Source: Gnetum montanum (lineage: Eukaryota > Plantae > Gnetophyta). From it: 64,000 nt of DNA. Of the stretch, positions 1 to 64,000 are shown one piece after another (the first letter of the stretch is position 1; each line of letters opens with the position of its first letter). The notes under the pieces are model-generated. The model was not told the DNA's origin, ran no database searches, and saw only the letters and a program-made list of their open reading frames with translations. A program made the position numbers and the translations under genes. The DNA is taken from NCBI GenBank assembly GCA_015680685.1, contig MNCI01000614.1, forward strand, positions 722,248-786,247, in the 5' to 3' direction.

Positions 1-299
1 CAGCTATGTCGATGAAGATGTGTTGATGCATGTCTGTTAATGCAAACTATTTATTGAAACTTCATCATGCCTCCATGAGTGATTGAAAACTCATCCTTTA
101 GGAAAAAAAAGTAGGATTGAGATTTTTACAAAAATTAAGAAAGTATGGAATTTATTAACTTAAAAATAATAGACTAATTGATTGACTAAATTTTAGTTCC
201 AAACTATACAAAATTAAAAATTGATGTCCATAACAACAAAATTGGATACTCTTACAAAAAATTCAATAGGTTTCCTTGAGCTTTTGAAGAGAAGGCAAA

Positions 300-3122
300 T
301 TTTCAAACAATGCCTGGATGTGAATGCTCCAATGGTGTTGAAGCTCCTTCACTAGGTTTTGGTGCTTGTGGCAATGACGTAGCTGAGGCTATCTTGGTGC
401 TACTACCACTACTAGTGGAAGCCTAAAATCATCCAATAATTCCTTCATCTTCTCTTCATTGCCATGGGGGTCATATGTAGTCATATTAGTCCACTTGGCT
501 TCATCAATGTGGGATGGCACAAGTATATCCCACATGCATGACATTGTAGGGAACATCTCTTTCACATTAACAAACCATGTTCTGAATTGTTTACATTTGA
601 TGTTGAACATCTTTACTAAGTTTTGTAGCTCATGGTAGTTATTCATTCTCAAAGTAAGGTTCTCAACAATAGATTGTTGATTTCTATGAAATTCAAGTTC
701 TATGCTAGCTATCTCTAACTACTACTTGGTTTCCTTATGTTGCATGTATTTTTCTTGTATAAGAGGTAGGAATTAGCCACCTACTTCTCTAATTCAATTT
801 TGGATCTTCCTACTATTAGCATAGCCACATTCACATATTGAATGTTGGCAAGCTCTATATATTTTGTCATGTCCTTGATCTATAGCTCCTTCAAGTAGAT
901 ATTGTCTTTATTATATGTGTTAAGGTCATCGAAGATTGGTTGCCACACATTGCCTCTTTGTTGGAGTTGTTGAAGGACCTCATTCATCTTCACCTTATCT
1001 AGTTGTATCTCTTTCTCAATTACTTCCTTGAGGAGTCCAACTTGGTTCCTATAATGATTCTTAACTTGTTCAAATTTTAGGGCCTCATTTTTCTAGGTTT
1101 TTGGGAAAGCTCTTTGACTACCTTCATCAAGAGATTTTTGTTTTATGTTGCCAACCTCCTTAGATCAAGGTTCACCTTGGGTAGCTATTCATGCTATTAT
1201 CAAATAAATTTGACCATTCAATCTTTCTATTGTTCGACATTTTATAGGCAATGCATGTCCTTAGTAAGAATCAAATTCTCCTTATAGACTTGTGATGAGT
1301 CCTTGTTAGTGTTAAAGACCATGGATTTTGACATGAACACATCAAAGACTACTACCTACTTTGCATTCTTAACCTCTTTGATTTTGTTTTGAAGCTATTA
1401 GAAAGCTTCATCTTAGGTGAGGTTTGAGTTGAGAATGGTGGGGTTGGAGAGACGAGCTTGCAACTCCATAACTGTGATGGCCAACTATTGGTTTTCGATG
1501 GTGGCTACCTATAGTTGGACATTAGCAATGATGATTTTACCATTCATCTCCAACAACTATAACTAGGTTGTAGTAATTTCTTCTAGAAGATTAAAAATAT
1601 TTAAAAGCAATTGCTTGGTTCCCCCAAGTCTTTCCAATACTTCTTCATGTTGGGCTGCACTTAATCAATCACTTCCTATTCTTGTAGATATTTGAATATC
1701 AACCATTGTGATAATGTCTAAGATAGATGTTTCATGAGCATTTAGGACTTCTACTACCCTATTGGCCATCACCTCTACTACTGTCTCCTATCCTCAATGC
1801 TACATCATTAGGATAGTTTCCATCTTGTCTTCCTCTAGGCACACATAGAAAGTTGCAGCATTCTTAGAAATTTTAGGGAACTCCTATTTAAGGATGGACA
1901 CTATAAATTTCCAAGTGCTTGAATTTTTTCTAACTAGTACCTAATTTCTTTGTGTGGAGAATAGCAGAACAATTTTCTCTAGCCAACTGATAGTCCTTCT
2001 AACTACATTTAGATGTCTAAGTACTAAATGATAAATTGATGGTTCTCCACCACCTAATGAACCTTTTTGTTGTTGAAACTACTGCTCATGTATTTTCTAG
2101 AGACTTTTTGTAGTTATGAGTGCCTTTGGCATGGTTTTTCTTGTAGGTGGTGGTGGTGGCCTCTCCTTTTCCTATAGCTTTGGTGCTACCCTATCCTTCA
2201 TCATATCCTGCCATGATGTGATAGGAGCATGATGGACTACATCATTGGTATATCATGTTATTCCTTTCCTTTTGTAAAGTTTTGTGATAAGGCATGAAAA
2301 TGGGAGTGTCATACTTCCTCTCTCATTTTCTTTAAATTACTTTTCTATCTCCAGATAGATGAGCTATGGAAGGTTGACATGGAATTTATAGCTTAGAGTA
2401 ATAGACACACAGTAGAGAAGATTATGACCTTCCTTGGCCTCTTCTTGGGGTTCAAGTGATAGGCTATGATTTTGAATTAAGCACATTCCACCTTTGTGAG
2501 TGCATTGTACTCCTTACAGTCTATCCCATGGTAGCATTGGACCCATTCTTTCTTAGCTTCTACATCCACCTAGGTTGATATTTCTACAAATGTTACCTTA
2601 GTATCAGGTAAATTGAGGGCCTCTACCATGGCCTCAAATGAGTATGGTGATATCCTTGATTTTAAATAATGTGTCTCCCTACTGATTATTCTAGAATAGG
2701 TAGGTCTCCTCCATGTACCATTCTTCATTGAAGGAGAAAATGGACTACATAGGTGACCCATGTAGTTGTGTGCAAGCTTCCTCAGGTACCAACTTTAAGA
2801 AGCATCTAAAGTTTAGTTCTTAGACAACCAAACTCTAAATCTCCTTGATTTGTATCTTCTCTAAGAAGGCCTTTGTAAGTGTGACCTCTAAGTTAGGTCT
2901 TGGAGTTGGAGCCTCATCTTGTCTAAATTGGCTAGTTTCAGCAATGGGAATCTATTGAAAAAATTCCACTTTAGGCTCCTCCCAAAGTGGTCTTGTTACA
3001 TGGATTTCTTTGGCCTATCATTCATGGGGTTTCTATTACTATTGCTAGTCCCTTCCTCCTCGTGGTCACTTCTCCCTTGGTTGGGAAGGTCTTCCTATTG
3101 GTGCTCTTATTTTTGGCTCCAT
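300..3122 (-). pseudogene. Accessory ORF2 relic of A0 (Transposase_32/Athila-ORF2-like domain, coiled coil, conserved C-terminal domain)
   Basis: Minus-strand translation gives FKIIAYHLNPKKRPRK...NLPxLIYLEIEK...LPFSCLITKLY, matching A2 YKIAVFHLNPMVRPSK...ILPQLIYLKMEK...LPFPCLFRKLC. ORF 389-652 holds the C-terminal motif FRTWFVNVKEMFPTMSCMWD..PSHI. Many stops. Confidence 0.7.
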
Positions 3123-3629
3123 CTATGATCACAAACATAAACATGGATTTGTGTTCTAGTGTGTAACCCTTAGTTTCTTTTTAATACCTTTCTTATTAGG
3201 TTATATTACACTTAGGTTTTTTTATGATCTTGATAGGTTCACTATTTTATTATTATTTTATTCATTGGCTACTAGGGTTTTTTTACAAGGTTTAACTTGG
3301 TTTGGACTAGATTTTAATATTATTTTAATGATTAAACGTTTAGAAGTTAGAAAAAAAATTAAATTTTTTTTTTGTTAGGAACCAAAGGCTTGTAGCCCCC
3401 ATGATGGAAAGCTTATCTCCTATAGCTATGAGGTTGAAGAATGAGGTGAATTAGGTAAGAAATTTATGAGTTAAGATTCTTGGAAGGTCTTTGGACTCTC
3501 AAAATGACAAAAACTCATCTCTCATTTGGAAGTAAATGGTGAAAAATTGCTATGTGTCACATGTATTTATACTATTTTTGTCTTGCATCAATGGAGATGC
3601 ATGTATGAGGATGCATTGATGCATCAGTT

Positions 3630-4830
3630 TGTTGACCTTTTGGCATGTCAAAACATTAAGAAAAATGGAGTACAAGGATGTTTGGGTGGTTGTTGTGTTT
3701 ACAGGAGCAAGAGCAAAAGACTCAAAGACTTACAAGCAAATTCAAGATCACAAGAACTCAAGGGAGCATGGACGAATATAAAGATTTCAAGACAAATGTG
3801 TCTATTTTTGTTAAGGATGATTCTTGGATGTTTTGGCATATTTTAGAGTATTTCTAGCTCATTAAGAACTTTTTTGGAGGCATCTAGAGGCTCCTAGCAT
3901 CAAAACGAGTAATTTCATTTTTGGCCCCTATAGAAGAGATGTCTTTCCCATACCAAAGATGTGTTTCTAGAAGGTAGCATAGGCAAAGACATCTCTACAA
4001 AATACTAGATGTCTTTCATCATACAAAGGTGTCTTTCCCTAGATAAAGACATATTTCCAAAATTGAGGTCAATTATAGAAAGACATGTTTCACTAGATGA
4101 AGATGTCTTTCCAAAATGAAGGCTAGATAAAAGAAGATGTCTTAACCATGAAGAATACATCTTCCATGACCATTAGCTAGTCATTGCATGAGTTTCAAGA
4201 TTAATTTGGAAATATGGTAGCTATAAGAAGATATCATATGCACTAGGAAATGTTCAAGATCATGTGGAACCATTGTCTAATCATTTGTCAATCATTGTAA
4301 TCATTATTGCTCATCATTGTATTATCATTTGTCCATTGTAAAGTGTGTTGTACCTCAAAGTACAAGGATCAGCAAACTAACTTGCATTCATCCCTTGTAA
4401 TTTTGGTTCTCTCTTGTTTCCCTACAAGGTTGATGTGCTTCTTGTGGGAAGGCATCTTGATTGAGCTTGTCAAGATCCTACGGGATTGAGTGGTTGGTGT
4501 TGCAACACAACACTCTAGAGCAGAGCTCAAGATTGTAAAGGTTGTGGAAGCCTAGAAATCATATTCTAAGCTTGATGGAACCTTCTGGGATTGAGTGGTT
4601 GGTGTAGCATCACAACACTTTGGAACAAAGCTTAAAGATTATACAGGGTGTGGTACCCTTCAAAACATATTTGAAAGGAACAAAGTTTGAAGATGTGCTT
4701 GTGAACTACCCTCTAAGTCTGGACTATCCAAGTTGGAAAACCACATTAAATTTAGTGTGTACTTTGTATTAAAGAATTTTTGTTTGGGGAACTTATTCAT
4801 CCCTGCCCTTCTATGTTCAACAATCCTCCA
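3630..4830 (+). repeat. 5' LTR of S1
   Basis: Starts TGTTGACCTTTTGG, is colinear with 7599-8825 and 61987-64000, and is followed by the PBS. Confidence 0.8.
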
Positions 4831-4832
4831 AG

Positions 4833-4846
4833 TGGTATCAAAGCTT
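4833..4846 (+). promoter_or_regulatory. Primer-binding site, tRNA-iMet type
   Basis: GTGGTATCAAAGC directly after the LTR; canonical form is TGGTATCAGAGC (1 mismatch). Confidence 0.8.
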
Positions 4847-4879
4847 GGTACTCTTGCACTCTACATTAATCTTCAAGAG

Positions 4880-5877
4880 TGAACATGGAAGGGCCAATCA
4901 ACATCAAACACACTTGGAAAAAGAGACTAATATGCTTCATAATTGGTGTGTTGAATTCATATATCACTTCTGCTATAAAGGTAAGTCTCTCATTCCCTTC
5001 CTTACATTCAGAAAGAAAGAAGACTATGGTTGTAAAGTTGACAAAACTCATGATTATTTGAATGATGTTTCCTTTTAAAAAAAGTATGGGATTTTTTGCC
5101 ATGAAGTTCTTTCTTTCCAAAATTTTTTCATTGAGATAAAATATGCTTTACATGCTAAGGAAATAAGAATTAAAGTTCTTAATGATGAATGTTTTTATCT
5201 CAAGATAGAGAACTCAAACTTCAAGGTTGAGATTCAGAAACTAACCAATGTGATTGAGCAGATGAGTAAGATCTTCAATCAACAAAAATCCAATCAATTC
5301 AGAGGTAAAAAAATTTTTAAGTTCTAATTTTGATTCATCATCAATACAATGTTTGGTATGTGGTGGAAGAGGCCATGTGATCTATGAATGTCCTAGTAGT
5401 AGTAGGTTACAAAAAAAGGATAGAAATGATGAAGAGATGAGAAATACCAACTTCTACTCAAGTTGGAATGATGGAAAGTAAAGTGAAAAAGAGGTGTAGG
5501 ACAATGCAAAGGATTCACTCCTCAATTGCATGGCTCTCATTGATGATGATGCTAATACCTTAGATGATGAACTTAATGAGGATGAGAGGTTTGATTTATT
5601 GTGTAATGAACTTTTAAATTTTCAAAATCTTTACGCAAATTTGAACAAGTAGGTAAAAACAAAGGCTCAATAAATTTCCTTATTAAATACAAAAACTTTT
5701 GATCTTACAAAAGAAATTTGAAACCTAACAGCTGAGAATGAAATACTAACCTTTCCTTATGAGTAGGGTAAGGAAGAAATTGTAGATGTAAAGCTTGTGA
5801 AAAAGAGGCCAGTTAAAGGAAAAGATTCCCTTCGAATGGTTCTTGGACACGGAAGGAGTCCACAAGATAAAAGTGAG
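4880..5877 (+). pseudogene. gag: Copia/Sirevirus gag relic
   Basis: CX2CX4HX4C zinc knuckle, acidic stretch, coiled coil and KGKDSLRMVLGHGRSPQDKS motif typical of the Sirevirus gag C-terminus. Stops and frameshifts. Confidence 0.65.
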
Positions 5878-6150
5878 TGATGAGTGGCGAGGTACCCCTA
5901 CACTCCACCATACGAATATGAGCGTACATGCGCGATCCGGTCGAACTCCGCAGACTAAATGCCTTAACGCCACAAGAAACACTTGGGGTTAATCGTTCGT
6001 TGTCTTCCCAGGCTTGCTTGTATGTGTCACGGTGTATGGTTAAGCAAGTCTGAGGTATGTGATTTTTTTGGTATTTTCGGCTTATCTTCTATGCTACCAG
6101 GAGAAAGGGTTGAGAAAACTAAACTAACTCTAACTAAGATCTAAGTCTAA
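5878..6150 (-). mobile_element. 3' (U5) end of a young LTR of the same family as 62758-63766, inserted into S1 gag and cut off at an N join
   Basis: Reverse complement is nearly identical to ~63495-63766, ends ...CCACTCATCA, retains CpGs, and stops at the single N at 6151. Confidence 0.9.
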
Positions 6151-7598
6151 NCTATCTTTATCATTAGGTTCTACTAATGGAAGGAATTTCTTTCAAACGT
6201 CTCTAAACTTAATCTTGATATGACATTCTAGATATATGAAAACATCTCCTAGCTCTTGTGTATTTCTAGTGTTTATGTATGTTTTCTTATGATGATTTTA
6301 AATAATGATTTCAATGCTTTCTGCCATGTTTTGGGGTGTTTTAGACTTATTTTGATAATTCAAGAAGTGTTCAAGGGCTATGATGACTTATTTGAAGGTG
6401 TCAATAGGTTTCTAACCTCAAAATAAGCATCTTTATTTTCAACCTTGGCAGAATAGATGTCTACTATTTCTTCTAAGTCATCTCATATGGATTTTAATGG
6501 ATGTTTTAGCAAATAGATGCATTACAAAAGCTGAACACTGTAGTGGCTTTCCTTTTACAAAAAGGAGATTTTTTGTTAATTATCTAGGAGGAAATTGCCT
6601 ACAATAAACATTAAAAATATTTTCATCTTCTTTGTTGAAACGATTCACTAATGGGAGACCTTAGTCTCCATACTTGATCTTAGAATTTTAGTGCAACATG
6701 AAGATCCTAAAAGGATAAAGGGAGAATAAAAATCTCTCTACAACAAATGCATCATGACAAAAGGAAGAAACTCAAGCATGTATGTAGGGGGAGCATGTAC
6801 CTCTTCAACAATTTTCATCCTACAAGCCACCAATGTAGGGGGAGTCTTTTGAGACTTTGACCAAAAGACACTCAAACATCAAGATGAACAAGAAAATGAT
6901 TATTCTTTTTATGGTAAAGTATCCTAAGTAAAAGTATGCTTTGATCAAAACATCCTTTGAACATTTTTCCTTAAGATATACTTAATGGTTCAGGTATTTA
7001 AATTGGCATGGTTGGTTACAAATCATGTAATATTGATATGTTTATAAAGTTGTATTGCTCGATTATTTCTTATGCATACACTTTTCTTATCATAAAGACT
7101 TTTATGCCTTAATTCTTTTACTAATGTTTAAAAAGAAGGAGAATATTGAAAAATTAAAAAATCATGTGATATTTATTACTAATGACTTATTGGTTTAGAG
7201 ACATGTTACTTGATCTTCAAGGATTATACTTTACTTCAAGCTTTAAGTTTTTAAATATTCTTGAATATCAATTGAAAGGCTTGGATTAGTTAATTTTTAA
7301 CTTTGTAAATAGATAAGGGGAAACTCTTCATGGAAACTAGTGCTAAGAGATGTATACTCTTTCACTGATATTATTTCTTAGCTAAATGTATTTTATCTCT
7401 ATGAGATTGTGATATGATGTTAGTTATGCATATTATATGATGTTGCTCTTTTATGATATATCTTTAAGAGACAAGTTTACATGCATCATCCTTTTTGGTC
7501 ATGTCCAAAAAGGGGGAGAAGTATCTCATGTATTATGATATTGTAATAAAGACTAACCCATTTTCTTAATTTTTGGACATTACCATAAAGGAAAATAT

Positions 7599-8825
7599 TT
7601 TTGACCTTTTGGTATGTCAAAACATTAAGGAAAATGGAGTACAGGGATGTTTGGATGGTTGTTGTGTTTACAAGAGCAAGAGAAAAAGACTTAAGGACTC
7701 ACAAGAAAATTCAAGATTACAAGAACTAAAGGGAGCATGGACGAATACAAAGATTTTAAGAAAAATGTGTTTATTTTTGTTAAGGATGATTCCTAGATGT
7801 TTTAGCATGTTTCAAAGTCTTTCTAGCTCATTTTGATGAGTCTATAAGGTTATAGATCTATGGCGACTTGTTTGGAGGCATCCAGATGCTCCTAGCATCA
7901 AAACGAGCAATTTCATTTTTGGCCCCTACAAAAGACACGTTTTTTCCATACCAAAGACATCTTTCTAGAAAGTAGCATAGGCAAAGATGGTTCTACAAAA
8001 TAGAAAATATCTCTCATTAGATAAAGACATCTTTCCCTAGACAAAGACATCTTCCCATAATTAAAGCTAGTTACAAAAAGACGTGTTTCACTAGATGAAG
8101 ATGTCTTTCTATAATGGAGGCTAGATACAAAAAAGACATCTTAGCCATGAACAAGATGTCTTCCATGACCATTATCTAGTCATTGCACAAGTTTTAAGAT
8201 AGATGTGGAAACATGGTAGCTATAAGAAGACATCATATGCATTGGAAAACATGCAAGCTCTTATACAATCATTATCTAATAATTTGTTAATCATTATTTC
8301 TTTTCATTTTATTATCATTTATCCATTGTAAAGCATGTTGTATCTCAAAGTACAAGGATCAACAAACTGAGTTGCATTCATCCCTTGTCATTGTTCTTCT
8401 CTCTTGTTGTCCTACAGGGTTTATATGCTTCTTGTGGAAAGGCCTCTTGATTAAGCTTTTTGGGATCCCATAAGATTGAGCTGTTGGTGTTGTGGCACAA
8501 CACTCTAGAGTAGAGCTAAATATTGTAAAGTTTGTGGCTTGAAAATCACATTCTAAGCCTAAAGGGACCTTGCAGGGTTAAGTGGTTGGTGCAGCATCAC
8601 AACACTCCATAGCAAGGCTTAGAGATTACATAGGGTGTGGTACCCTTCAAACCACATTTGAAAGGAACAAAGTTTGGAGGTGTGCTTGTGAACTACCCTC
8701 CAAGTGTGGACTACCCAAGTTGGGGAACTATGTTAAATTTGGTATGTACTTTCTGTTAAAGAATTTTTATTTAGGGAACTTATTATTCATCTCCCCTCCC
8801 TCTTCTAAGTTCAATAATCCTCACA
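7599..8825 (+). repeat. 3' LTR of S1
   Basis: Direct repeat of 3630-4830, preceded by purine tracts. Confidence 0.8.
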
Positions 8826-9989
8826 CGCTATGTTAATAGGGATGCATTGCTGCAACTATTTTAAATAATTTTTTCCAATAAAAAACTAAGGATTTTGGAA
8901 GGATTTGAGAATGAAATAAGAGCCCAAAAGAAGCCAAAAAATTCTAGAAGAATGAAAAAACATGAAAGAGGTTATGAGATTTGCTGGGAAAAGGAGATGT
9001 GGAGTAAAATGAATATGCTAAGGTGCTGCAAAATTAGATGTTTATGTGATGAAATGATGGGATCAAGTGCAAAATGACCAAGGAATAAGAAGTTTAACTG
9101 AACATGACCAAGGAGTATGCAGAGTAGGCTCATGCCATTAATGCCATTGCATGCCTTCATACCAAGAATTCTATAGCCACCAAGGATGATGAACAATGAT
9201 AGTTAAAAATCACATCCATGCAAGAAATTATCAAAGGATTATGACATACCAAAATAGACATATTAATTAACTATGATACAAGGTAGTGAGGTGGCTGACA
9301 ATGAGGATGAAGGGAATTTACCATTTTCTATCTATTAGCCATCTACTTAGACAATTCATATCATCATAGATTATATTCATTATTTAGTGAATGGGTTTAT
9401 ATACTTCAATTTTTTTGACTTCAAATTTGTTTCTTTTCGTCAAGATGCCTTAAGAGTATTAGAATTCTATGTTTATGTTTTGAGACTATTTTGATATCTT
9501 CTATACTCCTTCAATGTCCTTCCAATGTTTTTCACTAAGACTTGGTCCCTAAACTATATATTCATATAATACAACAAGATAAATGATTGCCTAAAAGAGT
9601 TTTTATCTAACCTTTTAAGCCCAAACTCCTAATTCCCTACATTTGTTTTTAATTATATAAACAACATTTGTTCCTCTTATTTTTCTTTCCTTAATAGATT
9701 TATCCTATCTATATATTCACATATTGAAGAATCAAGTATCCAAAAAAGTTCATAATTTTTATATTCTAATTACTAAATTTAAAATTGTATTGTGTGTTTC
9801 TTGTGTCCCATATCATCATTTTAGTTTTCTATACATTAACTTCCAAATAAAAAGAAATGCAAAAGTATTAAAAAATCTATAGCACATTAGAGATACCTTT
9901 CTCAAAAGTAAATATTAAATCTATATCATATGCATCAAGAAGTAGGTTCACTACTTGAGAGCCTATTTTTTAAATATGTTTATGTTGTT

Positions 9990-10345
9990 CGTTATACATC
10001 CAATCTTGCAACTCATTAATGAAGAGACCAAAGAGAGCTAGATACAAATGATAGACTTGCTACAACTAGATCATTTATCCAAGAAAAATAATCTTTAATC
10101 TTTTCGCCTCCCCTCATCTTAAGTTTATCATATTCACTTTGCAAGACCAAAAGTTTTGATTGTTTGACAATGGATGTACCTTGATAGGTGGCCTATAAGG
10201 TTTACCAAATTTCTTTAACAATCTTACATCTAGCTATTCTATTAAATTTAGACTTATTTAATGCACAATATAAGTAATTCTTTACTTTAGAATTGTACAT
10301 AAACTTATCTCTTTCTTCAAGCATCCATTTGTTCCATGGCTTGAG
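9990..10345 (-). pseudogene. gag: Ty1/copia gag (UBN2-type) fragment
   Basis: NYLYCALNKSKFNRIARCKIVKEIW followed by GTSIVKQSKLLVLQSEYDKLKMRGGEKI, the typical copia gag signature. Confidence 0.75.
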
Positions 10346-10479
10346 AGCTTTTGATGCGCTAGATAATTTAGCTACGGTAGTGTAGAAACCCATCAGCCAA
10401 GGATTCCAATGGGAGGAAATCCTCTTTCTCAAACAAGAATTTTGAGAACTTCAACTATGGTAAATACATTTTCTATAGG

Positions 10480-13400
10480 TTAGATTGACGAGGAACATAA
10501 GGTAAGGCTTATTAGAGCATTCAGAAATGTTGCAAGACTTTCATACATGGAGTTGAAGACTTTCAATGATATAGTTGGCTTTAATGTTTTTGCTAGTTGG
10601 ATAAAGATACCTAGGAAGCATTTCCAATGGAAAGGTACCAAATAAATTAAGGGTACCTATTGTTGAATCCAAATTAGAATATATGACTTCTACTTGATGG
10701 GAAAAGGAGTCAAAGTGTTATGAAAGATTAAACTATCAACTCATTAGATATTGCAATATGATGTAGTACAAGTTGAAAATAAAATTTAAATAATCTCATT
10801 AGATGCAAGAGACTATTATGAAGTTGAAATTCTTAATGTAAGGTGACAAAGATGTCAAAGAATTCTACATAGAATTTTATAATCTACTCCATCAAGATAA
10901 GGTAAACTAGAAGAAGTATGAATAAGCTTCAATATTTTTCGGAGGATTTAAAATGATGTATTAGCATTTATGAGCCACAAACTCTTAATGAGACTTATGA
11001 TTTGACACTTAAGGATAAACAGAAATTAATTGGATTTGAAAATAGGAGCAACAAAGTTCCAAGAAAATGGATAAGGGATCCAAATCTAAAAAGGAATCCG
11101 AGTACAAATCTAAATACAAGGATGGTTATCATGATAGGAAAACTAAACAAGACAATGAAAAGGACAAAGCTAAGAAGAACCAAGGCAAGGAAGACAAGGA
11201 TCATGACATCAACTCATCACAGAGTAGCTAATGACAAACATGTGCAAATCATGGAGGTGGAGGAGACATCAAGCCAAGTTCCTTAGAGTGGTAATCCTAA
11301 TTGTCCAAAAATTGAGAATATTTCTAAATTAAATTCTTGTACATTCATGGGAAATATGAATATAGGGAATCATCCTAATAGAAAAATGTTATTTTGGATT
11401 GGGGTTAGGTGTTTTCTTAATGGGAAATTGATTCATGTTTTGATTTGTAGTGGAGCCCAATAAAATGTTATTTCTTCTATGATAGCCTCTAGATTTGGTT
11501 TAGTAACTAATACTCATCTTAGACCTTATAAGATGCGTTGGTTGTATAGAGACTTTTCCTCAAAGGTGAGGAAACAATGTACTTTGAATTTTAAAATCAA
11601 AGATTTTCATGATGTTGTAAAGTATGATGTACTTTCAATAAATTGTGCTAATGTAGTTCTTGGTAGGCATTAGAATTTTGACAATGATACTTAGTTTGAT
11701 GAAGGAAGAAATGTGTGAAGTGTACCTAGATCTAATGGAATCCATGAGTTAATTCCTATGACAGTTAAACAAGTGAAATAGCAAAGCTTGCTTAATGCTT
11801 CCTTAATCCTTCTAAGAGAGAGGGAATACATTATGGAACATGATGAAATAGTTTTGATTTTATTATTATAACAACTATTACTACTAACCATGATGATGTG
11901 TAGGCTAATATTTCTATAGGCATACTAGGCTTGAAGGATACCTTTTCCAAGTTGTTCAATCAGGAATTGGATGGATTGCCATCAACTACAAATTTACAAT
12001 ATCAAATTGATTTTATTTCTAGTGTTACGATTCCAAATGAGAGAGCTTATAGGATGGCACCAAATTAATAGGCTAAACTGAAAATACAAGTAGAGGAGTT
12101 ACTTACAAATGGTCTTGTGAGGAAATCCATTTCAATTTGTGTAGTTTCAATGGTGCTAGTGCCAAAGAAGAATCACGATGAATGAATGACGTGCATTGAT
12201 TCTAGGGTAGTGAACAAGATAGTAATAAGGTATAGGTTTTCCATTCCAAGGATAGATGATATCCTTGATGTTCTTACCAATGCTAAAATTTTTAGCAAAT
12301 TGAAGAGTTTTTACCATCCAATTAGAATTACTCCTGGTAATGAGTGGAAGATAGCTTTCAAGATATTGGATGGATTATTTGAGTGATTCTAATGCTATTT
12401 GGACTCACAAATGCACCTGCTCCATTCATGAGATTAATGCATGATGTGTTAAAGGGATTAATTGGTAAGTGACATATTATCTTTCTTTACGATATTTCTG
12501 CATAAAACTCTAATGAGGAAGAGCACTTGAATCACTTGAGGATGATGTTTCTTAAGTTGGAGGGGGTACAATTGGTGATCAATATGAAAAAAAAAAGCAT
12601 TTCTTTAAGAAGAAAATCACATATTTGGGAAATGTGATTTCTAAAGAACTAGTTCGAATGGAAGCTACCAAGGCAAAGGCTATTATAGATTGGCCAACAC
12701 TAAGAATGTTGGGTAGGTAAGATCATTCCTTGGTTTAGTATGTTCGTATAGATGGTTTATAAAATATTCTAGGGGTATTTTATTATCTATGTTTACTTTG
12801 TTAAGGAAAAATGAAGACTTCATGTGGGATAATAAAATCCAAGAGAGCATTAACTTGTTCAAATCAAAAATTACTAGTGAATTGGTACTCGCAATTCAAA
12901 GTTTTCCAAAGCTTTTTTCAGTGGAGATGGATGCAAGTGGACTTGCCATTGATACAGTAATTTCACAAGAATGTAGGATTATTGCTTTATTTTTAGATAC
13001 ATTGAATGAGTTAAGCCAAGAATATAGCATATATAAGAAAGAGTTGTATGCTATTCTTGAAGCAATCCAGCATTGGAGGCATTACTTATTGATCAAGAAG
13101 CTCACTTTGATGATGGATCAAAAAGAACTTTAATTTCTAAAATCATAGAAGACATTGAGTGAAAAGCACATGAAGCGGATTGCATAATTTTAAGAGTTTA
13201 ATTTTCTATTGAAGCACACAAATGGGATAGCTAGTGTGGTGGCTAATACATTATCCATGATGCATGTGGTTAATTTTAGCATACCTCATGTGGAAGGTAT
13301 GGATGATTTTACTTCTTTATATGAACATGATATTGATTTTGGGTAGTTTGGAGAAGCCTCAAAGAGCCATTAATGAGTAGCATAGATTAGTGGAGGAACT

Positions 13401-13845
13401 ATCATATTCAAGATGCACTATTATTTAAGAATGGAAAGGTTTGTGTTCCTAATTGTGATTTTAGAAAAAAGATTTTCTTTAAAAAGCATTATAGTAGTAT
13501 GATAGGTTACATGGGTAGAGATAAAACATTGGAACTAAAGTTTTGAAATTTTTCAAGAAGTGTTTAACTTATTATAATTTTAAAGAAGGTAAAGGAGTGG
13601 ATGGATATTATATGCCTTTACCATTTTCCAAGGACCCATGGGAAAGCATGTTTATGGATTTTGTGAGTGGTATTCCAAAAATCAAAAGTGGGAACAATGA
13701 AATTTTTATTGTTATTGACATGCACTTCAAGATGGCACAATCCATTCCATGCAAGAAGGTAAGTTATGCTTCATATGTTGCAAATTTATATTTCCATCAT
13801 GTTATGAAGTTGTATGAAATTCATTTGAACATTATTAGTGAAAAA
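10480..13845 (+). pseudogene. pol: Ty3/gypsy (CRM-like) gag-protease-RT-RNaseH-integrase relic
   Basis: Protease region GLVTNTHLRPYKMRWL...[33 protein letters not shown], RNase H VEMDASGLAI...YKKELYAILEAIQHWRHYL, integrase PWESMFMDFVSGIPK in gypsy order. Many stops; truncated within integrase. Confidence 0.9.
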
Positions 13846-15869
13846 CCCCAAAGAAATTTTACTTTTTTTATAAAAAGCCTCAAAACCAAGAATTCGCATT
13901 GTAATTTGATGGGAACTTAAAGGTAGAAATAATTACCTATTTTTCCATCAAAAATCCTACCCCATGGCCTTATTCTTGTAATGTTTCAAGCAAAATTTCA
14001 ATGTGTAAGATGGAATTTGTATTTTATATGCTAGAAATTTCATTTATGATAATGTATGAAGGCCCAAAATCTAAATATGCTACCAAAATTGGCAACAAAA
14101 AGCCAAAAAGAATTAGTGGATTATACATTGGAATATGAACCATGAAAATAGCCAAAACATGCCATCAAATTGGGCAAGAAAAGCTCCATACTTTGGAGAT
14201 CACATCCTGTAGTTTTGGATGGTTGAAAATACCACATATGTTGGTATTTTAAGTCCAAAAAGTAAAAGATGTTTGTGTATCATACGCTATACATTTTGAC
14301 CACCAAAATCTTTCAAAAAGTTGTAGAAGTTATCAGAAATTTGGTAGCAATCATAGAAAAATCAACCAACAAAAATCCTAGTCTATCACATCTAGTTTTG
14401 ATAGAACATAGATAATCTCTTAGGTGGAGAGGATACGAACTAGATTTTTCAATCATTCATGAGGAGTATTATAATTTCATTTGTGCCAAAAACCAAGCAT
14501 GCCTTCACATCCCACACTTGGAATCAAAATCCAAAAGCTAGTTCATCTAGCAAAATAGGAATGAGTATATCCCTTCATCCTACAACCAAATTCACCTAAC
14601 AAACTATTATACACACGTGTTGATGCAAACAATAGACATTAATCAGATGAGTGAGGAGATTAGATTGAACAAAAACCAAGAGGACTAGGATGAGTTTGGA
14701 GCAAAGCATGAACCAGATACATTCATAGGGATCCTTTTCCAATAATTAACTCCACAAGCAACAACTTCACCACCATAACGCAAATCTAGTACTAAAGGAA
14801 GAGCAAAGAGATTTGGGAGCATAACTTGGAACCTACAGAGAGCATAGATAACTATTTGACACACTCTTCTAGCTTTACCAGGCTCCAGGCTCCAGGCACC
14901 ATCCATTTAGTTTTTTGGTCCATTCAAAGCATATAAACTTCTACTTATTCAAATTTTATTTTTGCAACAATTTATTATTTTAATAAAAATTCTAGTTCAT
15001 CTATGCAATTCAAGTTTATTTTATGTTTTCTTTGGCATTATATTTTCATTTTGAATTAAATTTATTTGCATTATTTACATATTCTAAGTTCATGGGTGAT
15101 CATCAAGACCATCCAAGATGCTTCCAATCCCTTTCTCAAGGCCCATGGAAGTCAGAGTCAAATTGTGTCACTAGAAATCTTTGATTTTCTAGCATCAAAT
15201 TTTTCTGGTATTATACAATGTGTGCAATTTGGAATTTGATTTTACACAATGGACATCTTAGTCCCATATGCTGGGAAGCATGTGTGAGTAGTGTGTGAGA
15301 GCAGGAAACTAGTCAAAATTGCTCACACACTACATAGAAATGTTCAGAACAATGCAAAAATTTGACGATAATCTAGCAGAAAATTAGTCAAAATTAAATT
15401 AGTGGAAAACCTTCATGCATGGCCTATTTAAGCCCAAATTTCCAATATTTGAAGGACCTTTTGGCATTTTCTACAATAAAAAGTTTTGGAGAGAAAGGAG
15501 ATCTAAAAGTCCAAAGACATTTGGAGAGAAAATTTAAAAGAACTATGACCTTGTTGTAGTGCAAGACAATGCATTTGGAAGGACTGTAGGACATACATTG
15601 CTCATCCATAAGCCTAATTCTCTACATTAGCTTATGAAAAATGATCTTGAAAAAATTAAAGTTTCACATTTTATATTCCCTAAACTTTGTTCATCATAGA
15701 GTTAATACAAATTTTGTAGTGTTTATATATTTGGCATCATTATTTCCTACAACTTATCTTAATGTAGGCATATAAGAAAGCTAATGATCTACCATCTTTC
15801 CTTCCTAATCTAGATCATCTAATTGAATTGGATCATAGAGAAGTTGGAAACTAAGGAAATTATAGAGTT

Positions 15870-17700
15870 CATCATGGAGCAAGAAAAGATACATCTACAA
15901 ATTGATGAAGCGAGAATGGAAACCATCTTGGATTAGCCTCTTTGTCATTACATGACTATTAGAGGAAACAAAGGAAGCATAGCCTCTAAATAAGATATTC
16001 ATTTGAAAAATGAAGATGAAGAGCAACCAATAAGAAGACTTAGCAAAAGCAATCCTCTATCACATCATATTTATAACATTAGCATTATATCTACTCAAAG
16101 TTCTTCACCCAAATCTATTCCTTCTACTACAGAACGACTTAGTCTTCCTATGAGTTATGTTCCTCTTCCTTGCCATTTGTTCCCTCCTAATAACATTGAA
16201 AATCTGCATTCTATCTTCCAATCCTCTATTCTACCTTTTAGTTCCCCATACTCTATTCCTCAACCACAACCTATCATACCTAGTGTACAATGCATTTGCA
16301 TTTCTACTTTCACCACTTTTCTATTGTTCAGTATTCCCCAATCTGCCAATGTACCCTCCTTTCTTATTTACCCACCTAATTTAGTTTAGTTAGGTACACC
16401 TATTCTTGCTACTTTTGGACTTCTTGTATACATATGTCCTCCTCTAACATCATCACCTATTACAATGGCTCAATTTGTCTCTCACTCTCTTGGAACAAAT
16501 CCACAACTATTAGCACTATTAAATGATGTTATGATTCATCTCCATAGCACTAAAGATAAATTAGCTAAGGCATTGAACATGGAAAAAAAATTTGTATTTC
16601 CTTAAATCAAGTTCTAAGTGATCCTATAAGATCTGTTACTCCCTTGCCAGTTCTACCTAAGGGAATTTTCTACAATATTTTGTAAAGTACAATGGTAAAG
16701 CAAGGAATATTATAAATCATGTGATCACGTTCAAGAATGAATGCATGCTTCTTTCCCCTTACTCTTACCTTATGCTTAGATGTTTTTCTAACTTTTTATC
16801 TGGAAGATATTTGGAATGGTATAGATCATTGCCTCATGGATCTATCACCCCTTCAAAGTATTTGCTTATAGCATTCATCAAATGCTTTAAGTTTAATATT
16901 CCTCAAAGTACAAGCATCATGTCTTTTTTTTCTATTAAGCAAGCTCTAGATGAACCCATTAATAAGTTTATCTCTCGCTAGATAGTAGCATCAACTAAGT
17001 TTCCATATCATTTGGAGAAATGTCATCTACAAGATGTTTTTGAAACTATAGTCATTGACTACATTCAAAAGAGGATGACTTATTCTAAGCCTCATTCTCT
17101 AAATTATATTTTCTTGGTTTCTATAAGTATTAAACAAGCTACTATGCAACGTAGTAACTAGGAATTTTTGTTAATCCATAATAAAGCTAACAAGGCTACA
17201 AAATAAGAGAATGGATAACCAACTTCTCAAGTTTTTTCTTCTTTTTCGAAGGGATAAACAATGCTTCCTTAGTTTCTTCATATTTCATTTAGCAATATAA
17301 ACCTTAAAGAAATAGAGATCAAGATACTAAGATACTCATGAGGTATCCTATGGTTTTGAATAATCTTCTTTGAGATGAAAAGCTTAAGAGGAAATAGGTT
17401 TTCAATCAAGTGAGAGTGCATTATTATCACATTTAACAAATAGCAATGGATCCTTCTCAGAGACAAGAAGGTAATCCTAAGATGTCTAAGTGGTATCACT
17501 AATAGAAGTATAACTACTATCATGAGACTGTTAGTCATGCTACAAATAACTATAGGAATCTAAAAGATGACATCCAAGATCTCATAGATATAAACAAGAT
17601 AGTGGTGAAAAGCGAATAATTCACTATGCATCTAGATAATCAATAGCTATAAGTAGTTCAAAATCCCTTGGAAGCTAGAAACACTATTTCAATTTTTAAG
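15870..17700 (+). pseudogene. gag: Tat/Ogre-like retrotransposon gag relic with Pro-rich N-terminus
   Basis: KYNGK...HVITFKNEC...LMLRCFSNFLSGRYLEWYRSLPHGSIT (16680-16900) is the Retrotrans_gag motif. Pro/Ser-rich ORFs lie upstream. Confidence 0.65.
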
Positions 17701-18429
17701 GTTAAATAAAAACTCATAACTCCCTACCTAAGAAGCCTTATTTTTTGGTCTAGTTACAAGCATCATTAACATTCTTCACCACCATCTTAGAAACCTTACG
17801 TAATTTGTTGGTATAACTACAATTCCATACTAGCAAAGCCAAATCATCCTTTCTCATCTCCTTATCACATCCATGCTATTCCAAATAATGGAAGCTCAGC
17901 TACATCTTACATTCTCATCCATGCTTATCACTCTACTTCTATTACTTCATCCATCCATCCATCCTATTCTCATCTAATGTCATATCATCCTAGATAACAC
18001 ACAGCCTCTATTTGGCCTTTCTTCTCTTAAACTCTTTGGATACATGCCTCTCTTTGAAGTTTCAAACAAAATTAAGTCATTGTACCTTTACATTCTTCCA
18101 TCCTCTAAAAACTCTAGATATTTACCATCAATTATTTGATACACCCTTAAGTTGATAGGCATTTAAACAAGTTTTTTCCCTTAAGCATAACCCATAACTT
18201 AAAAGGCCATTTCTACTTCTTTTAATCACTTGAAAGTTGTTAAAGGATCACTGACATAATCAAATCTTGAAGATTCCATTCTCCTAGACTATTGCATAAG
18301 TGCTTGCTCAATGGAATTTTTATAACTAATGGTTGATTTGTCAGGATTTTTTCCATCATTTCTCATATTTAAATAATTTTGACTCCTCAAATAAGTGAAC
18401 ATATCACACATTAGATCATTTTGAAAGAC

Positions 18430-19299
18430 TAATGAAAGGTGAAGTAATCCAACATCCAACCATATAAGATACAAGTATTCATGTGTAGCCTGATCATAAT
18501 TTGTGAATAAGGTAATGTGATTATGCTAGTAATTGATTTGAGTTTGTGACCATTGTCTTCCTTCATGGAGCTAGTATAATCTATGCACATGGTTTAGCTC
18601 TCAGTAAGGTGTATGATATATTGATGTTGGTGGGTCATATCTCCCAGCTACAATGGTAAAGTGTGAAGATAGTTCTAAGTCTAAAGAGAATGGAAAACAC
18701 TATTCTAGCCTATGGCAATGAACATTTGGTCTTAATCTTCTGTTCATACCATCGGCTTCATGTAACTACCACTAGGATACCAAGTGTACTGCTACTAGGT
18801 GTACCAAGCAATAGCACCTCTAGGTTACCAAGTAGTCACACTTAAGTGCTCAAGATTAGTTGTACTTATTCTTCTTAACAATAGTAATGATAAAGTACAT
18901 AAAATAGTAAATCATTAACTTAGAAATAATAAGAAAATTATTCTAAGTGTAAATAGTAAACATTATGCTAAGTAAAGCAATAAATCTAGGAGAATGCTAC
19001 AATAGTAAGAAATAGTTCAATCTTTATTTTCAATCACACTTGTGCCCAACTATAAAATGCTCAAATAAAAATGTCATTCACTAATTCACACTACACTATA
19101 GGCATTTACAATTCTAATCACTAAGTCTAAGTTCACAAAAAAAATGAAAGAGCTTCAATAAGGATGGACTAAATTGTATGCATATGTGGCATGATATTCG
19201 ATATCTGATGTCATAGCATGGGCTTTGATATCAGGTATGCAATATCAACTCTAATATTGGATACCTAATATCGTAGCTACTCAAAATTTCACTTTATCA
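18430..19299 (-). repeat. 3' LTR of A1
   Basis: Colinear with 39466-40343 and begins TGATAAAGTG right after the PPT. Confidence 0.9.
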
Positions 19300-19489
19300 T
19301 ACCCCCACAACTGAATGAAAACTCATCTTCAAGTTAAAAAAAATGAGGATAGAGTTTCTTAAAAAATTGAAAGGTAGATTTACATGACACTGACTAACTG
19401 TATACATGACTCTTAAATTCCATAGTGGTGTTTTACAAATTTGACATAAGACATGACATGACAGCATTTGAATAAAAAATATGGTAAAG

Positions 19490-21356
19490 CTTGATGTAGC
19501 CTAGGTAGTTCCTAGTGCTGGTGGATCCTCGATCAGTTTATTTCCCTTGTTATTAGGCTTTTGAAATCTATATTATTTTAGGAGCACCTAAAGCTTTTCC
19601 TCCTCCATCCTTGGGTCATGTACCATCCATGCTTGCTATGCAATGTGTGACGGAGGGGGGTACATCCTATGGGCACGACAACTATAGAAACATCTAATTG
19701 GCCTTGACGTACTAGGCATCAAACTACCTTCTCTCCTGTTCGAATGCTCTACCTTTTCATGTAATTCATGGTAATTGGTTAATATTTTGGCTAGGTTTGT
19801 TGCAACATCTTTCTACCATTGGTAGAAAGCCTTACCTACTTCTAGTTTAGAGTTTCCTACCTAAAGTTTCTATAGAGCATCTTTACGACTTGCAAGCTCT
19901 TTCTTATACAATGCATACATGGCTACCACTTGTTAGTTGAGCTCATTTCTAGGCCTACTTGCTATCAACATAGCTATGTAATCATAATGAAGGTTAGCTA
20001 ACTCCGTGTACTCTTTCAAGTCCTCTATCTGTAGGTCTTTATTCTTCACATCCGCCTAGTGGACATGGGCATAGCTATCCAAGATGGGTTTCCATTCAAG
20101 ATTCTATACTAAAATGGAACCAATTCTAGCCTTTTCCATTTGGATCTCCTTTTCATTGATCTGTGTGTACATGACCACTTGATCATGGAAGTATTCTTTG
20201 AGCCTTTCATGTTTCTTTGCCTCATTCTTCCACACGCTAATTTCAATAGCTGACTTCTAATGGATAGCACATACCTCCATTAAGAGGGTTTTATTTTCTC
20301 ATGGAAGGTGGCTCATGTCTTAGTTGATCCTCACTAGTTGTTCCTTTAACTAGTGGATGCTTTCTTCTAGGATTTTCTTTTGTTTCTCCACAATGGTTAA
20401 CTGCATATTGTTGATAGGAAGCTACTTGCTCTCTTCTTGTACTATGATGAGTGCCTTAGCATGTTCATACATTTGGGCTTCATCTACTAAGGCATTCCAC
20501 ACTACTTTTTCCTTCTCAATTTCCATTTATTTGTTTTGCTTCATCAAGTGATTTATTTGTTCTATTTTGAACTACTCTAGCTACTTAGGCATAATGAATT
20601 GTGTGGGATCTTGATGTTTGGATCTTAGGGCTACAAGATCTTCCTATAATTTGAGTATTTTAACTTTTGCATGCTCTTCCCTAGTCTCTACCATGATCAA
20701 CTTACCCTTTGTCGATATAAGTTTAGATTATATTGCAGTATCATCACTTGGGATGTTAAAAAGTGTTGTCATCACTTACCCTGTCTACAATAGTTGTTTG
20801 AGCACATACTCATGGTGAGTAGGAGTCATTGAGGTTCTGGCTAATATTTGAGCATCTTTGGCTCTAGTTAGATCTATTAGTGACACAAAAAGTACATTGA
20901 AGGACTCTTTGATGTGATGAGTGATCACTTCAGTTGCTCCCACTACATCTTCATGCTCCATTACCACAACTATGGCTCTCTCTCTAGTTTCTAGCATCAC
21001 TTTGAATGTAGTGTTCCTAGAAATTTTTTTTCATCATTGGGCCTCTACTCTTGATTACAATGAGATATGTCCACTCACAAGATTAGCAAAAACTATGGGT
21101 TGTATGGAATTATCAATAACTCTATAGAGGTTGGCCTCCTCCCTTGTTCCCCAACAGGTAGTCTTTGTAATTTTTTTCTTGCCTTTGCTTAGGCTAATTT
21201 TTTGGTAGTAGGAGTTTCCTGATCAATGCTGAAATATTGAACTTCCTACTCCACATGTTTCAGGTCTTGTTCTTTCGTTCAGCCTCTACCTTGGTCTCTT
21301 AGTCTCTTACTCACAACCTATGAGGATCCTCCTTATGCTCCTCTCTTTGAGGCCAT
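19490..21356 (-). pseudogene. Accessory ORF2 relic of A1 (basic N-terminus, coiled coil, conserved C-terminal domain)
   Basis: Starts at ...TTATAG|ATGGCCTCAAAG. Motifs AMLIASRPRNELN..VVAMYALYKKE and F.A*YVKAN*MFL*LSCP*DVPPPSHI...W.VHDP are homologous to A0/A2 ORF2. Confidence 0.65.
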
Positions 21357-21738
21357 CTATAATCATCAAAGATTTATAATTACTAGGGTATTCTCATATA
21401 TTCTTAACAATTCCATACCTTCTCATACCCTTAGGTACATTAATTTCTTAGTTTATTATGATTACAGAGTTAGAGAAATTTCCAAAAAGAAACCCCATGA
21501 GTGGTGGTTTTCTTATAACCCTTCACAGTTTTCCAATTTGTTCTTATGTATGGCTCATAATAGTGATTATGATTCCTTAAGAGAATTATTTAAGTGTTTT
21601 CGCATTAATATGATTGGTTTGTGTTAAAAATTTTTAATTTTTCCTTCATTTTTACCCTTAGAATACCTTTTAGGCATTAGCAAATTTTGAAAAATTAGCT
21701 TAGATTGTCCTCACTAGCACCCCACCCCCCCGCCCCCC

Positions 21739-21986
21739 NNNNNNNNNNNNNNNNNNNNNNNNNNNNNNNNNNNNNNNNNNNNNNNNNNNNNNNNNNNNNN
21801 NNNNNNNNNNNNNNNNNNNNNNNNNNNNNNNNNNNNNNNNNNNNNNNNNNNNNNNNNNNNNNNNNNNNNNNNNNNNNNNNNNNNNNNNNNNNNNNNNNNN
21901 NNNNNNNNNNNNNNNNNNNNNNNNNNNNNNNNNNNNNNNNNNNNNNNNNNNNNNNNNNNNNNNNNNNNNNNNNNNNNNNNNNNNNN
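21739..21986. other. Assembly gap (N run) flanked by C-rich tracts
   Basis: 248 N; poly-C on both sides. Confidence 0.99.
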
Positions 21987-24154
21987 CCCCGCCCCCCCCC
22001 CCCCAAAAAAAAAAAAAAACTAAGATGAGCACTTGGGGATCAAATAGATTCAAAAATCATAAAAATTAAACTAATAACATGCAAGTTATAGCCTGGGAAA
22101 GCTAGGAGGTTAGAGCTCAAATTAGCAAAGGAAAATGAAAAAACATCATTGGTTGCAAATGTGAAAAATGAAAACTTTGGCTAAGTTTCTACCTATTTAT
22201 AATTTTTATGCAATCCAATATCAGGTATCCAACATTGGGGATCTAATATCAGAGGCTAGAAATTTTCATTGTTTAATGACTTCTAAGAATAGAAAATGAT
22301 TTTCTTCAATGTCTGGAATCTTGAGCTACGAAAGTTCATGAACTATTGATAAGATGGATAGAAGGCCAATGAATCCATATTCTTAGAATGGAGAATTTGA
22401 ATTATATTTGATATTTTTTTTATGATTTTTGATCTCAGAAGATTCAAGATGATGTGGAATTTCTTGGCAGGTATAAGATACTATACTTGTACAAGTGAAT
22501 TCTCCCCAAAGAAGGCTCTAGCCCTTAATGACCTTGTATAACCACACCTAGAAGTTTCCTTAGACACCTAAGGAGTTGAATTTATTTCATACCTATTTTA
22601 CAAAACACACATGTTAGTACCACCAAATTTGAAAAATAATGCTATGTTATACAAAACCACAAGTTATGACTATTCAACTAGTAAGATGAGATGGACTTAT
22701 AAGGAATTGCAAAAATCAAGACATGAGGTGTCTTACCATAGGAATAATAAATTCTTCTATTTTATTAGTGATTAACATAATCATTAACCTTTTTGACCAA
22801 GATTCAAACCAAGTTTAGACCACATTCCAATGACATCACATTGTTTCATCACTTAGAGTCATAGTTGTAAGACTATCACTATTGCAAGGAGTATCGTCAC
22901 TTGGTGTATTGTCCAAGGGAGGGGTTTATTCATGGAACTTTTTATTTTTCTTATTTTTTAGAAGCTACCTACCTTCAAGCATGGGTAACATTTCTTTCTA
23001 CTAGGATCTCCAAAATTTTATTCTATGCTCTTTTATTTTTATCTGTGTCAACCTTACTAGAGGACTACCTTTAAGCATGGGTAACATGTCTTTCCAATGA
23101 CATGGTAAGACAACGTTAATGATACTTCTACTCCCATTTTTAATTATATCTACAAGGTTATGATACAACTTAAGTAACATTATAGAACTAACAAAATTAA
23201 TCCAAGAGAGTCCACAAATCCCCTTGATGTCACACCCTTAAGATTCACACTTTGTTCTTCACTTTTCCTTCCAAGCATAATGAGCAAAAGTTTCTTCTTA
23301 GTTGTGTGATAAAAAAGAATATCATTATAGTCATGGTAAGGACCTCTTATTAATGGAATGGATGGATAGATGTTGTGATCTCACTATTCAAATAATCAAT
23401 CCCTTATAACTTGATAACATAGAGAAATCTTCACCTTATTGGACTACATCTTGCCTTATTCTTGGTATGTTTTATTAACAATAAAATATATTTAAAAGGA
23501 AAATGAAAATAAAATATGAAAAACATAGTAAAAAACTAGAAAATGTGTGAAGAATAAAAAATGCTAAAGAATTGAGAAATATGTCAAAGAATAGCAAAAA
23601 TTTAAGAAGTGAAAGAGTGTAAAAGAATGACAAAATATTAAAGAACATGAAAAGTATAAAAAAATGGGAAAAACTATATCAAGAAATAGGAAAAGTAAAA
23701 ATAATTGTAAAACAAAAAATGGAAAAACACTTATTAGTTCTTGAATCAAGATAGGTATCTCCCCCATGACTGAACTCATGGGTGAGTGTTTAGAAGATGC
23801 TCCCTAAATCTCCTGGATCATACACCCTAGGTGGTTCACTTACCATATTTAGTAATTTAACATTTCAGTTATGGTCCCATGTAATCTTGATGGTAGTTGA
23901 GTTTTGATCATCTAAGTCCTTATTTTCTTTCCCTTTTGATGTATGATTATGAGTTAGTAATTTCATTTTTGGGCTCTCAGTTGGAGTCATTTTCTTAGAA
24001 TGGGAATTAAGAAGTGAATCAAATTTTTCCATGCATATTTTGGATAGTTGAACGTTCTCAGTTGTTGGTCATTTCATGTCTTTTGGTCTACTTCCCTTGC
24101 TCTTTCTTGTTCACATGTTTTCTTTTCACTGTTGTTGTGGACTAGCATGGTAAC

Positions 24155-25060
24155 TGATGAGTGTCAAAGTGTCACATCGATGGGCCCTTGTCGACAGGGC
24201 CCTATTTACATGGCGTTGCCCCATTGACAAGGCTACATCAACTTAGTGTTTGCTATATTTACAAGGCCCCATCAGTGGAGCCATGTAATAAAAACTATAA
24301 ATACAAGATTACAACCATATTTATGGGGAGTAAAGTCATAGTAGTAACCAAACTCTTGCAATTTTTATATTCAAAAGTTAGAATATTTTCCTGAGTGCTT
24401 GCAGTAGGATTCATTGAGTGCATGGATCTTTATTCAAGCATTATTATACCTGAGAATGATAGTGTGTGTGGTAATAAAGACAAGCTTTTTGATAAACCTT
24501 ATAGCATTCTGGATAGTTTAAATGTTTTATTCATGCATTTAATGTTTTTTGTTATTTATTCAATGTTCCTCAATAATTAAGCTAATTAAGTGAGATAAGC
24601 TAAATAATGATTAAGTAAACACATAAGTACAACTACTTCAAGCATGCATATGACATTTGGCAATCTTAGTAGCACTTAACGCTTGGTAACCCAACAATGT
24701 TATATGTGTTTAGGTTGTGTACGAAAAGTGGGACCAGATACTTGTGTTATGACTAGTTGAACAATAGTTAGCTAATTAGATTAAAATAGACATTAAATTA
24801 CATTATTCTTTATCTTACTTATTTCAAGTACCAAAACCATAAAATATAAAATGATAAAAATCATATGCCTCGATTACACTTACCCATACCTTTGTACATC
24901 ATAAGTGTAATTGAGAAGATAATAAATGATCATTAGGACAAGGTTCACTTCTAAACTACTGGTGTACTGGAAGACATAAAGTCCATAGAATTCAACTAGA
25001 TCACACGTGAATGCTTCATGATTCATATGGTTGAGCATAGGGGTATTTCACCACGCATCA
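24155..25060 (+). repeat. 5' LTR of A2
   Basis: Direct repeat of 35319-36221; TATA (CTATAAATAC) at ~24295; AATAAA at ~24473. Confidence 0.92.
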
Positions 25061-25349
25061 TTTGCATCATTTTCGAGGACTCTTTTTGGTTGAAACATGT
25101 GCTAGATAGGATTAGTGAACATTACTAACATCATTGGATGAACCCCAAGGTCTACATCACTTTCACACGTAATATAATTATATAAGCACATTGATATTCT
25201 ATTTGTTTGCAAAATTTCTTTTTCTCTCAAGCTTGATGATGTTAAACCATTGGTCCCACAAGAGTGCAAGGTGGTATATACTCATTTAGATGAGTATGTG
25301 CCTAATTTCACCTTCATCCTACATCAGGATGAACAACTATGATGGTGCG

Positions 25350-28300
25350 AGATGGAAGGTAACATTGTAATGCCTCCTAATCAATCTATGCCTGTGATGC
25401 TACTTCAAACTCTTAAGAAGTTAGGCATTCATGATCTTCAAGGGGAGTACGTTGTGCATGATTATGACTACTAGGACTACTATCCCACTAAAACATAATG
25501 CCAAAGAGATCAACACCAAGATAAGCAACATGAGTTTGTGAAGGGAAAATGGTTCATCAATCCCTTGTTCCTGCTGAACCAAGACGACAATGTGGACCCT
25601 CTCTCTAGGGGCTCTCAACATGAAAATTCTCCATCCCTCATTACTAGTGATGGGGGTGTGAACCTAAATCTACATTCTACTATCAACAATCTAGGTTTAA
25701 GAAAAGATGACAATCAAGGCAGGGGCTTGGACAAGCATCAAGATGATAAGAAACTTGATGAATGTGTCTACAACAATTGAAGGGGAGTTGGCAAATACCA
25801 TGGTGGTGGGAATCCTCCTCCCTCTTCATCCTCTTCATCTGCATCTTCTTCTTCCTCTTCTCCTAGTTCTAAAAAATGCTGCAAAAGGAATAATCATGAT
25901 GGAGGTGAGCAACAAGATAATAATACTGATCGTCATGCCCATAATAATCGAAGGGGTAATAGGGGACATCATCGGTGATAATGAAATAAGATGATGATGA
26001 GCCTATACTAGCAACTTAAAGTATGCTTAACATTATAGAGGTAGTTAAGATCCCAACTAAGTATGTGAAAGATAGTTAGATTGAACACTTAGAAATGAAC
26101 AATATCCCAATATTTGAGGGGGAATATAACTCTAATCCATAAAATCATCTATAAGTCTTTCACAATGCCTATGCCTTACAAAACATAGAGAATGACTAGT
26201 AGAAACTGAAGTTATTCCCCAAGATACTCATCAAAGAGGCAGAAAGCTAGCATCATTTTTTATAACCAACATCCATTTGCAAATGGAGTACCATGCTAGA
26301 ACTATTTAATGAAAAATACCAAACGTACTCTAGAGTGTCTAATCTGAGAAGGTAAATCCAAGGCTAGAAACATGAAACACATGAACCCTTGGATGCTGCC
26401 ATGGACATATATTATTCTCTCTTACACTGATTCCTTGGACATGATTATTTTTAGAGGAAACAACTCCACCACATCATAGATTGGCTTAGAAAAGAAACCA
26501 AAATAACTCTTGGGGTTTATGCCCAAGAAAGACTCTCTGAACTAAGAGCTCATCCAATACAAAGGCTAATAGAGTCGATAGCAAAAGAAGAAGGTGAGTT
26601 GCAAAAAAGAAAAATTACAAAAAAATATAATACGAACCCTTCCATCAAGAAAATGGAAGTCTAATTCTATGACAAAGAGGAGTCACCACTCGACGAGGTG
26701 GTGAACAAGAAAATCTTACTTGTACAAAAATTTGTTTCTAATATTTTGACAAAGATTGATAAATTATGAGACTCTTTGGATGAAAAATTCCTACCAATTT
26801 TCTAGTGATCAAGGTATAAAACTTCAAAGGAAACTTTCCAATCATTATGGGATGTCCATGGTTGAGCATTGTTGATGCACAAATGGGCATCAAGGACCTC
26901 TCCTTGGAAATCTCCAAGGAGAATGAATTTGGATGGCTTGAGAAGAGGCAAGTTCCATGCATCATGTACAATGATAATGGGTGTAATTGTATGTAGAAAA
27001 TCTAGTCCATTAAAAGTACATTCCTTAAAGCATGTAATTAGTGTGCACATGAAATGGATATCCAAAGATGCCTAAATGTAGGAGCCACAAAACAAGAGGG
27101 TACCCAATGGCTGACAACTGACCTTGATCGCAACACACTATGCATGGAACCTACTAAGAGCCTAACATATGCCTATGTTGAGGGCATGGATGAACTTGAG
27201 CAAGTTCATCACCAACTATCTGATGATGAAGATGATGATACCTATTGGGGAGAGTTGGAAATACCTAATAATTTTAAGATAGAACCCCTAGAGTTAAAAA
27301 CTTTACCAACTAGCATGGAGTATGCATTTTCAATCTGGTTTATAATCAATGTAGATCTTGCTCCTGAACGAAAAAACAAGTTATTGAATGTGGTCGACAA
27401 ATGGCCAATAATTTTTACTTAGTTATATCTTGAACTCACTAGAATTGATTTTCAGATATGCCAACTTCACATTTACACCAACCCAACCATGAAGAAAAGA
27501 AGGTAGTCGTAAACGTAGCTAAACCCGTAGTTGAAGTAGATTGTCAAAGAGGAAATAGAATAACTCCTCAAGGTGGGGTTCATCTATTCCATTGCAAATA
27601 GTGAGTGGGTTAACCCACTCATAATTGTACCAAAGAAAGGTGGCAAGAAGTGGATCTTCATTGACTTTAGGCTATTGAATATGACAACATTTAAAGACCA
27701 TTTTCCATTGCCATTTGTGGACCAAGTGTTGGATATTATATCTGGGCATTACTATTATAGCTTCTTGGATGGTTAGAGTGGCTATAATCAAATCTATATT
27801 GCACCCTAAGATCAGTTCAAAACAACATTCATAAGTCCTTAGGAAACTTTTGCATATTGCAAGATGTCATTCAATCTATGCAATTCCCTTGCAACATTTC
27901 AATGCCTAGTCCTTAGTATTTTTTTAATAGTAGATTCTTAGTGGGGTAGAAGTCTTTATGGATGCCTTCTCTACCTATGGGGCTACATTTTGAGCAAGTC
28001 CTAGATCACCTTGAGCAAATACTAAAAATATGTATTAAAAAAACCTTAGGCTTAATTGGTAGAAAAGCTATTTAATGGTCCAGGAAGGCATAGTACTAGA
28101 GCATAGAATTACTTAGGTAGGGATTGAGGTAGACTCAGAAAAGATAAGGGTCATCTAAGAAATTACATGCCAACTAGAGATATTCAAAGATGTCTGATCA
28201 TTCCTTGAACACACTAGCTACTACCAATGGTTTATAGAGAATTTCTCTAAGATCACAAAGCCATTGGTCAAGCTTACAAAGAAAGATGCTTCATTCATCT

Positions 28301-30130
28301 AGACCAAGAAGTGTGAACATGCATTCCAACAACTAAAGGAAAAACTCATAGAAACTCCAATTCTACAGGTACCAAACTGGTCTAGACCATTTCATATAAT
28401 GACAAATGCATCTAATTATGTTTTTAGAGCCATGCTTATGTAGTTAGATGATAAGAAACATCCATGCTACATCCACTATGCAAATCAAAGCATTGTGGAT
28501 ACACAATTGAATTACACCACAACTGAGAAAGAACTAATCGTAGTGGTGTATGCTCTTGAAAAGATCAAGCACTATGTGCTTGGCTATAAAGTGTTTGTGC
28601 ACATAGATCACAATGCCATCTGCTTCCTAATGAATAAGCCAACGGTTAGCCCCCGTATCATACGGTAGCTCGTGATCTTACAGGAATTTGATATCACAAT
28701 GGTAGATTGAAAGGGGACTGAGAATGTGATCGTTGACAATCTCTCTTGATTAAGAAGGGATAACAAAAGAGGAGGAGAGCCACCTCTATGATCAATTTTT
28801 AGACAAACTCCTCTTTACAGGAGCAATAAATGACCAAGTGCCTACCGAACCAAAATGGTATGATGGCATCCTCACTTACCTTCTCACTCAAGAGATGCCA
28901 TAAGATCTGGACTTTAGAAAGAAACAACAATTTCTTCATCAAGCTAAGTACTTCATGGAAATCAACAAACACCTTTACAAGATGTGCGTTGATGGCCTGG
29001 TTCATTGGTATGTCCCTAATGTAGACTAATTACATGTTCTCTAGGATGTTCATGAAGCCCCTTGTGGAGGCTACCATGCTAGGAGATGCACGGCCATAAA
29101 AATCCTGATGGTAGGATACTATTGGCCTAAAATCTTTAGGGATGCTCACTAATTTGTTTGATCCTATGACTACTATCAATGAGATGGTGGATGACTGCAT
29201 GAATGGAGGATCCTCAACAATGGATTCAACCACTGGAGCCCTTTGACATATGGGGCATAGACTTCATGGGTTCCACCATACCCATGTCTAATAGAAAGGC
29301 ATACATCATTGTAGCAGTCAACTACTATATCAAATGGGTAGAAGTAATAGCCATCATCAACTATACATCATCCACTACTACTAGATTTGTACAACAACAT
29401 TTTGTGAATAGGTTTGGGGTATCATGTGCACTAATTTCTAACAATGGAACTCATTTTACAAGTGCCATTTTTTGAAAAATCATTAAATGCTTAGGGGTTG
29501 AACATAAACTAATAACACCCTATTACCCCCAATCCAATGGTTAAGAAAAGGTAACTAATAGGGAGATTACAGAGATTCTAATGAGAACTATCAACAAATA
29601 TAGAAGAGACTAGAGTGCAAAACTCAACAATGCCCTCTGGGCCTATCGCTCAATGTAGAAACTCCCTATAAGCTACTCTCCCTATGATCTAGTGTATGGA
29701 AAACTTCCAACACCTCTAATTCAATTCAAGCTCAATACATTCTCAATAGCCTAATTTGAATCTTAACCTAAGTCTAGCATGAAAAGAAAGATTGATCAAC
29801 CTAAGATGAAAACTGATTAGTGGTCCTATCTTCGAATGAAGTACACAAGGCATTCAATAAGCAATGACATGACCTTAGAATATATAAAGTAAAATTTCAA
29901 CCAAGAGATAAGGTTCTTTATTGGAGCCACACACATGTACTTTAGAAAACAAAGTTCCAAACATTAAGGGAGGGACCTTATATAATTGACAAAACCTTTT
30001 CCTTTAGGGCCATGTTAATCTACAAACCTGAGAGCACAAACAAAAAGTAGTTGGTCAACATCTAATAAGTAAGACCTTTCCAAGAGCCAAGCCAACATAA
30101 TAATCAATACCTCAACAAATGGGTAACCAT
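25350..30130 (+). pseudogene. pol: Athila-type gag-protease-RT-RNaseH-integrase relic of A2
   Basis: RT SEWVNPLIIVPKKGG...IDFRLLN...KDHFPLPFVDQVLD...YSFLDG; RNase H NYTTTEKELI.VVYALEK; integrase EPFDIWGIDFMG...IIVAVNYYIKWVE...ISNNGTHF and TPYYPQSNG. Frequent stops. Confidence 0.92.
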
Positions 30131-32227
30131 GCTCAATTTTTTGGATCTCCTCTTTCTAACATAGTTGTCGAGGAGATGACCATCCATACTAATCATTCAC
30201 ATGGCTCATCAAATTTTCTATATTTTTTTTACACATTTTTTTCTTTATAGTTTTTTATTTTACACTTTTTTTTATTTTCAAGATTTTTTCATATTTTACA
30301 CCATTTTTTTATTTTTCACCATCATTAGTACATTTTAATCTTTCTTGAATATTGTCTAATATATTTTACTTTGTTTAAGTATGATTTTCAAATTTTTGCT
30401 AATCAACGTGCTTTGTGCGAATAGGACATAGTCATGTTGTAGCTACTACTAATGGTGGTTTATGCTTAATGTTTTGTTTGCTAATGTTTGGTTTCTATTT
30501 CTAAATTTTTCTATAATGGCTGAGTCATGGTTTCTTTTTTATGGAGCAGGCAATGAGTCCACGTCATCCACCAATTCACAAACTCTATGGTTTTTCTTGT
30601 TTTGGTAGTTTGAGGTCCCTTTTCATTAAATAAACTTTTAATAAATTTGTGACATTAGTGATTTCTGGAATTGGGAAGGATTCAAAGGTTTGCACAGGGT
30701 GTGACTTCAAGGAGACTCAATACTCTTTGTACTTTTCTACTTACTTGGGTGCTTGAGTGTTTTCATAAACTTCTTATTGTTCCATGCCGATCAATAATAG
30801 GAAGTCAAATAAAGTCTTTTCATGGTGTGTTTTCCATCCAAAAAGAAAAGAAACAACACAAACAAAACAAAAACAAAAACACAATGGGAATTCAAAGCAC
30901 ACCCCTTAGACAAATAAATAGGCTATAAGAACTTGTTATAGGACTAGAAAGACGTGTTCCCATGCCTAAAGGTCCCCTCTGACTAAGGCCCTCTTTCACT
31001 TATTACTTCTCTTTTCTTCTCTTTATGAAATGGTGGTTGTTTTGTGGGAGCGCTCTTGTGTCTTGAGGGGGTAGATCAATCTTAGAGTGGCAATGTGAAG
31101 TCACTGAAAATGATTGGTTTTTGTCTAGACTAAGGATGGATCTCCTTAAGTCATTTTAAACACAAACTCCACAAGGGACTTCTTATGACCTCAATTCAAA
31201 ATTCCATTACACTTTTTCTAACATTCATCTCTCTTGTTCTTGATTTGGTGTCTTGGCCTAATGTACTTAAATTATTTGGTAGAATCTTCTATGTTTTAGT
31301 CCTTAACTTTCATCAACCATTAATCACTGATGGCATCCATGGACTCCTTTGGTTGACATTATGCAAAGGCAAACAAGACATGCGCCTACTATCGGGAGGA
31401 CCCACTTGCATCTCTCTTGGTTGTGTCATTAAGCATATTATCCTTAGGCATTCTTGTAATTAGAATCTTTTGTACATCCATCTTCTACATCAAACCATAT
31501 GCTCATTTATATATTTTTTTAATAAACACATTCTCTATAAAAATTTTCAATTTTTGAGCTTTCAAAGATCCTCTTCAACAATTTCATCATATTCTTGGCT
31601 TTTCTAGAACTCCATGAACCCCAAATTCATTTAAAAATTATTTGTATTTTTTAAGATATTCAAATTTCAAAATTTTCCATACAGGCTCTATATACAAGGC
31701 CCCATTGATGAATAAGGCGTGTATATGAGGCCCCATATACATGGCCCCCTTGATGTAGCAAAAAAATGCTATATATATATGTGCAATCCCACTTTGAAAT
31801 TTTCACATTTTGTCACAAACACCAAGGGAGGTTTTCAAATTTTTAGAGTCAAAAACCTTCTAGAGCCCATAAATTCCTCACTATTTATCCAAATCACTCT
31901 ATTCTTCGACCCTACAACTATCAAAGTTAAGCTCTTCATCATGGAGGCCACAAATGTGCCATTTTTGATAAAAAAAATTTCACCATTTTTCTAACTCCCA
32001 CAAAGGTTTAACTAAGAAATCAACTATTAAATACCAAATTACAAGAGTTAAACCTTTCCAACAAGCTCTAGTGACATTTACAATAAATAATTAATAAAAT
32101 AATAGTAAAATAATTAATCTATTATGGTTCAACCTTAGTCAAAGTGTAACTTACTAATGATAGAAGGTATTCAAAGTTTAAAGTTACATTTTATATCTAC
32201 TAATCCATGGGTGTGTTGTGACCACAG

Positions 32228-35073
32228 ATGGCACCAAAAGGGTAAAACATGCAAGAAGCAAGACCATCTCAACTAAGAGAAAAATGGGCTAGAATGGAAA
32301 GGGGCTAATAATAAGCCCAAGAAGAACCATTTTCAACCCATGCCATAAGTCCTCTTAGGGAAGAGGTCAAGGTGGAATCTATGTGATAGATTCCAAAACC
32401 AACAGCAGTAACAAACATCCCCATTGAGATGATGCACCATCCTAATAAGCAAATCTCGAGGTGACCTTGATAGAAGCCTACTTGAATCAAATTAGATCTA
32501 GGGATGTCCAAAAAATAATGCTCCAAGAGTTATTCTTTGGCCCTTTCCTGGAGCAAGCACCAAAAGAAATGCACGACCAATTGAAGACCTCTCTCATGTG
32601 GCCAATCCTCACTTCCACCAAGGAGTGGTATATGGAAGAGACATTTTTATTCTGGAACAATAGACAAGCTAGATCAATGATAAAAATCAAGGACATATCA
32701 GTGTCCTACTTGGTGCAAGCCATTCTTAATGTTCTTTGGTTGGTAGAAATAAGGATGAATCTTGTTGAGATTTGAATGCAAGTGAACCCCAACATCAAGA
32801 AAGAATGGATGCAACAATGCTATGGTATTAACCACAAGGAGTTTGGAGTGCTCACACTGGCAGAAAGGATCCACTATAAGATTGCAGTCTTCCACCTCAA
32901 TCCCATGGTGAGGCCAAGCAAAATTACTACCCTTTCTACCCATGCATGTGTTTCTCTGAGTGGGAGATCCCCTATCATTCTTCCACAACTGATATATCTA
33001 AAGATGGAGAAGTGATTTAAAGGAAATGAACATAGAAGAAAGGCACTCCCCTTTCCATGCCTCTTTAGAAAACTTTGTCAAAGGGGAGGAATAGTACATT
33101 ATACAAATAATGCTATCAAGTATGCTCTATTTTCTAACTGGGTAGAAATGATAAAAGATAAAATACCTACAACAACCATTAAGAAGAGGAGTAGCAACCA
33201 CCACCTCCACCTACCACTCAAACAACTATGTCATATGTCACTAAAATAGCCCAACGATTGCGTGAATATCAAGAATGGCTCTTGAGAAAACAAGAGCAAC
33301 AAGTAGGCACAAGTGGTAGGGACCCATCTATGTATTGACTAGAAAAGAGTCACCTAAATAAGATGGCCCAAACAATCAGCTTGATGGGTGGATGTGGATC
33401 CATTTTCTCAGCCAAAGAACACAATTGTCCACAAGGTTGAATCCTTGCACTAGAGAGGTCATGGTATCTCTCGTAGAACAATAGCCACTCCTAGAAATCT
33501 TTGGGAACACCACAACCTTTTTGATGCACTTAGAGGAAGGAAAGAAGGCAAAAATATTGGTGATGTAGCACCAAGGGTAGTAGATAGTAGTAGAGGTGGT
33601 TGCCTACCAAATTTCAAAAATCCTCAACACACCTATGGCATCTACACTAGATGTCACTATACTAAAAGATGTGCAAATGTTCATATGGATCACAAGCAAT
33701 AGAATAAATGCAGCACAACATAAAGAACTTCTGGATTGACTAGTGGGGATCAAGCAACTACATCTAGATGTCTTTGACCTTCTAGACAATATTACTACAA
33801 TCGAGTTAGAGTTGATAGAGGCAAGGGGCAAAAGCATCATCTTAGATGCACAAATCAAAATAGAAAAGAAGCTAAACAAATGCTTAACCACTAAAGTTTC
33901 CAAATTAAGAGCCCAAATTGCCGATCTTACATTTCTCAAGTCAGCATTAAAAAAACATGAAGCTCTTGCATAGCTTCACACTAGACTAAAAGGGGTTGAG
34001 GGTGTGATTGAAATGCTAGTGTTCTACTGATCCTTGGCAAGGGTCACATAACACAAAATTCAGAAGGCCTTGGATCAAACCATGAGAATGTACAATTGAT
34101 CACAAAGAACCATCACCTATATAATGTTGTTAAGCACAAACAGTAATTAACTGACTTCATCCATCAATAGCAAGAGCAATTGGCTAGAGAAAAAATAGAG
34201 ATAAAGAGACTGGCAGTAGAAAATATAAACCTCTCCATGGAGGAGGTCCATGCCCTTCACTACAAGACTACGATCAAGGTAGCTACCTAGAAATCATATG
34301 CTCTCAAGTTTGAGAGAGTCAAGGATCATTATAGAGATTAGGTCAGCCTACAAAAGGAAGTGAATGAAAAAAACATCTAGTTGACAAAGGTAAAAGTGAA
34401 TGAAACCCTGCAGCAACTCTAGCAAGAAAGAGAATTGTGGCAGCCTATCATTGATGAGATAGATGCCTACAATAAAGTGAAAATCTACATGAAGTAGTTG
34501 CAGATTGAGGAGAAGATAGAATACATGAAGCTTGCCAATCTCCAATATCCAAATATGACCATGTTAATTTTTGAATGGCCATACTTAGAATTAGAAGAGG
34601 TTGGCCAGCTTGTACTTGTTGTACAAGGCAAAGTTTAAGCATCACAAAGACACCAAGCAAAAGCTTGTAGTGGCAAACACTGAACTTGAAGTTCTCAAGT
34701 GCAAATACACTAATCAAAGATCTACCACCAAGAACCTGGCCAGAAGGATGAATGCCTACCAGAAGCAGCAAAACACAGTTAGGTTATTAGATGTTGAATG
34801 TAAATAATTTGCTACCTAGTTTGTCAATACTAATGAGTTATTTCCAGTAATGCCTTGTTCGTGAAATATCCCCATTTTAGCTTACATTGGTGATGCCATG
34901 TGGACTGTGAGTGATCCCTAGAGTAAGGAGGAGAAGATAAAGGAAATACTAGATGTCTTTCACCTTCCAATGGAGGTTGTAGACATAGCAGGATAACCAC
35001 AACTACCTCAACCACCACATGTGTTTGAAGCTGGTGAAGGCCCTTCAAAACCTCAGGAGCCTCCACTACTTAA
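32228..35073 (+). pseudogene. Accessory ORF2 relic of A2 (Transposase_32-like domain, Pro-rich linker, coiled coil, conserved C-terminal domain)
   Basis: CACAG|ATGGCACCAAAA start; YKIAVFHLNP...LPQLIYLKMEK...LPFPCLFRKLC; coiled-coil ORFs at 33743-34807; C-terminal FVNTNELFPVMPC...AYI..A.W..SDP. Confidence 0.75.
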
Positions 35074-35318
35074 GACTATCTGATCTTCTCCACTGCCTTC
35101 ATGCCATTAGAGAATGTGCTATCCAATTTTGTATTGTCATGTCATGGTGTTCAATTTTGTGTCATGAACACCACAATTTTTGTAATGTGTTGATTTGTAC
35201 ACTCAGGCAATTAGTTTTTTTATGTTAGTTTATTATGTCAAGAGTCAATTAATAATCCCATACCTTTCCAATTTTGTAAATGACCTTGAGGATGAGTTTT
35301 CATTCAATCATGAGGGTA

Positions 35319-36221
35319 TGATGAGCATCAAAGTGTTCGTTCAATGGGCTCCCATTAGTGAGGCTCCATTTACATTGTGTTTCCCCATCGACATAATATT
35401 TGCTACATCCATGGGGCCTCGTCAATGTAGCCATGTAATAAAAACTATAAATACTAGCTCACAGTTGTTTTTATGGGGAGAAAAGTCATAGTAGTAGCCA
35501 AACTCTTCTAGTTTTTACATTCAAAGGTTAGAATATTTTCCTGAGTACCCGTAGCATGAGTCATTAAGTGTATGGATCTTTATTTGATCACTATTGTACC
35601 TAAGCATGATAATGTATGTAGCAATAAAGATGAGATTCTTGGTAAACCTTGCAGCATTCTAGATAGTTTAAATGTTTTATTCATGCATTTAAATTTTTTA
35701 GTTATTTATTCAATGTTCCTTAATAATTAATCTAATTAAGTAATTAAGTGAGATAAGATAAATAATGATTAAGTAAATACATAGGTGTAACTACTTCGAG
35801 CATGTGTATGATGTTTGGTAATCCCAGTAGCACTTAACACTTGGTAACCTAGAAATGTTATATGTGTTCAAGATGTGTATGAAAAGTGGGACTAGATACT
35901 TATGTTAGGACTAGTTAAACAATAGTTAGCCAATTAGATTAAAGTAGACATTAAATTACATTATTCTTTATCCTATTTATTTCAAGTACCAAAACCATAA
36001 AATATGAAATGATAAAAATCATATGCCTTGATTACACTTAACCATACCTTTGTAAATGACAAGTGTAATTGGAAAGATAATGAATGACCATTAGGGTAGG
36101 GTTCACTTCCTAGAAGACTAGTGTACTAGAAGAAATAGAGTTCATAGAATTCGATCAGATCATGCATGAACAGTTCATGATTTGTATGGTTGAGTGTAGG
36201 GGTGCGTTTCACCACTCATCA
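35319..36221 (+). repeat. 3' LTR of A2
   Basis: Direct repeat of 24155-25060. Confidence 0.92.
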
Positions 36222-36299
36222 ATAACTAGGTTGCCATTTTGGAAGGTTGGTCCACAATTACATCCTTTGCTTTTAATAGTAATGGATGGAATCCATTAT

Positions 36300-39150
36300 A
36301 TATGTATGACTTCATGCTTATCTTCCTTAGATATTTCTACAAATAAATCTCTCATTCATAACTTAGCATTAATTGTGCAAAGTCATGCCCTTCCCATGAT
36401 AATTGGAAATTCCTTGTCTTCATTTTTCACATCAATTATAATAAAGTTTTCCAAATAAGATCACTCATTAATAGTCATCAACACATCCTGTATCTATCCC
36501 AAACAAATGGCAATAGACTGATCTACAAGCTCCAACCTTATATTACACTCCTTCAAGGGTGGTATGTTCCATGCTTGATATGTTTTCTAAGAGATCAATA
36601 TCACCCCTGAAACTAAGTCTAATAGAGCTTTGTATGGTATATTTCCAACTACTGATAGGTAAATCAAAGGAACTCCTAGATAAATTCTCTTCTTAGGAAG
36701 TGGCCCTACCTTTATCCAAGCTATGACTATTTTTGTGAGCATGATAGTTTGCAATTTTTTTTTATTATTTTTGCATGTTTGTGTTGCATGATGATGGAAG
36801 CTTGTTTTTGGTAAGAGAATTTATTATAGGAGAAGTTGTTCTTGATGAAGTTCTAACTCTACCAGTGTTTTAAGGACTTGTCCTAAAGAAGGGATATTTC
36901 TTCATTTGGCCCTTAGTGTTGCTAGCAAGATCATCTATTTATATGTTCACTATTCTTGTAGCTTTCCTCTACTACAATTATGATGGAAATTACCCTTGCA
37001 TAGCAAGTGGTGGCACTAGTGATAAAGGATTAGAAAAGGGATTTGATGGGCTAGCTACTAGTGAATGTGCATAAGGACTATGATCCACCCTTAGAATAGT
37101 AGGTCTATAGTATTCTGGTGGATAATAAGGAGAAGAAGTTTGAACTGATGTGTTTCCTAAAGATATTGGACATTGAACATAATATCCATAATGGTCTAGT
37201 CTCTTGTATTGATATTTTTTCCTAGTGGTAACATTGTCCATATCTATGGTTGTTACCACTACTACTGATATTGCTCCTATAGTTGAGGGTAGGCTCTGCT
37301 TTGGTAATATGTCAGCTAGAAGAGTTTCCTGATATTACCTTGAGTATAAGGTAGCCTTCTGGGCATCTGCTTTTTGAAAAAGCTTGGATTAAGTGCATAT
37401 ACCCCAGATTCTTACAAGTGAACCATAATAGGACAACATCCTTTATGATGTTCATATTGGCACACATTACATCCTTCCTCTTTCTTTGAACTAAAGTCAA
37501 TATACCCTTCAACAGTAGTAACTTTTCCTTTGTGCTTATAAATTTCTTGTACATAATCTCTTTTCTTCTTTCTTTCCTTGCCTCTTTTAACTACTTGTTT
37601 AGTCTTTTCTTCCACAATCTTTGGGGCTTTAGCAAACGTTTCATCCATTGAATCCAAAAATTTTTGTACCTTAGTCACTATATCATTGATTGTTTTTTCA
37701 ATAGGTAGAGTCCTTTTTTGGATAACATCTTCCAAGGTTTCATCCTCTTGCTTTTCACATATCCACAAATCTCTCTTTCTAATTGATGGATCTCTATTAT
37801 ACTACTCAGTTAATTCCCTTTTTTCTTAATTCATCTTTTTCCTTCACCACTTGGTCGATTAGTCTTTGAATGTGATGGGTAGTCATTTCTGATAATCTAC
37901 CTTGGTCATAAACCCCAAGAGTCTCTCTGGTTTTACTTTACAACCCATCTACAATGTGCTTGAGCTATTCCCTTGGTAAGAATCCATGGCCTAGAAATCT
38001 ATGTAACAGTGAATAGTAACTACCCATTGCTATATCAAGGGTTTCGTGAGTCCCTTACTTCCATCCCTGGATCTATTTCTTAAGTTGGACACTCACTAAT
38101 AAGTCTGATATTTAACATTGAAGATCTTTAGCATGGTACTCCAATGTCTAATTAATTTAGGTTAGAGTGATCTATATCAGCTCTTTGCCTTCTTCACAAG
38201 TATTCTTGGAAATAGCTTTAACTTTTGATAGACACTTTCGATATTCTGTAGGATGCAAGCATTGTGGAAAGCTTAGAGGTGGTATTGTGGATCAACATTA
38301 TAACCACCTTTAAATCTTGGCATGTTGTTCATATCAAGCCATTTGATATAGATATCCTTCACATGCCTAGTTGGGATGTGTATAGCCTCTTGTATGTTAA
38401 TCATGTTGCAATTTTTCATTAGGGTTTCATCATCTCAATCAAGTTCATGTAGTAGGTTGTAGTAGTGTCCCCTTCTATGCTCATCCCTTTCATGATTTTT
38501 GCAATCCCTATGTCTGCATTTCTCATATTCTTCATCTTCCAAATTAGAATGTCCTAAGTAATAGCCATGATGATCACAATGATCATGAGTTCTCCTCTCT
38601 TCCCTGTCATGATCCTTGTACCTTTGCCTCCTTTTGTTAGAGTCTTCTGATGATCATGAGGATCCAGACAAGATAGTAAGAGAATAGTGTTGAATTTTCC
38701 TCTCATGGTAACTCTAATGTTTGTCTCTATGGGATCTAGTAGGAACTCTTGGCCTTGAGTCCTACTTGTGCCTTGATTCTTTTGCCTCATGCCTAAGCAT
38801 CTCTGCTAATTTAGAGGATGCTTTATTCTTGAAAGGTTCCTCTAGTTGAATGATAGGTGTTTGTGACTAGAACTCATGATCTTGGTGGAGTTATTCAATG
38901 ATGAATGCATCTCCATCATGCTCCTCCAAACAAATATTAGAGTTGACTATCTTTCCTTTGTCTTGTTCATGTTTACTTTTCATGGCATGGTCTTTTCTTA
39001 ACTGCTCATCAGTAGGATCATATGGTCAAGTCATGTATTTGATTTCATGATATCCTCCAAGTGCTTCACTTAGTTTCATCTCCTTGAGAGTATTTTGGAC
39101 CATAATGGGTGCCAAATGCCTTGGTGGTAGAACAACATTCCCTTATAGAT
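36300..39150 (-). pseudogene. gag: gag-protease relic of A1
   Basis: Gag motifs homologous to A2 gag (LDMNNMPRFKGG, LKLFP.ILVKKAK); protease LSVVGNIPYKALLDLVSGVILIS at ~36590-36660 and EFPIIMGRA*LCTINA at ~36365-36412. Confidence 0.75.
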
Positions 39151-39465
39151 CTTTCCACCTAAGTTTTCTATCTTGATAAAAGATGAATGTGAAATTGGGA
39201 TAGTAAGGATTGTGATGACCATATGAGGTCCTTATTTCCATTGGCATACTGCAGTCCTCTTCTTCAATGATTTTGTCATTTCTTCCTTATGATTCCTTGG
39301 CATGTGATGTTGTATCCTTATTTGAAGCCATATTGTATTTTAATATGTGTGTTTTAAGTGTGCTTTTCTTAGAATTATGAAGTTTAACTTTGTGTTCCAG
39401 GTACAATGAACTTTATGAAATCAATTACTAAGCATACATTAACTTGTTCCTAGTACGGATACCAA

Positions 39466-40343
39466 TGATGAGCTATGGAGTAATCCAACACTCAACCATA
39501 CAAGATATGAGTGTTCAAGCATAGCTTGATTGTAATCTATGGATAAGGTAATGTGATTATGTTAGTAATTGATTTGAGTTCATGACCGTTGTCTTCCCAC
39601 ATGGAGCTACTATAATCTATGCATATGGTTTAGCTCTCAGTAAGGTATATGATATATTGATGTTGGTGGGCCATATCTCTAGCTATGATGGATAAGTGTG
39701 AAGATAGTTCTAAGTCTAAATAAAATGGTAAATCATATTATAGCCTATGGTTGTCCTAGTTTTCCATTCATACATTGGGCTTCGTATAACTACCACCGGG
39801 ATACCAAGTGTACCACTACTAGGCGTACCAAGCAATAGCACTACTGGGTTACCAAGCAATCACACTTATGTAATCGAGATTAGTTGTACTCATTCTGCTT
39901 AATAATAGTAATGGTAAAGTGCATAGAAAAGTAAATCACTAACTAAGAATAGTAAGAAAATTATTCTAAGTGTAAATAGTAAACATTATGCTAACTAAAG
40001 CAATAAATCTAGGATAATTCTGCAATAGTGAGAAATAGTTTGATCTTTATTTCCAGTCACACATGTGCCCAAGTACAAAATGCCCAAATAAAGATTTTGT
40101 TCACTACTTCACAATACACTACGAGCATTCACACTTCATGAAAACAAACTAAAAGAGCTTCAGTAAGGGTGGAATGAATTGTGTTATTACCCATGTGTCT
40201 AAGTGTCATATATATAGGCAGGCATGTGTGGCACGATATCAGATATCCAATGTCATAACATGGGCTCGAAGATTGGGTACACGATATCATGGCTCCAACA
40301 TTGGATACCCAATATCGTAGTAGTTCAAAAATTCACTTTATCA
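39466..40343 (-). repeat. 5' LTR of A1
   Basis: TGATAAAG...CTCATCA on minus strand, followed by TTGGTATCC PBS-like site at 39451-39465. Confidence 0.9.
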
Positions 40344-41416
40344 AAGACATTTCCACTAGGTTGGTTAGAGTTAGCCCTAGTTGGGGCCTCCCTTGCTCTT
40401 CTAAATAGCCTTTCCACATAATAAATGTAAGAATACTTATCAAACTTTCATATTTGATTCCATCTTATAACATCATGCTAACTAGGCTTATGCTAGAAAG
40501 GTATTACATAAAGAAAATTAAAATGTATAGATCAAATGACATTCAACTTAAGAAAATCACATGATATCAAAGAAATTGTAATAGACAAAGTAGTAGGTAT
40601 CCATAAAAATAGGTACATAGGAGTAGAAAAATGTATGAATAGAAAATTAAAAAACATTAAAAAATAGTGACAATAGCTCCATGCATATGAAACCTAACTT
40701 ATCTACTAATAAAAATAGTTCAATGTCCTATTGCTTAAGACAAAATTATAGTAAACTAGAAACTTAGTAGAATAACTATATGAAAATATATTAAGAATAA
40801 TAAATACATTAAAAGACATTAAAATTTAACTTAATAAAAAAATCCAATATAGAAATAAATATCTATGACAAAGGTAGAAATACCTCAAGGATAAGAAATT
40901 ATAAATCCTTATAGATAATCAATAGGTAATACATATTACCAAACACTAGCTACACATCATGACCTAGAAGAAAATAAACAAGCTAGTAACTTAAAAATTA
41001 TATATATATATATATAAAGAATACTCTAAGCATCAGCTTCTCCTTCTAAATTTTCTTCCTCACAACTAATTAAATCACTTGAAAAATATAAAAATAAAAT
41101 GAAAATTAGTTTTAATACTGATTAGAGAAAGTAAACTATAGATACTCCCTTATGGATTTTGAAATCAGGCATTAGGTTGTTGGATAGTCATGCATAAGGA
41201 TAGCTATATGTAAGGATTTAGCATGAAAACATACATACATATCAAAAATCATACATTAATCAAATCCAAAATTAATCAAAATTAATATAATGTCTAAAAT
41301 TTTCCACCACCATCTATAAGCCCAAATCAAAAATAAAACTAAATGAATGATTCTTACTGAAGAATGCAACTTACATAAGTATCTAGTTACTTAGCAAGAA
41401 AGACAACTTGCATGAG

Positions 41417-44400
41417 TGATGTGCGGTGAGATACCCCTATGCCCAACCATACAAATCACAAGCGTTCACTCATGATCTAATCAAATTCCATGGATGGGAC
41501 TAGTTGTGGCATCTAGATCACTATGCCTTGATCACAATTCGCTATCTTTCCACTTAGACTAGTGGTATCTTTGTCACGTATGGTTTAGTCCAAAGTGAGG
41601 TATATGATTTTTATTATTTTATGTTTTACAAGTTTAATTGCCTACAACAAGAATAAAAGGTAGAGTAATTAGATATCTAGTTCATTTATTGCCTATCTAG
41701 CCTAACACAATAACCATCTCACTTTCCCAGACACATCCTGAACACATATAGTGTTGTTGGACTACCAAATGTTAAGCGTTGCTGGGTTACCAAGTACTAT
41801 ATGTATGTTCAAAGTGGTTGTGCTTGTGTTCATCAACAACTAAAAGGCAATTGCTTAATTCAAATGCATTAAAGTAAAGTACATAAAAGTAAAGTGTATT
41901 AAAGAAAATATTAATCTATTCTTAGTGCTACAAGGATTGTCAAAAGAGTTCATTTTTATTCCCATCACACTGCTGCACTTAGGTACATCAATGCTCGAAC
42001 AAAGAACCATATACACTTAAACTTCTTTTGTGAGCACTTATAAAATATTCTAACTTTGGAGAAAATAAGCCATAAGAGCTTTTCTACTCTAACTGAAAAC
42101 TAACAAAAACTCATGTCAAATCAGGAGCCCATGTGCTATATTTATAGGCCAACATATACCTCGTGATGTCGGATACCCAACATCGCATCTAGGCTCCAAC
42201 ATTGGATATCTGACATCGGATCTGATGAAAAAATGTATTTCATCATACCCCCATAACTAAATGAAAACTCATCCTTGAGTGTAGAAGAGGAGGAACAAGT
42301 TCCTTACAACATATTGGGAAGGTATGAGATTATTTACTGACATACAAACTAACTAGATAGAATAGATAGATTGTGAGTGCCCAAGTGTACAAAGTTACAA
42401 TTTTTACGAAATTGGATGTTCATGAAAAGATAAGGGAACACCCTAGAGAAAATTGACATCTAGCACCTCTTGGCAACAAAAGAATGATAGAGAAGATCCA
42501 ATGATCATGAACGATTGTCATTGTGTGGTATTGTTGCATCATCCTTAGTGAAGATAGTCCTGCTTCTAGTCCATGCTTCCCACTGCAATCACAACAGAAT
42601 CATGAATTAGTATGTAATGTATAACACATAGCTATCAAATGCTTTGTCTAATCAATGGTTACACTTGACTAATTTGTGATTGTGGTAGATTGATTCCTTT
42701 AGTAGTGTTAGTGAGAAGGCTGACAAATAGGGTCAAATAGATAAGTAGTCCATTAAATTTGCAAAGGTTTAATACAAGAAAATATTTGAAGAGGATGTAA
42801 GAATTTACAATAATAAAAAGGAAAATTCACTGAAAAATGTTGTAAATATGTGCACAATTGGATGTCATTGATGGGTTAAATAAAAAGATTTGATTGTAAG
42901 AGTGTCTAGGGATAAACAACTTAACTATCCCAACCAAAAGATATGCAAGTGGGTCCTCCCCAAAGTAGGCACAGGCCTTTTATGCCCTTGCATAACTTCA
43001 AACTAAAGAGTTCGTGGGCTTTGAGATGATTAATGATTACAAAAAGTTAAGTACAAAAACCTAAAAGAAACTAACTAAGAATTCTAACATATCAAACTAG
43101 GACATTGAACTAGAACATGAAACCAATAGTGAGGTAAAACATGGAAAGCATAGATGGATGAGAGAGAGTGGAATGGAGTTCCTAATTAATGTCACATGAA
43201 GCCCCTTATGGAATTTATGGTTAAATGACTTTAATAAGATCCATCCTTAGTCCAGACCAAAACCAACCACGTTCAATGACTTCGCATCACCATTCTAAGA
43301 CCAGTCCATCCTCTATGACATAGAAGTGCTCCCATAAAACAACCATTGTTCCTTATTAGAGAAGAAAAGAGTAGGAAATGTGAAAGGGCCTCACTTAAAG
43401 GGAACTAGTCCCATAACCAATGCTTGTAGCCCATTTATTTTACCTAAGGGTTATGTTTTGAATTTCCATCATTTTTTTTTGAAATGGGAACCACACCATG
43501 CAAAGATGTATGCATTTATTTTGTCTAAGGGGTGTGCTTTGAATTCCCATTGTTTTTTTTTTTTTTTTTTTTTTGAATGAGAACCACACGATGTAAAGAT
43601 GTATGCATTTATTTTTTCTAAGGGATCTTCTTTAAATTCCCATCTTTTTTTTATGAGAACCACATCATGCAAAGACTTATTCAACTTCCTTTTATTAGTC
43701 AACATGAAACAATAAGAAATCCATGAAAACACACATGCACCCAGGCAAATAGAAAGACACAAAGAATATGAAATTCTCTTAAAGCCACACCTTGTTCAAA
43801 CCTTTGAATCCTTTCCAATTCCAAAAACTACCAAAGTCTGAAATTTGTCAAAGTTTTTTTAATGAAAAAGGGATTGCACATTTCCAAAACAAGGAAAACC
43901 ATAGAGTTTGTGGATGGGTGGATGTTGTGGACTCACTGCTTGTTACATGGAAAAAAAACCATGTCCTAATTATCTATAACAAAATTCAAAGCCAGAATCC
44001 AAACAGAAACAATCAAATAACAAAAATAGTACATACCACCATCAATCAATACATTACCACTGTACCTGGCACTTATTAACAAAATGTTAGCAAATCACAC
44101 CAAAATAAAAGAAAATATAAAAGAAAGTGTAGAATATTCAAGAAATAGAAAATGTACTGACAATGGTGTAAAATAAAAATTAGAAAAGATTATTAACATG
44201 AAAACAAGAAGATGTAAAATAAAGAATGTGTAAAAAAAAAGATGAAAAACACTTAAGAATCTTAAAGATTAGAATGGGGGATGACCCCCACAACTAAACA
44301 TTTGGCCATGAAAAGGATTAATAAGTGAATAAATAGGATCCATGCATGTATGAAACATTGGTAACCATCTGTGCTCGAGCCACTAGGTATCTATTTATGG

Positions 44401-46687
44401 TGTGATGGCTGGGTAGAAAAATTTTTGGTCACACACTTGATGGTTAAACATATGGTGGGTTAGGGTATGAGGTGTGTTAACGTTATGGATGGTTGGCCCA
44501 CGATAGCACCCTTGATCATGATATGGTATGCATGGATTTTTTTGTCTCCCCACACTATTAGATTTATTGTTTGGATTTAGGATTGGAGTACCGATAGATG
44601 ATGGCCTTTGTGTATGATCAAAGGACAATGGTTGAGACAAGGAAGGTGGTTCACCAAATTTGCCTTGTGCTAGCTTAGATAATATGGTGGGTCCATGTGT
44701 GATCTACTTTGGCTTATAACCTTTCCTCCAAAAGGGATGTTTCCTATGTTGTAGTTGAGACCCACTAGTGTCAGTATTTTTATGCACATTTGCAGCATAA
44801 GTGGCACTCATTTGTGGATATTGGGGTGCTGAACCTTTCTATGTTACTAGTGGTGGCATGTAATTTTGTGGAGTAGGAGGATATTGAGGGTAGGATGGAT
44901 GGTAAGAGACGTGAGGTGGCGATCCTTTAGGGGATGTCATAGGTTGATGGTACTTGGGAGAGTGGTAGTGGCGATTTGAAGTAGATGATGTAAAGCTAAT
45001 TGGAGAAACAAGGTGTTGAATGTAATATCCATGTGCTTTCGACAGATAGGGTGGATAGTATTGATTTGGTGGTGGCCTCTCCCATGACTGTGGTAGATAA
45101 CCATGTTGAGGTTGGTAATAAGTCCCCCTAGGTTGGTACGATTAGTTGTGGGACTATCTATAATTACCTTGTGGGAGAGAAAATCTCTTGAGCATGTGCT
45201 TTTACACAAACTTTGAATTTAAGGTGTCTGCCCAATACTCCTATAGATGTAACAAGACTAGTCAATGGCCCTTTGGATGGTCATATATGCAGATGTTGCA
45301 TCCATTATCTTCATCTATGGTTGGGCCTATAGCCTCACTTTCTTCAACCATTTTTCCTATTTACTGAAAAGTGTTCATAGCTATTTCTTGGTTCTGTATC
45401 CTTTGTTTATTATGATCACCTAGCTTATTTTTCATGATCCTCTCCTTGACCATCTCAATGAGAGTTGTAATGTTTTCATACATCCATTTGGACATCCTAT
45501 TAAACTTTGCTTCAAGTTCATCAATAGACTCCTGTATTGGTAAGATTTGTTGCAAGGTCACCTTATCAAGAGCAATTTTGTTCTCCTTACCATAGATCTA
45601 GACCTCCTTCTATTGAAGAGTTAAGTCCCATTGATATTTCTCGACCTTCTCCCATTTGCACATCTCTCTTTCTTCTTTTGCCACACACTCTATTAGTTCT
45701 TGGATTTAATGGGCTTGGAGCTTGTATAATTGCCCTAAGGCATACATCCCAAGAGTCTCTCATGTTTCATTACAAAGCCCATCTATGATGTGGAAAATTT
45801 GCCTTTCCTCAAAGAAACCATGGCCTGGGCATCTATTCAGTAAGGCATAATATCTATCTAGGGCCATGTCCAAGGGTTCATGTTGTTCTTATTTCCACTT
45901 TTGGATCAATCTCCTCAAATTGGACACTCTTGCATAGGTTTAGTATTTCTCATTACCCAACCATACGAATCATAAGAGTTCATGCATGACCTAGTCGAAT
46001 TCCATGGATGGGACTAGTTGTGGCATCTAGATTGCTATGCCTTGATTGCAATTCATTGTCTTCCCACTTGGACTAGTGGTAGCTTTGTCACGTATGGTTT
46101 AGTCCAAAGTGAGGCATATGATTTTTATTATTTTATGTTTTACAAGTTAATCACCTACAACAAGAATAAAAGGTAGATTAATTAGAGATATAGTTCATTT
46201 ACTACCTATCTAGCCTAACACAAGTAATCATCCCACTTTTCCAAACACATCCTAAACACATATAGTGCTGCTAGGCTACCAAATGTTAAGTGTTGCTAAG
46301 TTATCAAGTACTATATGTATGCTCGAAGTGGTCATGCTTGTGTTCATTAACAATTAAAAAGTAATTTCTTAATTCAAATGCATTAAAGTAAAGTTAATTA
46401 AAGAAAACATTAATCTATTCTCAACACTACAAGGATTGTCAAAAGAGTTCATTTTTATTCTTGTCACACTGCTATGCTTAGGTACATTAGTGCTCGACCA
46501 AAGAACCGTACACACTTAGAATCCTTTTGTAGGCACTCAGAAAATATTCTAACTCTAGAGAAAATAAATTGCAAGAGCCTCACTACTTTGACTGAAAACT
46601 AACAAAAACTCATGTCAAACTAGGAAACCAAGTGCTATATTTATAGTGTCATTGATGTCAAAGTTGATGAAAAAACATGTTTCATCA
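41417..46687 (-). mobile_element. Athila-like element A3, internally deleted non-autonomous (gag fragment only)
   Basis: LTRs 41417-42245 and ~45955-46687. Perfect TSD ATGAG at 41412-41416 and 46688-46692. PPT TTATGGGGGTA. Gag fragment ~44400-45950. Internal non-coding region is homologous to A2 30550-31200. Confidence 0.9.
43432..43676. repeat. Tandem triplication of an ~85-bp unit inside A3
   Basis: Three copies of ATTTATTTT..CTAAGGG...TTTRAATTYCCAT..T(n)..ATGRGAACCACA..ATGYAAAGA; a single copy occurs in A2 at ~30885-30920. Confidence 0.85.
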
Positions 46688-48599
46688 ATGAGTATTAAAA
46701 AAATAAAAATGACACTTAAAGAGAAAGATAATCTAGATAAGTTTCTGATACTAACTGGAAAAGATAACCTGCATAACCACCACAAAATGTTAGAATAGTT
46801 ATTGAGAAAGAAAACCCACATAAGCATTGCTAACTAAAAGTACAAATCCAAATAATTATAAATATCATATATATGTATGTATGTATGTATACAAAAATAA
46901 ACACTCAGTGATGAGAAATTGTATCCAAATCATTGAATAAATCAAACAAATGATCTGAGCCAAAAGAGAATTTTTGTCAAGTAGGAATCTAAGATTACTA
47001 AAAACCAAATCAAAAGGATGACAATAATTGCAATAAAATCATAAAGGAAAATATAAAATTCTAAAAAATGATTAGTTACTATTGTCAAACTTTTAGGAAT
47101 TTTGAAATGCACTAGAAACTATGTTTTAATTTTTTATGCCATTTTTAAAATTTAAAACATTAGGGTTTACTTTACAAAAGTTGTATTTTTCATGTGCTTT
47201 CAAATCATGGTAATAGCAAATGTCATGACATTTTTCACAACCTTATGCTAGGGGCACAATGAAGTGGAATGAATCAATAAAAAGATGTGGTTGAATTAAC
47301 ATGGACAAGTAAAGAATTTTTTCTTCTAGGACACCACACCACTTTCTAGAATCATCTTGACACTCAAAAATATAAAATAAAACCATAGTTCTATATTTCA
47401 AAAACTTTTCAAAATCAAAACATAAATAACCATGTAGCCTTTTCATTTTATCTTTATTTCATAACCTAGTTTTAACTTTTTGATCATGTGTCATGTTATT
47501 TTACCATGTGTTACCTTGTTTTAGCCGTAGTACAACTACTTAGCCTTGCTTATACATGTTTGCTTAACATTTTCTTGATTTATGCTCCTCTTTCATGATT
47601 TGTCTTTAGATTGTTCTTTTAAAAAACATGAAAATACCATAAAAATTCCAAAACATAAAAATCTATAAAAATTCTTAAAACATAAAAACTCATAAAATTT
47701 AGCCATGGCTTGCCACGGCCTTAAACTAGTAATCTATTGTAGCCTTTTTCCTACCACTATTATAGTCATTATACCATATTTTACACTTTGTTTGGCTTGA
47801 TTGCTTTATGTTTTGCATTTTCCTATAAATTTTTACCTTATAGCCTTACACTTTAACCAACGTAGCCTTCTTATACGAATAAAACATAAAATACATAAAA
47901 ATGAAAAATGCTAAGAAAATATCCAAAATTGAAAATATTATAATAAATGTGTCCATGTCCAATAGCCATAGTCACACAATGTGACAAAAATTTAGTTAAC
48001 AATGGCAACAAAAAAAAAAAAGTCTAATAGCCTTGGTTGCACTGTGCAACAATAAAATAAACAAACTATTCCATATCCCCAATGGCTATGAATAGCCAAT
48101 AAATAATTACATTAACACTATAACTAGGATAACCAAAAATATAAGATTGGTATGCCTAAGGAAAAAATAGAGGAGGAGGAGGAACATCATCACCATCATG
48201 ACCACTAGGGTTGCTACCATCACCTAGTGTTTGCAACACAACAAAGACAAAAACAAAACATAAAACAAAAAAATTTATTAATTAGTAGCTAGTATAGTCA
48301 AAACGTAACCATAAAACAAAAAGATAAAAATGAAAATACAAATTAAACTAAACTAATAATGGTAAAAAATGAAAACTCTAAAACACCTATCTCGGGAAAA
48401 CTTAGAAGGCTAGTCTGTAAACAACAAAGAATTTGCTCTTCATTCACATTAGCTTAGTCTATCTTCCCAAGGTCTACACTTGTTAAAATATTCATTCTCT
48501 CAACATTGGTCCATGTTAGAGGCTCTTGGGAAAAGGTGGTAGTAGTAGCCTCTCTAAAAGTGGTAGTCATCTAAGGAGCAGAGAAATTAGAAACGACCA

Positions 48600-51500
48600 T
48601 AGAGCTTTCAAATAGCTTGAAGGCATCCTTTACATTTATTCCTTGCACAAACATCTTGAGCTTTTGGCTCTTCACAATCTCCTCTGTAGCCATTTGAGGT
48701 AGCTCTTCTTTTCTACTTTGCACTTTAGCTTGTGATTCTTTTATTTCTTACCTTACTCAATGACCCAAGCGTAGTAGCTAGTCTCTAATTTTATGAACCA
48801 ATAGATCCATTTGTATATCCTTTTTGACATTACTCCTAGCTAGAGCAACCTTGCCATGGATGGCACTCTAGTAGCATGACCACTCAATTTTCTTAGTGTG
48901 CAAGGAGTCTCTATTGGCTACACTAGCCTCTATAAACTCCTTGCAATGTCTAAGATCTCTAATTTTAGCTACATGTCACTTGTTGTCTTTTACTAACATC
49001 ATGATCTTTTCCCATAGGAATTCGTTGGAGCATTGGCACTTCCAAGAAGTCCTATCATACGAGGGGACACATTTGGTGGCTCCCTCATACAACCTTTATG
49101 GAACATTTTCCACATTAGGTGACAATGTAGGCAACTCATCAAGCTCAACATCACACTCAGGATCCCATCTAACTTTGGACACTACAATAACCATAATAAA
49201 ATATATGCATAAAAACAATAATCAACAAAAGAAACAAAGAACACTTCAAACTACTAAGACCATATAGGCCTAAAATGTAAAAAGCCATTAAAAATATATA
49301 AAACATTAAAAAATATATAAATAGTAAAACAATTAATGCAAAATATGCTATTGTTCTTGCCAACATCAAGAGCTATTTGTTGCAACTAATTGATCATATC
49401 TTTTGTCATGCCTTGCATGAACTTAGTTTTGTCAAGAACCTTAGCCCACGATTTCAAATGAAATGTAGAGGTTGATGCCTGTGGAAGAGGTTTGGACACT
49501 ACAACAAGTATAATTGTCAACACAACTAAAAAATTAAAACAAATTTCAACATAAAACTATAAAACAAAATGCATAAGTACCTGGAGGACCATTTGGGATG
49601 GTAATGAAAGGTTCATCATCGAATGTAGAATCTTCAAATATGACATCTAAGGCATCCAATGCTTCATTAGATACCCTCTCAACCTTGTCCTATTATCCTT
49701 ATGCTTCTTCTTCTTGGCATCTTTATTCTGTTGCTATTGCTACCTAGGCTACCAATTCTTGTTGCTTCCCTACAAGAATTGCAAAGACAAAACATAGAAC
49801 AAGTTAGCAAATTTTGTCTAAAATAAAGTAATAATATAAACATATAACATAAAAAATATACAAAATGTCAAAAAAAAACAAAATTAAACCAAAAAAATGT
49901 AAATAAAACATACCTAAAATAGTGTGATATGCCTTGCCAAATCTAAGGAATATCTTCTTTCTTGCTAGTTGTTCAATAATGGGAACTATTTCTTCAACTA
50001 ATGGCCTTTTAATTTTTCTTTAGGTACACCATCAACATTGGCATAAACTTCTTTGGCTCTCTTAGCACTCACACGGGTAATATGTGGTTCAATCCCCATG
50101 CTATCAAAGGAAGAACAATGTGCACCAGTAAGTTTCTTAGTGGTAACTAACAGCAATTCTCCAATATCTTTAACTAGTGGATCTTGAGCCTACATAGTTG
50201 GAACAATATGTTTAACCCAAGGCTTGGAAAATTGGGAGAGATCATAATTCATCCATTTTCCATCCTTCTTAACCACCAAGAATTCTGCAAACCTTCTTAG
50301 ATATGCAGCAAAAAATACAAATTACATGTGGCATATTGTATCAAGGTTATTACAGAATTTTTGAATCTCCACTTGTAGCCCAAAGACCAACTGCATAGCC
50401 TAGTTGAACTTAGCATCCTCGATGAGGATCTTTTTCTTGGTCCAAGTCTGTTGAATACCAAGGATCTTCTTCTGCAAAAACAATAAGAGAAATGCTCTAG
50501 AGAAAAATAAAGGATACATCTTGTTGACCTCTAAGACCTCACACAAATATAAGGGTAATCCTCCACTACCACGATGAGAATTAAGCCACTTTTCAACCTC
50601 CTCTCTATGGCTCACCTCTTTCCCTGCTCTTATGGAAACCTTGATGCCATCATAAGATACACCAAAGAGGTTGCTAAATGTGTATTCATTCATGACCAAG
50701 GTAACAAGCATACTATGAACATGAGAGATGAATTTCTTGACTTCTTTGGTAAAAGAGTCAATTACATTCAACATCTTTGTAGTAGGCATTGATGGACTAG
50801 GAAGCACAAACAAATTAAGCAAACCTGCATTGAGGATCCTCTCCTAGATCTCTCTAGGTGCTCTGCTAGCCAACCACTCGTGTGTTGAATCTACTTCACT
50901 ACACTTGAGAATAAGGTTCTCCTCCTCATGTCCTGAGGTGATTACGACAATGGTAGATTTAGGCGTAGGTCCTACAACACAATGTGAACATCCCATTAGC
51001 CTTTGGCGTGAGTAAATCATACAAAGCCAAAATAATAATAAACATAGTAAATTAAAATTAAATTTATAACCATATGGTTAAAACCAATTAAACACATGAG
51101 GCCAAAGTAACCAAAAAACAACACAACTAAGAAATGTTGATATTACGTGAACAAAAAAAATCAAAAAATAAAATTATTAAATTTGTTTACTTGGTTTAGG
51201 CAACTTAGGTGCCCTAGAAACCATAGGTGCATATATGCCTAAGTCTAGGAGACCCCACCAAGTATGAGCAGTTCTAGTGACCAAACACTTATCGTAGACC
51301 TAAGAGTAACATGAAGTATATCTGCTAAAGTCATCCTTTAGTTGCCGCAACACCACAAATCTCATAGCTAGGCCTTGTGCAAAAACCTCCAATGTTGTGT
51401 GTGCCAAAGGTAGGATTTGATCACTCTTGATCAATCCTCCATCATGCACTTTATATCTACAACGAATAAATGCAAAAAATTATTAGAACCAAATAACCTA

Positions 51501-51965
51501 ATCAAAAAAAACAAACAAAGAAAAACTTAGGATGGAACATATATTTGCAACAGTTAAAAGGTGCCAAGAGGATTCTGGAACAAACTATTGATTCAGTGGC
51601 CTATCATTAGGGTGTTGTTGACATTATACCAAATGAACTCTAGCATGTCCCAAATTTGGGATAACCTATGCACTCCTGGTGTATATGAATCATCACACCA
51701 GTCACCTTCTGGATTGCTAGGATCATCCAACATGAACTTGGTAATGTGACTAGCAAAGCTTGGTAGAAGTGTCTCCATTATGACAACTGCAGTGTTGGTG
51801 GCCAAGTGTGACCACAAAATCACACTAAAGTTCTCAAGTAAGAACCCTAAGAACTCCTTGGCCCCAAGCATGAACTATAGATAGCCACGATCCAGGACCA
51901 TGTTGGGAGGCAAGTTGTTTGGTCTTGGTGTATCACAACTACCAGGGTAGGCTTCAAAAAGACCC
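48600..51965 (-). pseudogene. Degenerate multi-exon gene on the minus strand, probably transposon-borne; product unidentified
   Basis: Coding-like blocks (51593-51871, 50400-50822, 48700-49150) alternate with T-rich intron-like blocks with GT/AG ends (acceptors at ~51964, ~51458, ~49770; donors at ~51190, ~49913, ~49580). Many C>T stops. Confidence 0.4.
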
Positions 51966-52668
51966 TGCATCATTAAACAACGAAACCATTAAAACACAAA
52001 ATAACAATAAACAAAATTCAATAACAGTTAAACAAAAAATAACAAGGGTAATGTCAACGTTTCCATACAAAATAAAACAAAAAGTTATAACCATAGCAGA
52101 AACCAAAATTCAGCTTATTCACAGTTTTTCGCAAAAAACCAAGTAGCCTAAAACAATGAAGACAGTTCCATGATTAGGAAAAAGTGCATAAAAATTACAA
52201 TAATTTTATTTCAAGCACTAAACAATGAGAACAAGCCTGTAACAAGTTGAAACATATGCTAACAATGCCCCAGTAACTGTAAAATTTTTCAACTTGAATT
52301 TGATGAAATTTTGGCTATAAAAACCAGTATACAATGAAACAACTGTAGTAAAAACTTTGGGGAAGCTAGAGAAAAAATTTCAAAAAATTCAAGATGCTAT
52401 TCAAAACTCATATATACAATGTAAATAACCTTTAGAGACCTTAGACACAACTAGGAAAACATCAAAAAGTGACCAACGCTACCGGTGCAGGCTAGGAAGC
52501 TTGCAGGCTCAAAAACTCATAATATTTCTTTCTTTCTTTTTTTGTCTGAGCAATAGTATGAACGCAAATGCAGCATTTTTAATGTTTGGGTTTTTACTAC
52601 CAAAACAATCTGTAGTTCTTTTGCCGTTCATATTTTCTAAGCATGTACAGTTTGTATGAATTCTGTAG

Positions 52669-55600
52669 GGGTTGGTGTTCCTTTTCAGTCTCATAGGTTT
52701 GGCACCACTGGCTGAACGTCTTGGGTTCTTGACAGAGTAAGCTTTGATTATAGTTGCATTCATAAGTGACAAATTATGCAGATATGGATGATGCTGTGGG
52801 ACTCAATTCATCATCTTTTGTAGGGAGCTTAGCTTTTACACTGGCTCTACAACTATGCTTTTTCTCCTATAAATTCTCGAATTCTGATAATTGTTTATGG
52901 AATTATTAGAAGTCTTGGATAGTGAGTTGGCTTCATATCAATCCTAGACTCATCTACTTTTATATAACAACATTAAAGTATCATGCAGATTCGGAGGTTT
53001 GTGTTAGTGTATAATTTCATACTTGAATTTTCTGTTAATTTTGCTTTAATAGCATACCACCTTACGTTTATATTCATGCTCCTTGATTTTCACCCCTTTA
53101 TTCGCTATTCTTAGACCATTTTCTAGATGTTGGCATTTCTATTGATAATCAATTTTAATTCTCTTTTCATTTTGCAGTTGGAGGTCTTTTAAATGCTACA
53201 TTTGGAAATGCTACTAAGTTGATAATCTCACTGCATGCACTTAGAAATGACATGATTAATGTGGTGAAGCAATCGTTGTTGGGTTCTATACTTTCAAACA
53301 TGTTCCTTGTTCTTGGATCTGCATTGGTGGCATTAAAAATAAAAAGATACAATCATTCAATAAGGTGCTTCTCCTCTGGCAAAGTTTATAAACAATGCTT
53401 GTGAACAACTTGCAAATTGCTTGAAATAAAATAACGGGGTGCGTAAATTTGCATTTGCAGGCCACTGCTACTGTTAATTCTGGGTTGTTACTTATGGCCG
53501 TTATGGGGCTACTTTTTCCAGCTGTACTTCATTTTACACACACCGAAATTCACACAGGGCAGTCAGAGATGGCCCTTTCAAGGTTTAGCAGTTGCATAAT
53601 GCTCATAGCATATTCAAGCTATCTGTTTTTTCAACTGAAGAATGATCAAGCTATGCATGACTTATAATAACTGTCTTCATTTCTTTTCTGTCAGGCTATC
53701 TTGTCAAAGCACCTGAGTTAAGATAAAACAATTTCCAAGTTCTATTGGTGATATAAATTTGATATTGCTTAATATCAAACTTGATCTGAAAGCAAATGTT
53801 GAAATACCGAAGTTTATATATGTACATAGAAATGTAAACTACAGAGATCAACTGAAGTGGCCAGATCTCAATTAGCATTCATACAATTCAACGGGAAGTG
53901 GCCAGATAAAGGGCAAACCTGTTACAAGAAACAATTGAGAATGTTTCAAAAAGTGTAGGGTTGCACTTTTGCATTGTTCTTTCGACTAACCAAAACATTT
54001 GTGCTCAGATTGTTTCCCATGAAAACTTTCCACAAGATTTGCATGCTGAACATCTTTGTAATTTTAACTAGTATGATCACATGGTCTCTCACACAATTAA
54101 CTTTGTAATGACTAGGACATTCAATGTAACGGCAGTGTTTTGTTTCCACTGTTTCATTGTTTTTGTTGTTAACATGACTAGAACAAGCAATACTAAACAC
54201 TCTTTATGCTTCTTCATTAAAATTTCACTTAAAAATTTACTTCATGCATTCTTCAAACAGTATTAATCTGTAAACTGGCTTTGTAACTAATTGTTTAGTA
54301 GGTTGTTATAATTAAGAAATAAAGCTTTAAGGTGTGATGCTTTTTCACAGAAAGTGCTAAATATATCACTGAATATGGTGACATATTACTCCTTCTAGAT
54401 GTAAAATGATTGGCCAATTATGTAAGTAGTGATTAGAACAATGTTGATTGATATGATTTTGAAGTTAGTAATGTGTATGGGCTTTGACCTGTAATGCTGG
54501 TAAAGTCCCAATGCTATTACCCCAGTGGTCGGAGTCTGAATCCCTATGGGCATCTGAAACCCAGATGGTATCAGTCTTTTCTATGTTCTTCCAACTAAAA
54601 AAGGTAGTTCATAATGCATACAAACTTTTAGCTGCATATGTTCATGTCCTCTTAAATCACAGAGTCTTGAAATTTTGTCTGAAGATGAATCCTGTCAACA
54701 TTTGAAACTAACGTTGACATATGTTACAGATCCTTAAAAAATGTTCAAATATTTGATTATTCTAAACTGAAATGTTTATCACATTTATTACATACAATGA
54801 TGTAACTATTCAACAAAGTTTAAGCAAAACGAATGAATAAAGATACATGTCTGATGCAGGGGGCATCTAAAAGGTGCAACATGCCATCGGCGTTTATTAG
54901 TGTTTTCTTGCTCCCTGTTTTTGGAAATGCTGCAGAGCATTCAAGTGCTCTCATTTTTAGCATGAAAGATGAAGTGGTACTGAATCACTCTATTACAGTT
55001 TTTGGTTCTAGTTTTCAGCAGTTATTGCAATACAACTGATTCATTTGTTTGCAAATAACTTACATCACATGATATTTCTCTAGGAGTTGTCATTGGATCA
55101 TCTACACAGATATCAATGTTTTTGGTAAAACATTTGTTTTTAGATAGCTTTATTTATTTTTCTTTTTTCTTTTTCTTTTTTTTTTCTTTTATGCTTAAAT
55201 GACTCTGAAACTTCTGTGATGTCTTTGTGGAGTCCCTTTACATCAATTGACGATGATTCAGTTTCTACCATGTTTGTTTTGTGATATTGAACCTTTGACC
55301 TATAATATACAAATTACAAGTAGGACCAAACTGGCTAGAACAATATTCTAATCATCTAAGCTTTAGCTTCCATAATAACATCAACAGGTCCTATAATATG
55401 ATGGAGAAAGTGGGGGGTTTTTTCTTTGTTTTTGTTTTTGTTTTGTTTTTTCTTTTCAGAAATGTCAGAGTTGTATTAATTACAAAAGAATTTATAAAAG
55501 CTCTGCCTAATATACATGCAGCCGGGATACAAAATGGTCCACCTTGAAATCGGCCATACTAGGCCAAAAGATCCATAACACATCATGCCATAAACAAAAG

Positions 55601-58600
55601 CCATCCCCAGATAATTGTAATCAAAAAATATACTAGAACATTAGAGATTGCTTCACACCACAAATAAAACAGGGTTATCTTTTCATGTGTGGTCTTTAGC
55701 AAGGCAGCTTCTGCCTTTGCACCACATTGATCCCTTCATTGTCTGTCTATAGCTTGTAGCATATGGAGAAAAATGTGCGCTTTGGATACAACTATAGACA
55801 GCCCAAATTTTTTGTGTTTTTTATTTTTTCCTATATCTTCTTTTTCATGGTTAGACATCTTAAGATTGTGCTGGCTTGTTCAACAATTGGGCTATATGAA
55901 TGTCTATGGCAGCTTTCTGCTTTATCTTTACGTATGTGGAAGTTCTGACGCTCATCAATCTTAGAATATTTCCAACAAGTCTTTCACTCAGTATACTTTG
56001 ATCATTTCTGGTAAATGCTATTTGTGATGACATTTAAAGCATTCAGTTGATACGTTTCCCATTTGGCATCCTAATCCTTGAAAAGGCTTTGGAAGCAAAC
56101 CCATACTTTTTCAGTTTGAAGAATGAGGTGCAAAAATGAACTCTTGTAGAATACTAAAGAAGTGAAAGTATTGAATTCTTTTAAGATTATGACTCGAACT
56201 AAGACTATTAATGGTTAAAAACACCTTAAAACAACTGAAGATGTGATGATGGTATTATGATAATGAGGAATAATTATAATAATGGAATACTACTTTCTCA
56301 CCATTGTGCTTGTTTCCTAAGTCATAAAACTTGTGTTTGAGCCTTAGTGCAGCAACTGGAAAAGCGGTTAGGCTTTTGCTTATCTATCGGCCCTCTTGGG
56401 ATCCGCTTGGCAGGATAAGCATTGATCCTCTAGGTAATGACCCCTTTTATGCTCACACAATCAAGTATTTGAACATTTTTGATGCATTTTATTAAAAAGT
56501 AAAGTGACTGGATGAGGAATTAATGGCAGTAGGCACCACAGTTAAATTGTAGGATTACTCAAGCATTTTTTTGGGCTTGTAAGAAATCACTAAGATTTTT
56601 AGTTGAGTCAAAATTCTGTAGTGCCTTGCAGAGCTATGGTTGGCATTCATCGCTTGTTTACAAATAACGACTAACCTTATTCACTTAAACTACAACCATT
56701 TCAATGATAATAAAACCTGTTACTTGACAGTACCAAGCCTTTCTTGTTACAGGATATTTCCTGTAAATATATACATCCTACCCAGCGATTCACTTAACAA
56801 TGATGAGTTGACTTTGCTGGGGTTACCTTGACTTGGGTCAACCTGACTGTTTGTGCTGATTTTAGATGACTAATTGGTATTAACGAAAAGTTTTTGATTA
56901 CATGCTATTCCAAAGCTTGAGGTTAAGTTCACTATTCACATGTCTAAATTATCTTTATTGTGCTTTCATTCAGGCATTCACCATTTTGACCGTTTCTGTA
57001 GTGTGCTATGATCTGCAAATGGAGTATCAAAATTAAGAGTTTCCAAATTTTTAAATAATTTTAACATATCTTTCTTTGAATTTGAATCTTGCCATTTAAA
57101 CCTATTTAAATAAGGATGAAGGTAATTTTGATCTGGATTTTTCCTATTACGTCATATCTTACGATGTTTTTGTATATGTAGATACCTTTCTGTGTGGTTG
57201 TTGGTTGGATCATGAACAACCCAGTGGATCTAAACTTCCAACTATTTGAAACTGCTACACTGTTTATGACAGTTCTAGTGGTTGCATTCATGCTTCAGGT
57301 TTGTTTATTCTACTTTCCATATGATAATTTCATTTGTTTTTTTCCCTTAAATGGATTAAAAATAATGCATATTGATTACACCACTGTGCACTAGAATATG
57401 GTTTGTTTCTCTTAGTATACTTTGTAACTGATGATGAAATGAGAACTGCTTTCTGTTGAGCTATGAAGGAAGCATAAGATATTTATGATGTTTCCCAAGT
57501 TTCATTTGCATTGGGGAATGATGTGATTAGTATTTTCCATTAGTAGAATCCTGAATGAAAGGTATTTAATTTAGGATGTTATTGTGTGTTTCCTAGTGTC
57601 ATGGAGTCCAGGATACCCATTTTGATTTTTTTTAAATCTTTGATTAAATTGTTTTCAAGAGCATGGCAAGCTCTTGGGGTTGCTAAGTTTGTTCAAGTTT
57701 GCAAGTTTGGTTAGATTGTCTGAGTCTGAGCGTTGTTGAGTTTGGCTTCTAGGAATAATAGAATTATTTCATAGATAAATCTGTATTCAGTTTAAATAGG
57801 GTAATCCTTGGTAAACTTTTTGTTTTTATGACCTTCAACTACCTACCACGTTAAGGACATATTGCATAGCATTATGTTATTACTGTTAAATTATTAATCA
57901 ATTAGCATTTTAGTTCAATGGTTTCTGATGGTAGGAAGTTGCTTTTGCGATTGTGGCTATTGGTCCTGTTTTGAAACTTTTGCAGTTATTCTCTTTTAAT
58001 GTAATAGTTTGGTCATAAGTTCTAATAAATGTTATTTGGAACCAGGAAGGAAAGTCAAATTACTTTAAAGGGTTGATGCTGGCTGTGCTACTTCATAGTT
58101 GGTGCAAGCTTCTTTGTGCATGATGATCGTGAAACAGGTGACTGCTTGTGTTTTATGCTATTTGCTGGCACAAAGATTTGGATTAGAATATGTTTAGATT
58201 TTATTTTGTTTCGTTTTTTATTACCTTTTCTACTGTTTAAGCTATCTTGATATTGTACAAGGTTACAGAGAAAGAATTGCTAGGTTGAATACTTTAATTA
58301 ATGTTCTCAATATCCAGGTTTAAGGATGTCAACACAATTGCCATTAATGGCTAGGGCAGTTGCTTATTTATTTATTTTTACCATGCATGAAACATAGGTG
58401 AGATGGTAGCTCTGGAAGGAGATTTATGTGCACTTTTACACTTATAAACGGACATCTGTGATTGGATTTGCTCTGTTAGCCTTCAAAAACTTTCAAAAGA
58501 AACGTATATCATTTTACAATGCATTAGTTGTTGAGGGACCAGTATTCTTTTATTTAGGATTTCATGCACTAGTTAAGCAGAAAATAGAAAACTTATCCAT

Positions 58601-58682
58601 GATGTGTGCAAAGCAGGGTGGATGTTTCTACCTTTACTGACATTTACTTATTTTTATCTTTTTTGTAGCTAATAAATACTAG
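52669..58682 (+). pseudogene. CAX: Vacuolar cation/H+ exchanger (type IB, CAX2/CAX5-like) pseudogene, 5'-truncated
   Basis: Exons 52669-52736, 52824-52852, 53178-53364, 53461-53667, 54860-54976, 55071-55124, 57182-57298, 58046-58137, 58669-58682 encode [91 protein letters not shown]. Lesions: donor GT>CT (52853), acceptor AG>AT (55069-70), frameshifts at ~53324 and ~58082, GNATE>GNATK, in-frame stop at 53665. Confidence 0.92.
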
Positions 58683-60229
58683 AGAAGAATTGTTGGAAGC
58701 AAAGCTGCATGCCTGCTTGTATTGGTACTAAATGATTCCAGTGATTGAATGTCATCCTATGTTGTTGAAAAAACTTTTGGTGCAACTCAAGAACTTTGAA
58801 TGGCATTGGCAGTCATGTTTTAGTATAATATCATCCATAGTTCCAAAGCTGGTTTTGGATTTATGTTTTTTGTACGATGGCATCTCCCTGTATCATTGAT
58901 CATCGTTGGTTGTAATCAATTAAAATTTGTGGTGCTTGTATTTTCATTAGAAGCCCATACATAAGCCTATAGCAATCCTCCTTGCCTCATCTTTTTATCT
59001 TGGAATCAGCTTTATTTAACTCTTATTCTTTTTTAGAAAATAAAGATTTTTTTGGGGCAAATTCTCTTGTTGAATGCTTGCCTCACAATGAGATGCATAT
59101 TGCCACCATTGTTCCAGTTTGGCCATGTGGGATTTGAACTGACAACGCAATGTTATGGAGCTATACTCTCTCAGGATAACTGAATGGTCAAGGGCTGATT
59201 TATTGCATCATACAAGTTTCTTTTACCTATTTTAAAACATGAAAAGCCGTCATGGTGTAGGATTGTTTTGGCACATCTCTTTCAAGTGTTTATTCCATAA
59301 TTGTAGAAAGATAGCAGATGCTCAAATGGAAGTGCTTATTTAATTACTAGAATCATCTAAATTGTTTAAGCAACTTCATTGCACGATTGCACCAAACAGT
59401 TTTAAGAGGTTTGATATGTTTGAACAGTTTCAGAGTTTATTTTTATCCGTTTTAAGTCCAAGCCAAGTGGATTCAAGGGTGTCTTTTATAAAACTTATCT
59501 ACTAAAATTGACATGTAAGAGCTTTCTTCGCGATGACCCTCTTAAACTTTTAATTTTTGGATCTTAGTAGTATTTACTACAAATTAAAATTGGAGATGAA
59601 ACTAGCTTTGTTAACATACAATAAGAGATTAATAAGGCACACCTACTGTAATTGAATATTCAACTCAAATTTTATTCATGAAATCATTTTTTCATCCATG
59701 AACCTTGTTTTGGAGCTATTCAAACCCCTTCTGATTACCTTTGACTTTCATCAAATGTAATCTTGCTTGGTGCTATGCCCACCGCACAATTTCATGCCCA
59801 CTACCCACCACACACCAAGACAATTTATTATAAAATTCAAAAAAAAAAAACTAAGTAATAAGAAAAAGAAAACCCAAGAAAACATAATACTAAAACTAAA
59901 ATAAAACCAAAAAAATTCAATACACAAATTAAAATCAATAGGGGTGTTGGAACTGAAAGAATGACCATATTAAGTACACCCTAAACTTAATAAAATAGCA
60001 AAATAAAACTAATCAGGTTTATTTATCTAAAATTAATTATATCCAATTTTCAACTACCCAAGGTGCTCCTCTTTTAGACCATTATCCTATTAAATGATCT
60101 TTTTTCTTTTCTAGTCACTTTCGCTTTTCTAATCATATTTATATTTTCAACACAACCTTTCTTTGTAATAGTTTTATATGTTCATTTTTATTACAACTCT
60201 TGAATCTTTATTATAAGCACATAAGTGAT

Positions 60230-61148
60230 GATGGTTGGATTGATTAGTGGACTAATGCTTGCAATCATCTTTGCAAGAAAATTGATAGCTTATCAAGTTT
60301 TTGTATTAATCTAATCTTAGCAAACATATCTCCTTGCTTTAAATGTCATTAATAGTGGTGAAGGTATAGTGGCTAAGTTTTAGAGTCTTCAAATTGTTGA
60401 GGAAAATTTACACATTATGGATCACTATGGAGCTAGAGGAGCTCATCTTTAGAAGTGGTTTTCATGGTTAAGGATGGGTGATCAAGCTACCAAAGAAATT
60501 TTTCACTTTCTTAAAGGTAAAAGCTCTCCTAAAATTTAGGCTATTCAAGTTGATGACCATCTCTTCACATTAAAAAATGACTTTCTAAAACCCTTTCCTA
60601 ATTATTATTCAAAGAGTTTTAGCAAGGAAGATATTGATTCAACTATAGTAGCTACCTACTTGAAAGTTGTTGCTCCTTTGAATTATTCTATTTTTGGTGA
60701 TGCCATCCTTCTTTCCAAGGATGACCTTTCGAAAGCCTTATAACAAGTGCATGAGAACAAAGCCCCTAGAATATATGGTGTTCTTGTAGAATTCTTAAAG
60801 AAGTTTTGGCTCACTATTTAGGATACTATTATAATATTTATAAGGAGGCTCTTCATAAAAGCTCATTTGACAAAGCTATCAATGCTGATGTTATTAAAGT
60901 TTTGCCCAAAATAGGATATAACATTAACGTAAGTAATTGGTGTTCAAATATTTTTTAAAATGTCATCTATTACATAGCTACCAAGCCATTGCCAATAAAT
61001 TGAAACCCTTTCTTACTTCATCGGTAAAGAACAAACTAGTTTTGTTCAAGGTAGATACATCTTAGACAATGTGGCTATTGTTGTTGAAGGTGTGTATTGG
61101 ACTTCTTTTTTAGATAAAAAAGCTATTCTTTTCAAACTTGATTTTCAC
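60230..61148 (+). mobile_element. L1-type LINE ORF2 (RT N-terminal part) fragment
   Basis: KAPRIYGVLVEFLKKFW, VIKVLPK, KEQTSFVQGRYILDNVA, FKLDF motifs in order, with frameshifts and stops. Confidence 0.85.
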
Positions 61149-62757
61149 ACCCTTGAAAAAATGATTCCAAGAAACCAATGCAACATCAATCTAGTGCCAC
61201 AATGATCCATGGACACATCACTAATCACTCAAAAACAAATTTATAAGAATGAAGGATGATATGATTGAGTTTGGCCCAATCATAATATATGGGAGGAAGG
61301 TACACAATGAGATGAATAGACAATATGTGAAATACGAAAGGTCTCCAATGTGATGCACATCCAAAGAAAATGCTTGCAGACGAAACACCAAGCACCTTCA
61401 AGGAGTATGCAATGAAAAGCAAGGCATCCACACACACATGGAAGACAAGCAAACTGGCATCCTCTTCACTCTTCAACACATGCACGTGAACTTGCATCTA
61501 CCACCCATGTGCTACTAAGTAATCATGCTACTCTTTACATTTCCAAGTACTTTACTTTTCATGCTTATTAGTTAAGCAAAATGAGTACAATTGGTTTCGA
61601 GCATTTAAGTATAATTATTTGGTAACTTAGCAGTGGTTTCGCTTGATTCACTCAATAGGGACTCCACTTGGTACTTCCAATAACAATTATATGAGTCCAA
61701 GACGTAACCAGCAAACTAGGATTGCATATTTAATTTTAGAGGCTAAGATAGATTTATATTTTTTTTCGTTACTTAGATTTATATTTTTATCTCATTCTCA
61801 TCATGCTTACTACTAGGAGTAATTTGAGCCTAATGACATCACATATTTATTGATGCAAAAATTTGGACCAAGAGGTAACCTAACACATGACACCGAAAAG
61901 GAGCATGATTTTGTAAGGCTATTGCCTAGGGCACCTTGCTTATGGGCACAACTAGCTCTGAGATAGTCTTAAGTGGAAGAGGAAACTACTGACCTTTTGG
62001 TATGTCAAAACCTTAAGGAAAATGGAGAACAAAGATGTTTGTATGGTTGTTGTGTTTATAGGACAAGAACACAGAGACCACAAGAACCTGCTAGACAGGA
62101 GTGAAGACTTAAGGGATGAGAGCTACAATGAGATGTCAAAGTGAAGTCTACAAGGACTTAAGTGGGAGCAAGGACAAAATTGAAGACTACAACAAAATGA
62201 AGAAGTTCCTAAGATTAGGGATGAGTCAAATCAACAAAAAGAAGCCTTAAGAAGCAAAGCCAAAAAATTGAGAAGACATCTATAGGAAGCAAAAGATGTC
62301 TTGGTTGAAGTACAAATGAAGCAAAGAAGATGTCTAATAAAAACAGTAGATGTCTACTATCTAGAGAAGACGTCTACATGTAGATGTCTCCTAGTAGACG
62401 TCTCCATTGTGAGTAAGACGTCTACTCAGAATACAGGTTTGATCAATGAGATGTCCCAATCTCAAAAAAGACATCTTCCCTAGCCATTAGATAGCCATTG
62501 CATGAAGTCTGAGTTGATTTCAAAAACATCTAGGCTATATGAAGATTTCATTCTCTTGAGTAATGTGTAAGTTTTTGTAAGCAAGCAAGTGTCAACATCA
62601 AGCAATCATTGTGCATATTATTCTATTGTATTGTGTGCTTCATTGTAATATCTTTTGATCTATTGTGTTGTACCTCAAAGTATAGGGACCAACAAATCAA
62701 TTGCATCCTTTCCTTGTAATTTTAATTTCTCTTTTGTTGCCATGTGGGGTTGATGTG

Positions 62758-63766
62758 TGATGAGACGCGACATGCACTGGGCCGCGATATCGCGTCCCGC
62801 TGCCATATCTATAAATAAGAGGCGGCACTTCCTTCATTTCCCAATCCTGGCTAGCAGTAGCGAAGCTCTGGCAGATTGATCACTCCAGAGTTAGAATTTT
62901 TCCCATGTGCCCGCAGTAGGAGTCCTAGAGTGAACGGCTCTTTATTCGAGCAGCTTGTAACCTGAACCCAAGTTGTGTACGGCAATAAAGACGAACTTGA
63001 TTGGATAAACCTTGCAGTACATGGTTTTATTGTTGTTTATTTACTGCTTTCCTAGTGCGCACAAGTACGACTTGATTACGAGCGTCTACGGACGTGTACG
63101 GCTAGTCAAGGAATCGGCTGCTTGTCGCAACGCATGAGTACGACTTGATTACGAGCATTGGCTGCTTGGTAACCCAGTAGCGTATTCCAGGATTCTGCGC
63201 TTGGTAATCCCAGTGGTAGTCCAATGTGTACGGCTAGTCAAGGAATCGGCTACTCATTGCTAGGCTAGAACGTGTGATAAGTACGACTTAGTTACGAGCA
63301 CCCACGGGTGTGTACGGCTAGCTAAGGAATCGGCTGCTTATCACACTTAAGCTAAATAGGTGCCTCAGTACGACCACTTCGAGCACTTGCGTTACGTGTG
63401 GTGATCCCAGTAACGATTAGCGTTTGGTAAGCCACAGTTGCATAGTTCAGGGTGTGTCCGGTAAGTGGGAACGGATGCTGACGCTAGTTAATTTAGACTT
63501 AGGACAGTAGTTAGAGTTAGCTTAGTTTCTCAACCCTTTCCCCTGATAGCATAGAAGATAAACCGAAAAATACCAAAAAAATCACATACCTCAGACTTGC
63601 TTAACCATACACCGTGACACTTACAAGCAAGCCTGGGAAGACAACGAACGATTAACCCCAAGTGTTTCTTGTGGTGTTAAGGCATTTAGTCTGCGGAGTT
63701 CGACCAGATCGCGCGTGCACGCTCGTATTCGTATGGTTGAGTGTAGGGGTACCTCGCCACTCATCA
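62758..63766 (+). mobile_element. Young solo LTR (1009 bp) of an Athila-related family
   Basis: TGATGAG...CTCATCA 7-bp terminal inverted repeats; perfect TSD ATGTG (62753-62757 / 63767-63771); TATA CTATAAATA at ~62809; AATAAA at ~62984; CpGs intact. Confidence 0.95.
63057..63481 (+). ncRNA. Candidate cis-acting structured RNA array (four covarying hairpin modules) in LTR U5
   Basis: Four units with invariant CGA / G-x-x-(x)-CGG loops and compensatory helices (see findings). Function unknown. Confidence 0.6.
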
Positions 63767-64000
63767 ATGTGCTTCTATAAGAAGGCATTGTCCTTGAGCT
63801 TGTCAGAATCCTGCGGGATTGAGTGTTGGTGTAGTGCCACAACATTCCGAAGTGGAGCTCAAGTTGTATAGGTTGTAGGATCCTGGAAACCACATTCTAA
63901 GCTTGTCGGGACCTTGCAAGGTAGAGTGGATTTTTGGCAACAAATCACTCCAAAGTGGAGCTTATAGCTTATATAGGATATGATGCCCTTTAAATTACAT

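Follow-up and report, generated by a model that had tools for sequence, protein, structure and literature searches.

Covarying modules shared by the LTRs of related retrotransposon families suggest a structured RNA leader in Gnetum montanum

Why do the long terminal repeats (LTRs) of divergent retrotransposon families, lying within one stretch of Gnetum montanum DNA, carry the same motifs at the same position? The window analyzed here is the whole 64,000-nt stretch of contig MNCI01000614.1 (positions 722,248 to 786,247). An original prediction for three other families, A1, A2 and A3, ascribed the motifs to selection on a lineage-wide cis element of variable copy number. We found the modules in the LTRs of all three, as well as in a fragment at 61581-61733 (A4) and in a young solo LTR (family Y), for which an unrelated LTR served as the insertion site. 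The features, in window positions, are as follows.

62758..63766, + strand, young solo LTR of family Y, ends TGATGAG...CTCATCA, 5-bp target duplication
62809..62817, + strand, TATA box of Y
62928..62998, + strand, module M0 of Y, two mirror-oriented loops around an 8-bp stem
62984-62989, AATAAA, likely poly(A) signal, within the 3' arm of the M0 stem of Y
63063..63123, + strand, module M1 of Y, short form, two tandem loops
63134..63257, + strand, module M2 of Y, two tandem loops and two TGG-loop-CCA hairpin cores; the type nearest A1 and A4
63274..63344, + strand, module M3 of Y, short form; both central-stem arms differ from M1/M2
63366..63480, + strand, module M4 of Y, the type common to A2 and A3
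63590..63738, + strand, U5 domain of Y, with a 13-bp covarying stem S1 (63590-63637) and a pseudoknot candidate
5878..6150, - strand, partial second Y LTR (3' portion, 93.8% identity), interrupted by an N; contains the U5 domain
24155..25060, + strand, A2 5' LTR, with a decayed primer-binding site after it
24417..24486, + strand, M0 of the A2 5' LTR
24625..24743, + strand, M4-type module of the A2 5' LTR
27432..29730, + strand, decayed A2 pol in Ty3/gypsy order (RT ~27430-28140, RNase H to 28780, integrase 28907-29730)
32300..35100 (approximate limits), + (sense) strand, decayed extra reading frame of A2 after the integrase
35319..36221, + strand, A2 3' LTR, 83.5% identity to the A2 5' LTR
35567..35636, + strand, M0 of the A2 3' LTR
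35783..35901, + strand, M4-type module of the A2 3' LTR
41417..42245, - strand, A3 3' LTR (M0 41947-42015; M4-type module 41708-41825)
45955..46687, - strand, A3 5' LTR, 3' end indistinct (M0 46446-46514; M4-type module 46222-46339)
39466..40343, - strand, A1 5' LTR (M0 40038-40104; M2-like module with three hairpin cores 39745-39891)
18430..19299, - strand, A1 3' LTR (M0 19015-19081; M2-like module 18720-18867)
61581..61733, + strand, A4, LTR fragment of a further A1-like type (M2-like three-hairpin module with its own central stem sequence)

The host elements are related Ty3/gypsy plant retrotransposons, likely of the Athila clade. They have paired LTRs with TG...CA termini (the A1 3' LTR ends in TA, and the A3 5' LTR end is indistinct) and 5-bp target duplications that are exact for A1, A3 and Y and show one difference for A2, and A2 encodes RT, RNase H and integrase in that order. 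In public runs, the sequence just past the ends of Y-family LTRs looks like an Asp-type primer site; the A1 primer site differs from it. This non-Met site fits Athila, as does the sense extra frame after the A2 integrase, which is related to sequences in A1 and in the element at 59-3606, although both features, like long non-coding regions, are common across OTA and not specific to Athila. The best named matches to the A2 integrase piece are unlabelled angiosperm element proteins (45-53% identity). Since only ~130 nt separate RNase H from integrase in A2, a decayed copy, there is no additional RNase H between them; presence of that domain is described as a mark of Tat (PMC6317226). RT, RNase H and integrase matches are absent from A3 and from A1, uncertainly so for A1 because of an assembly gap (21739-21986). 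That both nevertheless keep LTR pairs and target duplications fits cis signals served by proteins supplied in trans.

All five strings originally quoted for A2 occur in 24625-24745 and four of them in 35783-35903, where the first is altered, whereas the string quoted for A3 is a composite, two of its four pieces lying in 41705-41830 and the other two in 46215-46345. Assignment to the M4 type holds for A2 and A3, but A1 is M2-like. Each A1 copy has the three predicted hairpins as TGG-loop-CCA/CTA cores, with two of three fitting the exact pattern and all three a looser loop; A1 has not kept hairpins alone, however, and retains the whole double-loop frame.

The modules sit 3' of the TATA box, in the predicted R/U5, and represent one of four conserved blocks. 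The TATA box itself is at the equivalent position in six of the seven LTRs, missing from the A1 3' LTR. With segment limits placed on motifs, between-family alignment gave z-scores of 6.8 for TATA-M0, 8.1 for M0, 8.8 for the module and 10.9 for the U5 block, versus 2.8 and 2.9 for the spacers and 1.3 for U3. The U3 regions had been described as largely unalignable with the young LTR; those of A1 and A3 align with each other (72.5% over 120 nt). U3 is short (~50-140 nt), and it was the wrong control region, as the LTRs are homologous from the TATA box through the 3' end and the modules are 3' of that box. The spacers adjoining the modules are clearly less conserved than the modules (2.8-2.9 versus 8.1-8.8), so the outcome originally named as refuting the idea, equal conservation of the flanks, did not occur, and selection on a cis element of variable copy number is supported. 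The motifs are indeed kept, but are not singled out by their retention, three other LTR blocks being about as conserved as module 4. For "lineage-wide," the evidence covers five LTR types in the window and the young family in runs under six organism codes.

A profile built from the Y/A2/A3 module recovered its five training copies, together with Y module 2, both A1 modules and the fragment at 61596-61724; the non-training matches had E-values of 8e-6 to 5e-4, and nothing else in the window fell below E 3.6. The A1 module aligned better with Y module 2 (z 8.9, 9.2) than with module 4 (z 4.7, 6.8). Joints in the public runs correspond to deletion of whole modules or of their hairpin inserts.

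The pattern reverses after insertion. In the LTR pairs of dead elements, transversions are flat (0.030-0.036 per site), and transitions reach 0.12-0.15 per site in blocks versus 0.06 in spacers. In Y, blocks hold 5.8-7.3 CpG per 100 nt versus 1.6-2.0 for spacers, and the faster decay fits neutral decay of CpG-rich blocks. Given that the blocks decay fastest within each dead element, selection probably acted during replication.

What recurs is an internal loop in which CGA faces G-N2/3-CGG-N; CGA is on the short strand in 10 of 10 loops of Y. The loops come in pairs, one on each side of a 6-8 bp stem, for which there are five sequence classes. Across 18 module copies the arms of a given stem pair with each other at 5.83 of 6 positions, compared to 3.07 of 6 for 240 cross-class swaps, a test that inflates the self score by picking the best-pairing arm near the expected place and that mis-registered one copy, the A3 5' M0. 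Because the paired halves change together, the modules likely fold in the element RNA. Helices that we drew from sense-strand folds of Y contain 113 proposed pairs (99 Watson-Crick, 13 G-U and 1 mismatch), and folds of the sense strand are more stable than the antisense in five of five modules. Folding z-scores are strong for M3 (-4.3) and borderline for M1 and M2 (-1.8), with no signal for M4 (0.3) or M0 (0.5); the leader as a whole scores -1.2. In Y M4, the outer stem is missing from the free fold (-34.4 versus -33.1 kcal/mol constrained). The TGG/CCA hairpin cores and the U5 stem S2 are near-invariant, such that covariation does not probe their pairing. Of 40 among 200 rows of Y variants in the public runs, 10 fall in stems, where 8 keep or form a pair and the other 2, as far as the table shows, break one; paired changes of this kind can be mimicked by M1/M3 cross-mapping or CpG decay.

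Covariation across families is strong in the U5 domain. In a sequence-only alignment of eight copies, which represent four families only, 90.5% of S1+S2 cells are paired versus 26-39% in slid controls, and 22 cells changed on both sides compared to 8.6 +/- 2.2, a count that none of 500 shuffles equalled. S1 forms fully or largely in independent folds of seven of the eight copies, and its loop in Y, AACCATAC (63603-63610), is complementary to GTATGGTT (63731-63738). This stem, and the AATAAA-bearing module copy present in all seven LTRs, were absent from the original prediction. AATAAA is invariant in the seven M0 copies, each with a complementary arm; covariation among these copies did not exceed that of shuffles (score equalled in 58 of 500), and an M0 covariance model found only its seven training copies in the window (next E 0.53), missing M1-M4. 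A decay-tolerant descriptor search was non-discriminating (five matches, three of them true modules, versus 0-7 in 12 shuffles), and MAFFT misaligned two- against three-hairpin modules. Taken together, the module blocks are homologous, better conserved than the spacers, and have covarying stems, and to judge from sequence the modules very probably contain selected sense-strand RNA structure.

What would this structure do? The reading that we favor, tentatively, is a folded 5' leader of an Athila-like element in which Gag binds the repeated loops, with packaging as its main role. In this model, transcription would start just 3' of the TATA box and R would end soon after AATAAA, leaving M1-M4 and the pseudoknot domain as U5, and hence present a single time per genomic RNA, at its 5' end. 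Two loops flanking a 6-8 bp stem, about one helical turn apart, would let a multimeric protein bind cooperatively, and more modules could give greater avidity. M0 likely masks the poly(A) signal: with AATAAA buried in the predicted stem of this mirror-image module, we propose that binding there damps premature 3'-end cleavage in the 5' LTR. The pseudoknot domain, adjoining the primer-binding site, may have a role in priming or dimer formation. The case for a pure packaging role is weakened by the U5 location, since a signal there would be shared by every spliced RNA that this promoter yields.

Contigs from two RNA-seq runs on record (one study) span 62991-63392, with depth below 1 upstream of 62963 and zero downstream of 63424, in small runs for which there are contigs only; two runs of uncertain kind span the whole Y LTR. 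RNA libraries can contain DNA, and we do not take the coverage gaps as evidence, since library selection for structured RNA could look alike. It is a doubtful idea that, after 3'-end cleavage, the U5 array persists as a discrete, stable RNA of ~350 nt, protein-protected or self-processed, acting as a decoy or regulator from every LTR, solo LTRs included. In the same reading, the CGA / G-N2/3-CGG-N loop would be an undescribed building-block motif of Athila-like elements, arranged in tandem pairs in U5 and in mirror-image pairs where it covers the poly(A) signal.

Parts of this evidence would also suit control of the poly(A) signal in the 5' LTR through hairpin cores bearing G-GT, after the model in PMC3694450, which we consider unlikely. 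AATAAA lies in the predicted M0 stem in all seven copies and is the sole AATAAA 3' of the TATA box in Y, the cores read G-GT-purine in almost every copy, and GGTAA occurs 4 times versus 1.0 expected (P ~0.02, one of 9 motifs tested). However, the G-GT letters belong to predicted base pairs of the hairpins, the loop repeated in M1 and M3, which lack such hairpins, goes unexplained, and a second switch would be needed because the same modules are in both LTRs. Quite unlikely, in our estimation, is a host factor bound by the modules for nuclear export or long-leader translation, like the MPMV constitutive transport element (CTE), an IRES or a shunt, even though M0 resembles the CTE in its mirror-symmetric pair of similar loops. 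The Y leader has fewer ATGs on its sense strand than expected (6 versus 11.6 +/- 2.6; P ~0.01, one of 9 motifs), with no such shortage of CAT, but a low ATG count is expected of any scanned leader. CTE-like elements are reported for the MLV 5' LTR (PMC9143442); in Rfam, the sequences here resemble no known export element or IRES.

Another alternative is that the modules cleave themselves or block nucleases and thereby set free a stable U5 RNA, much like the ribozymes of retrozyme LTRs. In its favor, catalytic or tertiary motifs typically combine near-invariant loop letters with stems that covary freely, U5 contains a candidate pseudoknot, and RNA-library contigs cover M1-M3. The idea is very unlikely, given that Rfam searches to E 1 in the window and to E 10 in the young LTR matched no ribozyme family, and that a cut in U5 would strip the genomic RNA of its cap and R. 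Highly improbable is common ancestry alone, or a set of DNA-level factor binding sites. LTR homology does run from the TATA box to the 3' end, and raw identity is close (0.63-0.69 for blocks versus 0.60-0.64 for spacers), yet z differs threefold, because shuffled identity is higher for the AT-rich spacers. In addition, the blocks are the more mutable parts, and both stem arms change together, as DNA sites would not need; the U5 stem covariation largely refutes this explanation.

We found no description of the modules in Rfam or the literature. Rfam returned no match in the window at E up to 1 and three weak, unrelated matches in the young LTR (E 0.057-8.9); neither matched hammerhead, hairpin, twister, HDV-like, pistol or hatchet models, or a 5S rRNA or tRNA-like segment of the Cassandra type. 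No homologue turned up in microbial and viral collections. In pattern scans, the modules had 8 + 10 matches among viral contigs and 13 among metagenome contigs, and the U5 motif had 4 in prokaryote genomes; we take all 35 loci as chance, as none aligns to the window. A protein scan of the viral contigs and a search among longer proteins gave no relative, and a PDB search found nothing. We considered a resemblance to the sarcin-ricin loop, kink-turn, SRP Alu domain or HIV Rev-response element and dropped it because AGUA falls in a covarying stem, tandem G-A pairs are missing and Rfam has no match.

Little is known about RNA selection for packaging and passage of the 5' poly(A) site in plant Ty3/gypsy elements, and one LTR-modelling study failed entirely to model the LTRs of plant Metaviridae (PMC3601003). 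Our data document a defined, modular, covarying RNA architecture common to divergent families in one window. The motif could act as a structural marker in solo-LTR classification.

The HIV-1 poly(A) hairpin holds its signal in a stem within R, the MPMV CTE has twin-loop symmetry, and retrozymes and Cassandra/Helenus/Ajax, as here, carry structured RNA inside plant LTRs. Unlike retrozymes and Cassandra, the elements described here gave no hammerhead, 5S rRNA or tRNA match, and A2 at least is full-size with pol. To our knowledge, no sequence is shared between these modules and the Ty1, Ty3 or HIV-1 leaders. As in HIV-1 and in the foamy-virus 5' LTR control described in PMC3694450, a poly(A) signal lies in a predicted R stem, but this stem is flanked by two mirror-image copies of a loop that recurs downstream. 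A hairpin with repeated internal loops and possible protein binding resembles the MPMV CTE (PMC9143442), from which the modules differ in their 5' LTR position, plant host, loop sequence and lack of an Rfam match. Sirevirus motifs, as presented in PMC2829016, are likewise CG-rich, variable in copy number and kept across divergent plant LTRs; those are Ty1/copia, palindromic and upstream of the promoter, whereas the modules are Ty3/gypsy, 3' of the TATA box, strand-asymmetric and covarying. In Ty1, Ty3 and HIV-1, packaging, dimerization and priming signals are described within a structured 5' end (PMC11381356), and Gag possibly favors the 5' pseudoknot of Ty1 as a binding site (PMC6844567). The structured 5' end by the primer-binding site and the pseudoknot candidate resemble these leaders, as do the likely roles in Gag binding, dimerization and packaging; what sets the present leader apart is a predicted U5 of ~750 nt and its construction from a single internal loop repeated 4 to 10 times.

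The window is plant DNA, dense with decayed LTR elements, and contains no stop-free frame of at least 150 codons. Elements were delimited by self-comparison and terminal checks; they are listed here, with one further conserved stretch:

39466-40343 and 18430-19299, minus strand: LTRs of element A1, 79% identical
24155-25060 and 35319-36221, plus strand: LTRs of element A2, nested inside A1, 83.5% identical
about 45955-46687 and 41417-42245, minus strand: LTRs of element A3, 85% identical
62758-63766: Y, a young solo LTR, with a partial second copy at 5878-6150
near 61534-61735: A4, an A1-like LTR fragment
35285-35318 (plus), 19300-19333, 42246-42278 and about 62-102 (all minus): conserved stretch of four elements, immediately 5´ of the polypurine tract, with hairpin potential and a GATGAGTTTTCA core

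Reverse transcriptase (RT), RNase H and integrase of A2 lie in Ty3/gypsy order, with an extra sense-strand frame 3´ of integrase. A decayed frame of this kind is common to three elements (32300-35100, plus; 380-2918 and 19951-20298, minus), and the pieces scanned matched no informative Pfam family. In public sequencing runs, Y-family LTR ends are followed by a primer site that we take to be of the tRNA-Asp type; the A1 primer-binding site (39440-39465, minus) departs from this type, which Y and A2 share, and its start resembles the third A1 hairpin core. Domain order, extra frame, primer site and pol motifs make Athila the likely clade. Matching gag pieces of A2 versus A1 and A3 reach at most about 57% identity as decayed protein, and the three families are thus well separated. 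No pol was detected in A1 and A3, though their LTR pairs are kept; A3 (41417-46687, minus, about 5.3 kb) is flanked by a target duplication and retains some of gag and the non-coding region that follows integrase, and is perhaps a non-autonomous derivative. Also present are another RT/RNase H region, a more distant one (12192-13262, plus), a module-free, unrelated LTR family (3629-4828, 7598-8822 and 61990-64000, plus), and, amid repeats, exons matching Na_Ca_ex (53159-55036, plus); these belong to a host gene for an exchanger of either the cation/proton or the sodium/calcium kind.

Y is built from a repeated internal loop, one strand of which carries CGA (10/10) and the other G-N2/3-CGG-N. 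Y modules have a 6-8 bp stem between two such loops, oriented the same way in M1-M4 and mirrored in M0, a module overlooked in the original prediction. The M0 stem includes an AATAAA that is invariant in 7/7 LTRs; Y has no other AATAAA 3´ of its TATA box. Central stems fall into five sequence classes and one variant; own arms pair at 5.83/6 versus 3.07/6 for swapped arms (18 copies, 240 swaps), in a test that picked the best-pairing arms and included one mis-registered copy. Two or three TGG-loop-CCA hairpin cores sit inside each long module. The folding z-score was strong for M3 only, -1.2 for the whole leader, and not better than shuffles for M4 and M0; the outer stem of M4 was missing from its free fold, covariation of M0 among orthologues did not exceed shuffles, and the M0 model did not recognise M1-M4. 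A further hairpin is predicted between TATA box and M0 (62864-62893, plus) in Y and some other copies, within a block conserved between families. A perfect G/GTAAGT splice-donor-like site (63460-63466, plus) lies in module 4 of Y and is missing from its A2 and A3 counterparts.

The strings originally reported for the A1, A2 and A3 LTRs are present where they were placed, except that the A3 string combines pieces of both A3 LTRs and that the 3´ LTR of A2 has one string in altered form. Below E 3.6, a profile from Y, A2 and A3 modules found only the five copies it was trained on, together with Y module 2, A4 and the two modules of A1. The modules of A2 and A3 are of the module-4 type, and the A1 and A4 modules are nearer module 2 (z 8.9-9.6) than module 4 (z 4.7-7.4); Y has both long types and two short forms.

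Selection had been argued from retention of the motifs beside largely unalignable U3 regions, but U3 is not the right control because the LTRs align over everything 3´ of U3, starting at the TATA box. With segment limits placed on motifs, between-family z relative to shuffles was 1.3 in U3, 2.8 and 2.9 in the first and second spacers, and 6.8 (TATA-M0), 8.1 (M0), 8.8 (module) and 10.9 (U5 block) in the remaining segments. The module stands well above both spacers; raw identity varied little (0.60-0.69). Comparison of the two LTRs within each dead element gave a flat transversion rate (0.030-0.036 per site), and transitions of 0.12-0.15 in blocks versus 0.06 in spacers; CpG in Y is 5.8-7.3 per 100 nt in blocks versus 1.6-2.0 in spacers. 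Therefore the most mutable parts of the LTR are the best kept between families, which supports a selected cis element. The LTR pairs of dead elements gave no sign of constraint after insertion, and we infer that selection acted on the replicating element, not through host co-option. Comparison of existing copies suggests the original loop state in A1-A4. GATATC-like repeats occur in the U3 of Y (62770-62800, plus), A1 (40218-40340 and 19175-19299, minus) and A3 (42148-42244, minus), with none in that of A2; in public runs, Y-family U3 has tandem copies variable in number.

The cleanest evidence comes from a further U5 domain, in which a 13-bp stem is joined by an 8-bp helix between its loop and a distal segment. 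In a sequence-only alignment (8 copies, 4 families), 90.5% of cells are paired and 22 are changed on both sides, versus 8.6 +/- 2.2 in shuffles (0/500 as high). The 13-bp stem forms in full or large part in 7/8 independent folds; the 8-bp helix is nearly invariant, and the pseudoknot is thus a candidate only.

In public runs, 15/24 rows, labelled with six organism codes, contained at least half of the words of the young LTR. Ten stem variants of Y occur among the 40 of 200 variant rows listed, with the pair kept or formed in 8/10, a count to which M1/M3 cross-mapping and CpG decay may add. Joints delete M1, M3, M2 plus M3, or hairpin inserts alone; module number therefore varies within the Y family, in line with the variable copy number originally proposed. 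A single study supplied two runs recorded as RNA-seq, and their contigs span 62991-63392, possibly from DNA in the library.

Passages in PMC3601003 describe an R/U5 border marked by AATAAA and then a G/T-rich stretch in animal Metaviridae and retroviruses. By its position and the U-rich tract after it, the AATAAA of M0 would be a poly(A) signal; R would then measure about 170 nt, with U5 made up of the modules and the candidate pseudoknot domain and present once per genomic RNA, at its 5´ end. Conserved loops, freely covarying stems, spacing of about one helical turn and variable number point to possible binding by a protein that forms multimers. Gag would be the likeliest partner by analogy with Ty1, Ty3 and HIV-1 (PMC11381356; PMC6844567), and signals working with proteins supplied in trans would agree with A1 and A3, where the LTR pairs persist and no pol was detected. 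Protein bound at M0 would also keep the AATAAA closed. A rival explanation of the modules is poly(A) suppression through putative U1 sites (PMC3694450). A putative role in export or translation (PMC9143442) draws on a deficit of ATG (6 where 11.6 would be expected), ATG being among 9 motifs tested, and a self-processing RNA is a further putative alternative.

We conclude that the module architecture is real and selected, in predicted R/U5 of Athila-like LTRs, and that it likely acts at the RNA level. At E up to 1, Rfam matched nothing in the window, and its three matches in the young LTR were weak and unrelated; 35 pattern matches in viral, metagenome and prokaryote collections were all chance. 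A search of mostly open-access literature, judged at listing level, returned no description of such modules, nor any of Athila LTR stem-loops with compensatory changes. The repeated motifs of Sireviruses (PMC2829016) differ in superfamily and position, and retrozymes and Cassandra-type elements carry known RNA families for which Rfam gave no match here. Structured retroelement leaders are known; one built from a CGA / G-N2/3-CGG-N loop motif was not found described.
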